Origin: a virus
IMG/VR virus record: IMGVR_UViG_3300010354_000002
Location: 19,162 to 83,161 of that record
Reading direction: 5' to 3' (one strand)
Length of the DNA: 64,000 nt
The position numbers were made by a program, and so were the translations under genes. The stretch's first letter is position 1. Each line of letters opens with the position of its first letter. The notes under the pieces were generated by a model. It had not been told where the DNA came from. It ran no database searches and saw nothing but the letters and a program-made list of their open reading frames with translations. Shown one piece after another: positions 1 to 64,000 of the stretch.

Positions 1-22
1 TGGTCGCAGTCGTGGTCGTCAT
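1..22 (-). CDS. Small early gene, 5' end only (runs off the window)
   Basis: ATG at 22 preceded by AAGGAG RBS; reads MTTTTAT. Confidence 0.55.
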
Positions 23-75
23 GGTTCGTTTCTCCTTAATCTTGATGAGATGTCCCGAGTTTTCTTGGCTTTGAA

Positions 76-285
76 TCAATACAACAAAAACGTCCTGTCA
101 AAAGCCCCGGGTGTTTCACCAACACGGAACCACGTTCCATCCTTCCGCAGGGAGATTGCGAATTCCAAACCACAATCATCGCGCTTGACCACAACCTTAC
201 GATTGGTCTTGACTTCCACTACCGTGTAGTCAACGTACGACGAATAAAATTGAATATGAAACTTGGTGCCGATCTTGATATCCAT
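76..285 (-). CDS. Small early protein (SH3-like beta protein; related to 10458 and 37458)
   Basis: AAGGAG RBS and own promoter; shares YTVVEV...SLRKDGTW pattern with paralogues. Confidence 0.75.
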   Translation of the reverse strand: MDIKIGTKFHIQFYSSYVDYTVVEVKTNRKVVVKRDDCGLEFAISLRKDGTWFRVGETPGAFDRTFLLY

Positions 286-355
286 CTTAGTTTCTCCTTG
301 ATGTGGGCATTCTGCCCTACGCAGGTAGAGTACAACATCAGTTCTGTGTTGTCAA
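286..355 (-). promoter_or_regulatory. Early sigma70-type promoter with leader hairpin
   Basis: TTGACA(350-355)-17 nt-TACTCT(327-332); GGGC-AGAAT-GCCC hairpin; AAGGAG. Confidence 0.85.
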
Positions 356-432
356 CACCAAGCACACAAAAATTCCAAGTTTTTTTGGCATCCCCGCTAC
401 CGTCCGAAATGTGATAAAAAAGCGTTGTCATT

Positions 433-472
433 GCCGCCCTGATGTTCCTGAGGGAGTGTCGGGTGGCTTTTT
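433..472 (+). terminator. Intrinsic terminator-like hairpin upstream of head genes
   Basis: GCCGCCC...GGGTGGC stem followed by TTTTT. Confidence 0.6.
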
Positions 473-491
473 GTCGTTTGGGGATAACGCT

Positions 492-1451
492 ATGGCGCAA
501 ATGTTGCCGTTTGAAACAACCATTGCCATCAAGGCCATGCCCGATGATTACAACGGGTCGTGGGTTATTGACGGCCCTGTAGGGTCGGACGAAAAAGACT
601 ACGATGGCGAGACCATGGAACCGCACGGCGTGTGGAAGGGCATGGACATGTTTGACCTGCTTGGTCGGCATGTGGACTACGAGCACCAGTATCGAAAAAG
701 CCTGAACCCTCGCTTTCTGATCGGAGTCGGTGTTGATCGGCGTCTTGAAAAGGGCGTCTGCCACCTTCGGGCCGAACTCTACAAGGACAAGGAACTGGCA
801 AAGTCCTTGTGGGAGCACTTGAACACCAAGACGGCTGCTGGCGAAAATGGCTACGCTGGCTACAGCATCGAAGGCCGTGTGCTGGAGCGAGACCCGAAAG
901 ATCGCAACATCATCAAGAATGTTGAGGTCCACCGTGTCACTGTGTCCATGTCTCCCAAGGGTTTCGGCAAGACTCGTGTCCTGCCCGTGCAATCGGTAAT
1001 CAAGGCTGCTCTGGACGAGGATGGAGTCAAGAGCATTGCCCCGGAATCGTGGGTTGGCGAGGACGCATGGGATGCGTTCCATGCGGTTCTGACATCCGAG
1101 GAGATTCCGCTTCCCCGATATTCCCAGATCGGTACGATCATCAAGGCGTACATGACTGGGTCCGAGATTGTCGCACCGGGTGCTGGAGACATCGCCCCGT
1201 TGCGTCAGCAGTCACTGATTGGTCCTCCGGTGGTCCAGAAAGCCTCGGAGGCGACCAAGAAGCCGTCGCGCCCCACAGCGCGGCAGACGAAGCCGACGTC
1301 GTCAAAACCCCGCCCGACGACGTCTACGGTGCGCAAGGCCGACGAAACCGAAAAGGCCGTTGCGTGCTGGGGTGACTGGCTTGCCAGTCGCGGCATGGAC
1401 ACACGACTCGCTCGCGTGATCCACAAAAAACTGGAGAAGACCTATGCCTAA
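492..1451 (+). CDS. Prohead protease (SPO1/Twort-like)
   Basis: DYDGE, DYEH and GYSIEG motifs; upstream of scaffold and capsid; start taken at ATG 492. Confidence 0.85.
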   Translation: MAQMLPFETTIAIKAMPDDYNGSWVIDGPVGSDEKDYDGETMEPHGVWKGMDMFDLLGRHVDYEHQYRKSLNPRFLIGVGVDRRLEKGVCHLRAELYKDKELAKSLWEHLNTKTAAGENGYAGYSIEGRVLERDPKDRNIIKNVEVHRVTVSMSPKGFGKTRVLPVQSVIKAALDEDGVKSIAPESWVGEDAWDAFHAVLTSEEIPLPRYSQIGTIIKAYMTGSEIVAPGAGDIAPLRQQSLIGPPVVQKASEATKKPSRPTARQTKPTSSKPRPTTSTVRKADETEKAVACWGDWLASRGMDTRLARVIHKKLEKTYA

Positions 1452-2112
1452 GCGACCGATGCCTCCGATGGAGGACGAAGAAGAGGAAATGCCCGACGGC
1501 GAACCCGAGGCTCCGATGCCTCCGATGGCCATGGCACCGGATGGTGACCCCACCGCTGCCCAAGGTTCGGAAGAGGAAGAGGAAGAGGAAGAGGAAGAGC
1601 CGGGTGAAGGGGAAGAGGACGAGGATGAAGACTACGGACGCAAGTCCATGGACTTCGATCCTGATGACGCCCTTGCCACCGACACCGAAATCCTCAAGGG
1701 CATTGTGAACAATGCGGTGCGCGACGCTGTCGCCCCGCTTCACGCCAAGATCAAGCGACTTGAAACCCTTGTCAAGGCCGTGCCGAATTCGGTGCGTCAG
1801 TTGACGGAGGATGCGGTCGCCAAAAGTCTTGCCGCTGCCGAAGAGACCGAGGCTGTCAAGCCGACCGTCGCTGCGGCGTCCATTGGCCAGTCCACTCCTG
1901 ATGTCCAGAAGGGCATTATCGCCCAACCGGGCGAGGACAACCGTGGCCGTGCGCGTAATGCGTGCGCCAAGGCTCTTTCGCTCATGCGGGACAAACGGGC
2001 CGCAATCCCGGCATTCAACGACGTAGACTATGCGCTTCGTCAGGGCGGAAACGTTCCTGATGTTACGCTCAAGGCTTTGATTGAACAGATCGAAGCCGCT
2101 GAAACCCTTTGA
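1444..2112 (+). CDS. Head scaffolding protein
   Basis: Very acidic N-terminus, coiled coil, position between protease and capsid. Confidence 0.7.
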   Translation: MPKRPMPPMEDEEEEMPDGEPEAPMPPMAMAPDGDPTAAQGSEEEEEEEEEEPGEGEEDEDEDYGRKSMDFDPDDALATDTEILKGIVNNAVRDAVAPLHAKIKRLETLVKAVPNSVRQLTEDAVAKSLAAAEETEAVKPTVAAASIGQSTPDVQKGIIAQPGEDNRGRARNACAKALSLMRDKRAAIPAFNDVDYALRQGGNVPDVTLKALIEQIEAAETL

Positions 2113-2123
2113 GGTAAATAGAC

Positions 2124-3761
2124 ATGCTTAGTGGAAACATGGGCATTCTTCCTTTGGAAGAAGTCCGCCAACTTCAGACTATCAATGATGAACTGGCCAA
2201 AGCCTACATCACCAACCAAGACATCGTCACTACGACCAACGATGGCGATGCCTCCTCGCTTCGCAAGCAGTTCCTATTTGGGAACCTTGTCAGCACGATT
2301 TACTCGCAGGACGACGCTGCTTTCCTGAAGAAGTTGCGCGTTGAAAACGTGGGTTCGACCGTGGTCGAATTCTCGCGCTTTGACCTCGTCAACGGTGGTG
2401 ACGGATTTGTGCCGGAGTCCGGTACTGATGGCGTGTTTGGCACCTCTTATGGTGAGGATGCCTTCTCCCGTCACACCCGCACCGTCAAGTTCATGGCGGC
2501 GGCTCGCCGTGTCGGCCTTGTGACCCAGTCGGTCAACAACATCGCCAATCCGATGCGCATTGCCGAACAAGCCGCCAGCCTTGAAATCGTTCGCAACATG
2601 AACCTTGCGGCCATGTACGGTGACTCCGGTTTCAACACGCTGTCGTTTGACGGAATTGAAAAGCAGTTGCGAGATTACGTTGATGACGCCAACGACCCGG
2701 GCATTCTGATTGACATGCGTGGTGGCGTTGTGGATATTGAAGCGATTATGACGGCGGCAACGTCTATCCTGAAGCGATTCGGCAATCCTTCTCTGCTTTT
2801 GCAATCACCTGATTCGTACAACGACACTGAAGCCGAGTTGCTCTCCAACCTTCGGTCGCCCTATGGCTACTCTGGCATTGGCGGCATCAGCGTGGACAAG
2901 GTTCGCACTGCTGGTGGTGAAATCACCCGCATGTACGACAAGATGCTCCGCGCCAATCGCCCGATCAACGTGCTCGGTGCCGCTGCGTCTGGTGGCCCTC
3001 GGACTACGGCTGACACGGGTGCGCTTTCGTTCACCGGAACGCCGTGGGCTAGTCGTGCTGCTGGGCCGCCGGTCGTGAACAACACGGTTGCGGCTGGCAG
3101 TGGGTCGTATTGGCAGAACGTGACGCGCAACACGGCTGCCGCGCTTACCACCATCCCGGCTGTACCGGTTTCCGTGGATGGCAATAACGCTCAGAACAAT
3201 CTTGCCACTGGACAATATCAGTACGCTGCTTCGATTGTCTATCAAGGCAAGGAGTCCCTGCCGTGGGTGTTTGCTCGTAGCGCAGTCGGTCTGTCTGGTG
3301 GTTCTGCTGATGGCACTGTTGCAAACAACTACTGGAACACGACCCTTGGCGATGTCAATGCGCTAAGGCTCAATACCAGCGCAATTTCGGGCTATGCTGC
3401 TGCCACTCACCAGAAGACGGCATATTTCCGCATTTATCGGAAACTTTATTCTGAAGGCGCATCAGCGTGGAAGTTCCTCACGAACGTGGGAATTGGCACG
3501 GATGATATCGCCCTTGCCTATGACAACGGTTTCAAAATTCCCGGGACTGTGGACAACTTCCTGTTGACCGAGCAGCGTGACGGACGTGCGTCCATTGTCC
3601 TCGCCGAACTCTTGGCGATGATGAAGCGGCCGTTGCCGAACCTGCCGTTGGCCGATGTGTTTGCGATGCTTGCCTTCGCAACCCCCATCGTCTTCTTCGG
3701 TGGTTTCCATGTTCAGTTCTACAACGTTCGCGCTATGCGACCGGGCTACAACCCCACGTAG
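2124..3761 (+). CDS. Major capsid protein, Herelleviridae (phage K/SPO1)-like, with enlarged Ig-like insertion
   Basis: LRKQFL, STVVEF, VNNIANP, MYGD, FDGI and LAELLAMMKRPL match recalled phage K capsid motifs LRREIL, STVVKY, VNNIADP, FYGD, FDGL and LFELLPMMKLPL. Confidence 0.9.
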   Translation: MLSGNMGILPLEEVRQLQTINDELAKAYITNQDIVTTTNDGDASSLRKQFLFGNLVSTIYSQDDAAFLKKLRVENVGSTVVEFSRFDLVNGGDGFVPESGTDGVFGTSYGEDAFSRHTRTVKFMAAARRVGLVTQSVNNIANPMRIAEQAASLEIVRNMNLAAMYGDSGFNTLSFDGIEKQLRDYVDDANDPGILIDMRGGVVDIEAIMTAATSILKRFGNPSLLLQSPDSYNDTEAELLSNLRSPYGYSGIGGISVDKVRTAGGEITRMYDKMLRANRPINVLGAAASGGPRTTADTGALSFTGTPWASRAAGPPVVNNTVAAGSGSYWQNVTRNTAAALTTIPAVPVSVDGNNAQNNLATGQYQYAASIVYQGKESLPWVFARSAVGLSGGSADGTVANNYWNTTLGDVNALRLNTSAISGYAAATHQKTAYFRIYRKLYSEGASAWKFLTNVGIGTDDIALAYDNGFKIPGTVDNFLLTEQRDGRASIVLAELLAMMKRPLPNLPLADVFAMLAFATPIVFFGGFHVQFYNVRAMRPGYNPT

Positions 3762-3774
3762 TCGTTAGACTGAC

Positions 3775-3816
3775 GGGCGGTCGGTCGGCGGGTGACCGTT
3801 GGCCGACCGCCTTTTT
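3775..3816 (+). terminator. Rho-independent terminator after capsid gene
   Basis: GGCGGTCGGTCGGCGG-GTGA-CCGTTGGCCGACCGCC-TTTTT. Confidence 0.85.
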
Positions 3817-3827
3817 AGGTTAATCTC

Positions 3828-4619
3828 ATGGCACAAATCAGTGTAGAACAAGTAATCCCTCGCCTTATCGGTCTTGGCGACTGGCGTCGTCGTGCCGCCG
3901 AGGACGGGTATACCGACGCCTACATTGATGCCGAAGTGATCCCTGCCGCAATCCGTCATTTTGAGCGACACGCACAGTTCCGCATCGAACCCGTGCGTGT
4001 TGTTATGGCACCCGATGGTGCCTACCCTCAGGCTTCCTCCGCATACCCCGTGGTTGAACTGGAAATGCTTCCCTACGTTCGACCCAATGCACAGGCCTAT
4101 CTACGATTTCATGTTCCCGAGCCGCCTATTCGCCAAATTCTGCGAGTCCGGGTGATGCTCAACAAGACTAGCCAGATTTTTGAGATTCCCAGCCAATGGC
4201 TTGAGCATAGCCCCACAAGCGGCGATGTCTGGATTCAGCCTACTGCGGGTTCTTTGACTGCCGCAGCCGCCTTCGGATTCAACATCCTGAACCTTGCGTT
4301 TGGCGTGCGAGACGATATCCCGCACAGTTTTGCTATTGACTACGATGCCGGTCTGCCAGATGGCTGGACTGACATGCGTGAGTGGAAAGACGTTGCTCGG
4401 GCAGTGACATGCCGCGCTGCAATTATGATTCTGTCAGACTGGGCACAAGCGTTCGATGCTGGCCGCGCTACCAAGAACGTTGGTGGCTTGGGGGTGTCCA
4501 TCTCTACACAGTTGACCCGTTTTGAGGATCGGATCAACAGGCTGGAGATGGAAGAGAAAGAGATCATTGATCAGTTGCGAGCACAGGCTGGACGCAACGT
4601 CAACGTAGGATTCATCTGA
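3828..4619 (+). CDS. Head-tail adaptor (neck) protein
   Basis: Directly after capsid; IDYDAGLP motif and C-terminal GFI typical of adaptors. Confidence 0.7.
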   Translation: MAQISVEQVIPRLIGLGDWRRRAAEDGYTDAYIDAEVIPAAIRHFERHAQFRIEPVRVVMAPDGAYPQASSAYPVVELEMLPYVRPNAQAYLRFHVPEPPIRQILRVRVMLNKTSQIFEIPSQWLEHSPTSGDVWIQPTAGSLTAAAAFGFNILNLAFGVRDDIPHSFAIDYDAGLPDGWTDMREWKDVARAVTCRAAIMILSDWAQAFDAGRATKNVGGLGVSISTQLTRFEDRINRLEMEEKEIIDQLRAQAGRNVNVGFI

Positions 4620-5560
4620 TGAATCAGTATGGATCTGGTTTTAAATTCGGAAACGGTCTGCCACTTCGTCTAGATTTTGGCGACCTGCTGGATTTGATTC
4701 AGGTCCATCCCGGGCGGCAATTCTGTCGCTGGTACAAGGCCTATCCGCAGATTCCAACCAATGTTACTACCGTGACTCTGCCTACGGATGCGAAGAAGTT
4801 CATCCGCGTTGAGCAGGAGTTTCCGAGCACCGAACTGCGCCCGATGATTGTGTTTGACGCTAGTGGCTTCAACCGGACTTATCGGGAGATGTTGGGCATG
4901 GTGGAAGAAGGCGGGATGGCAATGGTCTACCTGCCTGATGAAGTTGACATTGCACAAGACGATTGGGTCACGCCATGGGGTCTTGTAGGTGACGGGTCCG
5001 ATGCTCCCAATCGTGTGGTAAGCGAAGTGCTGCCTCGGGGTCGAAAGCGCATTGCGGGTACAGGCACTGTAACCATTGCCGGGTCTACCGCCACGTTCAG
5101 CACCACAAGCCATGGTGCGCGGTATGGGGACGTGTTGATGGCCGCTGGCCGTCAGGTAACTCTTGGGACGCCTACGGGAGCGACTGTGCCCATCATTGGT
5201 ACTATCGTTGCTTCAACCACGCCAGTTACGAATGCAAGGTATGAAATTGGGCGGGATGCTCTCATGCACCCCGGTGCATCCAACTTCATGGAAATGATGA
5301 CCGCTTCGGGCACTGTCATTCCCGGTGGGCTTCGGGCCAACATTGCCAATCAGGAACTGGTATGGCTTGATATGACAGGCATTGCCGATGCACCGGCTTT
5401 GAGCGTGCGTTACCGGGCAACGCCTACCTACGCCATCAAGTCGTCGTGGGTGCGTATCCCGGGCTACGACTACGACGCTCCTAGTGTGCCGATTGGGCGT
5501 TTGCCACATATGGCGCAGGGTATGCACGTCATTCCCGAAAACCATAGGGGGTGGCTGTAA
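4619..5560 (+). CDS. Head closure/neck protein
   Basis: Translationally coupled to adaptor; LSVRYRATPTY resembles Twort-like neck proteins. Confidence 0.55.
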   Translation: MNQYGSGFKFGNGLPLRLDFGDLLDLIQVHPGRQFCRWYKAYPQIPTNVTTVTLPTDAKKFIRVEQEFPSTELRPMIVFDASGFNRTYREMLGMVEEGGMAMVYLPDEVDIAQDDWVTPWGLVGDGSDAPNRVVSEVLPRGRKRIAGTGTVTIAGSTATFSTTSHGARYGDVLMAAGRQVTLGTPTGATVPIIGTIVASTTPVTNARYEIGRDALMHPGASNFMEMMTASGTVIPGGLRANIANQELVWLDMTGIADAPALSVRYRATPTYAIKSSWVRIPGYDYDAPSVPIGRLPHMAQGMHVIPENHRGWL

Positions 5561-6318
5561 TGGTGCATCTTGACGCAGCCACAGACGCCAGTTCTGGCGG
5601 TACGTTCCGCATTGCCATGCAGTTGTCCGGCACCCCGAATGGGGCTGTCACCACAACGGTGTCGCGCTATCCGTCAAAAACCGTCGGCTCTTATGCCACG
5701 CCTACGGTAACGGGTACGTTCCCCACGCTGACGGCGACTGTTTCCGGTGGTGGGTATTGGTATGTTTGGTTGTCTGACAGCGATGGCGAGACGGGTCCAT
5801 TTGGCGTGTCTGCGTTGCTCACGTGCAGCCCGTGGCTTGTCTCCATTGGAGAGTCTGTGCGCAACATTCTTGTTGCGAACAAATCTAGAATTGATGCAGT
5901 GCTGCAACTGTTTCACCCGGACGCAGAGATCAACTCAATTGAGTACGGGTTTTCAAACTCGCAGGTCAACGCTCCGTTTATTGTGGTTACTGCACCAAGA
6001 GTCGAAAGCGAACCCGTCGCTCTTAGCAACACTTACGAGTATCGGTTCGGCCTTACGATTGCTGTGGTCACGGCGCGTGCCAACGACGAAACGGACGAAA
6101 CTAAAGGCGCGGCGGCGGTCGTTCAGGAGATATCGCGCATCCTGAATCAGGTTGGATACAGCACTATCAACTTGTGCGACGGTTGTACAGCGTATTTCTG
6201 TCACGCCTCTGGGGGCAAGGCCGAGATGACGGTTGTTCCCGTGCAGGACGGCTACCTGTGGTTTGCCGTGGGCGATATTAGTTGGTCTGGCAACCTCCTT
6301 GTGTCGGAGGGTTACTAA
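5560..6318 (+). CDS. Putative tail terminator with N-terminal Ig-like domain
   Basis: Coupled start, position, PFIVV... fold pattern. Confidence 0.5.
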   Translation: MVHLDAATDASSGGTFRIAMQLSGTPNGAVTTTVSRYPSKTVGSYATPTVTGTFPTLTATVSGGGYWYVWLSDSDGETGPFGVSALLTCSPWLVSIGESVRNILVANKSRIDAVLQLFHPDAEINSIEYGFSNSQVNAPFIVVTAPRVESEPVALSNTYEYRFGLTIAVVTARANDETDETKGAAAVVQEISRILNQVGYSTINLCDGCTAYFCHASGGKAEMTVVPVQDGYLWFAVGDISWSGNLLVSEGY

Positions 6319-6983
6319 TGCCCGTATCCATCAATATAGAACCACTCCCTAATACCGTTAGGGCGGTAACGTTGGTATTTGACTTTCAGATTGACGACGA
6401 CGATCTTGGTCAACTAGAGGATCGGCTTGGCAATGTAGAGCCATTGCTGAATCGCATTGCTCGGATCATGCGTCGTGCCGCCGCCGCAAGGTTTCGAGAA
6501 GGTGGGCCGGGTTGGCGTCCATTGGCTGAATCCACTATTGCAGACAAATTGGCTGCCGGTGCGCCTCCCACAATGGCGAACGGCAGGGTATTCCCCCGGT
6601 TCCGTCAAGCGGGTGCTTTGAATGCTCCTGCCACCACCATCCTGATCCGTAGCGGTGCGTTGCGCGACTCGTGGGTGCGCAAACGGGACAAGTACCACTA
6701 CGAGCAGATTGATTCAGATAGCGGAACCGTGGAGATCGGTTCTGAACTGCCGTATGCATCTGCGCATCAGATGGGTACTGCACCGAGGCTGATCACTCCG
6801 GTCAACGCCCTTGCTTTGCGGTTTATGACTGCCTCCGGCAACTACATCTTCCGCAAATACGTCAACCACCCCGGCTTGCCGCCTCGCCCGGTGCAACTCC
6901 TGCCCCATGACGAGGTTCGCATCAAGGAGGAAATCCAGCATTATCTGAATGTCCATCGCATTCAGGTCGAAGAGCCGGATTGA
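6318..6983 (+). CDS. Virion morphogenesis / tail completion protein (Mu G / P2 S-like)
   Basis: WRPLAESTI, LIRSGALRDS, IGSELPYASAHQMG, HPGLPPRP. Confidence 0.85.
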   Translation: MPVSINIEPLPNTVRAVTLVFDFQIDDDDLGQLEDRLGNVEPLLNRIARIMRRAAAARFREGGPGWRPLAESTIADKLAAGAPPTMANGRVFPRFRQAGALNAPATTILIRSGALRDSWVRKRDKYHYEQIDSDSGTVEIGSELPYASAHQMGTAPRLITPVNALALRFMTASGNYIFRKYVNHPGLPPRPVQLLPHDEVRIKEEIQHYLNVHRIQVEEPD

Positions 6984-7036
6984 CTCCAAAGCCAACGCAT
7001 CAACTGTACAATATTTCGTAATCTGGGAGAACTATC

Positions 7037-8041
7037 ATGGCGGCAACCCCTCAAACTCAAGGCTTTCTTGGTGGAGTCACCATCGCTGGGCGAAAATTTA
7101 CCGTGCGGGGAAATCCTCAATTTCGAGCAAACCGCAATATTGACGTCACAGGGATGATTGGGACTGGATATCCATACCTGTATGCCGAGGGTGTTCAGAC
7201 TCCCACAATCACGATGTCCATCGTGCCTCGCGCCTCCGGTGATGGATGTCCTTTTCTCGAATCATTCCTTGCTTGTTTTTTGACAAGATCGGCAGGAATA
7301 CCTACAGCCCCGGTATGGGAAACGCCTCTTGTCATTGCCGTTGGTGCAACTGATCCGGCTCCCGGGAGTGTTTCAGGTCTGAATTTGGCAACAGCCATGG
7401 CCAATGCTGGAATTGTTTTTTCCGACGGGGAAACAATCACATGCATGTTTGGGGTTAAGGCAGAGTCCGTACGCATCAGTACTGCAAAAGGCCAAGACCT
7501 AATGTTTGATGTGACTTTTGTAGGCACTTGCTACAAGCAGTTCCGGTGGACCAATGATAATGCCTTCATCACTGCGTTGAACACGCTACGATTTACAGCG
7601 TCCGACTGCATCGCCCCACTGAGATTTCAATCGGTTACTGTTAGTGGAGACTTTGCGGATAAGGTTTTTGGCATCAATCTGTCTTGGTCTAACAATCACA
7701 CTCCAAACATGGGTCTTGATGGAACGGTGTTTCCTATTGCACAAAATGCAGGGATGCCAAATGCGGGTTTGTCGTTGACACTTCAGGCTCTAGACTCAAT
7801 TCCCGGAGACCTGCTTACGCCGTCTTCGTTTTCGTTCACCGTACTTAGTATTGGTATTGGATCGGTAACGTTCACAATGCCAAAGCCTGTTGTTTACAAC
7901 CCATATGACCGGTCTGCGCCTATGGGACGTGTATTGCGAAACTACAATTACACCTTGCTGGGAGATTGTACTCAGCCGAACGTATTCGCAGGGTCTATGG
8001 TAATTCCAACTTATACAGGCAATTTTAATGATGTAGCCTAA
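7037..8041 (+). CDS. Major tail tube protein
   Basis: GGAG RBS; last gene of neck block; beta-rich siphovirus tube-like pattern. Confidence 0.65.
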   Translation: MAATPQTQGFLGGVTIAGRKFTVRGNPQFRANRNIDVTGMIGTGYPYLYAEGVQTPTITMSIVPRASGDGCPFLESFLACFLTRSAGIPTAPVWETPLVIAVGATDPAPGSVSGLNLATAMANAGIVFSDGETITCMFGVKAESVRISTAKGQDLMFDVTFVGTCYKQFRWTNDNAFITALNTLRFTASDCIAPLRFQSVTVSGDFADKVFGINLSWSNNHTPNMGLDGTVFPIAQNAGMPNAGLSLTLQALDSIPGDLLTPSSFSFTVLSIGIGSVTFTMPKPVVYNPYDRSAPMGRVLRNYNYTLLGDCTQPNVFAGSMVIPTYTGNFNDVA

Positions 8042-8067
8042 TATTGTTGTCCATAACATAATCTGCA

Positions 8068-8099
8068 AAGCCTCCCCAGTCAAAAGACCGAGGAGGCTT
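8068..8099 (-). terminator. Terminator between convergent tail tube and early cluster
   Basis: AAGCCTCCTCGGTC-TTTT-GACTGGGGAGGCTT on - strand. Confidence 0.75.
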
Positions 8100-8124
8100 C
8101 TGTTTGATTTGAAGCGATGGCTTC

Positions 8125-8535
8125 CTAGTCAATCCACGTCCAGACATAGGACTTGATACCGGCCTTGTTCAGGACGTCAACCCACGCCTGTGCACGGGCT
8201 TCGTTGACGGCGAGGCTTTGCGTGAGCGAGGGCGGGTTGAACGTCTCGCACTCGAAATCCAAAACGTAGTAGGTCACAGAGTTCTGATATCCCAGAGCCT
8301 TCTTGGTCTTGAGGTATTGGGCGAAGCCCGTGCGTCCAGAGTCCAACCGAATGGACGCCATGCCATAGGGATAACCGCAGACGACGTACTTCCTCTTGGT
8401 CCAGTGATCAACCACGATGGACTTCTGGCCACGAGCCGCCTCACGAGCCGCCTTGGCTGCCGCCTTGCGACCGGCCTTGATGGCCCGGGCGACCAAGCGG
8501 TCGTAACGGGCGATGGTGGCGTTGCTAATAGTCAT
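8125..8535 (-). CDS. Conserved phage early protein
   Basis: Own promoter and RBS; VCG...QS...EA.A.A...VL..AGI motif common in phages. Confidence 0.8.
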   Translation of the reverse strand: MTISNATIARYDRLVARAIKAGRKAAAKAAREAARGQKSIVVDHWTKRKYVVCGYPYGMASIRLDSGRTGFAQYLKTKKALGYQNSVTYYVLDFECETFNPPSLTQSLAVNEARAQAWVDVLNKAGIKSYVWTWID

Positions 8536-8599
8536 GTCAAATCTCCTGTATCGGTTCTTCCGATGAGCCTAGTTTACCGTTCGTGTTACGGGTTGTCAA
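8536..8599 (-). promoter_or_regulatory. Early promoter with CATCGGAAGAACCGATACAGGAG leader
   Basis: TTGACA(8594-8599)-17-TAAACT(8571-8576). Confidence 0.85.
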
Positions 8600-9002
8600 C
8601 AGTATCCAGATTGCGTTGTGCGATGGAGGCGAATGTCCGCAGGATCACCAGTTGGGCGATTGCCTCGCGGACAAAGTTGCTGCCACTACCGATGAAGATT
8701 CGTCGCTTTTCACGGTCATCGGTGGATCGGGCGTCCCGGGCTGTTGCCAAAGCGCATTCCAAGTTTCCTTGCACGGTCTGAAGTCCGAGGCCAAGCCCGA
8801 TAAGGACATCATCCTCCAAGCCTGCCGACCATATGGCATTGGCGTAGCCCTTGATGCGGTCAACCGCATTGCGCAGGTCTGTACAAACAGCGTCAAGATC
8901 AGCCCATCCACGCCAACTCAGGTCTTCGATGTGACGAAAGTCGGGGAGGCGATATTCCGCAACGTTGTCCAAGACTGTCTTCAGGGTAAAAGGTGCATTC
9001 AT
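8586..9002 (-). CDS. Helical early protein (paralogue of 9480..9890)
   Basis: AAGGAG RBS; IEDLSWRGWADLDAV vs IKDLTWKSWDDINAV. Confidence 0.75.
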   Translation of the reverse strand: MNAPFTLKTVLDNVAEYRLPDFRHIEDLSWRGWADLDAVCTDLRNAVDRIKGYANAIWSAGLEDDVLIGLGLGLQTVQGNLECALATARDARSTDDREKRRIFIGSGSNFVREAIAQLVILRTFASIAQRNLDTVDNP

Positions 9003-9053
9003 TCTAGTTCTCCTTTGTCAGTAGCCCGATTGCCCGGGCCTTCGTGTTGTCGT

Positions 9054-9419
9054 TCAGGCAATGCCCAATTCGGTAGAAATCCGGTTGATTTTGGCCGCCA
9101 ATGCTTGACGCTTGGCAATCAACCATTCGTCCGCAGGAATGTCAGAAAAGGCGACAGAAGCGACGATCCCGCGATATTCAAAAATCGCATTGTTCAGACG
9201 CTTGATTTCCCGAGCCAAAACAAAATCGCGCAACGGATCGCCAATCCCCAATGTGTTGGCGAGTGTCGCAACCTCCTGCTCAAGCCGCACTGATGTTGAG
9301 ATTCGGAAATCGCAATAATCGCCATTGAGATCCTTGTCAGTCCAATTGCGGAGATCGTTGATGCGATTGGCGATCTTCTTGATCGCGGTGATGGTGTCGT
9401 TGTTCAGGTTGATGTTCAT
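9054..9419 (-). CDS. Hypothetical early protein
   Basis: Start corrected to ATG 9419, after CAGGAG leader. Confidence 0.75.
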   Translation of the reverse strand: MNINLNNDTITAIKKIANRINDLRNWTDKDLNGDYCDFRISTSVRLEQEVATLANTLGIGDPLRDFVLAREIKRLNNAIFEYRGIVASVAFSDIPADEWLIAKRQALAAKINRISTELGIA

Positions 9420-9483
9420 CGTAGTTCTCCTGTATCGGTTCTTCCGATGGGGTGATTGTACAACTCGCACACTGCGTTGTCAA
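9420..9483 (-). promoter_or_regulatory. Early promoter and leader; 41 bp identical to 9894-9934
   Basis: TTGACA(9478-9483)-17-TACAAT(9455-9460). Confidence 0.9.
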
Positions 9484-9890
9484 GCAAGATTGAGTTCGCG
9501 CAAGGCATGTCCTGCAAAGACCCCGATCACGTCCAGTTGAGCGAGGGCAGAGCGAAGGAGGTCGCGGACACACGCATTTCGTGAGCACGCATCAATTTGA
9601 TTGGGACTGTCTCGGATATCCTGTGCAACTGACAGGGCACATCGCAGGTTGCTGGTTATCTGGCACTCCAATGCAATAAACAATCCACATGCGTACCCAT
9701 TTTCGTGAATGATCGGCTTCAGGGCGTTTTTGTATGCGGTGATGGTGCCAAGCGCATCATTTATGATTTCGGCTACAGCATTGATATCGTCCCACGATTT
9801 CCACGTCAAGTCCTTGATTGGTGCGAGGGATTCAATGCTGTGCCCATAGAGAATCTGCAATACTGCGGTTGCGGGCAAAGTGGTGTCCAT
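9480..9890 (-). CDS. Helical early protein (paralogue of 8586..9002)
   Basis: Own promoter and RBS; its TGA stop lies inside the next TTGACA box. Confidence 0.75.
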   Translation of the reverse strand: MDTTLPATAVLQILYGHSIESLAPIKDLTWKSWDDINAVAEIINDALGTITAYKNALKPIIHENGYACGLFIALECQITSNLRCALSVAQDIRDSPNQIDACSRNACVRDLLRSALAQLDVIGVFAGHALRELNLA

Positions 9891-9955
9891 CTAAGTTCTC
9901 CTGTATCGGTTCTTCCGATGGGGTGATTGTACAAGCGTTGCAACGGCGTTGTCAA
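9891..9955 (-). promoter_or_regulatory. Early promoter and leader
   Basis: TTGACA(9950-9955)-18-TACAAT(9926-9931); upstream T-tract. Confidence 0.9.
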
Positions 9956-9972
9956 GGGCGCACAGGAAAAAA

Positions 9973-10461
9973 TTACAAGCCTTCCAGCCACTGATCCAGT
10001 TCGGTGTGATCAAGCCGGGGGTCGTCCAACGAAACGCCGTCTTGCGTTTTGTTGTAGCCAAAGTACCGAAGTTTTTCTCGCGCCTCCGTCCACGATTCAG
10101 ATCGGCGAACAGCACGGTACAGGGCTTCTGTGTTGCCTACCCACAACGTTACGTTCCATGTTTCGTAGTTTGCCCATCCGTTGTAGGTTTCATCATCCAA
10201 TGACGTTGCGTCTTTATCTGCTTCGACCGTATCCGTTCCGCAATCGCTTGGACATCCGTGTTTGTGGCAAAGGTTGCCATAGATTAGTTTGGCCGCTTCT
10301 GAATCCGGGCCGTTGGACATAGGCCCGGGGCGAAAACCCATCCTGATGCATTGGCACAAACGCCTGTACTCGCGGCTGGCCTGACCGTCGTGATGATCGG
10401 TGTACCACCAGTAATGCGCCTCAACGATATCGAACCTTGTGTAGTCGTAACCGATTGTCAT
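9973..10461 (-). CDS. Two-domain early protein (C-terminal YNGWANYETWNV family)
   Basis: AGGAG RBS before ATG 10461; motif widespread in phage hypotheticals. Confidence 0.75.
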   Translation of the reverse strand: MTIGYDYTRFDIVEAHYWWYTDHHDGQASREYRRLCQCIRMGFRPGPMSNGPDSEAAKLIYGNLCHKHGCPSDCGTDTVEADKDATSLDDETYNGWANYETWNVTLWVGNTEALYRAVRRSESWTEAREKLRYFGYNKTQDGVSLDDPRLDHTELDQWLEGL

Positions 10462-10781
10462 GTTGCTGCTCCTGCGTGAATGTAGTTGTCGTGTTCCCCA
10501 ACCAGATATGGCGTTGCATTCATGGGTTGACCACGTCGAACCCAACGTCCATTTTTCCTGCGTGTCACTATGACGCAATTCCCAACCCCGAGGCATACTG
10601 TCTTCCCATCAATGACCTTGTTTGATCTAACGACGATGCAACGGCGAGACCGAACTTGAACGATGATGTAACTATGCCGATCAGTCCATAGCAGGTGGGT
10701 AACTGAATCTCCCACCTGCGGCACGTGATCCAAGGGACTATGGATTGCAATCAGGTTCAGTAGGCTCCAATCAAATCTCAT
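10458..10781 (-). CDS. Early protein, P.VG...(W)TDR..Y.I family (paralogue of 37458)
   Basis: PQVGDSVT..WTDRHSYII...TRRKNGRWV; start uncertain. Confidence 0.65.
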   Translation of the reverse strand: MRFDWSLLNLIAIHSPLDHVPQVGDSVTHLLWTDRHSYIIVQVRSRRCIVVRSNKVIDGKTVCLGVGNCVIVTRRKNGRWVRRGQPMNATPYLVGEHDNYIHAGAAT

Positions 10782-11055
10782 GGAATGAGAGAGACCAGTG
10801 ATAGTCATGTTGATACCAGAATCCATGTCGTTGACAAATGGCACGCAGTTCGTTGGCGGCCTGCCATTCATCATCGCCATAGTTCAACAAGGTGTATAGC
10901 GGCGACCCTTCGATCGTCATAATGAAGGCAGAATTGCTTCCCCATTCCTCGCCACGCCTTTTCCATTCGGCAATAGACACAATCTTTGCCTCGCCGTCCC
11001 TTCTCTTTTCCAGCCATTTACGGATTTCGTTTTTCAATGCAGTACTGCTTCTCAT
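10771..11055 (-). CDS. Conserved early protein (EGSPLY.LLNYG family)
   Basis: AAGGAG RBS before ATG 11055. Confidence 0.75.
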   Translation of the reverse strand: MRSSTALKNEIRKWLEKRRDGEAKIVSIAEWKRRGEEWGSNSAFIMTIEGSPLYTLLNYGDDEWQAANELRAICQRHGFWYQHDYHWSLSFHEI

Positions 11056-11065
11056 TGGATTCTCC

Positions 11066-11272
11066 TTAGATTGCTCGAAATACAAACGTGTTGTTGTACT
11101 CACGGTACAGGAACAGATTGTCCCGATGCAACGACTTCTCAAACAGATGCTTGGCTTCGGTGATGGTTATCCGAGCCTCAACGCCTTCGCACAACTCAAC
11201 GTAATATGTGCCCGAACCCGGGAAATGCAGGTTGACAACCTGAGGCTTGGTATCGGTGTGCAAAACTTTCAT
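11066..11272 (-). CDS. Hypothetical early protein
   Basis: First gene after promoter 11273-11335. Confidence 0.65.
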   Translation of the reverse strand: MKVLHTDTKPQVVNLHFPGSGTYYVELCEGVEARITITEAKHLFEKSLHRDNLFLYREYNNTFVFRAI

Positions 11273-11335
11273 CTATGGTTCCTGTATCGGTGGTTCCGAT
11301 GAGTACATCATACACGCCATGTTCTTGGTTGTCAA
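11273..11335 (-). promoter_or_regulatory. Early promoter with CATCGG-AACCA-CCGAT leader
   Basis: TTGACA(11330-11335)-17-TATGAT(11307-11312). Confidence 0.85.
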
Positions 11336-11352
11336 GAAGAACGTCAAAATTG

Positions 11353-11763
11353 TTACACAGGCCAGATGACGGATTCAACAGCACGGTCGCTCCAACCGTA
11401 CTGGCCATAGTGAAGCGGGTTTTTGTGCAACAACACGCCCCTATGGCTTGCATGCAGGTCGCCGTCTCCAAGCCATTGCGGGATTGTGTAGTTGCCGGTC
11501 GTATACGCCAAAATCTTGGCCTTGCAGGTGTCGTTGTAGCCACGTGCAACCCACTCGTCGCAAACTGCCACTCCGTAGGCCACCAGAGCGTCTACATGAC
11601 CACGCCACTGCTTGGCGCAGGGATGATTAACCCAGCCTCTGGCTTCTGGGTCGGTGATCGCTTTCAGCAGTTGCAGTGTTTCAACTCGCTGCTTACCAAG
11701 ACGCTGGCGATCAAGCACTCGTGCGGAAGCCGTGAAATCGGCGAATGGAAGAAACGTTTGCAT
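11353..11763 (-). CDS. Pyrimidine-dimer DNA glycosylase / endonuclease V family (MSMEG_6728-like)
   Basis: MQTFLP...LDRQRLGKQRVE...HP...W.G...EW..RGY...PQWLG...HASHR. Confidence 0.85.
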   Translation of the reverse strand: MQTFLPFADFTASARVLDRQRLGKQRVETLQLLKAITDPEARGWVNHPCAKQWRGHVDALVAYGVAVCDEWVARGYNDTCKAKILAYTTGNYTIPQWLGDGDLHASHRGVLLHKNPLHYGQYGWSDRAVESVIWPV

Positions 11764-11890
11764 TGTGTACCTCGTACAGGTTTACCGGTGTCCGGTTGGT
11801 CGCACCACCGCCGTATCAATTGCCATTTCCGAGAAGTTTCGGCGACGGTGGTGCAGGGAAGATTTTACGCTTGCTTTTCGGCTTTGTCAA
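11764..11890 (-). promoter_or_regulatory. Promoter with long structured 5' leader
   Basis: TTGACA(11885-11890)-17-TAAAAT(11862-11867); 12-bp stem 11802-11854. Confidence 0.75.
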
Positions 11891-12290
11891 TGATGCCGTC
11901 AATGTCCCGCAGGAGTCGTGTCAGGTAGATCGCCAAATCCAACGACTCTTCAACCGCCATGCGCACCCAGAATTCTGGCGGGACGTCAGTCCTGTCCACG
12001 GTGCATTTGTAGTGATCCAGTCCGACCTTTTCGCGTCTGCGCATCAGATGGATGATTGAGTCAAGCGTTGCGCTGTTGCGCTTCAAACGTCCACGCCCAG
12101 ACAGCAGGTTCCACGCCTCGATTGCCATCCTACGTTGGTGATGCCACCGTCCGCTTGTGCCACAGACCTCGTCCGAGCATACGACGCGCCACCATTGCGA
12201 CCCGTCTGTTGCCCATTGAGGAGTCTCCTCAACGGGACAAGCCTCTGTCATGCAGACAGGACACGGCAGAGGCAGGTCCTCATTCTCCAT
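11865..12290 (-). CDS. Lar-like Zn ribbon fused to MazG-like nucleotide pyrophosphohydrolase domain
   Basis: LPCPVC...VVC...CG...AIEAWN (Lar), then R..VG..HY..TVDRTD...W...AVEESLDLAIYL. Confidence 0.65.
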   Translation of the reverse strand: MENEDLPLPCPVCMTEACPVEETPQWATDGSQWWRVVCSDEVCGTSGRWHHQRRMAIEAWNLLSGRGRLKRNSATLDSIIHLMRRREKVGLDHYKCTVDRTDVPPEFWVRMAVEESLDLAIYLTRLLRDIDGIIDKAEKQA

Positions 12291-12432
12291 ATTGGGTAGC
12301 CTTCTCCAGCAATGCATCGCGGTAGGCAAATTCGGCATCCAGAACACCGATCTGCGACCATGCGAATATTGCGATTACCGCAATCCCGAACAAGACTTCA
12401 AGCACCTGTTTCAAGAATTTGTATCTGTTCAT
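12280..12432 (-). CDS. Small single-TM membrane protein (not in ORF track)
   Basis: MNRYKFLKQVLEVLFGIAVIAIFAWSQIG..., 50 aa, AGGA RBS. Confidence 0.55.
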   Translation of the reverse strand: MNRYKFLKQVLEVLFGIAVIAIFAWSQIGVLDAEFAYRDALLEKATQYGE

Positions 12433-12448
12433 TCTGTTTCCCTATGAG

Positions 12449-12853
12449 TTAGCCGCGAGCGGCAGACAGGTATGCGTTGACGGCATCCCGCACAATAACC
12501 GACCTGTTTCGCCCAGTTTCGGCAGCATGTCGGTTGAGGTCGCCCATCAGATCAGTGTCCATGGCAAACGTGATCGCAACCACTCGCCGGGTTGTCTGCG
12601 GGACAATCGGAGTGAACGCAACCGGTTCCGCAATGTCCACCACGGTGCAACCAAGCACATTGGCAAGGCGATCTGCCGTACCGGGGAGCACATTGCCAAT
12701 TCCCCGCAGGGCAACGGACAGGCTATTTGTGGACACACCGGAAGCGGCTGCAATGTCACGCAGTACAGGACGGCCCTTCTCTGGGAACACTTCGGCCCAA
12801 CGCCGGTAAATCTCGGGCGTTTTCAGTTTGTAACGTCGAACTGTATCATTCAT
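12449..12853 (-). CDS. Transcriptional regulator, XRE HTH plus CopG ribbon-helix-helix
   Basis: LRDIAAASGVSTNSLS...RLANVLG; ITFAMD...RNRSVIVRDAVNAYL. Confidence 0.8.
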   Translation of the reverse strand: MNDTVRRYKLKTPEIYRRWAEVFPEKGRPVLRDIAAASGVSTNSLSVALRGIGNVLPGTADRLANVLGCTVVDIAEPVAFTPIVPQTTRRVVAITFAMDTDLMGDLNRHAAETGRNRSVIVRDAVNAYLSAARG

Positions 12854-12968
12854 TCAATGTCTCCTGCCCAAGAACGGGCCTTGGCATAATATCGTTATTA
12901 ACACGGCACTGCAATGTACGCACGGGCATCCCGTTGTCACAAGCCACGGCTGATGGTAACACAAGGGC

Positions 12969-13460
12969 ATGTACAGACAGCCCAAATACGAACAAGAACG
13001 AGACCGAGCGGTGCAAACCGTTGTGCAGGATTTCCTTCAAATACAGACCAGTTGGCACTGCCCAGACCTGCGGTTGACTCAGACACCGGTAGGTGCACAC
13101 GTGGATTACATGTGGCACCGTGGCGATCAACTGGTGCATGTCGGCGAGTTGAAACGCAGGAATTTCACCCATGATCATTGGCCTGAATACATGATCAGCG
13201 CAAGCAAGGTTCATGCGATCCAGCGTTACGCAGAACTGGGCTGGATTCTAGTTCTGTTCAAGGACGGCTTGTTCCGCATCCCGGTGCGTAGAGGCATGGA
13301 TGTAGTGATGAAGCGTGGAGGGCGCACAACCCAGTCTCGTGACTCTTGGGAGGCAGGAGGTGAACTGTGCGCCTATTTCACGCCATTGGATATGCACCGT
13401 TTCCACATGTGGACTGATATGTGGCAAAGAAGAGCGCAGAAAGCCCTCAGGGCTTCTTGA
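12969..13460 (+). CDS. PD-(D/E)XK-like nuclease-fold protein
   Basis: VDY...GELKRR...YMISASK...GGRT. Confidence 0.65.
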   Translation: MYRQPKYEQERDRAVQTVVQDFLQIQTSWHCPDLRLTQTPVGAHVDYMWHRGDQLVHVGELKRRNFTHDHWPEYMISASKVHAIQRYAELGWILVLFKDGLFRIPVRRGMDVVMKRGGRTTQSRDSWEAGGELCAYFTPLDMHRFHMWTDMWQRRAQKALRAS

Positions 13461-13887
13461 TCCACTCGCCCGGGACCCATCCATCTTTGGCATAATGCTG
13501 GCCCTCAAGCACCCTGACATGCGTCAATCCAGACAGGAATCCGCCGTATCCCAGAATGCGCACACGGGTTCGGGATGGAGTCTCAAACATGCCGCCCTGA
13601 AGCCAGATGTTGAGTGCGCCTTCCTTGTCCTTGCGCCCCATGGCTCCAAGAAAGTCCGAGGCAATCTTCTCAGATGCAAACACTGTGACTGGAGCGGACT
13701 CAATTCCATTATGGAGGTTGACGACGTCACCGATCTTTGCCGACACATTCGTCACGGTCTGTGTATTTGTGCTGCCACTGCTTGGCAGGAATACGCTTGC
13801 CACACAACCACCGAACAGGACTACCGGGATGGCGCATACGATCAAGCAGCCTATCCCGGTAGCACCCAAACAATTCACGTCAGACAT
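13447..13887 (-). CDS. Membrane-anchored protein with SH3-like C-terminus (moron-like)
   Basis: GAAAGGAG RBS; N-terminal TM; VRVLEG...GWVP.EWI. Confidence 0.7.
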   Translation of the reverse strand: MSDVNCLGATGIGCLIVCAIPVVLFGGCVASVFLPSSGSTNTQTVTNVSAKIGDVVNLHNGIESAPVTVFASEKIASDFLGAMGRKDKEGALNIWLQGGMFETPSRTRVRILGYGGFLSGLTHVRVLEGQHYAKDGWVPGEWIKKP

Positions 13888-13951
13888 TGATTTACTCCTT
13901 TCAAAAGAACAGGCCCGGTTGCCCGAGCCTTTGACATCAACAATCTTGGCA

Positions 13952-14197
13952 TTAGCCTTTGTGCTTTTTGCCAACCTCCAGAATGGGCTTCCAACTAAAC
14001 TCGCCATAAGGCAGCCACCAAATGCAAACATAGGACCAGCCGTTGTCCTGAAGTTCCTTGTTCCACCCCATGCACAGTGCAACCATGTCGTCGTGCGTAC
14101 CTTCAAAGTGTTGCTCCCGGTATCTCGTGATAAGGCCACAGTTCACTTGGGCGAAAACTGTGCCTTTGATTGTCTCAATGGTGGTCGTGGTGCTCAT
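13952..14197 (-). CDS. Hypothetical early protein
   Basis: ATACAGGAGAACTACG leader before ATG. Confidence 0.75.
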   Translation of the reverse strand: MSTTTTIETIKGTVFAQVNCGLITRYREQHFEGTHDDMVALCMGWNKELQDNGWSYVCIWWLPYGEFSWKPILEVGKKHKG

Positions 14198-14259
14198 CGT
14201 AGTTCTCCTGTATGGGTAGCCCGGTTGCCCGGGCTGTATTGTCGTCGTTTCAATATCTG

Positions 14260-14541
14260 CTACTTGCGATACCGGGCTTGGCGGAGTGCGTCACCCAACT
14301 TCTCATTGTAGTAATCGTAATCGTCTTCAACCTTTTCCTCCTGTGCCTGAATCGGCCTAATGCCCAAGACTGAGCGATGCCGTCCAAAGTTCTGCTTGAA
14401 GGTAAACGCAATCTGAATCGCTCGGGCTTGCTCAGGTGTCAAGGTTTCAAGAACGGCGATCACGTTTTCAAGGTCTTGGTCGTTGTCGCTGAATTGGAGG
14501 GTCGGCTTGAAGTTCGGGTCGGTTGCTCGCAGAATGCTCAT
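14260..14541 (-). CDS. Hypothetical early protein
   Basis: Start ATG 14541, after conserved leader. Confidence 0.75.
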   Translation of the reverse strand: MSILRATDPNFKPTLQFSDNDQDLENVIAVLETLTPEQARAIQIAFTFKQNFGRHRSVLGIRPIQAQEEKVEDDYDYYNEKLGDALRQARYRK

Positions 14542-14604
14542 CGTAGTTCTCCTGTATCGGTGATCCGATGAAATGACTATACGCCCAAGACAAAGTGTTG
14601 TCAA
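14542..14604 (-). promoter_or_regulatory. Early promoter with CATCGG-ATCA-CCGAT leader
   Basis: TTGACA(14599-14604)-17-TATAGT(14576-14581). Confidence 0.9.
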
Positions 14605-14642
14605 GGGCGTACAGAAAAAAGACGATAAGTTTTTTTGGCGTG

Positions 14643-14945
14643 TCAGACGTCGTTGTTGTCGCCGTCCCATACGACACGTGATAGCGGAATGGAGTACACG
14701 GTCGTACCTGCGGAAGAGGCATTCTCCACGACGCAGTACGTTGCGTCCTTCAGCCGGTATGTTGCCAAGCATGTGATAGACACGTTCTTCCCGGCCTTCA
14801 TGTACGACCCTTTTAGGCCGTTGTAGCGAGTCAGGGCATGCAGTTTGCCTTCAAGGTGTTTGACCCTCCCCTGAAGCAGCAACGAGACATACGTGGTTGC
14901 CAGCACAAACGCAGTGAAGATCAACGTGGTTATGGTGTCCAGCAT
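14643..14945 (-). CDS. Membrane-anchored hypothetical protein
   Basis: AGGAGG RBS; N-terminal TM. Confidence 0.7.
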   Translation of the reverse strand: MLDTITTLIFTAFVLATTYVSLLLQGRVKHLEGKLHALTRYNGLKGSYMKAGKNVSITCLATYRLKDATYCVVENASSAGTTVYSIPLSRVVWDGDNNDV

Positions 14946-14954
14946 GTCAACCTC

Positions 14955-15404
14955 CTACGCAAACGTCACCTCTCGCTTGCTGATGGCCTGCTGTGCAGTC
15001 GCCATGATGTCCCGGAAGTCCTCTTCGTGCAGGATCTCACGGGCCGCATGGTAGAACGCAATGCGGATGTCGTACTGCTCGGGCGTAGATGCGGACGTGA
15101 TAATAGGACGTGCGTTCTCGGCTGTCCGGGCATCGTACAGGGCGCGATTCAGTTTGTCGTGCTGGGTCTGCTTGATTCGCAACGCCTTTTGCGCCGACCG
15201 AAACCAGCCTTCGTCGGATTTGATTCCATCCTCGCGCAAACGCCTTGCCGCGATATCAATCTGATTGCGGATATCCAGCATATCGTTGTCCAGTTTGGAT
15301 AGTAGTTGCCGAATTCGTGCCGATCCTACCGCAACAGGATCTAGGCAAGCCTCTTCCACCACATCTGGTGTCACCATCAATTCCGGACCTGATTCAACGT
15401 ACAT
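14955..15404 (-). CDS. Coiled-coil hypothetical protein
   Basis: GAGGGG RBS before ATG 15404. Confidence 0.65.
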   Translation of the reverse strand: MYVESGPELMVTPDVVEEACLDPVAVGSARIRQLLSKLDNDMLDIRNQIDIAARRLREDGIKSDEGWFRSAQKALRIKQTQHDKLNRALYDARTAENARPIITSASTPEQYDIRIAFYHAAREILHEEDFRDIMATAQQAISKREVTFA

Positions 15405-15435
15405 AACGTACCCCCTCTGTTTTAGGTAATGAATG

Positions 15436-15837
15436 CTATCCCGAAACCACTTCCCTGTCAACGCATGATGCGCACATTTCAAGCCATGCATCAGGATGGA
15501 TTCGTAATTGGACGATGCGATGCTTCTGCCTGATCAATTCGACTAGCCCCGCAGCCTCGCACGCAACGGCTATGTCGTGCGCCCGTGGTGCACCGCAATG
15601 ATCTGCCAAAACGGACGGCACATACCTCGCCCACACTGTTTCGGTTGACACCAATGCGGTTGCAGTTGAAGTGCCACGGTATGCCCGTGTCTGATGTTGC
15701 GCCAGCCATGTCAGCAGACGGATTGATGCGTACATCCGATTTCTGGCGTATGGGATTTTCGGCACCTGCTTGATTCGATCCAGCACCATCTCCGGCAATC
15801 GCCTTGGAATCCACATACCGTCAACCCAGACGTCCAT
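15436..15837 (-). CDS. Putative winged-helix protein
   Basis: GGAG RBS; overlaps upstream stop; helix-helix-wing pattern. Confidence 0.5.
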   Translation of the reverse strand: MDVWVDGMWIPRRLPEMVLDRIKQVPKIPYARNRMYASIRLLTWLAQHQTRAYRGTSTATALVSTETVWARYVPSVLADHCGAPRAHDIAVACEAAGLVELIRQKHRIVQLRIHPDAWLEMCASCVDREVVSG

Positions 15838-16240
15838 CCAGCAACTCCCCGATGCGTTTGCATATGTTTGGCCATTGCGGCATCGCAAGGCATCTGGTGG
15901 CAACGTAGGCGGCTTGCAGTGCCTGATCGGCATTCCACACCACCCACGATCCTCCACGCTTCCATATTTCAGTCTGTGCTATTCCTCGTGCGTCTGCCTG
16001 ATGCAGCATGGATTCGGCCTCTTTCTCGCCTCGCTTGAATTCCAACGCAAGCCAGATTCCACGGGGCCAAGTTCGATGCCGAACCAGTTTGTCGGGTATT
16101 CCCACTGTGTTTCCAACGTATCCCCGTTGCCCTTGTGGACGAGAGCCACCTACCGTCACAACCTCGAAACCGCAGGCACACAACAATTGGGTCGCAACTG
16201 ACTCAACCTGTTTCTCAGTCGGTCGTGGCGTTTTCATCAA
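15821..16240 (-). CDS. VRR-NUC-like endonuclease / resolvase
   Basis: TEKQVE...GIPDKLV...LALEFKR...Q..W. Confidence 0.8.
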   Translation of the reverse strand: MMKTPRPTEKQVESVATQLLCACGFEVVTVGGSRPQGQRGYVGNTVGIPDKLVRHRTWPRGIWLALEFKRGEKEAESMLHQADARGIAQTEIWKRGGSWVVWNADQALQAAYVATRCLAMPQWPNICKRIGELLDGRLG

Positions 16241-16853
16241 TACCCCGTATCAGATGCGCTAGTTCATCCAGTGCGCTGATGCTCAACGTGTTTGCAACAC
16301 GTTCTGGTGCCGGTCTGCCAGACGACATGGCTGCCTCTACGTCTTCACCAGCATCCATTGCGGATATGACCGCTTCGTCCTGCCTGATTGCCTCTGCCAG
16401 TTTGATCAGTGTTGCGGATCGGTCATGGTCGCCCATATACACAGCCTCGGCGACTGCATCAAATGCCTTGGACAGGGCCTTGCCCCGCTGCACCGCGCCC
16501 ACGCTGGTTTCCTCCAACAACATGCGTCTGGCGACGACGTGGGACGGCAGCCCAGAGCCGGATTCTGCAAGGCGGCGCATGCCATACCAATAAGTCGCAG
16601 GTATGTATGCATCGTCGTCCAGAACTCCCTCGTCCCGCAAGATTATTTCAGCGTCCACCTTGGTCAGGCCGTTGGCAGCCATGCCGACCAATGCCGGTCG
16701 AACTTCCTCCGGGGGCGGTGTCATGCCACGCAACCACGATTCCACGTCGTCGTGCAATTTGCGCTTCTGTGCATCGGACAGGTAACGGAAATAGTTCGGT
16801 CGCATTGTTGTCAGCCCATGCATATCATAAAACGCACGGTCATACGATGACAT
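16215..16853 (-). CDS. Helical hypothetical protein (possible terminase small subunit)
   Basis: Intact ORF in operon; function is only a guess. Confidence 0.55.
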   Translation of the reverse strand: MSSYDRAFYDMHGLTTMRPNYFRYLSDAQKRKLHDDVESWLRGMTPPPEEVRPALVGMAANGLTKVDAEIILRDEGVLDDDAYIPATYWYGMRRLAESGSGLPSHVVARRMLLEETSVGAVQRGKALSKAFDAVAEAVYMGDHDRSATLIKLAEAIRQDEAVISAMDAGEDVEAAMSSGRPAPERVANTLSISALDELAHLIRGIDENATTD

Positions 16854-16875
16854 CGTTTAGCAAAACACGGTTTGT

Positions 16876-17535
16876 CTAACTATGTTTGGAGAACACCAGT
16901 TGCATGATTGTTGGGAAACATTCATCCAGAATTGCCTTGACCGCCTGAGCGACCTCCCTGTGCTCCTTCTGTGTAGTCTCATCCAGACGCAATTTTAGGT
17001 AATGAATCCAAGAGCGCACGTTGCCAGTCATATACATGCGCGTCGGCGTACACAGTGGCAGTACCGACCTTGCCGACTCAGGCGCAACTCCCATGACGAC
17101 CATGTCAACATAGGCCTCATAGGTTCGATGCATCAAACACTCAGCACGTTCAACCGATGCCTTTTGCCCCGGTGTAAGTTCCTGCGAAATACTGGACTGA
17201 CGATTCGTTGTTCCAGCAATACGCATTTCCGGCAAGGCAGGAGGCTTTATCTTGGAGGAGTATCGTTGCGAAAACTCCTGAAAGCAAAAACTCCGATGCC
17301 GCAGTATTTGCGCGGCCACGTCCCGTGTCGTGTTGATTTCAATGCATGCTGTGGCGTGTTCAAAAGGCGACCAATGGTTATGTTCTACAAGATATTTGAA
17401 CAGGCGAGAGTATTCAGGGTTTTCCTGATTGGACGAACTAACCCGCGCAATGTAGGCGATTAGTGCCTCCGCATTAGGCGTCGCCCACACCAAAGACGCA
17501 GTGCGCCCGTCTGAATTACCCCAGTTTCCGTTCAT
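16876..17535 (-). CDS. thyX: FAD-dependent thymidylate synthase
   Basis: HWSPFEH, RHRSFCFQEFSQRY, GNVRSWIHY...R...TQKEHR. Confidence 0.95.
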   Translation of the reverse strand: MNGNWGNSDGRTASLVWATPNAEALIAYIARVSSSNQENPEYSRLFKYLVEHNHWSPFEHATACIEINTTRDVAAQILRHRSFCFQEFSQRYSSKIKPPALPEMRIAGTTNRQSSISQELTPGQKASVERAECLMHRTYEAYVDMVVMGVAPESARSVLPLCTPTRMYMTGNVRSWIHYLKLRLDETTQKEHREVAQAVKAILDECFPTIMQLVFSKHS

Positions 17536-17759
17536 TCCACAACCTGCCATTCGTCTTCCATCAGTTCACCGAGGATGTAAGGTCCGCCATGAAGCACTGT
17601 GCGTTCCTCTGTGACCCCATCTATTTCGGAATGCATGTAGAACGCCCAGCACTGGTAGTATTTTTCGGGCTTTGCCAACAGGTATTGGCCATCGGGCCAG
17701 TATTCCCGCCGTATCCGTTTTCCCTCCCGAAGGGCTTGCAGGGCTTCCGGTCCAGTCAT
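17532..17759 (-). CDS. Tad2/DUF2829-like protein, copy 4
   Basis: MTGPEALQALREGKRIRREYW...ELMEDEWQVVE. Confidence 0.75.
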   Translation of the reverse strand: MTGPEALQALREGKRIRREYWPDGQYLLAKPEKYYQCWAFYMHSEIDGVTEERTVLHGGPYILGELMEDEWQVVE

Positions 17760-18013
17760 TTGTCAACCTCCACTACTTCCCAGTCGTCGTACATCAACAA
17801 TTCAGAGAGGAATATTCCTTTGGCATATGAAGTTATGACTACACCTTTGTCATCAATCCAATCTATTGAGTTTGGATTCCATTCATCCGTGCCATACAGG
17901 ATGCATCCTTCTCCATGGAAGCAAACAGCATTGGCATGAACTCCTTCACCCCAATGTTGCCTCTTGATTTTCTTGCCGTTGCGCAGGGCTTGCAATGCTT
18001 CCGGCCCAGTCAT
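17756..18013 (-). CDS. Tad2/DUF2829-like protein, copy 3
   Basis: MTGPEALQALRNGKKIKRQHW...LLMYDDWEVVE. Confidence 0.75.
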   Translation of the reverse strand: MTGPEALQALRNGKKIKRQHWGEGVHANAVCFHGEGCILYGTDEWNPNSIDWIDDKGVVITSYAKGIFLSELLMYDDWEVVEVDK

Positions 18014-18264
18014 TCCGCCAACTCCACTACTTCCCAGTCGTCGTGCAGGAACGAGGCCGCAATCCAACCGGGGTAGTTATGTGCGTCGTCCATGAAGATC
18101 GCCGATCCGTGAATTACGATATCAAAATCGCAAGGGCCTCCGTCCAAATCTTCGGCCCCTTCCTCGTCCCAAGTAAACGCTTTGAAATGCGTTCCCGGCG
18201 TCCACATGCACCGTCGAACGGCTTTGCCTCGCTTAAGGGCTTCTATCGCTTCTGATCCGGTCAT
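18010..18264 (-). CDS. Tad2/DUF2829-like protein, copy 2
   Basis: MTGSEAIEALKRGKAVRRCMW...FLHDDWEVVE. Confidence 0.75.
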   Translation of the reverse strand: MTGSEAIEALKRGKAVRRCMWTPGTHFKAFTWDEEGAEDLDGGPCDFDIVIHGSAIFMDDAHNYPGWIAASFLHDDWEVVELAE

Positions 18265-18266
18265 CC

Positions 18267-18506
18267 TCACGGATTCTCCTCCCAGACGACTGTATCCGGG
18301 TCTACCAACTCCCATTTCTCCAGAATCGTCTCGCAATGCGGCTCCCAGAGACACCCTCCCCTCATGCCCGGTCTGCTGACCTGTGGCATCTCAACGATAT
18401 ATCCATGTTCGTTGATGCCGTACGCCCATCCAGCCCCGCGCAGCGACTTGGGTCGAAACCACTCTCCCGAGTAGACAGCCCGCTTGATGCATTTCCGCAT
18501 TGTCAT
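18267..18506 (-). CDS. Divergent Tad2/DUF2829-like protein, copy 1
   Basis: MTMRKCIKRAVYSGEWFR...WEP..ETILEKWELV. Confidence 0.5.
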   Translation of the reverse strand: MTMRKCIKRAVYSGEWFRPKSLRGAGWAYGINEHGYIVEMPQVSRPGMRGGCLWEPHCETILEKWELVDPDTVVWEENP

Positions 18507-18970
18507 TTAGTACCCGTGCTCCCAAACCCGCCATTGCCACGTTCCGTGGCATCAAGTTCCTCAACAAGCGTCAATTCAGCAATCAGAATAGGCGTCAGCA
18601 CCATTTGGGCAATTCGGTCGCCTCGCACCATTATGAACGGCTTGTCACTTGTGTTGTGCATGATTACCTTGATCTCGCCCCGGTAGTCGGAATCAATTGT
18701 TCCCGGCGAGTTCAGGACATGTACGCCATGTCTGTATGCCAACCCACTCCGAGATCTAATCTGAATTTCGGTCTGCCTTGGCAAACCAGCAAGCCTGATT
18801 CCTGTCGGAATTGCCTTCGTTTCGTGTGGCTCCAAAACACAAGAATCCGATGCCCTGATGTCCATTCCTGAACTACCGGGTGTCTCGTAGGATGGCAACC
18901 CGTAGAGGTTGACCATCTCCTTGTCCATCTGGATGAGTATGTTCATCATCCCTGATTTGCGGTTGCTCAT
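18503..18970 (-). CDS. dut: Trimeric dUTPase
   Basis: SGMDI, RSRSGLA, NSPGTIDSDYRGE, GDRIAQ, RGNGGFGSTG. Confidence 0.97.
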   Translation of the reverse strand: MSNRKSGMMNILIQMDKEMVNLYGLPSYETPGSSGMDIRASDSCVLEPHETKAIPTGIRLAGLPRQTEIQIRSRSGLAYRHGVHVLNSPGTIDSDYRGEIKVIMHNTSDKPFIMVRGDRIAQMVLTPILIAELTLVEELDATERGNGGFGSTGTK

Positions 18971-19614
18971 TACTCCCCTTTCGTCTGTAGATGGCGTACG
19001 GCCTTTTTCAGACGTGACTCGTATGCATCCTGATCGCTTCGGTCGTACTTGGGCTTGTTGGCGGCTTCCCTCTTTTCCCGTTCCCATTTATCATTTTCGG
19101 CTTTGATGATCCTGCACGCCTTGCGAGCCTCGTAATCAGACAGTTTCAACAGTGGCCGAAGCAGAATCTGATCAAACGGTCCGCCATGGTCCTTGCTTGG
19201 GAACTCTTCAAGCCATGCTGGTAGTTCCTCCGACCCTGCGGCCTGCCCAAGCATAGGCTGCGAAGGCGACTCAAGTTGCCTGTTGGCCGGTGGGGCCGGG
19301 GCGATCACATGGCGGCGAACATCTGCTTCGTTTCCCGCCATTACCTGCATCCTGTACACCTCGCGAACCTTGTTCTCAAGGGCGTCCCATTTGGGTCGAA
19401 ACTGGCTGTTTCGGATGAAAAACATTACCTGCCAACCCTCGGCATTCCATCCTGTGCCGTGCGAGTCCCTAAACCGAATCCCCCGGTCGCTGATCCGCTT
19501 GCACAGTTCGATCAATAGCCGCCATGCCTCTTCGTCCACATCGCACCATTCAGGGCCGGGAGCATGTTCCATTAGTTTGCGGATCTCCGTGCAGAATGCA
19601 CGGATGTCATTCAT
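18970..19614 (-). CDS. Hypothetical replication-region protein
   Basis: Coupled to both neighbours. Confidence 0.6.
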   Translation of the reverse strand: MNDIRAFCTEIRKLMEHAPGPEWCDVDEEAWRLLIELCKRISDRGIRFRDSHGTGWNAEGWQVMFFIRNSQFRPKWDALENKVREVYRMQVMAGNEADVRRHVIAPAPPANRQLESPSQPMLGQAAGSEELPAWLEEFPSKDHGGPFDQILLRPLLKLSDYEARKACRIIKAENDKWEREKREAANKPKYDRSDQDAYESRLKKAVRHLQTKGE

Positions 19615-19874
19615 TTCCCGCATATACGCTTTGACTTCTTGAACTCATCAACATCCAAAGCGGAAATGCAGTTGTTCGCCAACACGCCTAAATCGGCGCG
19701 AGTCAGTCGCATCTGTTGCGTTTGGCGTGCAAACGATTGCGCTTGCGGATTATGTGGCTCTTCCGCAACCCAGTGTTTGCCTAGTGCCTCCAAATCACGA
19801 ATTGCCACACATATGCTTGTGGTTATCTGGGAAACCTCCAACAACCTACCGCGTACGATATCTCTGTTCTTCAT
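19611..19874 (-). CDS. Hypothetical protein
   Basis: AGGAGG RBS and own promoter. Confidence 0.7.
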   Translation of the reverse strand: MKNRDIVRGRLLEVSQITTSICVAIRDLEALGKHWVAEEPHNPQAQSFARQTQQMRLTRADLGVLANNCISALDVDEFKKSKRICGK

Positions 19875-19931
19875 ATCAACCTCCTGCGCTATGGCGCAAA
19901 CAACACTATCGCAATACCACTATGTTGTCAA
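19875..19931 (-). promoter_or_regulatory. Promoter overlapping the stop codon of the replication gene
   Basis: TTGACA(19926-19931)-17-TAGTGT(19903-19908); TGCGC-CATA-GCGCA hairpin. Confidence 0.7.
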
Positions 19932-20896
19932 GCGTCTGGGCTGAACGAAAGCGCATGGATTACGCCGTCCTGTGCGTTGTCCACCCAGTCAATCCCGTCC
20001 AACAATCGTAGCCGTATGTCCCATTCAACGTGCGAGATGATCTTTCGCTGATCTTCGTCCGAAAGGACAAGGAAACTCGCCTGATCGCCTCGCAATGCGT
20101 TCATCCGGGCACGCTTGAGGCCGTTCGCTTCAGCCGTCGCAATCTTCTGTGCCTTGGTTGGTTCGGCTTGCTTGGCTTGCTCCTCAAGGAGCGCATCAAA
20201 ATGCCCAACGACGCTGCGGAACGTAACCATCGCTGGACTAGACCACCGCTGAAGGGCATTGCGGGTGGCAGCGGCAACTTCGGCTGGGGTCCGTCTCGCC
20301 TCAATCAGATAGTCCAGTTCGGCACGGAACTTGTCCAGTACGGACAGAGGGAACCTCTCGCCAACAATGTGGCGTGCTGTCGAGAATGCACGGTACAGGG
20401 CTTTTCGATCCGGGGTGTACTCGTGCTCGTCCTGATCGTTATCGGGCCTAGGTAAGCCTTCTAGTATAGTTTTACGTTGTAGATTACTATCTATTTCATT
20501 TCGTCTATTTATGTGCGCCAAATTTGACACTGGGGGGGCGTCAAATTTGCTCCCCCCCGTGTCGTTTTTGACGCTGGGGGCGAAGTCTGCTGGAGTGCAC
20601 ACGACGACCTCGTTTGTCCTTTGTGCGCCGTCCTCCGAAAAGCGATTTGAACGTTGGATCAGGCCAAGGGATTCCAGTTCGTCGTTGGCCCTGTCAAGGG
20701 TCCGGAGCGAGCAACCGACCATCTCCGACAGCCGCTTGCGACTCGGAAATACACAGTTCCCAGACCATGCATGCGACTTATAGGCAAGCCAAAGCAGACG
20801 TGCCGCCATTGAAATTTCAGCGTCGAACATGACACTGTTGTGTGCTACCGTCCACGGCTCTTGCGTGGACAAACGTACATTGGTAACGTCTTGCAT
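19928..20896 (-). CDS. Replication initiator (HTH_36, lambda O-like organisation)
   Basis: ARLLW...VFPSRKRLSEMVGCSLRTLDRA..EL...GLI.R...GAQRTN; internal repeats. Confidence 0.85.
   Translation of the reverse strand: MQDVTNVRLSTQEPWTVAHNSVMFDAEISMAARLLWLAYKSHAWSGNCVFPSRKRLSEMVGCSLRTLDRANDELESLGLIQRSNRFSEDGAQRTNEVVVCTPADFAPSVKNDTGGSKFDAPPVSNLAHINRRNEIDSNLQRKTILEGLPRPDNDQDEHEYTPDRKALYRAFSTARHIVGERFPLSVLDKFRAELDYLIEARRTPAEVAAATRNALQRWSSPAMVTFRSVVGHFDALLEEQAKQAEPTKAQKIATAEANGLKRARMNALRGDQASFLVLSDEDQRKIISHVEWDIRLRLLDGIDWVDNAQDGVIHALSFSPDA
20460..20585. repeat. Iteron-like repeats and AT-rich tract within initiator gene (candidate origin)
   Basis: TTTGAC(A/G)CTGGGGG twice, CAAATTTG palindrome twice, G/C homopolymer runs, adjacent AT-rich 20460-20510. 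Confidence 0.55.
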
Positions 20897-20909
20897 TCTG
20901 TCCTGCCAT

Positions 20910-21014
20910 AAAAATCAATCCCCTCCCAGCGGAAAGGATAAAACACTAGGAGGGGAGAACCACGGCGCGGAAAGGAGGAAACACGCCGTAGTATGTAGGC
21001 CGCCAACGGTGGCC
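20910..21014 (-). ncRNA. Structured RNA with two anti-SD-like loops
   Basis: 10-bp stem with loop UUUCCUCCUUUC; 13-bp stem with loop UUUUAUCCUUUC, then a U-rich tail; G-U pairs favour the - strand. Confidence 0.6.
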
Positions 21015-21024
21015 GATATTGTTA

Positions 21025-21297
21025 TCAGCGTTTCTTGGCTGCTGGACTGGCAACCGCAACAGGCTCAGGGCGGGGATCAAGGTACACCACGTGTGCGTTC
21101 GTCCAGTCGCCGTCAGGCATCCTCCACGGCGTAGTGTCTGCCGTCAGAGCCTTCCAGCAGTCCTCCGAGGCACGAAACTCATCGGACAAAAAAGCGCAGA
21201 CCGAGAGCGATTGACTCTGCAGCGCTTTATAGGACTCGCAAAGTTCCTCCACCGACTTCACGTCATTCAGATGGACGTTGAAACGTCGTTCAATCAT
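21025..21297 (-). CDS. Hypothetical protein
   Basis: GGAGG RBS. Confidence 0.65.
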   Translation of the reverse strand: MIERRFNVHLNDVKSVEELCESYKALQSQSLSVCAFLSDEFRASEDCWKALTADTTPWRMPDGDWTNAHVVYLDPRPEPVAVASPAAKKR

Positions 21298-21421
21298 GCC
21301 AATCCTCCATATCGGGATGATCCCGTTGTTCCCACCAGCCAGCCACCCTGATCACACATGCGATCAGGATGGCCAGCGCAACGATTGGTACGGCGATAAC
21401 TGCCATGGCTAAGTTATACAT
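21290..21421 (-). CDS. Small TM protein (not in ORF track)
   Basis: MYNLAMAVIAVPIVALAILIACVIRVAG..., 43 aa, coupled on both sides. Confidence 0.55.
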   Translation of the reverse strand: MYNLAMAVIAVPIVALAILIACVIRVAGWWEQRDHPDMEDWHD

Positions 21422-21983
21422 CCTTATCCAGAGTTTTGATTTTGGCTATGGTATAGCCGTCTTCGATCACGAAGCCGCTTGGGCAACGCCCCTCGGCAAT
21501 CCATTCCTTTGTCGGCAATTGGCTGATCAGAACCTTCTTGGTAACCTTTACAGCCTCGGGCACGTTTTGCTCTGCCCAAGCAATCGCATCTCCCTCGGCG
21601 TCGTTGATGGCAACGCTCTGCCCTCGCGTGACAAACGAGATCGTGCCGAACGGGGTTTTGTGCGTCTTGGATGCGTATGAGCCATCGGCCTTTCGGGGCA
21701 ACAGGCTATCGGCGACGTGCTTGGCCTGTTGCTCGTAACGCTCAAGCCACCAATCACGTTTCCGCTCGCGTTCAACAATGATCTTCTCCGCATTTGCGAT
21801 AATCGTTTGCAACTCGGCTTTTGCCGCCGCCACATCCGACTCATACCGCAACAGGCGACGCATGAAAACAAGCAAATCATCTTCGGTCTGAACGCCGGTG
21901 GCGTCCAATGCGCCGTCTACTGGCCCAGCGTACTCGCCGGTCTCCTCGTCCCACAAATCCTCTCCAATCCGTACGATTCCCAT
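21414..21983 (-). CDS. Mu Gam / siphovirus gp157-like nuclease inhibitor
   Basis: DEETGE N-terminus, coiled coil, KTHKTPFGTISF. Confidence 0.75.
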   Translation of the reverse strand: MGIVRIGEDLWDEETGEYAGPVDGALDATGVQTEDDLLVFMRRLLRYESDVAAAKAELQTIIANAEKIIVERERKRDWWLERYEQQAKHVADSLLPRKADGSYASKTHKTPFGTISFVTRGQSVAINDAEGDAIAWAEQNVPEAVKVTKKVLISQLPTKEWIAEGRCPSGFVIEDGYTIAKIKTLDKDV

Positions 21984-21984
21984 C

Positions 21985-22551
21985 TTATTTCCCTTCCTTC
22001 GTCAGTTTTACAATCAGATCCTGAAGTGTCTGTGCATTCACCGGGCGGTCTTTCAGCATCATCTTGACCACCTTGTTCTGCTCCGCATGATCATCCGCTT
22101 TTGCAAGGCCCTGCTCCACAATCAGCGTGCGAACTGCCTGAGCCAACCGTTGAACATCTTCCTTCTTGTCCGGCTCGGCAGCCCGTGTCCGTTGCACCGG
22201 CGCATCTGCCAATCGGTCTCGCTCGTCCAGTTCGTCTGCCATGAACTGTGTCCCGTATCCCGCAATCCCTAGTGCTCGTCCAATGGCACCGGTCTCGCAT
22301 TTCTCCAAAAAGTCGGGGAAGTCCTTGCGCGATTCCTGCTTGGTGCCAGTGGCTAAAAGGTTGCCGTCGGCGTCGTAGACCGATGCGCGGCAGACGGCAA
22401 ATCCGCCCTCTATGTCAATCTGAAGAAAATCAGATTCAATCCGTCCCCCGGGGTGTGCATTTCGGAACCACACCAACCTGAACGCTACGGGCAGATAATC
22501 CTTGCCCTTGAGTTTCATAACTCCAACCTTGACGCTATCTGGTATCTGCAT
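21985..22551 (-). CDS. Rad52/Sak-like ssDNA annealing recombinase
   Basis: KGKDYLPV..RL.WFR...ATG...EKCETGAIGRAL..AGYG; start ATG 22551 after CAGGAG. Confidence 0.8.
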   Translation of the reverse strand: MQIPDSVKVGVMKLKGKDYLPVAFRLVWFRNAHPGGRIESDFLQIDIEGGFAVCRASVYDADGNLLATGTKQESRKDFPDFLEKCETGAIGRALGIAGYGTQFMADELDERDRLADAPVQRTRAAEPDKKEDVQRLAQAVRTLIVEQGLAKADDHAEQNKVVKMMLKDRPVNAQTLQDLIVKLTKEGK

Positions 22552-22626
22552 TCTCTGTTCTCCTGTGCGAAGACCCCGTAGCCGGGGCCACGAGGTCTTT
22601 GTACCATGCGTTGACAAAACTGTCAA
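22552..22626 (-). promoter_or_regulatory. Promoter with palindromic -35 (TTGACA-N4-TGTCAA) and leader hairpin
   Basis: Inverted repeat 22611-22626; TTGACA-17-TACAAA; CCCCG-GCTA-CGGGG. Confidence 0.55.
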
Positions 22627-22636
22627 ATCGCAAACA

Positions 22637-22927
22637 CTACCCCTTGTTACGCTTGATATTGGTCGGGATGGTCTTGCATTGCAGCGTCTTGATCGGCGCA
22701 ATGCCGACAATCTGCAATTCGACCAAAAACGCCTCTTGATCTTCACGCAGGTCGTCAAACGCATGGCGTATGCAACTGCCGATCACGCTAGATCGAATTT
22801 CGTCCACGGTATGCGAAGCGAGCATCTGCCGTGCCGATCCCTTGCCGTCCTTGTTCGTGCTCTCGATAAACGACTCAGCGAACTCATGCACCTCGCTGTC
22901 AGCAAGATTCGACATGGTAATAACCAT
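22637..22927 (-). CDS. Hypothetical protein
   Basis: ORF in early operon; start uncertain. Confidence 0.5.
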   Translation of the reverse strand: MVITMSNLADSEVHEFAESFIESTNKDGKGSARQMLASHTVDEIRSSVIGSCIRHAFDDLREDQEAFLVELQIVGIAPIKTLQCKTIPTNIKRNKG

Positions 22928-22938
22928 GCCCAGCCATT

Positions 22939-23130
22939 TCAGCCCAATCGGTATCTGAAACCGAGTTTCTGGTATCTCTTCCAACGTTCCATCCTTTCTT
23001 CGTATCCCGGTGCTTCATGTCTGCCGTGCGGAGACCGGTCATCCATTGCACGGGCGAGTCTTGCGTTGTCGGACGCCTGCTGTAGCACCCACAACTCGGC
23101 ATAGCCTAGTGCGCAATCCTGTGTTTTCAT
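22939..23130 (-). CDS. Hypothetical protein
   Basis: GAGG RBS; ATGA coupling. Confidence 0.55.
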   Translation of the reverse strand: MKTQDCALGYAELWVLQQASDNARLARAMDDRSPHGRHEAPGYEERMERWKRYQKLGFRYRLG

Positions 23131-23336
23131 AATTTCCTCTTGCCGGATGGTAATCCTTCGCGGCGTGCCAATTCGCTAAAACAATAAGCGACCTCGTCAA
23201 GGTAGTAGTCTGTGTTGATCCCCTCTGGATTCGCCTTGGCCGCCTCAGCGGCGTCTCGGGCAATCCACTTGATCCGATCCGACGACAACCGTCGCAGAAA
23301 GCGTTGGTACATAGCGTGGTCCATTACTTTCCGCAT
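23127..23336 (-). CDS. Small conserved phage protein (DA.EA..A.P...YYLDEV..C..EL.RR)
   Basis: GGAGG RBS before ATG 23336. Confidence 0.7.
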   Translation of the reverse strand: MRKVMDHAMYQRFLRRLSSDRIKWIARDAAEAAKANPEGINTDYYLDEVAYCFSELARREGLPSGKRKL

Positions 23337-23734
23337 TGATATCGCCTCCATTCGTTCACATCGAACGTCCATTGCTCTGCCTGATTCTGCAAAAATATGC
23401 GCGTTTCAGACTCGTTGCCGAATCGTGCCACATTGTTGTTGCCGTCCCACACGGTTTCGTACGCTGCGCTGATCCGTGTGATTTCGTCTGCATGGTTGCG
23501 CAGGAAATCAACAGCAGACGCATGCGCTCGCAGGTTCGGCCTGTCAACCAGCAAGACATGGCCATGGAACTCACGGAACGTCGAAGTGCCAGCAGGGCTG
23601 TACCCTACGATGATGCTTTTGGTGTCCCAGCAAAATGCGATGGTGGGCACCTCTTGGCGCACTTTGTTTTTTGCGTCGCCACTGTAGGTCTCAAACTCCA
23701 CCTTGAGATCGCCGATCAAAATCTGTTTAGCCAA
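23324..23734 (-). CDS. Early protein (VWDGNN family), TTG start
   Basis: AAGGAG-7 nt-TTG; own promoter. Confidence 0.7.
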   Translation of the reverse strand: MAKQILIGDLKVEFETYSGDAKNKVRQEVPTIAFCWDTKSIIVGYSPAGTSTFREFHGHVLLVDRPNLRAHASAVDFLRNHADEITRISAAYETVWDGNNNVARFGNESETRIFLQNQAEQWTFDVNEWRRYQCGK

Positions 23735-23802
23735 TGTCTTTCTCCTTGCGGGGTATTCTGCCCCGACACCAAGATGATACCGGGGCTGTACGGGGTTGTC
23801 AA
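23735..23802 (-). promoter_or_regulatory. Early promoter with GTGTC...AGAA leader
   Basis: TTGACA(23797-23802)-17-TATCAT(23774-23779). Confidence 0.85.
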
Positions 23803-23805
23803 TGG

Positions 23806-24030
23806 TTACGGCAAATTTGTCCCAGTGTATTCGGCACCGGCAATCCAGCCATCCAGCCATAGGGATGCTTCCCTGATTCCCAACGCCTTGCCTACATGGT
23901 TGCCGCTGTGGTAATCAGACGGGCCGAGGTGGAAGCGGTAACGAATGACGCCGTCACCGGGCCTCCACTCGGTGACATACAGCCCGGCTCGTTGCGCTCG
24001 GGCAAGCAATTCAGTCTTGGTAACTCGCAT
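23806..24030 (-). CDS. Small early protein (PGDG..RYRF family)
   Basis: AAGGAG RBS; preceded by 12-bp UUCG hairpin 24050-24077. Confidence 0.75.
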   Translation of the reverse strand: MRVTKTELLARAQRAGLYVTEWRPGDGVIRYRFHLGPSDYHSGNHVGKALGIREASLWLDGWIAGAEYTGTNLP

Positions 24031-24085
24031 GATTTGTTCTCCTTGATTTGCCGGGAGATGGCGAACCACCTCCCGGCTACAGTGA

Positions 24086-24445
24086 CTATCGGTAGTTCGT
24101 AGGGTTGTGAACTTGGTGGGACAACCGCAACGCTTCATGGTACGCAAGGGCGGCATTGAACCCAATCTCTGCCTCTTTGGCCAAACGGCGCAAGGCAGCC
24201 TTCTTCTTGGCGTCAGTAGCGGCGGTGTTGTGTGCCACAACCTCGTCGTCGCAAGCCTTCAGGTACGCTTTTACAAACTGAAACACGGATTCACTGAGAA
24301 TGCTATCTGCCGCAAAGTTGGCCATTTGAAGGTGGAAATTGGCCGACTCAGGACTCTTGACAGCGTGTTGCGCAACGCCCTTCAGATTGCGCACAACCTT
24401 GAACAACGGCTCCACAGACGAGCCAAGCGAGTGCTTGTTATCCAT
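24086..24445 (-). CDS. Hypothetical early protein
   Basis: AAGGAG RBS before ATG 24445; first gene of leftward operon. Confidence 0.75.
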   Translation of the reverse strand: MDNKHSLGSSVEPLFKVVRNLKGVAQHAVKSPESANFHLQMANFAADSILSESVFQFVKAYLKACDDEVVAHNTAATDAKKKAALRRLAKEAEIGFNAALAYHEALRLSHQVHNPTNYR

Positions 24446-24605
24446 CGTAATTCTCCTTTGCAAGGGCGTTCTGCCCTGACACGACCATGTTACTACCAGT
24501 TCCCGGCGTTGTCAAGCCCAAAGAAAAAAAAGATTGGGCCTTGACAACATGGGCAGGCGGTTGTATCATTCAGCCGTCCCCGCACTACGGGGCAAGGAGA
24601 ACCCA
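24446..24605. promoter_or_regulatory. Back-to-back divergent early promoters
   Basis: Leftward TTGACA(24510-24515)-17-TAACAT; rightward TTGACA(24541-24546)-17-TATCAT; shared central A-tract. Confidence 0.9.
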
Positions 24606-25088
24606 ATGCATAGCCTACATCTGACACCCGAGCAAGCCGAGCGAATCGGCGAGGTCTCGAACGGTACGTTGCGCACCCGAGATCTGTTGCAACGTTTTAC
24701 AATTGCGTTGACTGCTGTTGTCAACTTGCTGACGACTCCCGAGACCGAAGGCTTCGTTGAAATCGTCGTCAATCGCATCCAGTTGGAAAACATCAAAAAG
24801 TTCATTGACAGCACCGATCCGTCCGATGCATATTTTGAAAACAACCAAGAGCATCAGGACGAGGCGTCGCAATGGATTGACCTGCTCTACGACTACCTCA
24901 ACGGATTTGCGCCCGAGGGCTGGTATTTTGGATCGCATGAGGGCGACGGCGCGTGCTTCGGCTACTGGCAGTTAAGCGAGGACAGTGAAGCCGACCATGA
25001 ACTGGTACGAGCAGATCCTAGGCAATGTCATTCCGAATACGAACCCGTATGGGCTGATCCACGCGAAGGTTATCCCGAAGGGCTGTAG
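24606..25088 (+). CDS. Conserved early protein (APEG.YFG.HEGDG..FG.W family)
   Basis: AAGGAG RBS; recognisable phage motif. Confidence 0.8.
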   Translation: MHSLHLTPEQAERIGEVSNGTLRTRDLLQRFTIALTAVVNLLTTPETEGFVEIVVNRIQLENIKKFIDSTDPSDAYFENNQEHQDEASQWIDLLYDYLNGFAPEGWYFGSHEGDGACFGYWQLSEDSEADHELVRADPRQCHSEYEPVWADPREGYPEGL

Positions 25089-25096
25089 GAAAAACC

Positions 25097-25474
25097 ATGA
25101 AGACAATCATCCCGCCTAAATCTTCAGTTGGAACCATCGTCATTGATGGCGTCGCCACGGACTTCCACGTGGCGACGACCATGGGCGACTATGACACCGA
25201 TCAGGGCTACAACCATTACATTGCCTGCCATTGCCGTGAGGAGGGCTACCAACCCGTAGTCAATGCGCAGCCACGATCAACCTTCATCGAAGCCGAGGCC
25301 GATGCGCTAAACACGATTGTGCGCTACGGACAAATGATTGAAATGCAGTCGGAACTTGCAGTTCACCATGTCAGGTTCGTGGTGCTTCAAAACGAAATCG
25401 CCAACATCAAGATCGTTCAAGTGCGACTTGAAACAACAGAAAGCGAAGAGGAAAAAAACAATGACCTTCGGTAA
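25097..25474 (+). CDS. Hypothetical early protein
   Basis: AGGA RBS; in operon. Confidence 0.7.
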   Translation: MKTIIPPKSSVGTIVIDGVATDFHVATTMGDYDTDQGYNHYIACHCREEGYQPVVNAQPRSTFIEAEADALNTIVRYGQMIEMQSELAVHHVRFVVLQNEIANIKIVQVRLETTESEEEKNNDLR

Positions 25475-25793
25475 TTTTGAACTGAATAGTGACCAGTATG
25501 GTTTGATTCCGTCACACACATTGCATGCTCTGGAGCAGTTCCTGAGCGATGGGCAACCGGTCGGCGGGTTTCTGACGGCGGTGCTGGACAACGACCTCAA
25601 AAATGCAATCGGGCGGGCCGACCGGGAAAACCTGTCGGCCTTGGAGCAGATCGTAAAGTTGATCTACAACTACTTCCCCGCTTTCTTCTTGCGGGAGAAC
25701 TCCGTGGATGACTACCTCAATCAGGAGGCACGTTACACACTAGGCGCAAATGGTGCCATCATCCGCGCAAACATCAAGGAGGTTGCGGTATGA
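25461..25793 (+). CDS. Conserved early protein (G.FL.AVL.NDL..A..RAD..N family)
   Basis: GAGG RBS; motif. Confidence 0.8.
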   Translation: MTFGNFELNSDQYGLIPSHTLHALEQFLSDGQPVGGFLTAVLDNDLKNAIGRADRENLSALEQIVKLIYNYFPAFFLRENSVDDYLNQEARYTLGANGAIIRANIKEVAV

Positions 25794-26167
25794 CCCTCAA
25801 AATCCCACTAGACGTGCAACACAAATACGGTTTGGCATTGTGCCAATCCATTGTGCAGTCGTACAAACGACGACCAGCCGAGGATAGGCTAGACGACAGT
25901 CCAGTCGCCCACGTCGTAGCCAAACTGTCAAACAACGAGATTGGCATACTAGTAGACGTGACTCCGCAATGGTGGGACGATCTTGTACTAGTTGACGTGG
26001 AGGTCACGACACACGCCGCCTACGGTTTGCGCACCATGCTAATTGAAATGATCAATGCACGGCTTCGTCAGGCCGATCTATGGGTGGACACCGACGAAGG
26101 AGTAGTACTACCGGAAGATCTGTACGAGAGGCTTTTCCCGGGCACAGAGGTTGCAAGCGATGGCTAA
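25790..26167 (+). CDS. Hypothetical early protein
   Basis: AGGAGG RBS; ATGA coupling. Confidence 0.7.
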   Translation: MTLKIPLDVQHKYGLALCQSIVQSYKRRPAEDRLDDSPVAHVVAKLSNNEIGILVDVTPQWWDDLVLVDVEVTTHAAYGLRTMLIEMINARLRQADLWVDTDEGVVLPEDLYERLFPGTEVASDG

Positions 26168-26405
26168 TATTGAAGAGATTTCGGAAACATTTCGGACACT
26201 GACCAAGCAGGCGTTCGACTGCCTTGCCAAGGACACTGATGCATACGGCGATCTACGTCATCGTTGGGAAGACGATTGGGTTCCCAATGTCCTGTATGCG
26301 CAACAAGAGACAAACGCAACTCCGGCTTCTGCCGGTCATGCAATCTTTTTCGCCGCCTATTGCGTGGAGGCAGCACTAAGGCAATTTGAGGAGTTGGTGC
26401 GATGA
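26160..26405 (+). CDS. Hypothetical early protein
   Basis: GAGG RBS; coupled. Confidence 0.65.
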   Translation: MANIEEISETFRTLTKQAFDCLAKDTDAYGDLRHRWEDDWVPNVLYAQQETNATPASAGHAIFFAAYCVEAALRQFEELVR

Positions 26406-26668
26406 GATGTTATGCGGTTTTCTACGGTGGTGGCTCGTACAGCCACCCTTATGCCGATGAAGCGGAAGAGTTTCAGTCGCTCGCTGCCGTGAAGCGCAAG
26501 TACGCCGATGCTTTACGTGGACGTGATCGCCGGTATCCTTGTGTGGATGAAAACGCCCGTGTAACGGTATGGTTTTACGATCCCACAGCGGACGATGTGC
26601 GCGATCCGTATCCCGATGCAATGATTCGCGTGGGCAAGCGTGATGGGTTGCGCGTTGACAGGGTGTAA
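26402..26668 (+). CDS. Conserved early protein (YGG.SY...E.F.SL...YPD...G.R.G family)
   Basis: GAGGAG RBS; ATGA coupling. Confidence 0.75.
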   Translation: MRCYAVFYGGGSYSHPYADEAEEFQSLAAVKRKYADALRGRDRRYPCVDENARVTVWFYDPTADDVRDPYPDAMIRVGKRDGLRVDRV

Positions 26669-26717
26669 GATCAGGCCGAGTTTGTTGTGGCGTATACTTG
26701 AAAGGTGAGGTGAACTG

Positions 26718-27143
26718 ATGAGCGCATTTTCCAATTACATGGAAGAGAAGGTTGTCAAGTGGTCTTTTTCGGCTAGCAACTCAATGCCTACCCAGCCGAC
26801 CAGCGTGTGGATTTCATTGCATACGGCCGACCCGGGCGAGACCGGTGCAAGCAACGAGGTAAGTGGTGGCAATTATGCGAGACGTGACGTCTCGCTAACT
26901 GGTGGATGGACTGTGGATCAGGATGGAAATGGAGACTGGCGTGCTCGGAACGCAAACACTATTCAATTTCCTTCCAGCGGAACTGTCACATGGACGGCGA
27001 CAGTTAGTCATTTTGCAATCTGGGATGCAAACAGCGGAACGCCTAATTGTCTGTACAAAGGCGTGTTGCAGGCGTCCAAGTCAGTCTCAAGCGGGGATAT
27101 CTTTCAGTTCCTTGCGAACAACCTGACAATTACGCTTCAGTAG
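26718..27143 (+). CDS. Small tail-fibre-associated virion protein
   Basis: FSNY.E...LHTADPGE.G..NEVSGG.YAR...W..VSHFAIWDA motif family. Confidence 0.8.
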   Translation: MSAFSNYMEEKVVKWSFSASNSMPTQPTSVWISLHTADPGETGASNEVSGGNYARRDVSLTGGWTVDQDGNGDWRARNANTIQFPSSGTVTWTATVSHFAIWDANSGTPNCLYKGVLQASKSVSSGDIFQFLANNLTITLQ

Positions 27144-27150
27144 GTAGATT

Positions 27151-30100
27151 ATGCCTAGCACGGGGGCGACTTTCCCAGCCTCGGGATCGGCTACGTCGCC
27201 CCCGTCTCCGGGTGGAGCGACGTGGTCCAATCCCGGCAACATAGTTGCAGACGATACAAGCAATGCAACGCTTTCGTCGGGCAATGGAATATCAGGACGC
27301 CTAGTTGCAACCCAGTTTGGTTTCAACATAGGATCGGTAACTGTTCAGGGCATAACGGTCACCATCCGTGGTGGTTACGTTGGGCTATCCAACCCTGACG
27401 AAGTTTTTAAAGCCCAACTACGCAATGCAAATGGCAACACGGTAGGCGATGCGAAAACCTTCAGCATCCCGTCAAACGAAGAACAAACTTTTACTCTTGG
27501 CGGAACATCCGATACATGGGCGGCAGGTCTTACGTCCACTGATATCAACGATTCCGATTTCGGCGTTGAAATCTGGTGCGAGGCCGCAGATCAGCCAAAC
27601 TACTCCGTAAATGTTGATTATGTCAACATAGATGTTACCTACTCCGGTAGCACGACGGTTGACGGCACGGCATTCAGCACATCAACGGCAACAACGCAGG
27701 CCACTGGGGTTCCAGTCAAGACAGGCTCTGCGACTCCTTCTTCAATCGCCACACCCAGCGCGTCTGCAAGCCTGACGAACATCGCGGCGGCCTCGTCAGG
27801 AAGTATTTCTACAGCACAAGCACTCGTTGTGCGCGTCGCTACTGGTGCGGCTGTAGCAACGCCGGGCGCATCTGCTAGTGTGTCTGGCACAAGGCTGCAA
27901 AACGCAACGGCAGACAGCGGTGCATCGGCATTTAGGGAAGCCACGGGTGTTCGACTTCAGAATGCGCAAGGCGACGCAAATGGTCAAGCCCTTGCAGTAT
28001 CTAACGCTGTCAAAGTGCCCACCGCAGATGCCAGTGTGCAGTCATCGGCATCGGCAAGCGCGGATGCCCTCCGGCTTCAAAACGCAACAGCAAACGCAAC
28101 AAGTGCCGCAATCTTTGACACCACGGGCACTCGATTGCAGAACGCTGAGGCCGATGCCCAATGCATGGCGACGGCAAGCGCGTCTACGCAGAACACCGCC
28201 AACGCAGACGCATCCATCAGCAGTGCCGCCTTTGCTGACTCTCTTGGTGTACGGGGAGCCGTCACCTCCGCAGACATCAGCGCAGGTGCTACTGCTATCA
28301 CTGCCGCGCAGGTTATTGTGCAACCAACCAGCAGTGGAAACGCAACGGCCACGGCGACAGCCACTGCGGTGCGCATACGCACGGGGCTTGTCTCGCGTCA
28401 GGGGCGAGCCAATGCGAACGTCTCCGGGATGGTGGTGCATCGGTCCGTCGTAAACACATTTGCGAACAGCACGGCGTTAGTAACACCAACAATTAGTAAA
28501 ACAGGCACCGCAGCAGCGTATGGGCTGGTAGCCACGTCCGCCGAGGCAAACCTCGCCAACGGAGCCAGTGCCAGCGTCACCGGATCGGCTATAGCCTCGG
28601 TCAATGCAGTGTTGGAGGGATACCGGTTTGGCTCTCTTGTTCAAATTCAAGAGAGCAATGCGAACCTGCTAACGGGCGAGACTTGCGAGGGTGGCGTTAC
28701 CGTCCTGCGTGAAGAGCGAATGGTGGGTGGGGGCACATTTGGCGGGCGCACAATGGATACGCAGTGGGCTGGATTGTTGCCGCCTGAAGAGTGCTCCTTC
28801 CCGGTGCGAAGAGTTAGATGCAGTGGTTCTCTCAGTGTTCCATTCGGGTCGCTAAACTGGTACGACTTTATGATCGGGCCTCCCGTGCCTCCCGGTGGCA
28901 CCAATCCTGATCCTGCAATATACGAATATGGTTTCAGGGCTACGTTTTCAACAATATGGGAAAGTCGCACTGTTGAGGAAAAGGAGACATTTGTAGCGTC
29001 TAACAGTGGTACGAACCCATTGCAAGCCGATGTCACACGCAATGGAAAATGGAAGGCTGAGTTTGACGCCGAACTTTGTATTGCGCACAACGAGGGAGGC
29101 TCGTCAGGCACTGGCGCAAACTTTGATGCTGATCCACCACACAACTCTTCGGTACGCATTTTTTATCGTCTAAAGCGAGGTGGCACTTACCTATACGAGG
29201 TTGAACTTGGAGAGACAAAGGCGATCATGTCGGGCACGATTACGACACGTCCTGAACTTCCGTTGCCTGATGGAATTACTCTCAATGCGACAATCCAAGG
29301 AGCCACTTCTTGCAGCCATCCGCAGATCACCGCCACGGCATATACGAGTGGAACTTGGCGTGGAGCGGACATTGCCGCCGACAAATCGGTTAGTGCGCCC
29401 AGTGGCAATGCAACAGCATCAAACGGGAGCGGAACCAGCGCAACTATTGTCCTTCGTGCGCTAACGCCGGACCCAAGCGGATTTTGGGCCGACCTTGCGC
29501 AAGCCAACGCATATATGTGGAAAGCGGTGCGCCTTGACTATGACCTGCAAGCAAAACGCAACGCCATGGAGTCTCCATTCCCTGATGCTTCAAGCGACAA
29601 GTATTTCAGGGCAAACGAACTGGTAGACACTCCACCGTTTCAAACTACCTTTGGAGAGTCTCGCACCCTTAGATACGAAAACAGCATTGTACAGGTGCTC
29701 ACAGGTGACCCATTGGCGGTCGTAGCCGAAGCCTCTCATAGCATCCCGAACCAATTCGGTGCAATCTATATGTACGATCCCGCCATCAGCAAGATGGACA
29801 AGTACTATCTTGTCAAAGACCGCAAGATGGCTGGGCTGTCCCTCTCGATACCACAGGCGACAACCAACTTTACGGGAACGGATACGGCAGTCACCGGTGG
29901 CCCGTATGGCGTTCAGAGGTCGTTTGCAGGCACAACCTTGCAGTATCAGCCATTGATGGGTTACAGATACCTTGAGGTCGCCATCACGGAGACTGGAAGC
30001 AATAGTCCCGGGACACCGATTAAAGTCATTGTGGAACGAACAGCGGAAACCGAGGGGGAAGTTCCGCCAACCAAGGAATACACAAAGGATCGGCTAGGCA

Positions 30101-31872
30101 ATGCCTTGGAATCACCGGGAGGCGGGGCCACAGCCACTTTTGTGATTGACATGTGTTCTCCAAGCAACAGTGCCCAAGCAGTAGACGCACAGGAAACCAC
30201 ATATCCATATGACGAGGACTGGACATCGCAGGGTGGCTCAGAGGATTCCTACCGCCGCATAGGGGAGGGGTATCTAACAGGATTGTTGTATGCGTCGAAC
30301 ATCAAGATTGTCTCGGACGCAAATCGCTCGTACACCATCAATCACATCAAATGTCGCCGCATAGGTGAGACCGTGCGTGTATCTAACCTGCCGAGCCGAC
30401 CAATCCCCGACGTTCCCGATCCTGACCGAGACAAGGGCAGTTACTGGTTCAAGCAACGACCTGACACCATCTTCCACGATCCAGATGAGCCACCACCGCC
30501 ACCGGGTGAGGAAGATCCGTTTGCGACCACGACGAAGCACTATGTGCGTCATTGTTTCACCTGCGACCTAGACGGCAGACTGATTGCCGCAGAATGGTCG
30601 GATTGTGAATGGCAACAAACTACTGGTGGTGTTAGTGGCGTTGTAACCAATACGTTGTTGCAGAACTCCATTACGTGGCTTGCGGATCGCATCAACTCCA
30701 ACTCGTTGCTGCCCGGTTGGGCTGCGACAATCGCCGCGCCCATGCCGGGATCTTCTGGCCCATTGTGTTACTACAACCGCAATAGGAAAATGGTGGGGTT
30801 GCTGGGTGGAGGTTTGTATTGGGACCCGCCAAGCATCTATGCGGCGCAAGGCCAATGGGTCACAGGGCTTGACCGTATTGCCTACGACCCGAACCCTGAT
30901 ATTGATCAAGGCATTCCGTGGCAAGGTGGCTATGATCGTCTTGAATCCTGCCCCGGCAAAGTCGGCGATGTCTTCCAGCATAAGAATGACATCACCAAAC
31001 CAGAGGCACTTGTTCTACGGCTCGGGCAAGTCCGACGAGCACAGGCCGTAGGAATGGTTCTTGACCAGAATGGGCTTGCGGAGGTTGACGCCCGTCTAAA
31101 TCTAAATCAGACAATCAACGGAACGTTGGAACTGCGAGGCACCGGTCTGAGCGATGCATTTGGTTATGCGCAGACGCTTCTTCCGCACGCAATTACCGGG
31201 CCGGACACCTCTACCGTTTCGTTTGAGCAAGGCGGCTCTGCGGATTACGATACGGTACGGCGTAAACGTTTCTATTTCCGTTGCGGTGTTGTTCAGGTTG
31301 GCGAGAGTACCTACATTGCGCTGTATCGGCATGGGCAAGATCGGGCGTGCCTATACCATTACGTTGCAAACACGGGGTTGGTAGTCTGGGATTACCTTGG
31401 ACAGCCGACCGATCCCGCATCAGCCAAGACGGAGACGGTCATTGACGACGCTACGGACGCCAGAATGCCATCTGCGTGGTTGCGCCCCGAAGAGTTCCAC
31501 GAGGTTGTATATTTGCGAGGGACTAAACCTGTTTATGGAAAGTCAAACCAATTTGTGCGGAGTTGGAGATTGACCGAGATACCCGGCTCGGCTGAAGCCA
31601 TCGCTGCTTGTCATCAAAACGGGCGACTCATCGTGGCTGCGTACCATGACAATCGCTGGTACGTTCGCGTTGGCAAAATGAATAAGGCCACTGGAGCCTA
31701 TACGTTCAGTGCAGAATCCCCAATACTTGCCCAGAACGCCGCAAAACCACATGGACATCTCTATACAAGGGCAGATAACGTCATAGAATTTGCGTATCTC
31801 AATAGCAGCAATCAGCCGCGAGTGGTCAGATGTCATTCTCTATCGCTTGACGGGACAGGTACATGGGCATGA
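27151..31872 (+). CDS. Large tail fibre/adhesin: N-terminal lectin-like domain, ~20-aa Ala/Ser repeats, C-terminal tail-anchoring region
   Basis: 1573 aa; WSNPGN...FGF...LGG.SD.W domain; RLQNA repeats. Confidence 0.7.
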   Translation: MPSTGATFPASGSATSPPSPGGATWSNPGNIVADDTSNATLSSGNGISGRLVATQFGFNIGSVTVQGITVTIRGGYVGLSNPDEVFKAQLRNANGNTVGDAKTFSIPSNEEQTFTLGGTSDTWAAGLTSTDINDSDFGVEIWCEAADQPNYSVNVDYVNIDVTYSGSTTVDGTAFSTSTATTQATGVPVKTGSATPSSIATPSASASLTNIAAASSGSISTAQALVVRVATGAAVATPGASASVSGTRLQNATADSGASAFREATGVRLQNAQGDANGQALAVSNAVKVPTADASVQSSASASADALRLQNATANATSAAIFDTTGTRLQNAEADAQCMATASASTQNTANADASISSAAFADSLGVRGAVTSADISAGATAITAAQVIVQPTSSGNATATATATAVRIRTGLVSRQGRANANVSGMVVHRSVVNTFANSTALVTPTISKTGTAAAYGLVATSAEANLANGASASVTGSAIASVNAVLEGYRFGSLVQIQESNANLLTGETCEGGVTVLREERMVGGGTFGGRTMDTQWAGLLPPEECSFPVRRVRCSGSLSVPFGSLNWYDFMIGPPVPPGGTNPDPAIYEYGFRATFSTIWESRTVEEKETFVASNSGTNPLQADVTRNGKWKAEFDAELCIAHNEGGSSGTGANFDADPPHNSSVRIFYRLKRGGTYLYEVELGETKAIMSGTITTRPELPLPDGITLNATIQGATSCSHPQITATAYTSGTWRGADIAADKSVSAPSGNATASNGSGTSATIVLRALTPDPSGFWADLAQANAYMWKAVRLDYDLQAKRNAMESPFPDASSDKYFRANELVDTPPFQTTFGESRTLRYENSIVQVLTGDPLAVVAEASHSIPNQFGAIYMYDPAISKMDKYYLVKDRKMAGLSLSIPQATTNFTGTDTAVTGGPYGVQRSFAGTTLQYQPLMGYRYLEVAITETGSNSPGTPIKVIVERTAETEGEVPPTKEYTKDRLGNALESPGGGATATFVIDMCSPSNSAQAVDAQETTYPYDEDWTSQGGSEDSYRRIGEGYLTGLLYASNIKIVSDANRSYTINHIKCRRIGETVRVSNLPSRPIPDVPDPDRDKGSYWFKQRPDTIFHDPDEPPPPPGEEDPFATTTKHYVRHCFTCDLDGRLIAAEWSDCEWQQTTGGVSGVVTNTLLQNSITWLADRINSNSLLPGWAATIAAPMPGSSGPLCYYNRNRKMVGLLGGGLYWDPPSIYAAQGQWVTGLDRIAYDPNPDIDQGIPWQGGYDRLESCPGKVGDVFQHKNDITKPEALVLRLGQVRRAQAVGMVLDQNGLAEVDARLNLNQTINGTLELRGTGLSDAFGYAQTLLPHAITGPDTSTVSFEQGGSADYDTVRRKRFYFRCGVVQVGESTYIALYRHGQDRACLYHYVANTGLVVWDYLGQPTDPASAKTETVIDDATDARMPSAWLRPEEFHEVVYLRGTKPVYGKSNQFVRSWRLTEIPGSAEAIAACHQNGRLIVAAYHDNRWYVRVGKMNKATGAYTFSAESPILAQNAAKPHGHLYTRADNVIEFAYLNSSNQPRVVRCHSLSLDGTGTWA

Positions 31873-33143
31873 ACGAGCAGGACAACCCCGGGCAACTGCC
31901 AAAATTTGAGCATTACGATTTGCGTGATGCGAACTGGCAACAAGCAAGCGACCAGCATCATGGCGCAGTGGTGAATCCCGATCAATTTGTATCCGCTGAT
32001 CCAAAGATGCATGTCATGTCGTCCGACAACGGGCACATTAGGTTCAACTCAATGCGATTTGCACAGGCGTTGCAACGCAAAGGCGTTCGATCCATGTCTG
32101 GAGAGGAGTTTCACCGACAGGCTGTTGCCCGTGGGATTTCTCCAGAGGAACTTGCATGGGGCGGTTTGCATCCCAACCGATGGAAATATGCACCATTAAT
32201 GACCCCAAGGGGTTGGCAACAGTATCTACAAATCAATCTGCCTTCCCTATTGATGAAAGATCAAGATGGCCTGAATCTTGGCGTCGTAGGGAATTTGGGT
32301 CCATTGGATCACGAAAAATTGCAGCGTCGCGGTTTCCACGTTGAATCTCATGGTTTAGACAGGAACAAGGCAGATGGTGCAGTAGGTCTGAAAATTGATT
32401 TTACCCGTGGGCCGATGCGTACTATTCACGATGATGCTCAACATGAAGAGGTAGAGGGTCACGGATCGCCTCATATATTGCATTACAAAGGGTTTGACGT
32501 CACCGGGCCGAATGGTGACAAGACGTTGGCGGTAGAGCAGGTTCAAAGCGATTGGCATCAGAAGAAAAACGGCGGGTCAAGCAGTTCATTTACACCAAGT
32601 GGCAAACGCATCGTAAACATTGAGGATGAAAACTGGCCTGCGCATGATCCATATAAAAAAATAGGCCGACCTTCTTTCCTAGATTTGCCATTCGGTCAAC
32701 GGGACAATGGCGAATGGGAGAACCTAGCATTGCGTATGGCTCTCCATGTCGCCGCTCACAAGGGGTTTGATCGTATTGCCCTACCGTATGCGGACGTGGC
32801 GGATAAAACGTGGTGGCAAAACGGTCGAGAGCAAAAACTGTATGGCGATGGTTGGACGCACGTCTTGAAGCGCAACGGCGTAACTCTACCCCGGGAAGCA
32901 GACAAGATCGCTCGCTCACTGAAGGATCTCGGTGTAGTGCGCGGACAATGGAAGATGCCTATTGGAGTTGGTGGCGGTCCTGAACGAACCCTGTCAACGC
33001 TGGAACTTACACCAGCCGCGCGAGAGCACTTGATTCGCAATGGCCTGACTCCTTGGGGTTCAGACAATCCTCGCGACATGGTACGCGCAATGAAGGCATT
33101 GCCCATTCGTGTTTCAATGAGAGGAAACTTTTGGAATGGATAA
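31869..33143 (+). CDS. Putative internal virion protein, polyvalent-protein QSDWHQ domain (GNAT-like pattern), paralogue 1
   Basis: LAVEQVQSDWHQK...LPF...WENLALRMALHVAAHKGFDRIALP. Confidence 0.65.
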   Translation: MNEQDNPGQLPKFEHYDLRDANWQQASDQHHGAVVNPDQFVSADPKMHVMSSDNGHIRFNSMRFAQALQRKGVRSMSGEEFHRQAVARGISPEELAWGGLHPNRWKYAPLMTPRGWQQYLQINLPSLLMKDQDGLNLGVVGNLGPLDHEKLQRRGFHVESHGLDRNKADGAVGLKIDFTRGPMRTIHDDAQHEEVEGHGSPHILHYKGFDVTGPNGDKTLAVEQVQSDWHQKKNGGSSSSFTPSGKRIVNIEDENWPAHDPYKKIGRPSFLDLPFGQRDNGEWENLALRMALHVAAHKGFDRIALPYADVADKTWWQNGREQKLYGDGWTHVLKRNGVTLPREADKIARSLKDLGVVRGQWKMPIGVGGGPERTLSTLELTPAAREHLIRNGLTPWGSDNPRDMVRAMKALPIRVSMRGNFWNG

Positions 33144-34413
33144 CGAGGCTACGCCGGGACAACTTCCACGGTTTGAACGATTTGATTCATCTGATTCCAA
33201 CTGGTCGCAAACAGCCTCAGCCCATCCGGGAGCCGTGCGTTCCAAGTTGGGAGGTATGCGATTTCATTCATTGCGTGTCGCAGAGGGCTTGAGGCGTAAA
33301 AACGTCGGTCCTATTTCCGCGCCCGACATGTATCGCCAGATGATTGGGCGTGGCGTCTCCAAACAAGAAGCGGCATTTGCCGGTCTTCATCCAAATATGC
33401 ATGACAATCTGCCTGCCATGACACCGTCTCAATGGCATCAATATATGTCGCAAAAGTTGCCTAAATTGTCAATGCAGAATCAAGATGGACTAAATTCAGG
33501 AATCTACGGCAACCTGTTGACGCAACAATATGGAATGCGAACGCCGATGGAGAGGATGTGGCAAAAGGGATATATGCCGTCACGTCATGGCGTTGGAGGC
33601 AATAAGACCGAACATACGGGTGCAGTCAGCATGACGATGGATGACCCAAGGTTGTCGTATTTTGGAATTCATCACCAAGCCGTTAAGGGGCATGGTGACC
33701 CTCACATTGTCCACTACAAAGGATTCAATGTGGTAGATCCGCATGGCGGCATCTCCGTCGTGTTGGATCAAGTTCAATCCGATTGGCATCAAAAGAAGCA
33801 CAATGTGCAGGAGGAAGACTTCGACCCTTGGGACATGGCCGATAAAAAGGACATGCGCAAGCACAAGGAAAAGAAAGCGGAACTGCGAGACAACGTCAGG
33901 ACATTTGAGCATGCGGATTGGCCTACGCATGATTTGTTTGACGCACACTTCCCCACTTACTTGGATTTGCCATTCGGGCATAGTGACAATGGAGAGTGGG
34001 AAAACCTTGCCCTGCGTATGGCTTTGCACAATGCTGCTCATCAGGGAGCCGACCGTATTGCATTGCCGTTGGCCGATCACGATCAAGATCGTTTTTGGCA
34101 AAATGGACTTCAAGTGCCACTTCGACAGGCGGATGACAATGTTGTTCGCAGGAACTCAGTCACCCTGCCGCGTGAGGCGGCAAAAATTGCCCAGACGTTG
34201 CGTGATCAGGGAGTAAAGACCGGCACATGGAATTTTCCTGTTCCGCTATATGGCAAATCAGTTCAGTTGAATACAATTGAGTTGACGCCCGAGGCCCGTA
34301 GAACGCTTATCATGCATGGCCTTGCGCCATTTTCAACCATGAACCCGCGAGATATTCATCGTGCTATCAAAGCATTGCCCGTCGTGATCCGCAGGCGCAA
34401 GGAATCTTTGTAA
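33136..34413 (+). CDS. Putative internal virion protein, paralogue 2
   Basis: VVLDQVQSDWHQK...WENLALRMALHNAAHQGADRIALP; colinear with 31869. Confidence 0.65.
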   Translation: MDNEATPGQLPRFERFDSSDSNWSQTASAHPGAVRSKLGGMRFHSLRVAEGLRRKNVGPISAPDMYRQMIGRGVSKQEAAFAGLHPNMHDNLPAMTPSQWHQYMSQKLPKLSMQNQDGLNSGIYGNLLTQQYGMRTPMERMWQKGYMPSRHGVGGNKTEHTGAVSMTMDDPRLSYFGIHHQAVKGHGDPHIVHYKGFNVVDPHGGISVVLDQVQSDWHQKKHNVQEEDFDPWDMADKKDMRKHKEKKAELRDNVRTFEHADWPTHDLFDAHFPTYLDLPFGHSDNGEWENLALRMALHNAAHQGADRIALPLADHDQDRFWQNGLQVPLRQADDNVVRRNSVTLPREAAKIAQTLRDQGVKTGTWNFPVPLYGKSVQLNTIELTPEARRTLIMHGLAPFSTMNPRDIHRAIKALPVVIRRRKESL

Positions 34414-37397
34414 TGCCAGACCCTCCGCTTATGCCGCTCCAGACATCTGGCAAGGTCTCCGTGACGGGGGCTATTGCATTTGGGGACATTCACGCCATTC
34501 ATGGGAATCAACTTCAACCGTCATTTGTCTGGGTGGATCACATGGGTGGCACGATCATGGACACCCTCACCGACCCGACTAATATGAAGGCCGACCGAGT
34601 TTTGGGAGTGTCTCACGCTGCACCGGTATTTGTTCCATTCCATCAAAAGATAGAATCTTCCAACGTCACCTTGCCAGTTGACAACACGCAATACATTCCG
34701 GGGATGGCAATCCCCATTGTCTCGTGGACCTGTACAAACACAGGCTCCGTGACGCCTAAGCAAACTGCATATGCGGATCGTTATTTCGGGTTTGAATATT
34801 TCGAGACGGTGCTGCCGGAAGCGGCCAACCTAAGCGACGCCACTAATCTCTGGCAAATCTATGAGGCTAGCCAGTATCGCAATACCGACGGTGGTTCCGT
34901 CGTGTCGTTTGATGAACAGGGCTTTACGTTGTTCATCCAGAAGCAAAAACTTGGATATGTAAACACGGTTAACCCTACCAATATCTCAATCTCTTGGGAA
35001 GTCTACACAAAGGGCGCAGACAAGTCCGGCACGGAACCCGGCGTATTTGAACTCACCCTATACCAGAACAAGCCGCCTGAACTTACCCTTGATGGTCGCT
35101 CGCTGCGATCTGCTATGAGTTTTGGCACGCACCCGATTGGCATGATCGGCTCCATGGGCAATGCTGATCTGACGTTGCAACAGTTCGTTCAGGTCATGAT
35201 TGTCGGTGGGAGAATGCAGGTAACTGTGCCGGGCACTGGAGTGCCGATTGTCGTACACCTTGAGCGCATTTGGCATGCGACCGTAAGTGGAATTCCAGTC
35301 AACAAAGATCAAGAGCCACAAATCGCATACGCCTACGTGCCAAAGGGTGTTGCGGATCGCCTTCCTGCGTCTCTTGGCGGGTATTCCGACATTGATATCT
35401 ATCGTTGGCCATCCGGGCAGCACCCAATCATGGGTGTCGGCGGCAACGCGACCAAGTTCATCGTTACGGATCGGTGGCCAGCAGGAACGTGTCCTGACAT
35501 CCCTGCAGAGACGCTATCGGACGAGTTTGACGTTATCAAGAGCAATACCAACCTTGAAGCCGGGATCGAAATTGGAATCCTAGAGCCTCGCATTGGCAAG
35601 GTGACATTGTCGGTAAAGGGCTTTAGCCAATACTCGTTCTCACTGCATCCGATGCGTTTTGCGAACAACTTTTCCTATACATCCATCCAGCAACAGTTGG
35701 GCTTCACGCCAAGCGTCACCACGCCGCCGACGTTTGACCTGCATATGCATGCCGATATCGCCAAGAACCTTGATTCTGGCGAGACGCATACCTGCAAGCA
35801 TATACCTACTGCTCAGGTCACGCTGACAGACGAGCACCTTGCCGGTTCACAGATAAGCCAATACAGCCTGTCCTGCGTTTCAACTGAAACGCCGTTTGCT
35901 TACGCTGGCATCAATACAGTGCGATACACGCCCGGTATTGAGCGCATCTCCATTCGTTACGCTGGGATCACCGAACTAGACCCTCCTGACGAGGAGACCT
36001 ACAACATCTTCGCCGTAGGCGAGGGGCAAAATGGGTGTGCTGAATATTTGGTTTCGGTGACAGAAGAGTCATCGTTCGACTTCGGTGGCATGCGTGTGCA
36101 TCAAAACCTTGGTGCTACTTTCAACAACTACTCCGGCATCCAGCAATTTGCGCAGGATACCGGTGTGCGAGGGGCTGGGAATATCGCCCTCTGTTGGCGG
36201 TGGGGCTACAAGCATAGCGAGGGCATCAATGGGCAGGAAGGCCCAGCATGGTGGTCTACTGAGGAAGAGCCGGTCTACGGCCCCGGGTGGGGACGCCTAT
36301 ACGGATTCTGCGATACCTACGCCTTCTCTGGCACTACCGGGCGATACAGCCTGACGTTGCAGGGCAAGTCCATGATGGCTCGCCTTGACGACACTGTTTT
36401 CCACGCTCCGCCCAACATGGATGGCTGGAACCACTACCGGGCTGTGTACACGCTGCTATCCATGGCCGGAATACCGGACAGCCGAATTGGCTTCATGACC
36501 GAGGTGCCGGATGATCCCTATGGACTTGAGGCGACCGACCCCGACTTTGATACGGGCGGCTATTTCTTGCCTGTAGGTGTCGGCTCCAACCCATGGACGC
36601 CGATTGCTCGCAGCATGACCGTGGGCCAGTTGATGGGCATGATTCAGCAGGTCACGCAGTTCATTCTGTATGTGGACGACCTTGGGATTTGGCGTTACGA
36701 GCCATTCATGCGCGACGCAACCGGCAACCCGAAGCGTATTTTTCGAGAGTATTATCCGTACGACTCAAATCAGGGCCTTACGCAAATGTGGGATGTGAAT
36801 GTCACAATCTCAACTGCGGACGTCCGCAACGAGGTTATTCTGGTCGGTATTGACGCATATAACCCCTTGACGTTCCTTGACCCTATCTTCGCAGCCGAGC
36901 GCGACGAACTCTCCATAAATGCGAACCCAAGCCAGCAACCGGCAAACTACATCGGCTGGAAGAAAAACTTCGCAATGACTGATTCACGCTTCGCCACAGC
37001 GGAGTTCGCCAAGAAAACGGCAAAGCGTCTGTTTGACACCATGCGTCAACCAGCGGTGATTGTCACGTTCTCCTGTTGGGGACAGCCTGATATCTATCCT
37101 ATGGATTTCATCGGAGTTGAATATCAGCGATCTGGATTGTCTGGATTCCCTGCGGTGCTTGGTGTCTCGGAGGAGGCAGACAATACCATTCCGCTGTTTG
37201 TCACCAAGATTTCCACAACCATCACTCGGACTGCCCGAGGGCTTATCCCAACGAGTCGCATTGAGGCTCGCTACATCCCGCTTGAGGCATATCAAGACCT
37301 TGGCGATGGAGTGAGTTCGCTAGGCAAAACAAAGGGCGACAGTTCAATGAGTAACGGCAACAATACAGGTGGCGGTACAGGGCAAGTAGGCCCGTAA
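34413..37397 (+). CDS. Tail tip / baseplate hub protein
   Basis: C-terminal LYVDDLG.WRY, VRNEVILVG, WGQPDIYPMDFI hub-like motifs. Confidence 0.7.
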   Translation: MPDPPLMPLQTSGKVSVTGAIAFGDIHAIHGNQLQPSFVWVDHMGGTIMDTLTDPTNMKADRVLGVSHAAPVFVPFHQKIESSNVTLPVDNTQYIPGMAIPIVSWTCTNTGSVTPKQTAYADRYFGFEYFETVLPEAANLSDATNLWQIYEASQYRNTDGGSVVSFDEQGFTLFIQKQKLGYVNTVNPTNISISWEVYTKGADKSGTEPGVFELTLYQNKPPELTLDGRSLRSAMSFGTHPIGMIGSMGNADLTLQQFVQVMIVGGRMQVTVPGTGVPIVVHLERIWHATVSGIPVNKDQEPQIAYAYVPKGVADRLPASLGGYSDIDIYRWPSGQHPIMGVGGNATKFIVTDRWPAGTCPDIPAETLSDEFDVIKSNTNLEAGIEIGILEPRIGKVTLSVKGFSQYSFSLHPMRFANNFSYTSIQQQLGFTPSVTTPPTFDLHMHADIAKNLDSGETHTCKHIPTAQVTLTDEHLAGSQISQYSLSCVSTETPFAYAGINTVRYTPGIERISIRYAGITELDPPDEETYNIFAVGEGQNGCAEYLVSVTEESSFDFGGMRVHQNLGATFNNYSGIQQFAQDTGVRGAGNIALCWRWGYKHSEGINGQEGPAWWSTEEEPVYGPGWGRLYGFCDTYAFSGTTGRYSLTLQGKSMMARLDDTVFHAPPNMDGWNHYRAVYTLLSMAGIPDSRIGFMTEVPDDPYGLEATDPDFDTGGYFLPVGVGSNPWTPIARSMTVGQLMGMIQQVTQFILYVDDLGIWRYEPFMRDATGNPKRIFREYYPYDSNQGLTQMWDVNVTISTADVRNEVILVGIDAYNPLTFLDPIFAAERDELSINANPSQQPANYIGWKKNFAMTDSRFATAEFAKKTAKRLFDTMRQPAVIVTFSCWGQPDIYPMDFIGVEYQRSGLSGFPAVLGVSEEADNTIPLFVTKISTTITRTARGLIPTSRIEARYIPLEAYQDLGDGVSSLGKTKGDSSMSNGNNTGGGTGQVGP

Positions 37398-37402
37398 CAC
37401 AC

Positions 37403-37430
37403 AAAAGGCCATGGATTTCTCCATGGCCTT
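37403..37430. terminator. Terminator between convergent genes
   Basis: AAGGCCATGGA-TTTC-TCCATGGCCTT. Confidence 0.75.
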
Positions 37431-37457
37431 CGTTGCGTCTATGATGCTCCAACCGGC

Positions 37458-37814
37458 TCAGAATGTCCAGTCGTAGTAGTAATCCCTAGCCCCAATCAGG
37501 AAACGTTGGCCGTTTTTCTGGCCCTGACCTTTGATCACCCACTTGCCATTGGAACGCAGGGTGACAATGATGCGGGGTGCGTTGGGGTTGGGGGTGATGA
37601 TCCAATCCTGATGGCCAATCCCGAGAGGCTTCGTCTGGTCGGCTACCACATCGTCCTCTTGAACGACAATGGACCTGCCAGACTTGCTGACCTCAACGAT
37701 GGTGTACACGCTGCGGTCGCTGTACCAAATGGCGGTGGCACCGAGTCCAACCTCGGGAGTGGTCGTGTTCTTGCAGTTGGCGAACACCTGATTCTGAAGA
37801 GATCCGTAGTACAT
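37458..37814 (-). CDS. Conserved early protein (PEVG.GAT...SDR..YTI...IG.R.YYYD..F)
   Basis: Own promoter; GAAAGG RBS. Confidence 0.8.
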   Translation of the reverse strand: MYYGSLQNQVFANCKNTTTPEVGLGATAIWYSDRSVYTIVEVSKSGRSIVVQEDDVVADQTKPLGIGHQDWIITPNPNAPRIIVTLRSNGKWVIKGQGQKNGQRFLIGARDYYYDWTF

Positions 37815-37884
37815 TTCAATCAACCTTTCGTGTGGCCGTTCTGGCCGACACACACAGGATACCTGCCCTGTTCTGCGTTGTCAA
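37815..37884 (-). promoter_or_regulatory. Early promoter with GTGTC-GGCC-AGAAC-GGCC leader
   Basis: TTGACA(37879-37884)-17-TATCCT(37856-37861). Confidence 0.85.
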
Positions 37885-37897
37885 GTACAGTCAAAAA

Positions 37898-38188
37898 TTA
37901 ATCGTAGTCAGGCTGGCTGCGATAGTCGTCGTACTTGCGCACGGCTTCGTCTATGTCGTATTGATCTAGGTTTACGACTGCGAGTGCGGTATCCCATGGC
38001 AACGCTCGCTCGTCAGACCATCCATGCTCACGGCTATTTGGGGTGACGATGCAGTATTCGGCGACGGCCCTCAATTCCTTAGGGTAGAACGTCACCAGCA
38101 TCAGCACCTTGTGGCTATTACCGGCTTCAGCCGTTGCCACATATTGAAGATACTGCCCATCGAACCCGCCCACTGATTCTATAGTCAT
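37898..38188 (-). CDS. Hypothetical protein
   Basis: GAGG RBS; preceded by UUCG hairpin 38214-38241. Confidence 0.7.
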   Translation of the reverse strand: MTIESVGGFDGQYLQYVATAEAGNSHKVLMLVTFYPKELRAVAEYCIVTPNSREHGWSDERALPWDTALAVVNLDQYDIDEAVRKYDDYRSQPDYD

Positions 38189-38246
38189 ATTGTGATCCTC
38201 TCTTTGCCTGCAAAGGGCAGGAGGCCGAAGCCTCCTGCCCTGCCAT

Positions 38247-38441
38247 TCAGGCTTCGTCGTCTGCCGTGTGTTGCCCGGGCACGGTCACAAGACCGGCTTC
38301 GATGAGGGCTTGGGCAGTCCGCCCATAGTGCCCCTGCAACGTCCACGCCAACCCCGAGTCCACGAGGGACTGGAACAGGGCGACGACCTCCTCTTCGTTC
38401 AGTTCGCCCTGCTCGTACGCAATGATGTCGTTGATAATCAT
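38247..38441 (-). CDS. Conserved small phage protein (IIAYE.GEL...FQ.L.D.G.AW.LQG.YGRTA)
   Basis: Strong family motif. Confidence 0.85.
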   Translation of the reverse strand: MIINDIIAYEQGELNEEEVVALFQSLVDSGLAWTLQGHYGRTAQALIEAGLVTVPGQHTADDEA

Positions 38442-38455
38442 GGTTCTTGCCTTTC

Positions 38456-38704
38456 TCAAATGTAGGGCAACGGCTTTACCAGCCCGTTGTCCCGAATAGC
38501 CTTGGCGATCTCTGCGGATGCCTGATTGCGGGGATCGAAGAAGTTGGCATCGTGATCCTCGGCGAGGTCTTCAACGATGGCCAGAAAATTACGGAACAGG
38601 TTCTGCTTCTCGGTGCGATGCAGCGCGCGGAAGCCGAACTTGGCTTCGGTGGTAGACAGTCGGCTGGCCTCTGCCAGCAACTCGTACGAGTCTCTTGGTT
38701 CCAT
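38456..38704 (-). CDS. Small early protein (HRT..Q.LFR...D.RN.AS family)
   Basis: GAAAGGA RBS and own promoter. Confidence 0.75.
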   Translation of the reverse strand: MEPRDSYELLAEASRLSTTEAKFGFRALHRTEKQNLFRNFLAIVEDLAEDHDANFFDPRNQASAEIAKAIRDNGLVKPLPYI

Positions 38705-38798
38705 TCTAGAATCCTTTCAGGTTACCGGGGCGATCAGCAACTAAGTTCTGCGAATCGCCCCGTGGAGAGATACTACTACGCCTGTTCGGCGTTGTCAA
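38705..38798 (-). promoter_or_regulatory. Promoter inside methyltransferase 3' end, with structured leader
   Basis: TTGACA(38793-38798)-17-TAGTAT(38770-38775); stem 38726-38762. Confidence 0.8.
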
Positions 38799-40575
38799 GG
38801 CCACGCTTGGAAAAATACAGGGAGATTTGCAACCCTATCCAATGCATCACGTTGACGGACATGGAGTTGCCCAAGGCCTTGTATCTACTGGAGTCGGCTG
38901 TGTTTTCCGCTATGGCGGTGTAGTTGTCCGGGAAACCTTGGAGGCGTTCGCACTCGACCGGGGTTAGGCGTCGCACCGCCATCGTCTGTTGAACATAGTT
39001 TGTCTGCTTCATTCCTGACTGTGCAGCCAGTGCCCCTACTATTGATCCATCACCGTTTATATAACGTACTTCGTCTCTGGTGTTTTGCGTGAACGCCATC
39101 GGCTGTTGCACGGATTCGATGATTCCTATTCCCTGATGCGAGGTATCGGAATGGCCTCCAGCCGATAGGCAGTCGGTCCTATCTCCGGTGATCCATGCAG
39201 GCTGGTTTGAGTAGCCGGAATGGGTGAACGCCACGGGCTGTTGCACGGCTACGCCTTGAGTCGCCATGCTGTCCAGCGTGTAGGCTGGATCGCCTATGCT
39301 ACCTATGCCCAATCCGTTTTGGTTTTTGTCCACGTCACGACAATCCTGCAACGGGATCGCAACCGGCTGTGGCACCATAACGCCTACATGATGTCCAGCG
39401 TTGCCGCCTGACACGCCTCGTATGGTCGGCGACATGTCGTGCATCGGATCGGCAGTGCTACCGGTTGGGTCAAAGCCAATTACCGCATTGCCTTCGGAAC
39501 CCTGCATATTGATCATGGCGACCGGCTGTGGCACCACAACCGCTGGTTGGTGTCCATGCGTTTCACTCAGCAATGTCCCTGTGATGCCGTCCGTACTGAC
39601 CTGCATCACACTACCGCCCTGATCCATCAAGCAAATCGGCTGTTGCACCAGAGGGGTGTTGTTCCCGCCGGTGCCCCATCGCGCCGCCACGGTTGGGCAT
39701 TGTTCCACCGGTCCCGTGATCCGAGAGTCGGTCGGGTGCGATTCGTACACGGCGGATTCGATCACCCATGCAGGATTCTGCGTTTCACCGCCTCCGCCGG
39801 TATTGCGAATTATGGTCTTCGACAGTTCATCTTCTTTGAAGTCTCCGATGTTGGCAGTGAACGTGGCGCGAGATTCAGGCCATTTCATTGTTCCGGAGGC
39901 GTCGTCTTGACCATGCTTTCCAACGCATGCCGAAGCATCTCCGGCAAAGTCTTGTCCCTGCTCTCGGCCCGACGCAAGATGCCTGCGCAGGCTCGGGACG
40001 AGAGATAGTATTTCTGCGGCGTCTCGTGGGTCGCCTGAAGCACAGCCGACAACGAAGATCCTCCGGCGTCGTTGAGGCACTGGGTTTTCGTGCCGTGCCC
40101 CTCGGTGCATTGCACACCTTCCCACCCGTGGGCTGTCAAGCACTCGGTAGCACCACCCATACCCCAATTGCCCCAGCCCTGAGAGGAACGCAGCGAAATC
40201 TCGCCCCTTGTTACTGCTAAGGACTCCGGGCACGTTTTCCCATACGCAAACCTGTGGTCTAACGAGATCAACCAGCCCAAGATAGACAAGTGCGAGGTTT
40301 CCCCGGGGGTCTTCAAGTCCTTGTCGCAATCCTGCCACGCTGAAACTTTGGCAGGGCGTGCCTCCCACAATGACATCTGCTGATCCTTTTCCAATTCCCC
40401 ACTCCTTGTATTTGGTCAAATCTCCGTAGTTCGGCACGTCTGGATAATAGTGTTTCAACACCTTGCACGGGAATGGCTCAATCTCGGAAAAACCGACAGG
40501 CTGCCAGCCCAGATGATGCCATGCCATCGTTGCCGCCTCAATGCCACTGCAAACGCTCAGATACCTAATTGACAT
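38776..40575 (-). CDS. C5 cytosine DNA methyltransferase with multi-module variable region
   Basis: SVCSGI, GGTPCQSFS, WENVPG, PQRRRRIF, RRLTPVECERLQGFPD, YKALGNS. Confidence 0.95.
   Translation of the reverse strand: MSIRYLSVCSGIEAATMAWHHLGWQPVGFSEIEPFPCKVLKHYYPDVPNYGDLTKYKEWGIGKGSADVIVGGTPCQSFSVAGLRQGLEDPRGNLALVYLGLVDLVRPQVCVWENVPGVLSSNKGRDFAAFLSGLGQLGYGWCYRVLDSPRVGRCAMHRGARHENPVPQRRRRIFVVGCASGDPRDAAEILSLVPSLRRHLASGREQGQDFAGDASACVGKHGQDDASGTMKWPESRATFTANIGDFKEDELSKTIIRNTGGGGETQNPAWVIESAVYESHPTDSRITGPVEQCPTVAARWGTGGNNTPLVQQPICLMDQGGSVMQVSTDGITGTLLSETHGHQPAVVVPQPVAMINMQGSEGNAVIGFDPTGSTADPMHDMSPTIRGVSGGNAGHHVGVMVPQPVAIPLQDCRDVDKNQNGLGIGSIGDPAYTLDSMATQGVAVQQPVAFTHSGYSNQPAWITGDRTDCLSAGGHSDTSHQGIGIIESVQQPMAFTQNTRDEVRYINGDGSIVGALAAQSGMKQTNYVQQTMAVRRLTPVECERLQGFPDNYTAIAENTADSSRYKALGNSMSVNVMHWIGLQISLYFSKRGLDNAEQA
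39885..40394 (-). CDS. Overprinted alternative-frame polypeptide (M.EcoHK31I beta-like)
   Basis: 169-aa same-strand nested ORF ending SSLSAVLQ...KYYLSSRACAGILRRAESRDKTLP; AAGGAG upstream. Confidence 0.7.
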   Translation of the reverse strand: MEKDQQMSLWEARPAKVSAWQDCDKDLKTPGETSHLSILGWLISLDHRFAYGKTCPESLAVTRGEISLRSSQGWGNWGMGGATECLTAHGWEGVQCTEGHGTKTQCLNDAGGSSLSAVLQATHETPQKYYLSSRACAGILRRAESRDKTLPEMLRHALESMVKTTPPEQ

Positions 40576-40835
40576 TCGACTAGAATCTCCTCCGATGGAA
40601 CACCGTAGAAAGCCACGACGAACGCCTTGGCCTCATCTGCGGTGAAGTCGCAATACCGACGAATTGTCACCATATGATCATGGAAACCCTTGCAAATCTC
40701 GGCCTTGTTCTCTTCCGTCAGGATTTGCGGTTGCGCCACACAGCGTGGGCCGTACCGTAGCGTCGCCACCATGGGCCTGCCGTCGGAATCGTGAACTCGT
40801 GCCCCAATAATTGGAACGAATAGGCTCTCTTGCAT
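40557..40835 (-). CDS. Hypothetical protein
   Basis: GAGGG RBS; overlaps methyltransferase start. Confidence 0.55.
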   Translation of the reverse strand: MQESLFVPIIGARVHDSDGRPMVATLRYGPRCVAQPQILTEENKAEICKGFHDHMVTIRRYCDFTADEAKAFVVAFYGVPSEEILVECQLGI

Positions 40836-41074
40836 GTGGTGTCCCTCGTAATTCTTTCCTGCTCAATTGCGCACAGGATATAAGTCGCCCACACGCTGGC
40901 GGACGGATGCGTCGGGTCAGCCAGCAACTGGCGATAAAACAAATCGGCTCGGTAACGACTCTTGTCGTTCGTCAGGCATGTCAACTTGAATCCAGACACT
41001 GCCTCCAGAACAGTAGCGACTGGTTTTGGAACGGAGATTGTGTCCCCGTCGGTTGAATTGTAGATAGTCCGCAT
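40718..41074 (-). CDS. Hypothetical protein
   Basis: AAGGAGG RBS; upstream TTGCAC-17-TATGCT promoter. Confidence 0.65.
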   Translation of the reverse strand: MRTIYNSTDGDTISVPKPVATVLEAVSGFKLTCLTNDKSRYRADLFYRQLLADPTHPSASVWATYILCAIEQERITRDTTCKRAYSFQLLGHEFTIPTAGPWWRRYGTAHAVWRNRKS

Positions 41075-41152
41075 AAGGTTCCTCCTTGGCAAGCAGCATA
41101 CCACCGTTGTCAATATAGTGCAATAGGCACGGTGTGAGTGTATGATGGCGTC

Positions 41153-41707
41153 ATGGCACAGTATTCACTAGACCTACCCGTCGTCACCATCCCCGAATCG
41201 GGGTCGAAGCACGTCCTGCCCACAGAGAAGGAGTTGCGTCTGGAAAGGGACGCAGCGGAAGGCAATATCAAGGATCTGGATCGTCGAATTGAGACCAACG
41301 AAGCAAAACTGGCTACCGCAGAGGGCGATGAGGTCAAGGCAACGAAAGAGGAAGCCGAACTGTTGCAACGTCAGCATAGGCTGGCTACGCAGATCAAGGA
41401 CAAACTAGACGTTGCAATTGCCAATCGCGAGGCAATCATTGCTACGGCGGAAGTAGTAACAGTGTCGGTTCGCGTGCCAACCTACGACGAACTGTCAAAG
41501 GCCGAGAGCCTGTATCGAACGTTGGAGGGTGATCGGTTCGTGACCGACCGTGGGAAGGTAATCCAGCATCTTATGAGGGCGTGTGCGCCTGATGTTGCTT
41601 CGCTGCACCCTGTCGTGGGCCGCCATGTTGAACGATGGCTCATGCGTGCAGTGTGGCCGGAGGAGGAACTGCTCCCTTTTTGGTACATCGCGCTCAACAG
41701 GTCTTAA
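41153..41707 (+). CDS. Tail assembly chaperone (G)
   Basis: Upstream of tape measure; C CCT TTT slippery site near 3' end. Confidence 0.75.
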   Translation: MAQYSLDLPVVTIPESGSKHVLPTEKELRLERDAAEGNIKDLDRRIETNEAKLATAEGDEVKATKEEAELLQRQHRLATQIKDKLDVAIANREAIIATAEVVTVSVRVPTYDELSKAESLYRTLEGDRFVTDRGKVIQHLMRACAPDVASLHPVVGRHVERWLMRAVWPEEELLPFWYIALNRS

Positions 41708-41874
41708 AAGGCGAAGACGCAGGGGCTGAATTGCCATATGAGGTTCACATGTTCCTTCAATGGATCAACAATAGTCTCCCCGTTGCAAGCCCTACACTGT
41801 TGGATGCGCGAACGGCGCAGATCATCGAACTGATTCGACAGGAATGCGAACTGGAAGGACTGTTGCAGAAATGA
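41674..41874 (+). CDS. Tail chaperone extension (GT) read by -1 frameshift
   Basis: Heptamer CCCTTTT 41674-41680, GGAGGAGG just upstream, open -1 frame to 41874. Confidence 0.7.
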   Translation, partial: PFLVHRAQQVLKGEDAGAELPYEVHMFLQWINNSLPVASPTLLDARTAQIIELIRQECELEGLLQK

Positions 41875-42071
41875 AGACACCGCAACTTAGCCAACTAGCC
41901 AAATGGGCGATTCGACAGAGTCTCGGCACCGTGCGTGGAAATGAGATGATCTCGCTGATTGAACTTGTTATCAAGGCTGGAGAAAAGGCGGCTACCAGCA
42001 CTGGCAACGGTGTAACGTCTGTACAATGTGTGTACACGCCGATTAATAACAATGACGAAAACGAAACTTGA
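41871..42071 (+). CDS. Small hypothetical protein
   Basis: ATGA coupling with GT stop; its TGA lies within TTGACA. Confidence 0.45.
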   Translation: MKTPQLSQLAKWAIRQSLGTVRGNEMISLIELVIKAGEKAATSTGNGVTSVQCVYTPINNNDENET

Positions 42072-42171
42072 CAACGGCTGGAAGATGCCGTAGAGTCTGG
42101 TCAGGGTTTGGTTCGCATTGATTCTGAGCGAGCCACTTATTCGGGGTCGGCAATCGCCGGCCCCTTTTTTT
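42068..42171 (+). ncRNA. Candidate ~70-nt sRNA with own promoter and terminator
   Basis: TTGACA(42068)-17-TAGAGT(42091); 8-bp hairpin; GGGGTCGGC-AATC-GCCGGCCCC-T7; no RBS/ATG inside. Confidence 0.65.
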
Positions 42172-42208
42172 GTCTTTAGGGCGTTGTTAGTATCGGTACA
42201 ATGCGCTC

Positions 42209-45200
42209 ATGGCCGACATTCGTATTTCCACGCAGGTAGAGGGTCTGCAGCAGGCTCTGTCCGACATCCAGACGCTCCGCTCGCAGTTGGAAGCACTGGG
42301 CACCATGAATGTTGGTGGCGGTGGCGGGACTGGTGGCGGAGGTGGAATGCAGGGTGGCGGAGGAGGCGGTGCCGCTGGAACTTCTTCTGCGGGAACTGTG
42401 CCTATACCGCCGTCTTTCCCGGGTCAAAACAGCGCAGGAAATGGATCATCGACTCCAGCGCAACAAACCGGTCCTGCACCTACTAATACTCCAGTAAATA
42501 CGCAGTCACAAAACCATTTGCAACAGGCTGTTCATGCCGATCAGGTCCAAGCCAACATGCTTGCGGCAGGAGAGAATGTTGCCAAGGCTGCATTGCAAGG
42601 TGGACAAATGGTTGCCGGGGCCACTGGGATTGCAGGCGGCTTTGGCTTTCAAATGGCCGCTCAGTTCGGACAGCAGAGTTTCCTGCATATATCAGAGTCG
42701 GTGAATCATTTGAGAGATATGGCGTCCACGTTGCGTGAACTGCGCGGGACGGGGGCAAATAGCATATCTTCTCTACTTACTGCACAACAATCGGCAACAG
42801 CGAATTTTCTTGCGGTTGAGGATGCCGCTCGAAAGGGCTGGGCCGATGGGCCAACCCTTGAGGCGGCACGGAAGGCAGAAATTGCGGCTATAGAGAAGTT
42901 AATGGCTGCCCGTGCCGGTGTAGGAGCGTCAACCATGGGGATGTTGCAAGGTGCTGCGGGGCTGGGCCTTGGCGTTCTCGGGGCAGGTGCGGCAATTGGA
43001 GCCGGTTATGTAGCAGGGAACATGGCCGCTGGTGCGTATACGGCAATGGAGATGGAAGCCGAAATGATTCGCGACGAGCCAAGTCGTGAATATATGAGGG
43101 CAGTAGGCAACAGGCTGGGACTTGGGCTGGATACAAGGGCCGAGGAGATTGCCATTGCGCGTAGTAGGCAGGGTTATGGGCAGCGAATCGCCAATATCAA
43201 CGCCTTCGGGGCTAGTTTTGAAGGCAAATTTCTAGACTTCTTTTCAGGGGGGTTTACTGCGGCTAAAAGGCGCGAAAGAATCATTGAACTTGAGGATCGG
43301 CAAGCAAGGGAAGAGACACGCATTCTCGAAATTGAGGCTCCAACCATGGAGTTGCAACGCCTTTTCGCAAACGGTGGCAGCAAGGAAGACTGGAATCGCT
43401 ATAGGCAACGTCTAGGTAGTGCTGGACCTCGTGGAAAAGATGAGATCATCCGCAATCAAGCCGTTGCAATGATGGGGGCGGAGATAGGGCTTGGTGCCGA
43501 AGGAATGGTTGGCGCATTCACGAACTCTGGCCTGAGCGATATAGATCGCCTGACCACAGAGGAACGTACAAAGGCACTCGCGAGCATTGGTGTCCAGTCA
43601 TATACAAACCTCGGAATTCGCGGTTCGTTGAACACTATGGTCTCAGGCAATCTGAATGCCGCATTGGCCAGCCTAGACTTTGATGCAATACGGTCTTTTG
43701 GTGCAGTATCTGCTGGGCTGCAAGGAAAGCAAGGCACTGTTGCATCGGATACCGAATATCGCCGTATACAACAAATTCAAGAAGAGTTGGTAAAACTGGA
43801 CTACAACCAAAACATAGGCATGGGCCAGCGGCAGGTCAATCAATCCGAGATTGGTGCTATACGTTCCGGCGTTATGGGTGTTGGAGCATCAACTGACGCC
43901 GCAATCTTCAATATCTACGGTAAACAGGCCGCCACGTATCAACCACAGATCGAAATGCTTCGGCGGCAAATCCAGTTGACTGCCGGGAATCCGCTTGTTC
44001 AACAACAATACATTGCGGAATTGAATAACGTCATGGGTGCGCAGTTGCAAGCCAATGATCAACAGTTCGGCTTTATGGATATGGTCGGTCGTCAACAGGA
44101 GCGGCTAACAGGTGCAGCAGCAGGAGCCGGGGTTACCGAGGCCATGCTGTTTGGCTCTATGGGCGACAGGGCTTCGGCGATCCGAGGGACCGTCGACCCA
44201 TACCGTATGGCTGCAGGACGACTTGAGGCACAGATGCAACGCATGATGACCGGGCAGGAATCCTACACCGAGGAAAAATACCGGGATGTAATGACGCAAC
44301 TGATTCAGGCACAAGAAGGACTTGTCAAGAGCACGATTAATGCCGAAAAGGCAGTATTTGGTCTGTCGTACACTTTTGAGCAATCCCGGCAACAGATTTC
44401 GGGTGCGCAAGCGTCAACGCAACTGATCAAGGGCTATGGTGGCGTCGGGGCGTCTTCGGACTACTTGGACATGCAAAACGCCAATCAGAACATACTCAGC
44501 ACCGCTGAGTCGGAGTTGCAGAAATACCGATCCATGGGGCTTGCAGAGGACTCGCAAGAGGTCATGGGGGCAAAGCAACGCATTGCCAATGCCAAGATGG
44601 AAATTGCAAAGATGCCGCAAACCATCATCAATGCCCCGTTCAGGGCAGAAACCACCGAGGCGGTTGCTGAAAGCCAATTCGCCTTGCAGATGGTCGGCAT
44701 GCTCCCCGGTGGGTTTGGCATTCGTCGTGAACTGATGGGGTCCGCGATTGGCGGTCTTGGGCGAGAGCGTCAAGAACTGGATCAGCAACTGGAAATTGCG
44801 CGTCAGGCTGCTGGGGGCGAGTTGTCTCCCGGTGACATGGCTGCCTACAATCAACGGCGTCGTCAGATCACAGGCCAACAGATCGGGCTACTGTCCGAAA
44901 TGTCGTATGGCTGGCAGAATCGGTTGATGTCAACAATCTCCGGTGCTCCCGACATGAGCGCAATCACGCCCATGTTGTCCAACCGTGCAGCAATCGGAGC
45001 CGGTATTCGGTCGCCATTCTTCGGGGCAAACCTGTCCGACCTTGAGGAAGGCATTGAGTCCTCCCTTTTGGTTGGCACTATGGCGGGTGCTCAGACTCCT
45101 GCCGGGCTGGCGTCCAGTGCGTTTACCAATGCTCCCAAGACTGTAAGTATGCGAGGCAACCCGCTTACGAACCCCTTTGAGGGCGCAAAACTGGAGGTCA

Positions 45201-45310
45201 CCATCAACGGCCTGCCGGGGACGGGTGTAATGCGCCCAAATACCGGCGGGTCTGCTATGGCAACCAACATGGCAATGTTCAATAACAGTGTCTACAGGGA
45301 TGCAACCTAA
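42209..45310 (+). CDS. Tail tape measure protein
   Basis: 1033 aa, Ala/Gly/Gln-rich helical, follows frameshifted chaperone, ends KLEVTING. Confidence 0.85.
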   Translation: MADIRISTQVEGLQQALSDIQTLRSQLEALGTMNVGGGGGTGGGGGMQGGGGGGAAGTSSAGTVPIPPSFPGQNSAGNGSSTPAQQTGPAPTNTPVNTQSQNHLQQAVHADQVQANMLAAGENVAKAALQGGQMVAGATGIAGGFGFQMAAQFGQQSFLHISESVNHLRDMASTLRELRGTGANSISSLLTAQQSATANFLAVEDAARKGWADGPTLEAARKAEIAAIEKLMAARAGVGASTMGMLQGAAGLGLGVLGAGAAIGAGYVAGNMAAGAYTAMEMEAEMIRDEPSREYMRAVGNRLGLGLDTRAEEIAIARSRQGYGQRIANINAFGASFEGKFLDFFSGGFTAAKRRERIIELEDRQAREETRILEIEAPTMELQRLFANGGSKEDWNRYRQRLGSAGPRGKDEIIRNQAVAMMGAEIGLGAEGMVGAFTNSGLSDIDRLTTEERTKALASIGVQSYTNLGIRGSLNTMVSGNLNAALASLDFDAIRSFGAVSAGLQGKQGTVASDTEYRRIQQIQEELVKLDYNQNIGMGQRQVNQSEIGAIRSGVMGVGASTDAAIFNIYGKQAATYQPQIEMLRRQIQLTAGNPLVQQQYIAELNNVMGAQLQANDQQFGFMDMVGRQQERLTGAAAGAGVTEAMLFGSMGDRASAIRGTVDPYRMAAGRLEAQMQRMMTGQESYTEEKYRDVMTQLIQAQEGLVKSTINAEKAVFGLSYTFEQSRQQISGAQASTQLIKGYGGVGASSDYLDMQNANQNILSTAESELQKYRSMGLAEDSQEVMGAKQRIANAKMEIAKMPQTIINAPFRAETTEAVAESQFALQMVGMLPGGFGIRRELMGSAIGGLGRERQELDQQLEIARQAAGGELSPGDMAAYNQRRRQITGQQIGLLSEMSYGWQNRLMSTISGAPDMSAITPMLSNRAAIGAGIRSPFFGANLSDLEEGIESSLLVGTMAGAQTPAGLASSAFTNAPKTVSMRGNPLTNPFEGAKLEVTINGLPGTGVMRPNTGGSAMATNMAMFNNSVYRDAT

Positions 45311-46059
45311 CTGCGATAAGCCTTGATGACGTAATCCACAGGCAGGTCAAATGCTCTCGCCAACCGCGCAATGCGGGATTGGGGGAACCTAGACTTGCCT
45401 GTCTCCCATCGGCCTACAGTAGCCACAGTCACGCGCATGCGCACCGCGAACACCGTGTCAGGCATGCATAGCGTGTCTCGTGTCTCTTTGATCCAAGCAC
45501 CAAACCGCTGGGGGTTGTTGGCCGCGTGCAGGGACGCAGTGATTTGATCAACGGAGATGCCAAGCGCATCGGCAATGTAGGCGTGCGCTTCGTCCCAGAC
45601 TGGCCCAGATGATTCCTCCCAACGACGCCACACATGGGTACTGACGCATGCAGCATCCGCCGCTTCTGGCACCATCATCCTGCGTAAACGGCGATAGTTG
45701 CGGATGACCTTATGACCGGTGCTCAACGGCATGATCGAGTCCTCCACCGCAAACCATTGCGTATGGGTCGGTTCTGATCCCGGAATAAAGTGGGATTCAA
45801 CCATGGCCGCTAACGCCACAAGTTTGTCAACGATGGTATAACTAAGACGCTTGTTGTCAACGGCGTTGCGGATGGTCTTTACGCCTACGTCTGCCAATGC
45901 AGCGAGTTCTCGTTGGGTAAGCCCCGTCTTCGCCATTAGTGCGGTCAGGTATATGCCGGGGTGCGATGCATCAAATACAGGAAAACTTCGTAATGCCACA
46001 CGGACGAGATACCACAGTGGCCACCGATGCCCCAAGAAATTTGAGGGCAATAGCCACAA
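45307..46059 (-). CDS. Regulator with three tandem XRE HTH domains
   Basis: GLTQRELAALADVGVKTI; EAADAACVS...RRWE; FAVRMRVTVATVGRWETG; start uncertain. Confidence 0.75.
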   Translation of the reverse strand: MWLLPSNFLGHRWPLWYLVRVALRSFPVFDASHPGIYLTALMAKTGLTQRELAALADVGVKTIRNAVDNKRLSYTIVDKLVALAAMVESHFIPGSEPTHTQWFAVEDSIMPLSTGHKVIRNYRRLRRMMVPEAADAACVSTHVWRRWEESSGPVWDEAHAYIADALGISVDQITASLHAANNPQRFGAWIKETRDTLCMPDTVFAVRMRVTVATVGRWETGKSRFPQSRIARLARAFDLPVDYVIKAYRS

Positions 46060-46523
46060 CTATTTACCGCGGCTTATCCAACGACTTCTCTTGTCGAGAG
46101 TTAGGCAACGGCATATGGACAGTACAGTCAATCAGTGAGAAAGACGGCGGGATTGTGTTGCAGTCGCCTTACGTCGTGGACATCGTTGCAGGGACGTGTA
46201 CCTGTTTGGGGTTTGCGCATATGCAGACATGCAAACATGTCATAGCCGCCTTGCGCAGGGCGGCTCATCATGGTCGTGTAGAACACGCAGGTGTGGACGG
46301 CTTGTTCGTCGTAGCGGACAATGGGATTCCCCGTAGCATCACCGAGTCTGGCAAAAGGATGTTGATGTGCTTCCTAAGTTACGAGGATGCCCTTCAGGTG
46401 CCACGGGATGAGGCTTCATCCATTGTGCCGCTTGAGGCGCACTCGTTGGACATGGGCTACAACGGTATCAATCTTATGGTAGGCAAGTTTGTTATTACAA
46501 TGTGGGAACGCAACCTTGGTTAA
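45993..46523 (+). CDS. SWIM zinc-finger protein
   Basis: YVVD....CTC.GF.....CKHV.A; start uncertain. Confidence 0.7.
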   Translation: MPHGRDTTVATDAPRNLRAIATTIYRGLSNDFSCRELGNGIWTVQSISEKDGGIVLQSPYVVDIVAGTCTCLGFAHMQTCKHVIAALRRAAHHGRVEHAGVDGLFVVADNGIPRSITESGKRMLMCFLSYEDALQVPRDEASSIVPLEAHSLDMGYNGINLMVGKFVITMWERNLG

Positions 46524-47004
46524 TCACAAGGTGGTGCTACGCCCAACCTATTTCGACACTACAGCGCAGATGACGCTGGTTGCGATAGACAACAACCGGT
46601 TGCAACGACACGGCATATGGAAGTCGCTCAAGGCCGTGTGTCCAGAGATTGAAAATGGGTTTGACGTTGAGGCCGAACTGTCCGAGCCTCACGAGCCTAT
46701 AGGCGTCATCATAGTGCGCCGCCCGATAAACGATAGAGCCAATGCCGTGATCGGGGTTATCGTCCGCCGGGAGCCTCTGATACCGTCAAACTTGTATGAA
46801 CAACTCGCACAAGCCTCGTGGCATATTGCATCGTATATGTTCCGAACGGGCTTTGATAGTGTCTCAATACCATCAGGGAAAATGTTCGGCACGGACACAG
46901 ACTGGGACGATTTTGCAATTCCCCTGTGGATGGCAACTACGTGGCTACCGGGATGCACCATGGAACGCATCCAAAGTCCTGTCGCTCGGAAGGCGTTGAT
47001 GTAA
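46516..47004 (+). CDS. Degenerate macrodomain (DarG/Poa1p-like)
   Basis: FDTTAQ.TLV......HGIW..LK..CPE ... SVSIP......DWDD aligns with the macro pattern; Gly loops lost. Confidence 0.5.
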   Translation: MVNHKVVLRPTYFDTTAQMTLVAIDNNRLQRHGIWKSLKAVCPEIENGFDVEAELSEPHEPIGVIIVRRPINDRANAVIGVIVRREPLIPSNLYEQLAQASWHIASYMFRTGFDSVSIPSGKMFGTDTDWDDFAIPLWMATTWLPGCTMERIQSPVARKALM

Positions 47005-49031
47005 TGCCACTGCATCCTCAGATAGATCGCGTAAACACACTGTGTCAAAAGATGGGAATCTCGCGCACGGACGCAATGATCCTGCTACAGGCTCGCGACC
47101 TCCCCCTGCATGCGCTGACGTCCAGCGAGCGGTCGCACATCCATGACAAGGTTGTTTCGGCTACGCCCTCATGGAAATACGGCACAGAGCCAATGGGTAT
47201 TGAGCAGTTCTCCGTTGCACTTGACGGCGTGCCTTTGTCCGACTATCAAATCAGCACGTTGCATGCGTCTCGCCTACACACGGCACGGTCGCTTATAAGC
47301 CCCAACCGGGTGATCCAAGAGGGATGGTTCAAGTGGGGCAAGGGGGCCGGTAAAGACTGGCTTGCAGCACGCCTGATTGCTTGGTTTGGCTACGTCCTGT
47401 TGCACGTGGACGACGTTCATTCATGGCTGCGACCGGATGTAGCCATTGCCTCCGATGAACGCATTGACGTTCTGAACGTGGCTCCCAAGGGCGAGCACGC
47501 CAAGGCCGTCTTTTTTGAGTACCTTAGCCGCAACATTCGTCGTCCAGTTTTTGCGCCGTTCCTACTAGACGAAAAGAGGCAGATTCTGAAGGGCGAGATC
47601 CACTTCCCGCAGATCAACCTGCACTTGATCTCATTGAACTCCAGCGCATCTGGTGCGGACGGCTACAACCCGTTGATGTGGGTCATGGACGAAGCAGACG
47701 CATTTATGGACGGCGAAAACCGTAGCAACGCACAAGACCTGTACAAGATTCTCCGGTCGTCCTCTGCCACTCGATGGGGCACACGCTGGCTCGGTCTGGT
47801 GCTGTCTTATATGCGATCTGGCGACGGGTTCATGTCTCGCAGTATTGAGACGTTGCGCAAGGACGAACTGAATGTACCGGAGAACAAGCGGTATTGGTTC
47901 ATTGACGAGGCGGCTTCGTGGTCGGTGAACCCCAACATCAGCAGGGACGACCCGGTCATAGATGCGGACTACCGCAACGACCCCGTCACCGCCGCCGCTA
48001 TGTACGAGGGCATAGCACCTCCTGTCGTTGGTGGGTTCTTTGATACCCACGAGTTGATTGACGCCTCGCAAGGTTCGCAACCAGCCTTGGTCATAGGCCG
48101 CATCAGTACGGAAGACGAGTACATGTGGCGTGAGATGGAGGGCCGTTCCATCCCGTACATGCGGTACATCGTCGAAGCGGCAGTGCGAGAACCGGGTCGC
48201 AAATACTACCTCGGCACCGACGCCGGTGAGACTGGCGACGCCTTTGCGGTCAGCGTCTGGTCGTGCCCCGACCTTGAGTCAAACGTGCCGTCCCGGCTTT
48301 GTCCTACATGCATCCAAAGGTTTGAGTACGATGTCTCCGAGCATCGCGCGGCGAAGCCAGAAGAGGCGACCTCCCTGCAATGCGCCATGTGCAGTATGCG
48401 CCCGTTTGACATCCTTCCGTCCTACTACGGCGCAAACACGGCCACGCACGGCTGGATGGTCTTGGAACGGCAGGACGAGGAAGGGTTTGCCGAGACGTTC
48501 ATCAACGGAAAGCGCGTAAGCCTCCCCAAACTGCGTGAGGATTTCGTTCTGCGTGTTGCTCCGCGCAAGAGATGCCTTGAATATCCGCTCGGCGTGCTTG
48601 TTGACTTCCCTGCGATGGAACAGGCATTGGTGGACATCATCACGGGTCTGGGCGTAGCCTTCGTCAGGCTTGACCCTTGGCAGACTGTCCAGATGGGTCA
48701 GAGCCTAGCGGACAGGACTCGGGCCGATGTGGGCAAGGCTTCGTTCACCATGCCCGAGCAGTACCTGCGTGCGTTCCTGTGCAAGGTTTTGTTGAACAAT
48801 GGATGCTTGAAGTTCCTGCCACACGAGGACAGAGACCGAGAGTGGAAACAACTTATTCGCAAACGTCAGAGGATTGACCACCCTCAATATGGGTCGAAAG
48901 ACATATATGATGCTGAGTCAGTGGCAATTTGGCTTGCCATATGCGACCGGTTAGGAACGTTTGATTTGACATTCTTGACCGAGGAACGAACCGGCCAACA
49001 AGTCGCAATGGGACAGTATACTGATGCTTGA
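47004..49031 (+). CDS. terL: Terminase large subunit with Zn-ribbon insertion
   Basis: Walker A WGKGAGKD, Walker B WVMDEA, nuclease YYLGTDAG and IDHP..GSKDIYDA. Confidence 0.92.
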   Translation: MPLHPQIDRVNTLCQKMGISRTDAMILLQARDLPLHALTSSERSHIHDKVVSATPSWKYGTEPMGIEQFSVALDGVPLSDYQISTLHASRLHTARSLISPNRVIQEGWFKWGKGAGKDWLAARLIAWFGYVLLHVDDVHSWLRPDVAIASDERIDVLNVAPKGEHAKAVFFEYLSRNIRRPVFAPFLLDEKRQILKGEIHFPQINLHLISLNSSASGADGYNPLMWVMDEADAFMDGENRSNAQDLYKILRSSSATRWGTRWLGLVLSYMRSGDGFMSRSIETLRKDELNVPENKRYWFIDEAASWSVNPNISRDDPVIDADYRNDPVTAAAMYEGIAPPVVGGFFDTHELIDASQGSQPALVIGRISTEDEYMWREMEGRSIPYMRYIVEAAVREPGRKYYLGTDAGETGDAFAVSVWSCPDLESNVPSRLCPTCIQRFEYDVSEHRAAKPEEATSLQCAMCSMRPFDILPSYYGANTATHGWMVLERQDEEGFAETFINGKRVSLPKLREDFVLRVAPRKRCLEYPLGVLVDFPAMEQALVDIITGLGVAFVRLDPWQTVQMGQSLADRTRADVGKASFTMPEQYLRAFLCKVLLNNGCLKFLPHEDRDREWKQLIRKRQRIDHPQYGSKDIYDAESVAIWLAICDRLGTFDLTFLTEERTGQQVAMGQYTDA

Positions 49032-49073
49032 GTTACGATAAAATCACTGCGACCGCAAGTCGGGGAGACTAAC

Positions 49074-49451
49074 ATGAAGCCTATCGCCAGTCAAGGTCAA
49101 TTTTCAAGTCGTTTCATTCTGATTGAAACGACCATGGCCACTACTACTCAGAGCAACTACATTGACGCGCAGGGGCTATGTTTGGTTGGTCTGGAACTAC
49201 CAGCCGCAGGTGCAGCCGGTACGGCCAATATTCTTGAGAAACCTCGTTTTGTGGGCGATGCTGGCATTGAGTTGCGCAAAGAAGATGGCAGCCTGTTGGC
49301 GATCACGACTGCTAATGCTGCCCGGATTTATCGCTTCAGCCCCTTGCTGTTTCCGTCAGTGGGTGAGATTGCGCTCAAACTGAATACCAGCACAATTGCT
49401 GCTGGGACTACCATCGGCTTCTTGTTCATCAAGCCTCAGGGCGAACGCTAA
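49074..49451 (+). CDS. Small virion (head decoration-like) beta protein
   Basis: GGAG RBS; S..ID..G..LVG.E.PAA pattern. Confidence 0.55.
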   Translation: MKPIASQGQFSSRFILIETTMATTTQSNYIDAQGLCLVGLELPAAGAAGTANILEKPRFVGDAGIELRKEDGSLLAITTANAARIYRFSPLLFPSVGEIALKLNTSTIAAGTTIGFLFIKPQGER

Positions 49452-50266
49452 TGGCTGGCATCGCACGGTTTGTTGGGCGATTCTTCGCCCCGGCAGACTT
49501 TGCGGCCTATGCCAAAGAGGCATCGAAGCACGGTTCATGGAATCCTGTGGGGATTACGATTCATCACACAGGTGCCCCGTCTCTGGCTCAAAGACCATAC
49601 GGGTTCACTGCTCAACATATGCAGAACATAAAATGGGGGTACGAGAACGACCGTGGTTGGTCGTCCGGCCCTCATTTTTTTGTTGACCAAAACGGCATAT
49701 GGGTTTTTGTTGATCCCGCATACCCGGGAATCCATGCTGTATCTTTCAACGACACGCATCATGGGCTAGAGATGCTGGGGAACTATGACTCCGAAAGTGT
49801 CAACACCGACGTCCTAGCCAATACTGCTATTTGTATTCGTGCGTGCATGAACGCATGGGGCTACGACAAATACAACTTCCACCGGGATTGCAAGCACACG
49901 AAGAAAACCTGCCCGGGTATCAAGATCACCCGTGCAATTATTGACAATGCGCTGACAGGCGTACCTTCCCCGGTCAAGGCGAAAGTGGTCGCCGAAGATG
50001 GGCAACAGGCATTTACAGAGACGATGATCGTTCAGGGGCGTTTGTATGTACCCGCTCGGTCATTCGCCGCATGGCTCGGCATCCCGAAATCCTATCTTTA
50101 CTACAGCGAAGATGGGCTTCACATTGACGGTGACCCCGTTGATGGCGACATCCTTGTAGGGCAGGTTTGCTGGGTTCCCGTCGTCGAAATGGCGCATCAC
50201 GCCAAGGCCAAAGTGACTTGGGATGAAGCGACAAAAACAGCATTCATTGCGAGGCCCTTGGGATGA
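49451..50266 (+). CDS. Endolysin: N-acetylmuramoyl-L-alanine amidase plus copper-amine-oxidase-N-like binding domain
   Basis: IHHT, GPHFFVD, HAVSFN, GLEMLGNYD, FHRD...KTCPG; GRLYVPAR...V.WD..TKT. Confidence 0.88.
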   Translation: MAGIARFVGRFFAPADFAAYAKEASKHGSWNPVGITIHHTGAPSLAQRPYGFTAQHMQNIKWGYENDRGWSSGPHFFVDQNGIWVFVDPAYPGIHAVSFNDTHHGLEMLGNYDSESVNTDVLANTAICIRACMNAWGYDKYNFHRDCKHTKKTCPGIKITRAIIDNALTGVPSPVKAKVVAEDGQQAFTETMIVQGRLYVPARSFAAWLGIPKSYLYYSEDGLHIDGDPVDGDILVGQVCWVPVVEMAHHAKAKVTWDEATKTAFIARPLG

Positions 50267-50559
50267 ATTTGACATTTTCGGTTGGCGACATTCTTAGCGT
50301 GATCACGATCTTGTTTGTGGTTGTGGGTAGTCACCTGCGTCTTGAAAACCGGCTGACCAAAATCGAGACACGGGACGAGGAACGTAGCAAGGCCAACGAA
50401 AAGAACGAATCCGAGCAGTCGCAGTGGCGCAGTCAGATTGACGCTAAACTGACCCAATTCAACGAGCGTCTTATGACCATGGATAATCGCATGCACTCGC
50501 AAGAACAGGGCATGATTCGTATTGAGCAACGCCTCAAGGATGTAGAGGGTGCGCGCTAA
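50263..50559 (+). CDS. Single-TM coiled-coil protein (holin-associated)
   Basis: N-terminal TM; follows endolysin. Confidence 0.6.
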   Translation: MNLTFSVGDILSVITILFVVVGSHLRLENRLTKIETRDEERSKANEKNESEQSQWRSQIDAKLTQFNERLMTMDNRMHSQEQGMIRIEQRLKDVEGAR

Positions 50560-50783
50560 TGGCTGTTTGCTATCAGAACTATCGTGTTGAGCGCATTAAC
50601 GGTCGCCTTCGTATGTACGGGGAAGTTGTCGTGGACGATGTGGTAGTGGGAAGCCTTGGTGAAGATGGCATTGACTTCAACGACTGGTTTCTCGGGCAGC
50701 CAGAGGCTATTCAGCAGGACATTGCTTTGACTGCGGGATTGCAGTTTGTCTTGCCGATGCTTGTGCCTCCAAGTCAGGAGTGA
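50559..50783 (+). CDS. Small protein preceding adhesin A
   Basis: Coupled; positional equivalent of 53866. Confidence 0.65.
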   Translation: MAVCYQNYRVERINGRLRMYGEVVVDDVVVGSLGEDGIDFNDWFLGQPEAIQQDIALTAGLQFVLPMLVPPSQE

Positions 50784-50784
50784 G

Positions 50785-51978
50785 ATGGCAACCTACTACA
50801 TCAACTGGAATACTGGGAGCGACTCAAACAATGGACTGTCCATAGCAACTGCATGGAAGACTATTGGGAAAGCCGTTTCTGCAAACAACGTATTTCCTAA
50901 TCAGGAAAACACGTATTACATTGCCGCTGGTCACTACCCGAATTTTACGACGAACTTTACCCTGACAGGCATCACCACTCCCTCACGTCAGTATTTTGTG
51001 GGCGATACAAACGGTGCAATCTTTGGAAACAAGGGACAAGTCGTGGTGTCGCCGTGGAATGATGGCACTGTTGTAACGGACCTTAATGCCAACCCTACAA
51101 CCGTCAACAGTGCGGCTTCGCTTCGGCCACAGCATGGAAATCTCACGTTCCAAAACATTACGTTCTGGGGTAGTTCTGGAGCCAACAGGACGGCTGTCGC
51201 AACCTTCAATGGTTGGGCGAGTGGACTTCAATTCCTAAAGTGCGCCTTCATTGGCGGTCCATCACAGGCTGTAAACATTGCTCACTCAGCAAACGACACA
51301 CAGGCAGGCGCATTCACGACCCCTAGAAACTGCCTTTTTGAGAATTGCGTTTTCATGTCGGCTGGTGCTGGTCTGGCAATCCAGACATTTTTCAATAACG
51401 TTGCCAACTTTGACTTGGGGTTGACGTTGCGCAACTGCCTGTTTGTAGTTGGCAATCAGGGTGTCCGCAAGGATGCGCCAACCCAGCCGTTCACTGGGGC
51501 AGGGTACACACTGACCGCTGGAGGTGGCACAATGGTCAACTCCACATGCGTTGCCAACAGGGAGGGCATTTGGGTCGCCGCAGGCAACTCCACCGCTTTC
51601 CCATTCAGGCTGATCAACAACTGCATTACATTGTCGCAAAACGTAGGTGTTAATGCGGGAGCATCTGGGGTCATCACCGGCCAGCGTAACAGGATTGTTC
51701 AGAACCTTACAAACTCATCCAACTACACTGGCACCAATGACATTACTGGAGGCATCGTAGGTCTGGATGCCCTGACTGGGCTTTTGCACAACACTGGTTC
51801 ACTAGAATTCTTCATGCCGAGCGTGTCTGGTGTGTTGCAGGGGCAGGGGATTACTTCTGCGGAAACGCCTTCCGTTGATATACTTGGTTACACAAGGCCA
51901 AGCCCGATCAGCATCGGTGCTCTGGAGGCCAACTCGTTGGGGTCTGGGCCTCTTGTCGGCGGGAAACTGATTCAATGA
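50785..51978 (+). CDS. Adhesin A, pectin-lyase-like beta-helix
   Basis: MATYYI...GSDSNNGLS..TAWKTI, F.NC.F repeats, DI.G..RP...SIGA.E. Confidence 0.75.
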   Translation: MATYYINWNTGSDSNNGLSIATAWKTIGKAVSANNVFPNQENTYYIAAGHYPNFTTNFTLTGITTPSRQYFVGDTNGAIFGNKGQVVVSPWNDGTVVTDLNANPTTVNSAASLRPQHGNLTFQNITFWGSSGANRTAVATFNGWASGLQFLKCAFIGGPSQAVNIAHSANDTQAGAFTTPRNCLFENCVFMSAGAGLAIQTFFNNVANFDLGLTLRNCLFVVGNQGVRKDAPTQPFTGAGYTLTAGGGTMVNSTCVANREGIWVAAGNSTAFPFRLINNCITLSQNVGVNAGASGVITGQRNRIVQNLTNSSNYTGTNDITGGIVGLDALTGLLHNTGSLEFFMPSVSGVLQGQGITSAETPSVDILGYTRPSPISIGALEANSLGSGPLVGGKLIQ

Positions 51979-52667
51979 TTACCTACATCGGCGACTACAG
52001 GACTGGCTCTACCATCTACTTCCCGTGGGGAACCAATGCAGTTGATGGATCGGCGTTGTCGCGCACGACCGACGGCACGATCCGCATCTACAAGAACAAC
52101 TCCACTACGCACCGAAGCAGCCAGAGTGGTATCACCGACACCAAGGCGTTTGCCGGTGTGGTTGGCTACAACGTGCTGACAATCAACCTTGCAGACAATA
52201 GCGACGCAGGGTTTTACGCTGCGGGAAACGACTACAGCGTGCTTCTGTTTGGAGCAGTCATTGACGGCAGAACTATCAATTCATCGCTGTGCAGTTTCAG
52301 TATTGACAACCGAATCTTCAAGCCGCTCGTTTATCCAATTACGACTCCGCTTGGCACGGAGACTCGATACACGTTGATTTTTGGTCAGAACTCTACACTG
52401 CCCGTGCGCGAGGAGATAATTCAGGATGCGTCGCGAAACCCTGTAGACCTTTCCGGTGCATACAGTGTTTTGTATACACTGACACCAACTGGTGGTGGTA
52501 CAACGATCACCGGGTCTGGCACGGTAGTGGACGGTGAGGCAGGGCGAGTGCGATACGAATGGCAAGCAGGAGACCTGTCCGTGACCGGCGACTATCGTGA
52601 ACGCTGGGAAATCAACACTGGTGCCGGTGTGCTTATAGTCACCGGACCTATTATCAAGGTCGTTTGA
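51975..52667 (+). CDS. Adaptor A: N-terminal Ig domain plus BppU-like C-terminal domain
   Basis: YIGDY..G.TI.F; PVDLSG...G.VRYEW..GD....G.Y. Confidence 0.7.
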   Translation: MITYIGDYRTGSTIYFPWGTNAVDGSALSRTTDGTIRIYKNNSTTHRSSQSGITDTKAFAGVVGYNVLTINLADNSDAGFYAAGNDYSVLLFGAVIDGRTINSSLCSFSIDNRIFKPLVYPITTPLGTETRYTLIFGQNSTLPVREEIIQDASRNPVDLSGAYSVLYTLTPTGGGTTITGSGTVVDGEAGRVRYEWQAGDLSVTGDYRERWEINTGAGVLIVTGPIIKVV

Positions 52668-52688
52668 CGACCAAGGAGGTAATCAATC

Positions 52689-53570
52689 ATGGCAAATGTG
52701 ACTAAGATTCTGGATAGCCAGAATATTGCCACTATTACTCCCACCTGTGTAGTGGGTGGGACGTTGGTTGTTGGTCTGCTGGCCAAGAAGAAGACCAAAG
52801 TTGTTCCCGTTCCCGCGCTGATCGTGGACGGTGAATGCGTTGAGATCCCGACTGGCATCAACGGCAACGTGAGTCCAGTTGCGGCTATCAACGGCAAGAT
52901 CGTCTGTACGGTTGTCCTGCCTCGCAAGCCGCAGGGCGGTATCGTGCTGGCCACGGATGGCTCGTCGGTTCCTCTGGAGATGCCTGAGGGAAAGGGCGTC
53001 AACATCTTCCCCTTCTGGGCCAATTCCGAGGTGATCCTTGGTCGTGTTCTGGGGCCTGACGGTATTCAGAAGACCGGTGTTTGGGCCGAAGACGGTAGCC
53101 TTGTTGAAGTGCTGGAAGGTACTTTCATCGGCAAGGTTGGCGGCCAGTTTATCAATTACGAGTTTGCGCCCTCTGCTTTGCCGGAAGGTTACAGTCTGCC
53201 GGTTGCCCGAGTAGTAAATGGCAATGCCGTCGGTGGCGCAATGTTCCTGAACGACAAGCGTTCAACGGTAAACACCAACTCGTGGGTGGCATTCCCCGAG
53301 ACCGGTGCCACCTCGTTCCTGAATACAGACGGTCAGCCCTTTAGCCGTTTTGCGGTGCAGCGGGTTTCCTCCACCGGCGATCTGACGTTTGGCTTGGGAT
53401 TCAATCCGAATGGCCCGGATCAGTGGGGACTTGTGTACGAAACTGCCTCGTCTACCTTCAAGACTCTTGAAGACGCATATGGTGTCGCTCTTGACACCGG
53501 CTCTTTGGTGCTTGATGGCAATGTCATCTACGGTCGTGCCGCAGACGGCTTGTACAAGGTGGAAGTGTGA
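52689..53570 (+). CDS. Beta-propeller-like repeat protein
   Basis: AAGGAGG RBS; recurring ING.IV/VGG beta-blade pattern. Confidence 0.6.
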   Translation: MANVTKILDSQNIATITPTCVVGGTLVVGLLAKKKTKVVPVPALIVDGECVEIPTGINGNVSPVAAINGKIVCTVVLPRKPQGGIVLATDGSSVPLEMPEGKGVNIFPFWANSEVILGRVLGPDGIQKTGVWAEDGSLVEVLEGTFIGKVGGQFINYEFAPSALPEGYSLPVARVVNGNAVGGAMFLNDKRSTVNTNSWVAFPETGATSFLNTDGQPFSRFAVQRVSSTGDLTFGLGFNPNGPDQWGLVYETASSTFKTLEDAYGVALDTGSLVLDGNVIYGRAADGLYKVEV

Positions 53571-53869
53571 AGGCTGCAAAGCCAATTGTCTCCCTAAAGC
53601 GATTGACCGCCGTGGTTTTCACGGCGGTCGTCGTCGCTGGGTTGCCGGGGTTTTATTCGGCGTTTGATGCTCCGTTGCCCCACGATGCAACGTGGGAAGA
53701 ACTAAGGCGGCGTTTTAATATTGGAATTCTTCGATCCATGAATTCGGTAATCCCTGCGGTATTGGCGTCACTTGTTGGATTTTTCACCCGGGCGGACGGT
53801 AGTAAGCCATTGCTAGTATTTGTTGAACAATCAAATACGGCATCAAAGGCGACAGGAGATCAGGTATGA
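53567..53869 (+). CDS. Putative two-TM holin
   Basis: Two hydrophobic helices, 100 aa, near endolysin. Confidence 0.5.
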   Translation: MKAAKPIVSLKRLTAVVFTAVVVAGLPGFYSAFDAPLPHDATWEELRRRFNIGILRSMNSVIPAVLASLVGFFTRADGSKPLLVFVEQSNTASKATGDQV

Positions 53870-54120
53870 CATCCATTCTAAAGATTTCCAATGTGTCAAT
53901 CAATGGGGATAGTGTAACTATTGAATTTGACGATGGTGCCTCCCAAACCAAGAAACTTTCCGATTGGTCCATAGATGCATCCAATGATCTGGGCACGTAT
54001 TGGCCTCCTTTCGCAAGGGCTTTGTTGGTGTTGAACTGGATTTCAACGCAAAATATCCAGCCGACTTTGACGTTGAACACGAATCAAGTTGAAGGCATTA
54101 TTGTGAAGCAAGATGGCTAA
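53866..54120 (+). CDS. Small protein preceding adhesin B
   Basis: AGGAG RBS; coupled. Confidence 0.65.
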   Translation: MTSILKISNVSINGDSVTIEFDDGASQTKKLSDWSIDASNDLGTYWPPFARALLVLNWISTQNIQPTLTLNTNQVEGIIVKQDG

Positions 54121-55270
54121 ATTTGAATTTTATTGGCCATCTAGAATGCCTATAGCAGTAGGTACTACCTCCAACCCTCAACCGCTCTTGTCGGCTATTG
54201 GAGATATGGTTACTGTCATATCCCAAGCGCAAGAGGATACGACAATAACGTCAGTCGGTTGCCTGTACGACACCGCTTTGACAGGAGGAGGGGAGCCTAC
54301 TGGGGATGTAAGATTCGGCATTCAGACGGTAGATACGGCTGGCACTGGAGGAACGAATAATTCATACCTCAGACCATCTGGCACATGGCTTGGATATACG
54401 GATTACAATCTGACAGGCGCAAATAGGCTTACCGTGTTTCCAAACTTCACTTTCCAAATGAAGTCAATTACTGCCAATGGAACGGCAACCGTTTCACGAG
54501 GTCAATTGTTTGCCGCTTGCATTCAAGTTATGAATGGCACATGGGCTTCAAACAGAGCATTGAGGTTTGGTTTTTACAATACAAATCTTGCTTATCATGC
54601 TCCATCATTGCCTTTGTCCTATCGTGTTTCTGGCGGGACAGTAGCATTAGGATCAAATACCAATATGGCGTGGAAGAGTTCAACTAGAACATATGGGATA
54701 CCTAATACTCAAACCGTTCAAACGTCTGTATTTGGGACTGGTTCAACCCCTAATGAAAATGGAGTCTTATTCGTTTTGCCAAGCAATTGGACAGGAACGT
54801 ATCAATGCTTAGGCGTGTATATGCACAGTCTGGTTTCTGATCCTACATCTAGCGGCGGTGGCGATTTTGATTTGATTTTATATGACAGCAGCAACAACAT
54901 ATTGCAGCAGAAATCATTTGCGGGAAAAGAGATATGGGCAGGTAGTACCGCTTCTCAGAATCGCCATTTTCTGTTTTCCGGCAACACATTGTCTGAATTG
55001 ACTCCGGGATCAACGTATAGGATTGCTATAAAAGCAACCCATGCAACAGGTATTCTGCGTTGGTCTGGAAACAGCCTGCCGTTAAACACAGATATAACTG
55101 CATATATTCCAGAAGGTGAGTTCAAGCGAACGTCCCGTACTGACACCGGTAGTTGGACAAATGTAGACAATGCTGTCTGGGGCTGGCATCTCTTGCTATC
55201 GGAAGCCACGGCGACGTCTGGTGGTGGTCTAATGGTGCATCCCGGCATGTCTGGTGGAATGAGGGGCTGA
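54113..55270 (+). CDS. Adhesin B (tandem beta-sandwich) ending GGGLMVHPGMSGGMRG
   Basis: Two related beta domains; visibly AT-richer DNA. Confidence 0.7.
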   Translation: MAKFEFYWPSRMPIAVGTTSNPQPLLSAIGDMVTVISQAQEDTTITSVGCLYDTALTGGGEPTGDVRFGIQTVDTAGTGGTNNSYLRPSGTWLGYTDYNLTGANRLTVFPNFTFQMKSITANGTATVSRGQLFAACIQVMNGTWASNRALRFGFYNTNLAYHAPSLPLSYRVSGGTVALGSNTNMAWKSSTRTYGIPNTQTVQTSVFGTGSTPNENGVLFVLPSNWTGTYQCLGVYMHSLVSDPTSSGGGDFDLILYDSSNNILQQKSFAGKEIWAGSTASQNRHFLFSGNTLSELTPGSTYRIAIKATHATGILRWSGNSLPLNTDITAYIPEGEFKRTSRTDTGSWTNVDNAVWGWHLLLSEATATSGGGLMVHPGMSGGMRG

Positions 55271-55271
55271 G

Positions 55272-57914
55272 ATGGCAAAAGTACTAGTCAAGCAGGATTT
55301 TGGCACATCAAGGACAGAGTTGTTTTTTGCCTTGGACTCATCCAGCACTACTGGTGCTGGCAAGACAGCCAATGCTGCAAATATGAATGCTTGGTACGTG
55401 CGCAATACCAGCGGGACTGCGGTGCAAATTACTAGCCCCGGATTCGTAGAGATAGACGCAACAAACTTGCCGGGTGTCTATTCAATTACGGTTCCGTTCG
55501 GCGCATTCGCATCCGGGGCTTCGACCTGCGTGGTTATGATCAAGGGTACGGGGATTGCGCCTGTCACCATGGAATACCAACTTGTGGCATTCGACCCAGA
55601 ACTTGGTACAAACCTCGGGCTTTCAGCACTTCCAACCGCCTCACCGGCGACTGCGGGTGGACTTCTTACTGTTGGGACTGGCAATGGCCAGATCAACTCT
55701 ACGTCTGGAGTTGTACCTGCGAACACGACGCAACTTGCTGGCCAGACGGTCACGGCTTCGGCTGGCGTCACGTTCCCGTCGTCTGTATCCAGTCTGACTG
55801 CTGCTAATGTGTGGAGCGAACCAATAAACGCTTACAACACCTCAGGACAGGCTGGAAACTATGTCAACAAGTTGGTTTCGTTCCCGTCCAACTTCTCGTC
55901 CCTAGCCATTACTGCTGGAGGGATTGTCTCCGCAAATGCTACTCAACTTGGTGGTCAGGCGGTTACTGCGGCGTCTGGTGTCACATTCCCGAGTAGCGTG
56001 GCAAGCCCGACCAACATCACTGCCGCTACAGGTGTACAGTTGGCGGCTGTGACACATACCGGGGCAGTTATTCCGACTGTTTCCACTGTTACCAACAGGG
56101 TCACTGCAAACACTGATCAATGGAATGGCGTGGCTGTGACCGGCATGCCAATGCCGACCTATACTCAGCCGACTGGCTTCCTGACGGCTACGTTCCCCAC
56201 AACTGTGGCAAGCACAAGCAACATTACGACTGTAGGCGCAGTTGCAGGATCGGTGAATTCTGTCACCAGTGCTGTCACGGTAGGCACAATTAACAATGGC
56301 GGCAAAACGGATGTTGAGAACGCTGTTTGGGACGCTGTAATGACTTCCCATACAGGCAGCACGACATTCGGTGGGAAAGTCTTGCGGTCTGGTTCTACGA
56401 ACGCATATATCAAGGTAACGGGTATTGGTGCAGGTCATGTAGGCGCAGACATCCACGATATACAACCGGCAGTCATCACAAATGCGGCATTCGCAGCAGG
56501 TGCAATTAATGACAACGCCCTTGACACTACCGCAGTCTCTGAGATTGCGGATGGCGTTTGGGATGAAACTCTATCTGGGCATTTGGCATCTGGCTCTACA
56601 GGTGCGGCTTTGAATGCCGCTGGTGCCGCCGGTAATCCTTGGTCAAGTGATATTTCTACAGGGTACACGGGCAATCAGGCTGGTGCGATTCTGTATAACA
56701 ACTTGAATGCAACGGTTGGTTCTCGAATGGCAACATTTACGTTGCCAACCAACTTCTCGTCGTTGGCGATAACTAGCGATGGCAAGGTGAACGCAGGGAC
56801 TGTAGGCGACAAAACTGGCTACTCGCTTTCCGCTAGCCAGACATTCTCCACTACTGGTTCTGTGGCAAGTGTTACAGGTGCAGTCCAGTCTGTTACTAAT
56901 GCGGTAACGGTCGGAACTAACAACGACAAGTCTGGCTACTCGTTGTCTTCTCCGCAAACATTCAACCTGACTGGCAACATTACTGGAAACCTGTCAGGGT
57001 CTGTAGGCTCCGTGTCTGGGGCGGTAGGTAGCGTGACTGGATCGGTGGGTTCTGTCGCTGGCAATGTCAACGGGTCGGTCGGATCGGTCGTAGGCAATGT
57101 TGGCGGTAACATTGTCGGAGATGTTGAGGGCAATGTGCTTGGTTCCGTTGCGAGCGTTGACTCAACTGTTGCCGTTGGCAGCATCAATGAGAACGCAATT
57201 AATGCCGCGGCCCTTGACGCTACCGCAGTCACGGAAATCGTCACTGGAGTATGGAACGAGTTGCGCGGTGCATCTCGTCCCGCAAACTCCTTTGGGTCAT
57301 ACTTGGACGGCTCGGTCGCTGGTGTTCAGACAACTGTCAACACGGTCAATACCAACGTTAACAACCTTCAGACATCCGTCAATGGAATTGTTTCGGATGT
57401 GAACGCGCTGGAGGTTGAGATCGCCACCATCAAGACGAATACTGATGGCATTGAGCCGGTGACGAACAAACTAAACACGACCATGCAACAGATTGGCTCC
57501 ACGGGCAATTACCAGTTCACCGTAGGAGCGTTGGCACTAGCACCAACGGGAGGTGGCGGTGGCGGTGGTCAATATACTCCAGTGACACTCCCGCTTGGCA
57601 CCAATGTCCGTCAAACTCTCACGTTCAATCAGGGTGCAAGTCTCCCGTTGCGCGAGGACATCCTGCAACAGCAGGATCGTACCCCGCTGAATTTGAGTGG
57701 CATATTGGCGTTGACATATGTATTGGAGGAAGTGGACGCGTCCACTCCCAAGGTGTACGCTTCTGCGACGGTCGTGGATGCGGTCGGTGGCCGAGTGCGA
57801 TACACATGGCAAGCGGGTGATCTAGACTCTGTGGGAACGTACCGGGAACGCTGGATCGTGACGTTCTCCACGGGCGAGGTGACTGTATTCGGCCCGTTGA
57901 TCAAGGTGGTGTAA
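55272..57914 (+). CDS. Adaptor/fibre B: N-terminal Ig domain, VGSV repeats, coiled coil, BppU-like C-terminus
   Basis: DSSSTTGAG...GFVEID.TN.PGVY; C-terminus paralogous to 51975. Confidence 0.75.
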   Translation: MAKVLVKQDFGTSRTELFFALDSSSTTGAGKTANAANMNAWYVRNTSGTAVQITSPGFVEIDATNLPGVYSITVPFGAFASGASTCVVMIKGTGIAPVTMEYQLVAFDPELGTNLGLSALPTASPATAGGLLTVGTGNGQINSTSGVVPANTTQLAGQTVTASAGVTFPSSVSSLTAANVWSEPINAYNTSGQAGNYVNKLVSFPSNFSSLAITAGGIVSANATQLGGQAVTAASGVTFPSSVASPTNITAATGVQLAAVTHTGAVIPTVSTVTNRVTANTDQWNGVAVTGMPMPTYTQPTGFLTATFPTTVASTSNITTVGAVAGSVNSVTSAVTVGTINNGGKTDVENAVWDAVMTSHTGSTTFGGKVLRSGSTNAYIKVTGIGAGHVGADIHDIQPAVITNAAFAAGAINDNALDTTAVSEIADGVWDETLSGHLASGSTGAALNAAGAAGNPWSSDISTGYTGNQAGAILYNNLNATVGSRMATFTLPTNFSSLAITSDGKVNAGTVGDKTGYSLSASQTFSTTGSVASVTGAVQSVTNAVTVGTNNDKSGYSLSSPQTFNLTGNITGNLSGSVGSVSGAVGSVTGSVGSVAGNVNGSVGSVVGNVGGNIVGDVEGNVLGSVASVDSTVAVGSINENAINAAALDATAVTEIVTGVWNELRGASRPANSFGSYLDGSVAGVQTTVNTVNTNVNNLQTSVNGIVSDVNALEVEIATIKTNTDGIEPVTNKLNTTMQQIGSTGNYQFTVGALALAPTGGGGGGGQYTPVTLPLGTNVRQTLTFNQGASLPLREDILQQQDRTPLNLSGILALTYVLEEVDASTPKVYASATVVDAVGGRVRYTWQAGDLDSVGTYRERWIVTFSTGEVTVFGPLIKVV

Positions 57915-58360
57915 TGGCAACTCTGCAATATTCAACCAAACTTCGCAACGCCCAGATGGACATGATTATGGCGGTGCTGAAGAATCTCACGGTGACGTCC
58001 AGTGCGATCACCGGAACGGCTACCGCGCCGACAATGAAGATCAGGAGTGGGGCACTTCCAGCGACCTGTGCTACGGCTGACGCTGGAACGGTGCTTGCCA
58101 CAATATCGTTGACCACCACTGCTCTTACCGCAGCCGCAAGCGGCACGGTCGCAAAGAACGGCACATGGCAGGATTTGAGTGCCGATGCCACTGGCGACGC
58201 TGGTCATTTTCGGATTTATGACAGCGCGGGTGTGTGCCATATGCAGGGCGACATTACAGCCAGCGGTGGTGCTGGCAGTCTGACATTGGACAACATAAAT
58301 ATCCAAGCAGGTCAAATTGTGGCCATCACTAGTTTTTCGCTTACCGCTGGTAACAGTTAG
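57914..58360 (+). CDS. Small virion fibre protein
   Basis: RNA..D...KIRSG..PA.C..AD.GTVLA...WQD.SADATG.AGHFRI family. Confidence 0.75.
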   Translation: MATLQYSTKLRNAQMDMIMAVLKNLTVTSSAITGTATAPTMKIRSGALPATCATADAGTVLATISLTTTALTAAASGTVAKNGTWQDLSADATGDAGHFRIYDSAGVCHMQGDITASGGAGSLTLDNINIQAGQIVAITSFSLTAGNS

Positions 58361-58376
58361 TTGGTAGGATACGCTC

Positions 58377-60257
58377 ATGGCTGACAATTCGATCCTGTTG
58401 CAAATTGGGCGTTATCTGCTATCGCGGCGGGACGACGTTGCCAAAGGCGTATCTGCCAATACAGAACTGTCGCCTAGTGTCACAGCAGAGGAGCAGGCGG
58501 CATTTACCAGCCCCGCTCTGTCTGTGTGGGGCATCTACGGCGGTCCTGCAAGCAACACAGCCGACAAGACCGCTGTCACGCTTGGGGCTTTGCGGCAGTT
58601 CGTAAATGCAGTTGCATTGCCACAGATCATCATCGCAACGCGTGTCAATCAGGCAAGTCGCTGGTGCTCGGCGTACGAAGGCAGCCGGTATGGCTTGCTG
58701 GAGAAACCTGCGTTCAAGATTCGCCTTCGTGACCGCGAGAAAAAGCCGAACGCCAAGGAGCGTAAGGAGATTGCCGCACTCACGGAGTTTTTTGAGGGTG
58801 CCGGTTGGTGCGCACCTCCAGAATCCGAGCGCATTCATGGTTGGCAACCGGGCTTGCCATATTTTATGAAGTGCCTGATTCGGGAAACCCTGACCTGCGA
58901 TTTCGTGCCTATCCTGAAGTGGGCCGACCGGTCAAATCCAGAGAAATACCCGATTGCGTGTTTTGCAGTTCACGACCCTGTGTTGTTCCGGCGTTGGTTG
59001 CCCGATGCAACCGCTATCCGGGATGGCAAGATGGTTCTGAAGGAAGCACCCAACGAGCGTGAAAGCAAGGCGGACGGCCCTATCCGTTATGTGCGTCTAG
59101 GCGAGGCAGGTGGCATGCCAGCCGCGTACTATACGGATTCGGAATGCGCTGTCCTTGTCCGAAACCCTACGGGCGACATGGCCCGCATGGGTTACGGCGT
59201 GTCGGAAACTGAGATGGCCATCACGACCATCAACGACATTCTCCAGATCAGGCGTTACAACACAGGGCGTTTCAAGCGCGACTATTTGCCTCGTGGCTTT
59301 ATCAATCTCGTAGGCAATGTCTCGGAGCAGTCCCTGAACCGGTTCCGTCTTGACTGGCAACAGATTATGACTGGGACGTTGGGACGTTGGGCTATTCCAG
59401 TGCTGAACTCCGTGCCGCCAGCAAACAACGGCATGGGTGGAACCCGCACGGAGTGGGTGCCCATGGATCAGAATGTGCGAGACATGGAGTATGCGCAGTT
59501 GCACTACGCCATGATCACGGAACTGCACGCCGCATACCATATCAGCCCAGAAGAGACCGGTCTTGCCAGCGCAAGCCCGTTTTCGGCTTCCTTGAGCGAG
59601 GCAAGCCCTGACAAGTATTTCGAGTACAGCCAGACTCAGTTTGGCCACTTGATGGTTGACGTCGCCCGATTCCTCAATCACGAAATCCTGTGGAAAACCC
59701 CCATGGGCAAGGACTATGTGTTTGAGTGGGTAGGCCTTGAAGACTTTGAGGCGATTCAGGAAGAGCAGTTGATTTCCATGATGCTGAACAACGGCACGAT
59801 CAACCTGCGACAACTCTACAAGGCTCGTGACATGGAATTGCCGGATGTCATCAAGGACAGCCCAGCAGTGGACATGCCCATGCCCTTGATGCAAGCATTG
59901 CAATATCTGGACTCGAAAGAGCAACAGGCTATGGAACAGGAAGCGCAGGAACGTGCCGAGGCCGAGCAACAGGCGCAGATGCAGGCGCAATCCAAGATGG
60001 CAAATCAGGGGCCGCCGCAACCTGCCAATATTCCCCAAGGGGCTATGCCGCAAGGCATGCCTGATATGCAACAACCTCCGCAACCTGATATGCCTCCAAT
60101 GCCGCAGCCGCCTCAACCCCCGCAGACGCCAATGGAGTCCACGCCTCAGCCTATGCTGGACGAAGAGAACCCAATGGTAATGCGCAAGGGACTTGGACGA
60201 CGTGGCCGCCGCCTGATCATCGGTACGCCGGATATCCCCTATCAAGATCGCGTGTAG
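58377..60257 (+). CDS. Portal protein (SPO1/Twort-like)
   Basis: II.TR.NQ, RNP...GYG.SE.E, PRG.I, RDMEY, ISPEE.G; Pro/Gln-rich tail. Confidence 0.9.
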   Translation: MADNSILLQIGRYLLSRRDDVAKGVSANTELSPSVTAEEQAAFTSPALSVWGIYGGPASNTADKTAVTLGALRQFVNAVALPQIIIATRVNQASRWCSAYEGSRYGLLEKPAFKIRLRDREKKPNAKERKEIAALTEFFEGAGWCAPPESERIHGWQPGLPYFMKCLIRETLTCDFVPILKWADRSNPEKYPIACFAVHDPVLFRRWLPDATAIRDGKMVLKEAPNERESKADGPIRYVRLGEAGGMPAAYYTDSECAVLVRNPTGDMARMGYGVSETEMAITTINDILQIRRYNTGRFKRDYLPRGFINLVGNVSEQSLNRFRLDWQQIMTGTLGRWAIPVLNSVPPANNGMGGTRTEWVPMDQNVRDMEYAQLHYAMITELHAAYHISPEETGLASASPFSASLSEASPDKYFEYSQTQFGHLMVDVARFLNHEILWKTPMGKDYVFEWVGLEDFEAIQEEQLISMMLNNGTINLRQLYKARDMELPDVIKDSPAVDMPMPLMQALQYLDSKEQQAMEQEAQERAEAEQQAQMQAQSKMANQGPPQPANIPQGAMPQGMPDMQQPPQPDMPPMPQPPQPPQTPMESTPQPMLDEENPMVMRKGLGRRGRRLIIGTPDIPYQDRV

Positions 60258-60766
60258 GGGATGAGCCTGTCTATGGCCTCTGTGGGGGTCATAATGCCAT
60301 CAGCCTGACGGAATGCTTCGTGCCATGGCGCATAGAACGATGGTGGCATGTCGGTGCGCAGGAACCGTATGTCCGGGAGGCATAGCCGGTAAAGATCTCG
60401 CAGGATGGCCACGGAATGGCTGTACGGCTCTGGTTCCTCCGGTTGCCCCATGGTGCCCAGCAGGATGATGTTGGGTGTCGTCGTCAGCAAGCCGATCAGA
60501 TCGCTTGCTGACGGTGGAATGCGTGCCATACGTGGGACGACCTTGTACTTCCTGCATTCCCGGCATTTGGACTGCTCCCCAAGGAAGAACGGGTAGAGCA
60601 TGGCTCCGCAATCGCAGAGACCCGGCGAGTACCAGCGACGATGTCCAAATGGGACACCGGAGGACTGTATGTGCCTGTCGCACTGACGGCAGAAAGGCTT
60701 CCCGCCCAGTTTTGAGCAGGAAGCCTTGCAACGACGGCAGACGGTCGCTTCAGGCGGCAACCACAA
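60242..60766 (-). CDS. Cys-rich zinc-finger protein
   Basis: Four CxxC/CxC motifs; GGAGG RBS in upstream gene. Confidence 0.55.
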   Translation of the reverse strand: MWLPPEATVCRRCKASCSKLGGKPFCRQCDRHIQSSGVPFGHRRWYSPGLCDCGAMLYPFFLGEQSKCRECRKYKVVPRMARIPPSASDLIGLLTTTPNIILLGTMGQPEEPEPYSHSVAILRDLYRLCLPDIRFLRTDMPPSFYAPWHEAFRQADGIMTPTEAIDRLIPYTRS

Positions 60767-61925
60767 CCTCCGGCTTGGCAGGTCGGCTGAAGAAGCCGAA
60801 TCCCAATTCTCGGGGCTGAACGGTGGCCGTGAACGCTACGCTGTCACCGGTCTTCCACTTTGCAGAGGCAGGGACGGAACCGTAGAGCCGGTAACCCCCG
60901 CAGTCCACAAGTGCCTTCGTCTGCGTGCCCCAATCCGATTCCACAAGTTTAGTGGACAGGATCTTTCCCGTCACCCTCTGGCGTCCCTCTGGAACCTCCA
61001 CCTTCGGGGCGTCCGATTGGCGGGATTTCTGAATGGCATTGTGTACCTTGGCACAAACCCGAGGAGCGTCCCGGCGGTGCAGGAATCGGGACTCAGTGTA
61101 CCGAGCGGTGTCCCGGTCAGCCTCCAAGGCATCAAACACCCAATCAGGGGCGGGTTCTAGTTCGTCATCCCGCAGGATCGCCGTAGCGTCCCATGCCCCC
61201 CGCCAAGTGGCAGACGGGTTGGGTTCTCGCCCGTTCAAGTTGTCAATCCAAGCCGGACAGAAGACTGCGTCTTGGGCAGTCAGCCAAGCGTAGCAGTGGG
61301 CGAGGTATTCCCGGAGGTCCACCCATTCCGGATCGGCCCACCGGCATCCCAACCCCTCCAGTTCCAGTTCGTCCGTCTGAAGCGGGATGACCTCCGCCTC
61401 CGCCTTGGAGAGGGCGGAGAGAAGTTTCAGCAGGGTGGCCGGGATATACTGGGCCTCGCAGGTGCCTCCGACCTGCCGATACCCATGCTCAGGGTGGCTG
61501 ATCACGGTGGTCACCAACCGGCGGACCGCCTTGCCACACTCAGTACACGCCGTCGGGGGAATGGGGCAGAGCAACCGGGCCAACTCCCGGGCTTCGGCGT
61601 CCGTTTTGTGATCCCCGTACCACTGCGTTGCGTCCCAACCGTGGGCACCGGCGTCCCGCCGAGCCACGACTTGCCATCCCTCGCCGGTTTCCAGCCACCC
61701 CTCCGGGAGGGTCACGGTCACCGGCACAACTTCAACGATGCGGCTATAGGCCGGGGTCAGGGCACGACCGTGCGCCAACTCCACGGTAGCGTAGACTTGC
61801 ACCTTCAACGGCGACAACGGGCCGTCCACAACGGAGGCACCGGGGATTGAACTCACAGCGGCGCGGAGTGTGCGGATGGCGAACTTGGCGGTGTCGGGGC
61901 GAAGATTGTAGGAGAGTGTGTTCAT
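60750..61925 (-). CDS. Early protein with Zn ribbon and C-terminal OB-fold
   Basis: CTECG...QVGGTC; VPEGR..VTG...YGSVP...GD.V.FTATV...FGFFSRP; own promoter. Confidence 0.8.
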   Translation of the reverse strand: MNTLSYNLRPDTAKFAIRTLRAAVSSIPGASVVDGPLSPLKVQVYATVELAHGRALTPAYSRIVEVVPVTVTLPEGWLETGEGWQVVARRDAGAHGWDATQWYGDHKTDAEARELARLLCPIPPTACTECGKAVRRLVTTVISHPEHGYRQVGGTCEAQYIPATLLKLLSALSKAEAEVIPLQTDELELEGLGCRWADPEWVDLREYLAHCYAWLTAQDAVFCPAWIDNLNGREPNPSATWRGAWDATAILRDDELEPAPDWVFDALEADRDTARYTESRFLHRRDAPRVCAKVHNAIQKSRQSDAPKVEVPEGRQRVTGKILSTKLVESDWGTQTKALVDCGGYRLYGSVPASAKWKTGDSVAFTATVQPRELGFGFFSRPAKPEVVVAA

Positions 61926-61982
61926 TGTAGAGTCCCTTTCTGTAGGTGAATTGAGTCTACACCGTACGTCCTGCGTTGTCAA
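61926..61982 (-). promoter_or_regulatory. Early promoter
   Basis: TTGACA(61977-61982)-17-TAGACT(61954-61959). Confidence 0.85.
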
Positions 61983-62016
61983 CACCACGGGCTGTAAATT
62001 CCGATAAAATTTTTCT

Positions 62017-62748
62017 ATGCTAGTTTCCCGGTCTCCGCAGCCTCGCGCCCCCAAGGGCGGCATCTCCCGATACAAGGGGGGCCAGTTCATCCCAAGGGCG
62101 TTGGTCGAACAAGAGAAGCGGGTTGCGCAACAGGCGTTTGGGGCCTTGCAGGAAGAGTTCGCCAAGGACATGCAGTTCCTGCGTACGGTTGGTCAGTTGC
62201 TGTCAAACCTCAAGGGAATTGACGTTGAGATACCTGCCCCACTAAGCCGCAAGACAGTCGAAGATCGTGCGGTACGAGCCATCCGATCCTACTACTCTCG
62301 TGCTTTTCTTTTGGGCAAGCGATCTGCTGGCAACCTGCTGTCCATATCGGCGGAAGAACGATCAGTGCTACGCAAGGTGCGTACCGACGAATACAAATAC
62401 CTACGCAAATTCTTTCAGGACATTGACGACAAGGTGGGAAAAATACCTTACGAAAAACGCATGGCATTCTATGCTCATGCGCTTCGGGAAGCCTACTGGC
62501 TTGGATATTGTCTTGGTGATCCATCAAAGGAACGGCGTATTTATTGGTATTTCGGCAATACAATAGAGCACTGCACTGATTGCGCACGGTTCGCCGCACG
62601 TGCCGACGGATGGCCCATGAGCGAGTTCTACGAGCAGGCTGTAAAGACAGGCAAACTGCCACAAAGCGGAAACTTGGAGTGCAAGGGGTTCTACTGCGAG
62701 TGCTACCTTAGCGACACGCCTATAATGACTGGAAAGAAAAATGGCTGA
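62017..62748 (+). CDS. MuF-like head morphogenesis protein
   Basis: R..FYA...YW...EHCTDC...LP.SG..EC...CECYL; near portal. Confidence 0.75.
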   Translation: MLVSRSPQPRAPKGGISRYKGGQFIPRALVEQEKRVAQQAFGALQEEFAKDMQFLRTVGQLLSNLKGIDVEIPAPLSRKTVEDRAVRAIRSYYSRAFLLGKRSAGNLLSISAEERSVLRKVRTDEYKYLRKFFQDIDDKVGKIPYEKRMAFYAHALREAYWLGYCLGDPSKERRIYWYFGNTIEHCTDCARFAARADGWPMSEFYEQAVKTGKLPQSGNLECKGFYCECYLSDTPIMTGKKNG

Positions 62749-64000
62749 CTTCACCCCCGAGGACATTGCGAAGCAAGTCCGTGCCGTTCATCCAGTGGAT
62801 GAGCCTGTTGAGCATATTGCCAACCCCCAAAATGCACCATTGCATATGCGGCAGGGCATTCAGATTGCTCACACTAGCATACTTGGCCCCGACGGCAAAC
62901 CAGCGAGAGGCAAAAAAGGGTCTCATCGGTTCATTGCATCCATGCATGATTTGGTCTCAGATAATGGAGACTTCAAGCGGGTTGTTCCAGTCTATTCCGA
63001 CCGACTTGCCGCAGGGTCGGTGCAATTGCCATTTTCTGGTTCACTCATGGAACTGCATGGTGGAGTTGGATTCGGATCGCATCCTGAGCGTTACGGCTCG
63101 CATGGATGGGCTGTCGGTCATAATACCAACGTGGGATACGAAACCAAGGGAATCAATGCTCTCAAGTTTGAGAAAGCCGTACTGCCGACAGCCGATGATC
63201 ATGGCGGCGTCATTGGCGCAGTGTGGTTGGGCAGTCCGAAGGCTCATTATGGAAACGTTACGCTTTTAAAGGCCATACAACACGAAGTTGAATGGCTAAG
63301 GCATGCCGATCCACAACACTACAAACGCATCCAAGAAGGATTCCGTGTTTTCCCAGATGCGTACAAATCAATTCATGTGCAAAAATTTTTCGGCAATTCC
63401 GGCAATCCATACCCTAGTCTTGAGAGTTTTTTGTCCCACATGGCTGGAGAGGGCATGTCCATACAGAACCGATACGAAATTATGAACGAATTCCTTGGGA
63501 AAAACCCAGCAGATCCAAGCAAGCCGCAAAGAGGTGCGAAGGTCGCCCACGAAGGATTGTTTGCCCTAAACAACCTGTTCAAGAGAGTGAACGAATCAGT
63601 CATTGATTATCCTCATGTGCCAAAAGGGCATGTCGTGGGTCTCGTGCATTTCCATCCACAGGAGACTTTTTATGACCCTGCCTCTCACCCGGCATACAAA
63701 CATGTCATGGGCGGTACATACCTTGGGGAGTTGCGTCGAACACTGCCATTGGCCAATCTGATACCGCGAATCCGAGTTGCGCCGGTAACCGATGTTCCAC
63801 GCGAGAATGGCAAGCATACGTTCTATTCAGATGCCTATATCAGGGACAACCCATATCACAACACCGTCGTAACAAGACCAGAGTCTCTTGCGGAAAACGA
63901 CACTTTGGACAAAGCAGTCCGAATCCATTCCAAACCGTTGGATGAAACCGATCCTGACAAAATTAACGCTGAGTTGTCGGATCTGATCCATAACGATGCG
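62741..64000 (+). CDS. Large His-rich putative internal virion protein, runs off the window (not in ORF track)
   Basis: Read by hand: open for 420 codons from ATG 62741 (MADFTPEDIAKQ...); GG.GF...WA and HPAY...G motifs as in polyvalent proteins; follows MuF. Confidence 0.75.
   Translation, partial: MADFTPEDIAKQVRAVHPVDEPVEHIANPQNAPLHMRQGIQIAHTSILGPDGKPARGKKGSHRFIASMHDLVSDNGDFKRVVPVYSDRLAAGSVQLPFSGSLMELHGGVGFGSHPERYGSHGWAVGHNTNVGYETKGINALKFEKAVLPTADDHGGVIGAVWLGSPKAHYGNVTLLKAIQHEVEWLRHADPQHYKRIQEGFRVFPDAYKSIHVQKFFGNSGNPYPSLESFLSHMAGEGMSIQNRYEIMNEFLGKNPADPSKPQRGAKVAHEGLFALNNLFKRVNESVIDYPHVPKGHVVGLVHFHPQETFYDPASHPAYKHVMGGTYLGELRRTLPLANLIPRIRVAPVTDVPRENGKHTFYSDAYIRDNPYHNTVVTRPESLAENDTLDKAVRIHSKPLDETDPDKINAELSDLIHNDA

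Follow-up and report, generated by a model that had tools for sequence, protein, structure and literature searches.

A coupled array of diverged Tad2-like genes with natural three- and two-copy forms in an uncultured freshwater phage

The window analysed here is a stretch of 64,000 nucleotides (positions 19,162 to 83,161) from the IMG/VR record IMGVR_UViG_3300010354_000002, the complete 83-kb genome of an uncultured freshwater phage. Within a leftward string of replication and nucleotide-metabolism genes, dut, four small genes named A to D and thyX form a single overlapping gene string. Its members, in the order of transcription, are the following.

18503..19087, minus strand: dut (dUTPase), Pfam PF00692 at 1.9e-29 over residues 64-192 of 194
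18267..18506, minus strand: gene A, an ORF of 79 aa with weak structural leads, possibly a very divergent Tad2-like member
18010..18264, minus strand: gene B, 84 aa, Tad2-like, PF11195 with 30.6 bits over profile positions 1-73 of 73
17756..18013, minus strand: gene C, 85 aa, Tad2-like, PF11195 with 25.2 bits; AF2 model with pLDDT 83.7
17532..17759, minus strand: gene D, 75 aa, Tad2-like, PF11195 with 28.1 bits
16876..17550, minus strand: thyX (flavin-dependent thymidylate synthase), PF02511 at 5.6e-47

The true start of dut is probably internal, since the annotated ORF overlaps an upstream ORF at 18970-19623. An earlier reading of the window, made from the sequence only, had placed the array between dut and thyX, and the Pfam matches of both flanking genes bear this out. 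The genes are tightly packed, with ATGA overlaps at dut/A (the dut stop overlapping the A start), B/C and C/D, a gap of 2 nt between A and B and an overlap of 19 nt between D and the start of thyX. The translational coupling of B, C and D and the shared ends of the three proteins are also as that reading had described them: all start with MTG(S/P)EA(I/L).AL..GK...R..W and finish with D(D/E)W(E/Q)VVE. Promoter-like and terminator-like sites were no more frequent than in shuffled sequences.

A blastn search of the locus against phage isolates returned short dut or thyX stretches alone, with 69-79% identity, and tblastn with B and D gave zero matches among 50,697 records of phage isolates. The host of the phage cannot be named, because its major head protein shares no more than 22-28% identity with those of isolates.

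The sequence-only reading had taken the small genes to be Tad2/DUF2829-like. All of B, C and D exceed the Pfam gathering cut-off of 25 bits for PF11195 (Tad2-like, formerly DUF2829), and a scan of the phage's own genome with this profile marked these three places alone. Four Tad2 sponges with solved structures serve as references: SPO1 Tad2 (gp34.65; PDB: 8SME/8SMF/8SMG, 8WJE), Myroides ModTad2/MoTad2 (8V3E, 9EIB), HgmTad2, which is AcrIIA7 (8KBI-8KBM), and SptTad2 (8WJD). Gene B is the most canonical copy and aligned with SPO1 Tad2 (8sme) over its full length in phmmer (E 0.007), and a profile made from 61 members of the subfamily matched ModTad2 (1e-7), SPO1 Tad2 (1e-6), HgmTad2 (2e-6) and SptTad2 (2e-4). 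Each copy also has relatives elsewhere, namely P0005 (98% identity) and P0027 (46%) for B, P0006 (55%) for C, and P0007, P0008 and P0009 (49-53%) for D, which has a single-copy relative at locus L118 as well. A word-based homologue search with B recovered P0005 alone. Judged by the profile matches, B, C and D belong to the Tad2/DUF2829 (PF11195) family.

The fold comparison used the model of C alone among these three proteins. The AF2 model has helices at residues 3-11 and 62-74 and strands at 15-18, 27-32, 36-41 and 78-81. In a Foldseek search against the PDB, the best 24 ranked matches were all Tad2-family chains. VIA gave Tad2 Z-scores of 7.1-8.3, with an RMSD of 2.6-2.7 Å over 67-69 residues, and the next unrelated row had a Z-score of 4.8. 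As modelled, gene C has the Tad2 fold, with an N-terminal helix, an antiparallel sheet, a late helix and a C-terminal strand. The likeness of the array proteins to the known sponges thus comprises the Pfam family, the modelled fold of C, a size class of 75-104 aa, the phage origin, the N-terminal helix, the G-K-x-V-R-R-x-x-W motif and the C-terminal D-W-x-V strand.

Gene A had been described as a fourth, divergent copy. The ORF is present and coupled to its neighbours, but its place in the family did not find the same support, as A has zero Pfam or PHROG matches and an hhalign probability of 0.3% against the subfamily. The word-based homologue search recovered only A itself, and the family HMM built in this analysis scored 3.8 bits, aligned over the C-terminal W.P....IL..WELV. 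The ESM Atlas model of A has a PF11195 cluster as its best-ranked structural match (TM 0.69/0.74). The AF2 model from the single sequence (pLDDT 48) has the same order of helices and strands as C, and a Foldseek search with this low-confidence model ranked ModTad2 first with a non-significant E of 0.6. These weak structural leads make A a possible member of the Tad2 family.

The residues that line the ligand pocket of characterised Tad2 proteins are largely replaced in the array. For SPO1 Tad2, the reported gcADPR contacts are W25, N26, W73, S76, T78 and D79, and the HgmTad2 equivalents are given as W21/N22 and S90/T92/D93. All three array proteins retain the first pocket tryptophan (W21), as do 95% of the 61 relatives. 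The position of N26 is taken by T, G or P, the second pocket tryptophan (SPO1 W73) is kept in B only and is absent in C and D, and S76, T78 and D79 are absent from all three. Relative to the subfamily profile, the W-x-P-S-x-T-D stretch of SPO1 Tad2 counts as an insertion. By a crude pattern count, the full gcADPR motif occurs in 0 of 150 unique array members, and an N follows the tryptophan in 0 of the 75 members whose N-terminus the pattern caught. Li et al. analysed a set of Tad2 proteins and report the gcADPR site to be conserved in 99% of them, so the clade of these arrays is atypical. The pocket for cyclic dinucleotides in HgmTad2 (104 aa) and SptTad2 (101 aa) is described as an insertion of 35-41 residues between beta2 and beta5, and SPO1 Tad2 (90 aa) is reported not to have bound cyclic dinucleotides. 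With 84, 85 and 75 aa, B, C and D are too short for an insertion of the HgmTad2 type, by length alone. Binding of gcADPR or cyclic dinucleotides, the ligands that the sequence-only reading had in view, is therefore doubtful for B, C and D, as the contacts beyond the first tryptophan are mostly absent and the insertion does not fit.

The gene junctions of the array form a direct repeat, made up of these features.

17973..18052: junction repeat copy 2 at the B/C junction, 80% identical to copy 1
17719..17798: junction repeat copy 1 at the C/D junction, 80 nt, 80% identical to 17973-18052
17768..17790 (= 18022-18044): identical block of 23 nt, the core of the repeat, identity checked directly

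A repeat of 60 bp (17731-17790 against 17985-18044) had been counted by eye at 52 of 60 identical positions, and this count is exact. When 17400-18700 was shuffled 30 times by mononucleotide, no 60-mer exceeded 37 identities, and a repeat search extends the repeat to 80 nt with 80% identity. Copy 1 holds the ..DDWEVVE codons, the C tail, the ATGA and then the MTGPEALQAL.. codons of D. Read on the minus strand, the 23-nt block encodes DDWEVVE and carries a GGAG upstream of the next start; in the comparison of the sequences upstream of the array genes, this GGAG lies within the WEVVE codons.

Natural variants of the array are found in riverine metagenomes from 2018-2019. One contig from each of the runs X2, X3 and X4, which may share one campaign, joins 17767 to 18022, and 23 nt at the join fit both sides.

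17768..18021: 254 nt missing in the X2, X3 and X4 contigs, by contig mapping

These contigs are at least 95% and mostly at least 99% alike to the phage; stretches of X2-X4 without contig cover were left out of the evidence. The deletion removes the body of C together with the last codons of B, so that the body of B continues into the tail of C (..EVDK). This chimera is still ATGA-coupled to D, which is intact. The three-copy form is also found, as a contig of X12 covering 17904-18223 spans the intact B/C junction with zero differences. The 23-nt block is the crossover site of a natural deletion, and the polymorphism between three and two copies is real, whereby the change may be a loss or a gain of C. 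The proposal that the junction repeats mediate changes in array content is borne out both by this crossover within the block, with C gone, and by related arrays that differ by single cassettes (see below). The predicted chimeric protein has 84 aa and differs by one mismatch (V16I) from the database protein P0005.

P0005 is encoded on a contig of 994 nt, which was not among the results of a metagenome scan; the chimera was established by contig mapping.

The members of the arrays are old. For 145 of 156 members the closest match lies in a different locus group, no pair within a locus exceeds 60% identity, and B, C and D each group with proteins from other contigs in the tree. The central parts had been called unrelated. 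They do align poorly, with a mean entropy across the 61 relatives of 3.13 bits for C residues 25-66 compared with 1.70 and 1.83 bits for the two ends, but unrelated is too strong a word, as the modelled C keeps the fold and full-length relatives are 46-55% identical. By these comparisons the array members are old paralogues, not hypervariable inserts. Recent gene conversion was considered for the N-terminal half of the repeat and rejected, as identical N-terminal residues share a codon in only 3 of 9, 5 of 14 and 6 of 10 cases. The conserved N-terminal end is kept at the protein level and not via recent DNA exchange.

Such arrays are common in relatives, for which the sequence-only reading had proposed a look at copy number. 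We collected 56 loci via the MTGxEA motif, a non-random sample in which many loci are related (21 locus groups). Runs of at least two adjacent copies occur in 33 of the 56 loci, or in 10 of 21 when counted by locus group, and runs of at least three in 24 of the 56; the richest locus has 11 copies within 5.2 kb. At 58 of 65 non-redundant junctions the genes overlap by 4 nt, and identical blocks of 17-28 nt stand in register at the junctions of 9 of 25 arrays. Tad2-like members have been gained, lost or replaced between related arrays, the cassette strings of which differ by single such events (for example E B A F C I, E B A F X C I and B A M C I). For 21 of the 56 loci the fetched flanks contain dut and/or thyX, with 18 of 23 viral loci (4-kb flanks) compared with 3 of 33 metagenome loci, and they directly abut a Tad2-like gene at L086/L087, L092 and L109. 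Other arrays adjoin DnaB, SSB or AAA_25 helicase genes.

Besides arrays, there are also fused Tad2-like proteins, with three Pfam stretches in P0011 and two in P0021, P0025, P0030 and P0031; PHROGs 872 and 1048 are of the fused type, with the Tad2-like match in the C-terminal half. Fused proteins resemble the array in that several diverged domains are made together from one locus. They are, however, one polypeptide, whereas the array consists of separate ATGA-overlapped genes, so that single units can come or go. Another comparison is the gene accordion of poxviruses, in which the copy number of the host-range and immune-evasion gene K3L expands. In both cases recombination changes the copy number in an array of viral genes, with a counter-defence role in the poxvirus and a presumed one here. 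Poxvirus accordions consist of recent, near-identical copies that raise the dosage, whereas the present copies are old and less than 60% identical, so that the change in array content would matter rather than the dose.

We lean towards the explanation that the locus is a cassette array of three, possibly four, old Tad2 paralogues which, by analogy with characterised family members, would serve as a changeable counter-defence repertoire. A cassette extends from its own ATG to that of the following gene. The conserved C-terminal strand (DDWEVVE) is encoded at the 3' end, by bases that also supply the ribosome-binding site of the following gene and the ATGA overlap with it. Since all cassettes open and close with the same family motifs, short stretches of identical DNA arise at the junctions (23 nt here), and recombination between these removes or adds whole genes that are still coupled. 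The known Tad2 sponges are described as homotetramers encoded by single genes, with pockets between protomers of different dimers, and helix alpha1 of SPO1 Tad2 is reported to be the inter-dimer interface; the present array differs in having three to four coupled paralogues. By analogy with the solved proteins, the array most likely encodes small oligomers whose ligands derive from nucleotides, and helix alpha1 and the terminal strands would be their common scaffold. Each paralogue would bind something different, because the variable centres correspond to the pocket-lining parts of Tad2. The most likely role would be a changeable repertoire against host signalling immunity; Tad2 homologues are reported to inhibit CBASS, Pycsar and three types of Thoeris (10.1101/2025.08.24.671296). 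A further step, to which we give little credence at present, is that the arrays are combinatorial sponge libraries with cassettes traded at the junctions. The near-invariant helix alpha1 would allow mixed tetramers to assemble from dimers of different paralogues. Since a Tad2 pocket is situated between protomers that belong to different dimers, any mixed pair would bring about a novel hybrid pocket, so that n cassettes would give about n(n+1)/2 specificities.

The loss of the canonical ligand residues is compatible with other roles as well. The Tad2 fold could be a scaffold for direct protein inhibitors of the host, for example of defence effectors or sensors, with the variable centres as protein-binding surfaces. 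The centres are indeed highly variable, loop 42-57 of C is exposed and of low confidence in the AF2 model, and one DUF2829 protein was initially described as an anti-CRISPR, AcrIIA7. Li et al., however, describe that Cas9 inhibition by HgmTad2/AcrIIA7 was not reproduced and that HgmTad2 is a sponge, and the characterised family members in the parts of the literature examined all bind small nucleotides. Together with the retention of the first pocket tryptophan across the subfamily, this makes protein inhibition unlikely. The disappearance of the immune-signal contacts would also suit a role in phage nucleotide metabolism, where Tad2-fold proteins would bind or buffer common nucleotides or cofactors such as dUMP, dTMP, dUTP and derivatives of folate or flavin, or would act as modulators of dUTPase or ThyX. 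The translational coupling of the array to dut and thyX in the window and the presence of these genes in the flanks of more than a third of the array loci speak for this. The closest ThyX relatives, which are at most 54% identical, speak against it, as a Tad2-like gene at E < 0.05 occurs in 0 of their 80 kept loci. The placement of other arrays next to the helicase and SSB genes named above fits a general position in the early or replication module, freely varying copy number and content would be unusual for a fixed metabolic partner, and such a role for a Tad2-family member was not found in the parts of the literature examined. We consider a metabolic role quite unlikely.

That copy C is dispensable in nature could also mean that the array is evolutionary debris, that is, duplicated small ORFs which are functionless now and kept only by the compact operon structure. 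The three frames are intact with conserved family motifs, each copy has relatives of 46-55% identity elsewhere with equal length and ends, synonymous sites have diverged where residues are kept, and the ATGA architecture is maintained at most junctions across many loci. Debris is for these reasons highly improbable, and the cassette array with a presumed counter-defence role remains the explanation we prefer.

Tad2 is the most widespread known phage protein family that sequesters bacterial immune signals, and it has so far been studied as single genes; in the parts of the literature searched, a 2026 review included, no publication on multi-gene Tad2/DUF2829 arrays was found. Here, translationally coupled arrays of 2-11 copies prove to be a common arrangement of short, diverged Tad2-like genes in uncultured aquatic phages, with junctions that are used as recombination sites in nature and members that lack the known ligand residues. 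Together this suggests that a large range of ligand specificities awaits exploration and that a phage may change its counter-defence set by simple genetic means. The locus supplies ready test objects in the form of three small proteins and a natural two-copy variant. If paralogues did combine into mixed tetramers, the arrays would give phages a rapidly evolving and broad-spectrum defence against immune signals built on nucleotides, perhaps including signals not yet described.

Between the dut and thyX genes, the position noted from the sequence alone, lies a cassette array of Tad2-fold paralogues:

18503-19087, minus strand: dut, dUTPase
18267-18506, minus strand: A, open reading frame (ORF)
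18010-18264, minus strand: B, ORF
17756-18013, minus strand: C, ORF
17532-17759, minus strand: D, ORF
16876-17550, minus strand: thyX, ORF with domain match

The genes overlap by ATGA at the dut/A, B/C and C/D junctions, A and B are separated by 2 nt, and D and thyX share 19 nt. No minus-strand terminator-like sites were found within the array, and such sites were nowhere enriched over shuffles. The longest dut ORF (194 aa) shares 118 nt with the upstream ORF 18970-19623 (overlap 18970-19087) and carries the dUTPase domain from residue 64 only, so the true start is probably an internal methionine. Further upstream, the same leftward gene string holds an HTH_36 replication-initiator-like protein (19928-20896, minus strand) and a weak Mu Gam-like match under the Pfam cut-off (21414-21983, minus strand).

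B, C and D share the N-terminus MTG(S/P)EA(I/L).AL..GK...R..W and the C-terminus D(D/E)W(E/Q)VVE, as their translations confirm, and all three exceed the cut-off of 25 bits for Tad2 (Pfam: PF11195, DUF2829) with 30.6, 25.2 and 28.1 bits, respectively. B aligns with SPO1 Tad2 over its full length (E 0.007). An exhaustive profile search returned 154 proteins at E <= 0.001, and a profile of 61 short relatives matches every solved Tad2-family protein (1e-7 to 2e-4). With the alignment of these 61 relatives, the AF2 model of C reached a pLDDT of 83.7; in a Foldseek search of the PDB the 24 best-ranked matches are without exception Tad2-family chains, and VIA-align superposes them on the model with Z 7.1-8.3 (rmsd 2.6-2.7 Å, 67-69 residues), compared to Z 4.8 for the next unrelated row.

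The sequence-only reading counted four copies, of which these three hold. A is a real ORF coupled to its neighbours, but its membership of the family finds no support from sequence methods: it has no match in Pfam or PHROG, its hhalign probability is 0.3%, and it scores 3.8 bits against a purpose-built family HMM, aligned across a C-terminal W.P....IL..WELV stretch that resembles the canonical Tad2 C-terminus as in the SPO1 alignment. The structural leads hint at membership but are weak, and A is at most a possible member. In the structural comparison of the ESM Atlas model of A (pTM 0.55) a PF11195 cluster ranks first (TM 0.69/0.74), a single-sequence AF2 model at pLDDT 48 shows the same helix and strand order as C, and Foldseek on the latter ranks ModTad2, a solved Tad2 protein, first, but at E 0.6.

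The direct repeat at the gene junctions (17731-17790 and 17985-18044) is identical at 52 of 60 positions, exactly the number counted before, while 30 shuffles reach at most 37; over a longer span of 80 nt the two copies are 80% identical. Its N-terminal half is conserved as protein only, with the same codon for identical residues in 3/9 (B-C), 5/14 (C-D) and 6/10 (B-D) cases. In the C-terminal half B and C have all six of six codons in common, which gives a 23-nt identical block (17768-17790 and 18022-18044) that codes for DDWEVVE and holds a GGAG ahead of the next start.

Among the matches listed, the window stretch is present in 24 aquatic, riverine and freshwater metagenome runs, and contigs of four of these (X2, X3, X4 and X12) were compared with it. 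One contig each in X2, X3 and X4 links 17767 to 18022, skipping 254 nt with 23 nt fitting both sides, and these contigs are at least 95%, mostly at least 99%, alike; an X12 contig spans the intact B/C junction. The joined form encodes an 84-aa product of B body and C tail, keeps the ATGA coupling to an intact D, and differs from the public database protein P0005 by one residue (V16I). As the Logan assemblies use 31-mers, a 23-nt repeat should not yield a false join. All three runs, which may stem from a single sampling campaign, have the same single-base differences from the window in thyX and dut at 17238, 17491, 17494 and 18821 (X3 and X4 also at 17206), so the two-copy form comes from a slightly diverged strain lineage. 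With C so strongly diverged, the data fit either loss of C from a three-copy form or acquisition of a foreign cassette. Translation signals lie at the array junctions, and these junctions recombine naturally.

We fetched 23 viral-contig and 33 metagenome-contig loci with the motif MTGxEA[LI][QE]A, a motif-selected and not a random sample, and searched them for Tad2-like genes with an HMM of 65 short matches. Multi-copy runs are common among these 56 loci, with up to 11 copies at one locus.

Longest same-strand run of Tad2-like genes at the 56 loci
Run of 1: 23 loci
Run of 2: 9 loci
Run of 3: 10 loci
Run of 4: 5 loci
Run of 5: 8 loci
Run of 6: 1 locus

Loci with the most copies
L131, 1-5204: 11 Tad2-like genes in 5.2 kb
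L127, 790-4833: 8 Tad2-like genes
L124, 868-2830: 7 Tad2-like genes

Grouping loci with a common member at >=85% identity leaves 21 groups including the window, 10 with runs of at least two and 7 with runs of at least three. A 4-nt overlap occurs at 58 of 65 non-redundant junctions, and in 9 of 25 arrays the junctions share identical blocks of 17-28 nt in register. The best match lies in another locus group for 145 of 156 members and all within-locus pairs are at <=60% identity, which indicates that the array members are old; in a FastTree phylogeny B, C and D each group with proteins of other contigs (local supports 0.99, 0.88 and 0.83). Read as strings of cassette types, related arrays keep a common order apart from individual cassettes that have been inserted, lost or replaced (E B A F C I / E B A F X C I / B A M C I; G D K / G. 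D K / G D. K e; a. A P Q / a b j A P / b j P Q). The proposal that junction repeats permit change of array content is supported by the natural join within the 23-nt block and by these single-cassette differences. Six homologous database proteins (P0011, P0015, P0021, P0025, P0030 and P0031) carry two or three Tad2-like domains on one polypeptide; P0015, judged by eye, combines an MTG-type domain with one of more canonical type. PHROGs 872 and 1048, which match B and D in their C-terminal halves only, may be such multi-domain fusions.

The gcADPR contacts reported for SPO1 Tad2 are W25, N26, W73, S76, T78 and D79, and those for HgmTad2 W21/N22 and S90/T92/D93. B, C and D keep the first pocket Trp (W21), as do 95% of the 61 relatives; the second survives in B only, T, G or P stands at the N26 position, and the S-x-T-D stretch is missing. 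By a crude pattern count, none of 150 unique array members has the full contact motif. According to Li et al., 99% of the Tad2 proteins in their analysis conserve the gcADPR site, which makes this array clade atypical. Judged by length, B, C and D (75-85 aa) are also too short for the cyclic-dinucleotide-binding insertion of HgmTad2. Ligands described for the family include gcADPR, His-ADPR, N7-cADPR, cUMP/cCMP and cyclic dinucleotides, and with such different signals bound, a changed pocket is still compatible with a putative sponge.

Alternatively, the array proteins could act in phage metabolism, linked to dut and thyX. The window array is coupled to both genes, and one or both of them occur in the flanks at 21 of the 56 array loci, including 18 of the 23 viral ones; in L086/L087, L092 and L109 they directly adjoin a Tad2-like gene. 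This recurrent proximity may reflect module placement or a functional link. However, the loci of the 80 closest ThyX relatives hold no Tad2-like gene, and other arrays adjoin DnaB, SSB or AAA_25 helicase genes instead; from these two observations we read the array's position as part of an early module for replication and nucleotides. Other uncultured phages have Tad2-like genes between or next to thyX and dut, at L092 4001-6998, L084 3134-6527, L087 3587-5613 and L109 3001-3674, the order in L092 being Tad, Tad, ThyX, Tad, Tad, .., Tad, dUTPase, terminase.

The window spans positions 19162-83161 of a virus record of 83,161 bp that carries direct terminal repeats and is rated complete. Head protease, major head protein, portal, large terminase, endolysin and a replication initiator were recognised through PHROG, which identifies the virus as a tailed phage. 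No close isolate phage was found: the array locus matches isolates only in short dut or thyX stretches (69-79% identity), and for the major head protein the identity to isolates is 22-28%. Three very large ORFs (27151-31872, 34413-37397 and 42209-45310; 1573, 994 and 1033 aa) matched nothing in Pfam or PHROG within the thresholds applied; they may encode a novel type of tail, injection or virion-associated protein. A 599-aa protein (38776-40575, minus strand) with a C-5 cytosine DNA methylase domain (Pfam: PF00145, 2.7e-46) in two stretches probably protects the phage against restriction.

SPO1 Tad2 is described as two dimers joined by helix alpha1, with pockets between protomers of different dimers, an arrangement that makes mixed tetramers with hybrid pockets conceivable by analogy. 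Each array product would oligomerise like Tad2, with the conserved helix alpha1 and terminal strands as scaffold, and the variable centre would cover the pocket-lining elements described for SPO1 and HgmTad2 and set the ligand. We found no papers on Tad2 or DUF2829 gene arrays in the literature library searched. The locus is real and well defined: within a known family, it is an array of several genes for atypical short Tad2-like proteins that recombines at its junctions, and it would broaden and alter the counter-defence range of the phage.

What the first reader, a model, noticed from the sequence alone, without database searches (positions are those of the whole stretch)
20910..21014. Double-hairpin RNA displaying 16S anti-Shine-Dalgarno mimics, upstream of the replication initiator
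Seen on the - strand: stem CUACGGCGUG/CGCGCCGUGG with loop UUUCCUCCUUUC, then stem UCCCCUCCUAGUG/CGCUGGGAGGGGA with loop UUUUAUCCUUUC, then UUGAUUUUU. Both loops are 12 nt and end UCCUUUC. Four G-U pairs would be C-A mismatches on the other strand. Known: CCUCCUUUC equals the 16S 3' tail of many bacteria, and C-rich-loop sRNAs block RBSs. The loops complement phage RBSs such as GAAAGGAG (gene 13887) and GAAAGGAU (gene 38704). Inference: a trans-acting SD-sequestering RNA silencing host or early mRNAs while sparing leaderless late mRNAs, and/or an attenuator for the initiator. If transcribed from +, the loops would be CsrA-type GGA sites.
Basis: partly seen in the sequence, partly recalled or inferred. 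Interest (0 to 1): 0.75.

Follow-up and report, generated by a model that had tools for sequence, protein, structure and literature searches.

The report
Phage RNA hairpins mimicking ribosome tail
Just before its DNA-replication starter gene, an uncultured freshwater phage keeps a folded stretch of messenger RNA whose two hairpin tips copy the ribosome's mRNA-docking sequence; it very probably stops or throttles transcription there and may also mask ribosome-binding sites, but nobody has tested this.

Summary
On the - strand, between a 90-aa gene and a RepA/O-like initiator gene, three hairpins fold: H0 at 21014-20998, H1 at 20992-20959 and H2 at 20956-20919. H2 is followed by UUGAUUUUU (-50.7 kcal/mol, z -4.5).

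One distant relative, metagenome contig L002 (initiator 58% identical), has the same layout with different stems. In H1, 3 of 11 pairs are compensatory and none is broken. L002 keeps the loop core YCCUUUC and the U-tract. All 7 G-U pairs lie on the sense strand.

TCCTTTCC occurs twice in the 83-kb genome, once in each loop.

Best reading:
- It is a sense-strand intercistronic RNA.
- H2 is an intrinsic terminator or attenuator that gates the initiator.
- The loops are anti-Shine-Dalgarno-like seeds, as in the cuckoo/CcsR sRNAs.

Limits:
- The trans-silencing idea is untested, and loop-RBS complementarity is no better than for shuffled loops.
- The claim that late mRNAs are leaderless is not supported.
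- No Rfam family matches.
- Only two sequences and one strain variant support the element, and there are no strand-specific RNA data.

This scan has noted similar phage anti-SD hairpin RNAs on other DNA.

The parts
20998..21014 (-). H0, a small hairpin (7 positions, 3-nt loop) 10 nt after the stop codon of the 90-aa gene. Its sequence is nearly conserved in L002 (GCCACCGUYGGYGGC). On the + strand it reads as a terminator-like hairpin.
   Evidence: Fold. L002 copy. A.C mismatch on the sense strand and G.U on the + strand in the window; perfect in L002. + strand terminator-like hit.
20959..20992 (-). H1, an 11-bp stem (20992-20982 with 20969-20959) and a 12-nt loop UUUCCUCCUUUC (20981-20970).
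   Evidence: Against L002, of 11 pairs, 3 changed on both sides, 2 on one side and 0 are broken. The strain variant turns U.G into U-A at 20968.
20919..20956 (-). H2, a 13-bp G+C-rich stem (20956-20944 with 20931-20919) and a 12-nt loop UUUUAUCCUUUC (20943-20932). Its 3' arm, GGGAGGGGA, looks like an SD.
   Evidence: L002 has an 11-bp stem with loop UCUCCCUUUC. The 7 basal pairs are kept.
20910..20918 (-). U-rich tract UUGAUUUUU directly after H2. With H2 it forms an intrinsic-terminator-like site.
   Evidence: Conserved as UUGAUUUUG in L002. The terminator scan lists the site.
20817..20909 (-). AUG 9 nt after H2 opens a 30-codon frame that is out of frame with the initiator. In L002 an AUG 10 nt after H2 opens a 6-codon frame whose UGA overlaps the initiator AUG. 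Significance is uncertain.
   Evidence: Read.
19928..20896 (-). Replication initiator gene (322 aa) with a weak SD (AGGA).
   Evidence: Pfam HTH_36 at 1.1e-07 and a weak RP-C hit. PHROG 270 'replication initiation protein' at 1.5e-13. RBS.
21025..21297 (-). Upstream 90-aa gene of unknown function. The element is its 3' untranslated tail.
   Evidence: No Pfam or PHROG family. The Atlas model is poor.
20809..20836 (+). Weak antisense promoter-like site (TTGAAA-16-GACACT) inside the first codons of the initiator gene. The homologous site in L002 is TTGACA-16-TACACT. It could drive an antisense RNA that ends at H0.
   Evidence: It was not reported by the stricter scan.

Best explanation
The element is a structured piece of the leftward early mRNA, in the same sense as the genes. 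It lies between a 90-aa gene and the replication-initiator gene.

Shown: three hairpins are conserved by compensatory change.

Inferred step 1 (about 0.65): H2 plus UUGAUUUUU acts as an intrinsic terminator or attenuator.
- Most early transcripts would then end here with a stable, hairpin-protected 3' tail.
- Only read-through transcripts would reach the initiator and the roughly 4 kb of genes behind it, for which no consensus promoter was found.

Inferred step 2 (about 0.4): the two 10-15-nt loops expose the conserved pyrimidine motif YCCUUUC (CCUCCUUUC in loop 1), a copy of the 16S rRNA 3' tail.
- The loops would pair with purine-rich ribosome-binding sites of the GAAAGG(A/G) or GGAG type, on the phage's own early messages or on host messages, and damp their translation.
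- This is how the cuckoo/CcsR sRNAs are thought to work. Those are also multi-hairpin RNAs cut from the 3' UTR of a small gene.
For: Structure:
- Window sense strand: z -4.5, 0 of 200 shuffles as good. L002 sense strand: z -4.85, 0 of 200.
- L002 has the same three-hairpin layout, although its initiator is only 58% identical.
- In H1, 3 of 11 pairs are double compensatory, 2 are single changes and 0 are broken. The 7 basal pairs of H2 are kept.
- All 7 G-U pairs (4 in the window, 3 in L002) are on the sense strand, as read.
- The sense strand is more stable than the antisense strand in both: -50.7 vs -41.6, and -53.7 vs -47.7 kcal/mol.

Constraint:
- Element identity is 71% (77 of 108 columns). 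The end of the upstream gene is 50% and the whole initiator gene 64%.
- A strain variant has 2 changes in 20850-21000 but 16 in 21028-21213. One of the 2 changes turns a U.G pair into U-A.

Loops:
- TCCTTTCC occurs only in the two loops in 83 kb.
- The core CCUUUC is present in all four loops of the two relatives.
- The phage's other strong terminator-like hairpins have 4-nt loops, so the large loops are not this phage's usual terminator style.

Terminator:
- The stem is G+C-rich and the U-tract is conserved.
- No sigma-70-like site at 9 of 12 or better lies on the - strand between 20900 and 16853.

SD use:
- The phage genes use SDs: median duplex with an anti-SD motif is -7.4 against -2.8 kcal/mol for internal control positions.
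- 8-9-nt perfect complements of the loops lie at RBS positions of genes at 13887, 54012-region, 38704 and 22984.
- The dUTPase RBS downstream in the same operon is of GAAAGG type in both phages.

Precedent: cuckoo RNAs have 2-4 adjacent hairpins, the same aSD-like loop motif, variable stems, and co-transcription with a small upstream gene (PMC4615179 and PMC8034643, passages read).
Against: - No transcript ends are known. Only contigs could be laid. One 151-nt contig of an RNA library spans H1 and H2 and runs 60 nt into the initiator gene, which shows read-through at most, and it may be DNA carry-over.
- Complements of the loops at RBS-like positions (8 sites for loop 1, 3 for loop 2, at k=8) are within the range of shuffled loops: mean 2.7, maximum 15, and 59% of shuffles give at least 2. 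The pairing is therefore generic.
- The excess of GAAAGG RBSs on - strand genes is weak: p 0.33 on my gene calls and 0.03 on sites.
- Loops of 10-15 nt are larger than in typical intrinsic terminators.
- The strain variant changes the last C of loop 1 to U.
- Support rests on two sequences plus one close variant.
- No Rfam family matches.
- The host, and therefore its 16S tail, is unknown.
Confidence: 0.4

Rival explanations
1. It is only a terminator or attenuator and mRNA 3'-end stabiliser. The hairpins stop transcription before the initiator, or are overridden by a phage antiterminator as at lambda nutR-tR1. The conserved loops would be binding sites for a protein (an antiterminator, a nuclease guard, or the unknown 90-aa product), not pairing seeds.
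For: - Conserved U-tract and G+C-rich H2.
- No consensus promoter for the next 4 kb.
- The two apical modules share 16 of 18 nt (GUGUUU..UCCUUUCCGC), as expected for two sites of one binding factor (D1).
- Loop-RBS complementarity is not above shuffled loops.
Against: - No RNA-binding or antiterminator protein was recognised among the 10 neighbouring ORFs scanned or the 7 scanned.
- This reading does not explain why the motif is a copy of the anti-SD.
- The phage's other terminator-like hairpins do without large loops.
Confidence: 0.25
2. It is the target (CopT-like leader) of an antisense RNA that controls initiator synthesis, as in plasmid R1 or pT181. A + strand RNA would start inside the first codons of the initiator gene, cross H2 and H1, and end at H0. 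It would kiss the sense loops and block read-through or translation.
For: - Promoter-like sites lie at homologous codons on the antisense strand: TTGACA-16-TACACT in L002 (10 of 12) and TTGAAA-16-GACACT in the window (8 of 12).
- H0 reads as a terminator-like hairpin on the + strand, with G.U there and A.C on the sense strand.
- The antisense strand of L002 still folds at z -3.28.
- The AUG after H2, and the L002 mini-ORF that overlaps the initiator AUG, recall leader-peptide coupling.
Against: - All 7 G-U pairs of H1 and H2 become C-A mismatches on the antisense strand, and the window antisense fold reaches only z -2.2.
- The promoter-like motif lies in invariant codons (AHNSVMFD..SM), so coding constraint alone can explain its conservation.
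- The window site falls below the scan threshold.
- The mini-ORF arrangement is not conserved between the two phages.
- There is no YUNR loop motif (read).
Confidence: 0.12
3. It is a translational enhancer or standby site. The two pyrimidine-rich loops recruit the 30S subunit through ribosomal protein S1 to the weak-SD initiator start just downstream.
For: - The initiator has one of the weakest SDs in the operon: -5.5 kcal/mol against a median of -7.4. L002 has only GAGAA.
- The loops are single-stranded, rich in U and C, and lie 25-90 nt upstream.
Against: - There is no direct evidence.
- From general knowledge, S1 prefers A/U-rich tracts.
- This reading does not explain the conserved U-tract.
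- It does not explain why the motif matches the anti-SD.
Confidence: 0.06
4. It is a DNA-level element: two 18-bp direct repeats or palindromes upstream of the initiator gene that serve as iterons or operators bound by the initiator. A further option is a + strand RNA whose GGA loops sponge CsrA.
For: - Direct repeat GCGGAAAGGA[T/G][A/G]AAACAC occurs twice, 38 bp apart.
- It lies next to an initiator gene.
- On the + strand the loops read GGAAAGGA.
Against: - Stem sequences differ between relatives while staying complementary, and G-U pairs are on one strand only. This is the signature of RNA, not of a protein-bound palindrome.
- There are only two repeat copies.
- A much better origin candidate lies inside the initiator gene, and its DNA is nearly identical in both phages.
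- The + strand folds worse.
- No CsrB/Rsm family match was found.
Confidence: 0.05

Closest known systems
Cuckoo / CcsR1-4 (RSs0680, alpha-r14) sRNAs of Alphaproteobacteria (PMC4615179 and PMC8034643; passages read)
   Same: - Two or more adjacent hairpins of similar size.
- Every loop carries the same pyrimidine, anti-SD-like motif.
- Stems vary through compensatory changes, so only the loop motif is conserved.
- The RNA is co-transcribed with, and lies in the 3' UTR of, a small upstream gene.
- A terminator-like hairpin sits at the end.
   Different: - The motif is YCCUUUC (CCUCCUUUC in one loop), not CCUCCUCCC.
- The upstream protein has no DUF1127 domain.
- It is encoded by a phage, not a bacterial chromosome.
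- The last motif-bearing hairpin is itself the terminator-like hairpin and sits 22 nt before an essential replication gene.
- No Rfam match was found in 19500-22500 at E up to 10.
Betaproteobacterial 'toxic small RNAs' (Rfam RF02278). They are named in PMC4603805, passage read; their two-hairpin, anti-SD-like loop design is recalled, not read.
   Same: Short RNAs with a terminator. As I recall them, they have hairpin loops with a pyrimidine motif that could mask RBSs.
   Different: No match to RF02278. They are chromosomal and stand-alone genes, and their function is likewise unknown.
Antisense control of plasmid initiators: R1 CopA/CopT with the tap leader peptide, and pT181/pIP501 attenuation (recalled from general knowledge; the review PMC4152353 was seen only as a search listing)
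   Same: Two stem-loops in the leader directly upstream of a rep gene, a terminator-like hairpin before the rep start, a short ORF next to the rep start, and a possible countertranscript promoter.
   Different: - The sense hairpins are optimised on one strand only (G-U pairs).
- No alternative antiterminator fold was found.
- The antisense promoter is weak and lies in invariant codons.
- The mini-ORF is not conserved.
Lambda nutR-tR1 checkpoint before cII-O-P (recalled from general knowledge)
   Same: An RNA hairpin signal plus a terminator placed between early genes and the replication genes, so that replication genes depend on read-through.
   Different: - There is no boxA/boxB-like sequence.
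- No N-like protein was recognised.
- tR1 is Rho-dependent, whereas H2 looks intrinsic.
Intrinsic (Rho-independent) terminators
   Same: A G+C-rich stem of 11-13 bp directly followed by a U-rich tract. Both features are conserved in the two relatives.
   Different: The loops are 10-12 nt and carry a conserved motif. The phage's other terminator-like hairpins have 4-nt loops.

Membership tests
Cuckoo / CcsR RNA family | 2 to 4 adjacent hairpins of similar size | tested here: met
   H1 (11 bp, 12-nt loop) and H2 (13 bp, 12-nt loop) are 2 nt apart. The same holds in L002.
Cuckoo / CcsR RNA family | Each hairpin loop carries CCUCCUCCC (definition from PMC4615179) | tested here: not met
   The loops are UUUCCUCCUUUC and UUUUAUCCUUUC. 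In L002 they are GCUUUGCUCCUUUCA and UCUCCCUUUC. The shared core is CCUUUC.
Cuckoo / CcsR RNA family | Stems vary by compensatory mutation and only the loop motif is conserved | tested here: met
   of 11 H1 pairs, 3 changed on both sides, 2 on one side and 0 are broken (2 sequences only).
Cuckoo / CcsR RNA family | Match to the Rfam covariance models of the family | tested here: not met
   cmscan of 19500-22500 at E up to 10 gave 5 weak matches, none in 20900-21020 and none to an sRNA of this kind.
Cuckoo / CcsR RNA family | Linked to a DUF1127 protein gene (CIN1 locus) | tested here: not met
   The upstream 90-aa protein has no Pfam family at E up to 0.01.
Intrinsic terminator | G+C-rich stem followed at once by a U-rich tract | tested here: met
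   13-bp stem followed by UUGAUUUUU. The site is listed by the scan and conserved in L002.
Intrinsic terminator | Short loop (3-8 nt in the scan used) | tested here: not met
   The loop is 12 nt, and 10 nt in L002. The scan found the site only through an alternative register with a 3-4-nt loop.
Intrinsic terminator | Transcripts end in the U-tract | not testable with these tools
   Only contigs of runs were available, and contigs cannot show RNA ends.
Antisense-RNA control of rep (R1 CopA/CopT type) | Countertranscript promoter and terminator within the leader | tested here: inconclusive
   Promoter-like sites score 8 of 12 in the window and 10 of 12 in L002, at homologous codons. H0 is terminator-like on the + strand. 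There are no RNA data.
Antisense-RNA control of rep (R1 CopA/CopT type) | Leader peptide translationally coupled to rep | tested here: inconclusive
   In L002 a 6-codon ORF ends in AUGA at the rep start. In the window the ORF is 30 codons, out of frame, and ends inside rep.
CsrB/RsmZ-type CsrA sponge (+ strand reading) | GGA motifs in the loops of stable hairpins on the transcribed strand | tested here: inconclusive
   GGA is present in both + strand loops. However, the + strand stems carry C-A mismatches, the fold is only z -2.2, and no Rfam match was found.
P1/P7 C4 antisense RNA (RF01695) | Match to the Rfam model | tested here: not met
   No match.

The most novel reading that the evidence does not exclude
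The phage makes a stable 3'-end RNA that imitates the 3' tail of 16S rRNA. Every early transcript stopped at H2 would leave one copy, so the RNA builds up with early transcription and titrates GAAAGG/GGAG ribosome-binding sites of early or host messages. The same hairpin meters how many polymerases reach the replication initiator. One element would then be both the timer of early translation and the gate of DNA replication. Together with the similar elements this scan noted in other phages, it would define a widespread, undescribed class of phage anti-Shine-Dalgarno RNAs.
Probability: 0.25. Interest if true: 0.75.

Novelty: new variant of a known kind. Interest (0 to 1): 0.5.

Why it matters
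Few trans-acting RNAs are known from lytic phages. In two full-text searches the top listings showed no paper describing a phage RNA that displays anti-Shine-Dalgarno loops.

If the reading is right, this element gives a compact and directly testable case: about 105 nt, with two loops to mutate. It would show how a phage couples the end of early gene expression to the start of replication by RNA alone. It would also extend the cuckoo-type design from alphaproteobacterial stress sRNAs to viruses.

If only the terminator part is right, it is an ordinary regulatory checkpoint with an unusual, conserved loop signature that marks an unknown binding partner.

Tried and rejected
More relatives were sought, mostly without result.
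- The initiator protein or its alignment A1 was scanned against viral contigs, genome contigs and metagenome contigs. Only the last gave a locus, L002.
- P0008 against viral contigs found nothing.
- tblastn and blastn against phages and plasmids gave only distant initiators at 23-32% identity, or nothing.
- Three DNA pattern scans of viral contigs were run. One found nothing. One hit, L003, lies in a portal-like ORF with no hairpins. One hit, L031, has no hairpins. I rejected both hits as chance.
- 27 IMG/VR loci with a Gam-like homologue have no initiator homologue, no 90-aa homologue (tblastn) and no such hairpins.
- Covariance model R1 found only its own training sequences in 363,348 bases and in the whole genome. 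Its weak hit in L004 (E 0.065) is unrelated on reading.
- The profile search found only 2 clusters at E up to 1e-30. Their DNA could not be fetched.

Cis pairing was considered and dropped. The loops have no conserved partner near the initiator RBS. A long-range H0 pairing appears in the window fold but is absent from L002.

No sense promoter for a stand-alone sRNA was found. Nothing scores 8 of 12 or better upstream of H0 in either sequence.

Uncovered stretches and short shares in the sequencing runs are not used as evidence of absence or of habitat.

The 90-aa protein gave nothing useful in Pfam, PHROGs or the Atlas.

Supplements of the papers cited were not opened, so target lists of cuckoo RNAs there could bear on the comparison.
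Full report
WHAT IS THERE

The window is part of a complete 83,161-bp virus record with direct terminal repeats. Its DNA is found mostly in river and freshwater metagenome runs (only four runs were laid).

Around 21,000 all plausible genes are on the - strand:
- a Mu Gam-like gene (21983-21414);
- a 90-aa gene of unknown function (21297-21025);
- a 322-aa gene (20896-19928), which matches HTH_36 (1.1e-07), weakly RepC, and PHROG 270 'replication initiation protein' (1.5e-13).

Consensus sigma-70-like sites (TTGACA-17-TATCAT and the like) lie at about 23,800 and 24,500. On the - strand there is none between 20,900 and 16,853. The scan as a whole is not enriched over shuffles (11 found against 9.8 expected), so these sites are leads only.

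The 128 nt between the 90-aa gene and the initiator gene fold, on the - strand, into three hairpins:
- H0, 21014-20998;
- H1, 20992-20959, 11 bp, loop UUUCCUCCUUUC;
- H2, 20956-20919, 13 bp, loop UUUUAUCCUUUC.

H2 is followed by UUGAUUUUU, an out-of-frame AUG at 20909, and the initiator AUG at 20896 behind a weak AGGA.

IS IT MORE THAN CHANCE?

- The - strand folds at -50.7 kcal/mol (z -4.50; 0 of 200 shuffles as good). The + strand folds at -41.6 (z -2.21; 6 of 200).
- TCCTTTCC occurs twice in the whole genome on both strands, and both copies are the loops.
- A search for hairpins with at least 9 bp and an 8-16-nt loop of at least 80% pyrimidine found 5 loci in the genome. Only H1 and H2 exceed 9 bp.
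- The strongest other terminator-like hairpins of this phage have 4-nt loops: 3772, 38254, 8107 and 37441 in window coordinates. The large loops are therefore a special feature.
- Rfam has no match here.

RELATIVES

The initiator family is rare.
- There are 4 homologues among 5.8 billion clusters, and 2 clusters at E up to 1e-30 among 1.84 billion representatives.
- One homologue could be read on metagenome contig L002 (58% identity over the best segment).

L002 has the same order: end of a weakly similar upstream gene, then H0, H1, H2, the U-tract and the initiator.
- H0 is almost unchanged in sequence.
- H1 has 12 bp and loop GCUUUGCUCCUUUCA.
- H2 has 11 bp and loop UCUCCCUUUC, followed by UUGAUUUUG.

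In the alignment, the 11 shared H1 pairs comprise 3 changed on both sides, 2 changed on one side, 6 unchanged and 0 broken. The 7 basal H2 pairs are kept. The upper part of H2 differs in length and MAFFT misaligns it, but it folds in each sequence on its own.

Wobble pairs are informative. The window has 4 and L002 has 3, all G-U on the sense strand, so all would be C-A on the other strand (read). L002 also folds better in sense (-53.7, z -4.85) than in antisense (-47.7, z -3.28).

The element is 71% identical between the two phages (77 of 108 columns). That equals the best-conserved 300 nt of the initiator gene and exceeds the whole gene (64%) and the end of the upstream gene (50%).

A close strain adds a little.
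- A 151-nt contig from an RNA library (X21) covers 20850-21000 with 2 differences. The next contig has 16 differences in 21028-21213.
- The same 2 differences are in a DNA run (X2).
- One difference (20968) turns the U.G pair next to the H1 loop into U-A. The other (20970) changes the last loop base from C to U.
- These are contigs. They cannot show strand, ends or level, and DNA may be present in an RNA library. The most this says is that the stretch across H2 may be transcribed as one piece.

WHAT IT IS NOT

It is not a DNA-level origin element.
- Stems that change while staying complementary, with one-strand wobble pairs, are the signature of RNA.
- A far better origin candidate lies inside the initiator gene at 20515-20580. 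It has repeats and a perfect 10-nt inverted repeat (CAAATTTGAC/GTCAAATTTG) followed by A+T-rich DNA.
- That DNA is almost identical in L002, although the genes are 64% identical overall. It encodes the GGSKFDAPPVSNL island of the protein alignment.

It is unlikely to be a + strand CsrA sponge, because that strand folds worse.

No conserved cis partner for the loops was found near the initiator RBS. No promoter for a separate sRNA gene lies upstream of H0.

HOW IT MOST LIKELY WORKS

Shown: it is a conserved sense-strand RNA structure in the intercistronic space.

Inferred, step 1. H2 with its conserved U-tract is an intrinsic terminator or attenuator. Since no consensus promoter follows for about 4 kb, the initiator, dUTPase and neighbouring genes would depend on read-through. 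The element would thus gate the replication genes and leave early transcripts with a hairpin-protected tail. I put this at about 0.65.

Inferred, step 2. The loops are recognition sites.
- Their shared core YCCUUUC, and CCUCCUUUC in loop 1, copy the anti-SD. CCUCCUUUC/GAAAGGAGG is one of the documented anti-SD/SD types (PMC10783764, Table 1, passage read).
- The phage uses SDs. In my rough call of 81 genes, the median duplex with an anti-SD motif is -7.4 against -2.8 kcal/mol for internal positions. Start choice was biased towards SDs.
- Exact 8-9-nt complements of the loops sit at RBS positions before genes at 13887, about 53,995, 38704 and 22984.
- GAAAGG lies before a start codon at 8 of 13 - strand sites but at 1 of 10 + strand sites.
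- The dUTPase RBS, downstream in the same operon, is GAAAGG-type in both phages.
- These matches are no better than those of shuffled pyrimidine loops, and the strand bias is weak (p 0.33 by genes, 0.03 by sites).

The pairing is plausible but not demonstrated. I put it at about 0.4.

The idea that late messages are leaderless is not supported. 25 of 44 + strand genes have a GGAG/GAGG/AGGA at -20..-3.

RIVALS

(a) The loops bind a protein, and the element is only a checkpoint or stabiliser. The two apical modules share 16 of 18 nt.

(b) The element is the target of an antisense RNA.
- Promoter-like sites lie at homologous codons of the initiator gene, 10 of 12 in L002 and 8 of 12 in the window.
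- H0 looks like a + strand terminator.
- An AUG follows H2 by 9-10 nt in both. In L002 it opens a 6-codon ORF that overlaps the initiator AUG.
- Against this, the wobble pairs disfavour a folded antisense RNA, and the promoter motif lies in invariant codons.

(c) It is an S1 or standby enhancer for the weak initiator start.

(d) It is a DNA or CsrA element, as discussed above.

COMPARISON WITH WHAT IS KNOWN

The nearest design is the cuckoo/CcsR family.
- It has 2-4 adjacent hairpins, each loop carrying CCUCCUCCC, with stems full of compensatory changes.
- It is co-transcribed with a small upstream gene and processed from its 3' UTR (PMC4615179 and PMC8034643, passages read).

The architecture and the logic match. 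The defining motif, the DUF1127 partner and the Rfam models do not. It therefore works like a cuckoo RNA at best and is not a member of that family.

Plasmid antisense control of rep genes and the lambda nutR-tR1 checkpoint are functional analogies taken from general knowledge.

Two full-text searches listed no paper on a phage RNA with anti-SD loops. That holds only for the library searched and the listings shown.

This scan has noted similar phage hairpin RNAs with anti-SD loops on other genomes, and follow-up agents also rated them confirmed as structures but untested in function. Those notes gave me the idea of testing for a private RBS tag. Here that test was inconclusive.

VERDICT

The RNA structure is real and conserved. 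It is a new variant of a known kind. Interest is moderate, and is limited by the thin comparative base (two sequences plus a strain variant) and the lack of transcript data.

Noticed in passing
window 20515-20580 (inside the initiator gene); L002 687-748: A cluster of repeats: TTTGACRCTGGGGG twice, GCGYCAAATTTG twice, and a perfect 10-nt inverted repeat CAAATTTGAC/GTCAAATTTG, followed by A+T-rich DNA. The DNA is almost identical in L002, although the genes are 64% identical overall. It encodes the conserved GGSKFDAPPVSNL island. This is a candidate replication origin inside the initiator gene, as in lambda O.
   Followed up: partly
window 21336-21379, - strand: A perfect 18-bp hairpin with a 4-nt loop (-33.6 kcal/mol) lies between the Gam-like gene and the 90-aa gene, with no U-tract. 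It is the second strongest local fold in the genome and may be a processing or stability site.
   Followed up: no
window 20809-20836 (+); L002 452-425 (antisense): Sigma-70-like sites on the antisense strand lie at the same codons of the initiator gene in both phages: TTGAAA-16-GACACT and TTGACA-16-TACACT. They could drive an antisense RNA across the initiator start and the hairpins.
   Followed up: partly
window 20907-20909; L002 354-374: An AUG follows H2 by 9-10 nt in both phages. In L002 it opens a 6-codon ORF whose UGA overlaps the initiator AUG (AUGA). In the window the ORF is 30 codons and out of frame.
   Followed up: partly
window, - strand sites 61940, 54012, 38718, 38455, 37829, 22998, 18982, 13902; L002 2114: GAAAGG-type ribosome-binding sites are found almost only before - strand (non-structural) genes: 8 of 13 - strand sites against 1 of 10 + strand sites. 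The dUTPase RBS is of this type in both phages.
   Followed up: partly
L003 9656-9688 (+), an unrelated IMG/VR contig fetched by a chance pattern hit: A 12-bp hairpin GGAUCACCAUCG / CGAUGGUGAUCU with loop UCCCUCCUU, followed by CUUUUGUG. It is another terminator-like hairpin with an anti-SD-like loop, in a different phage.
   Followed up: no
window 23774-23802 (-), 24487-24515 (-), 24541-24569 (+): Near-consensus divergent promoter-like sites (TTGACA-17-TATCAT or TAACAT) probably mark the early control region from which the leftward operon containing the element is read.
   Followed up: no
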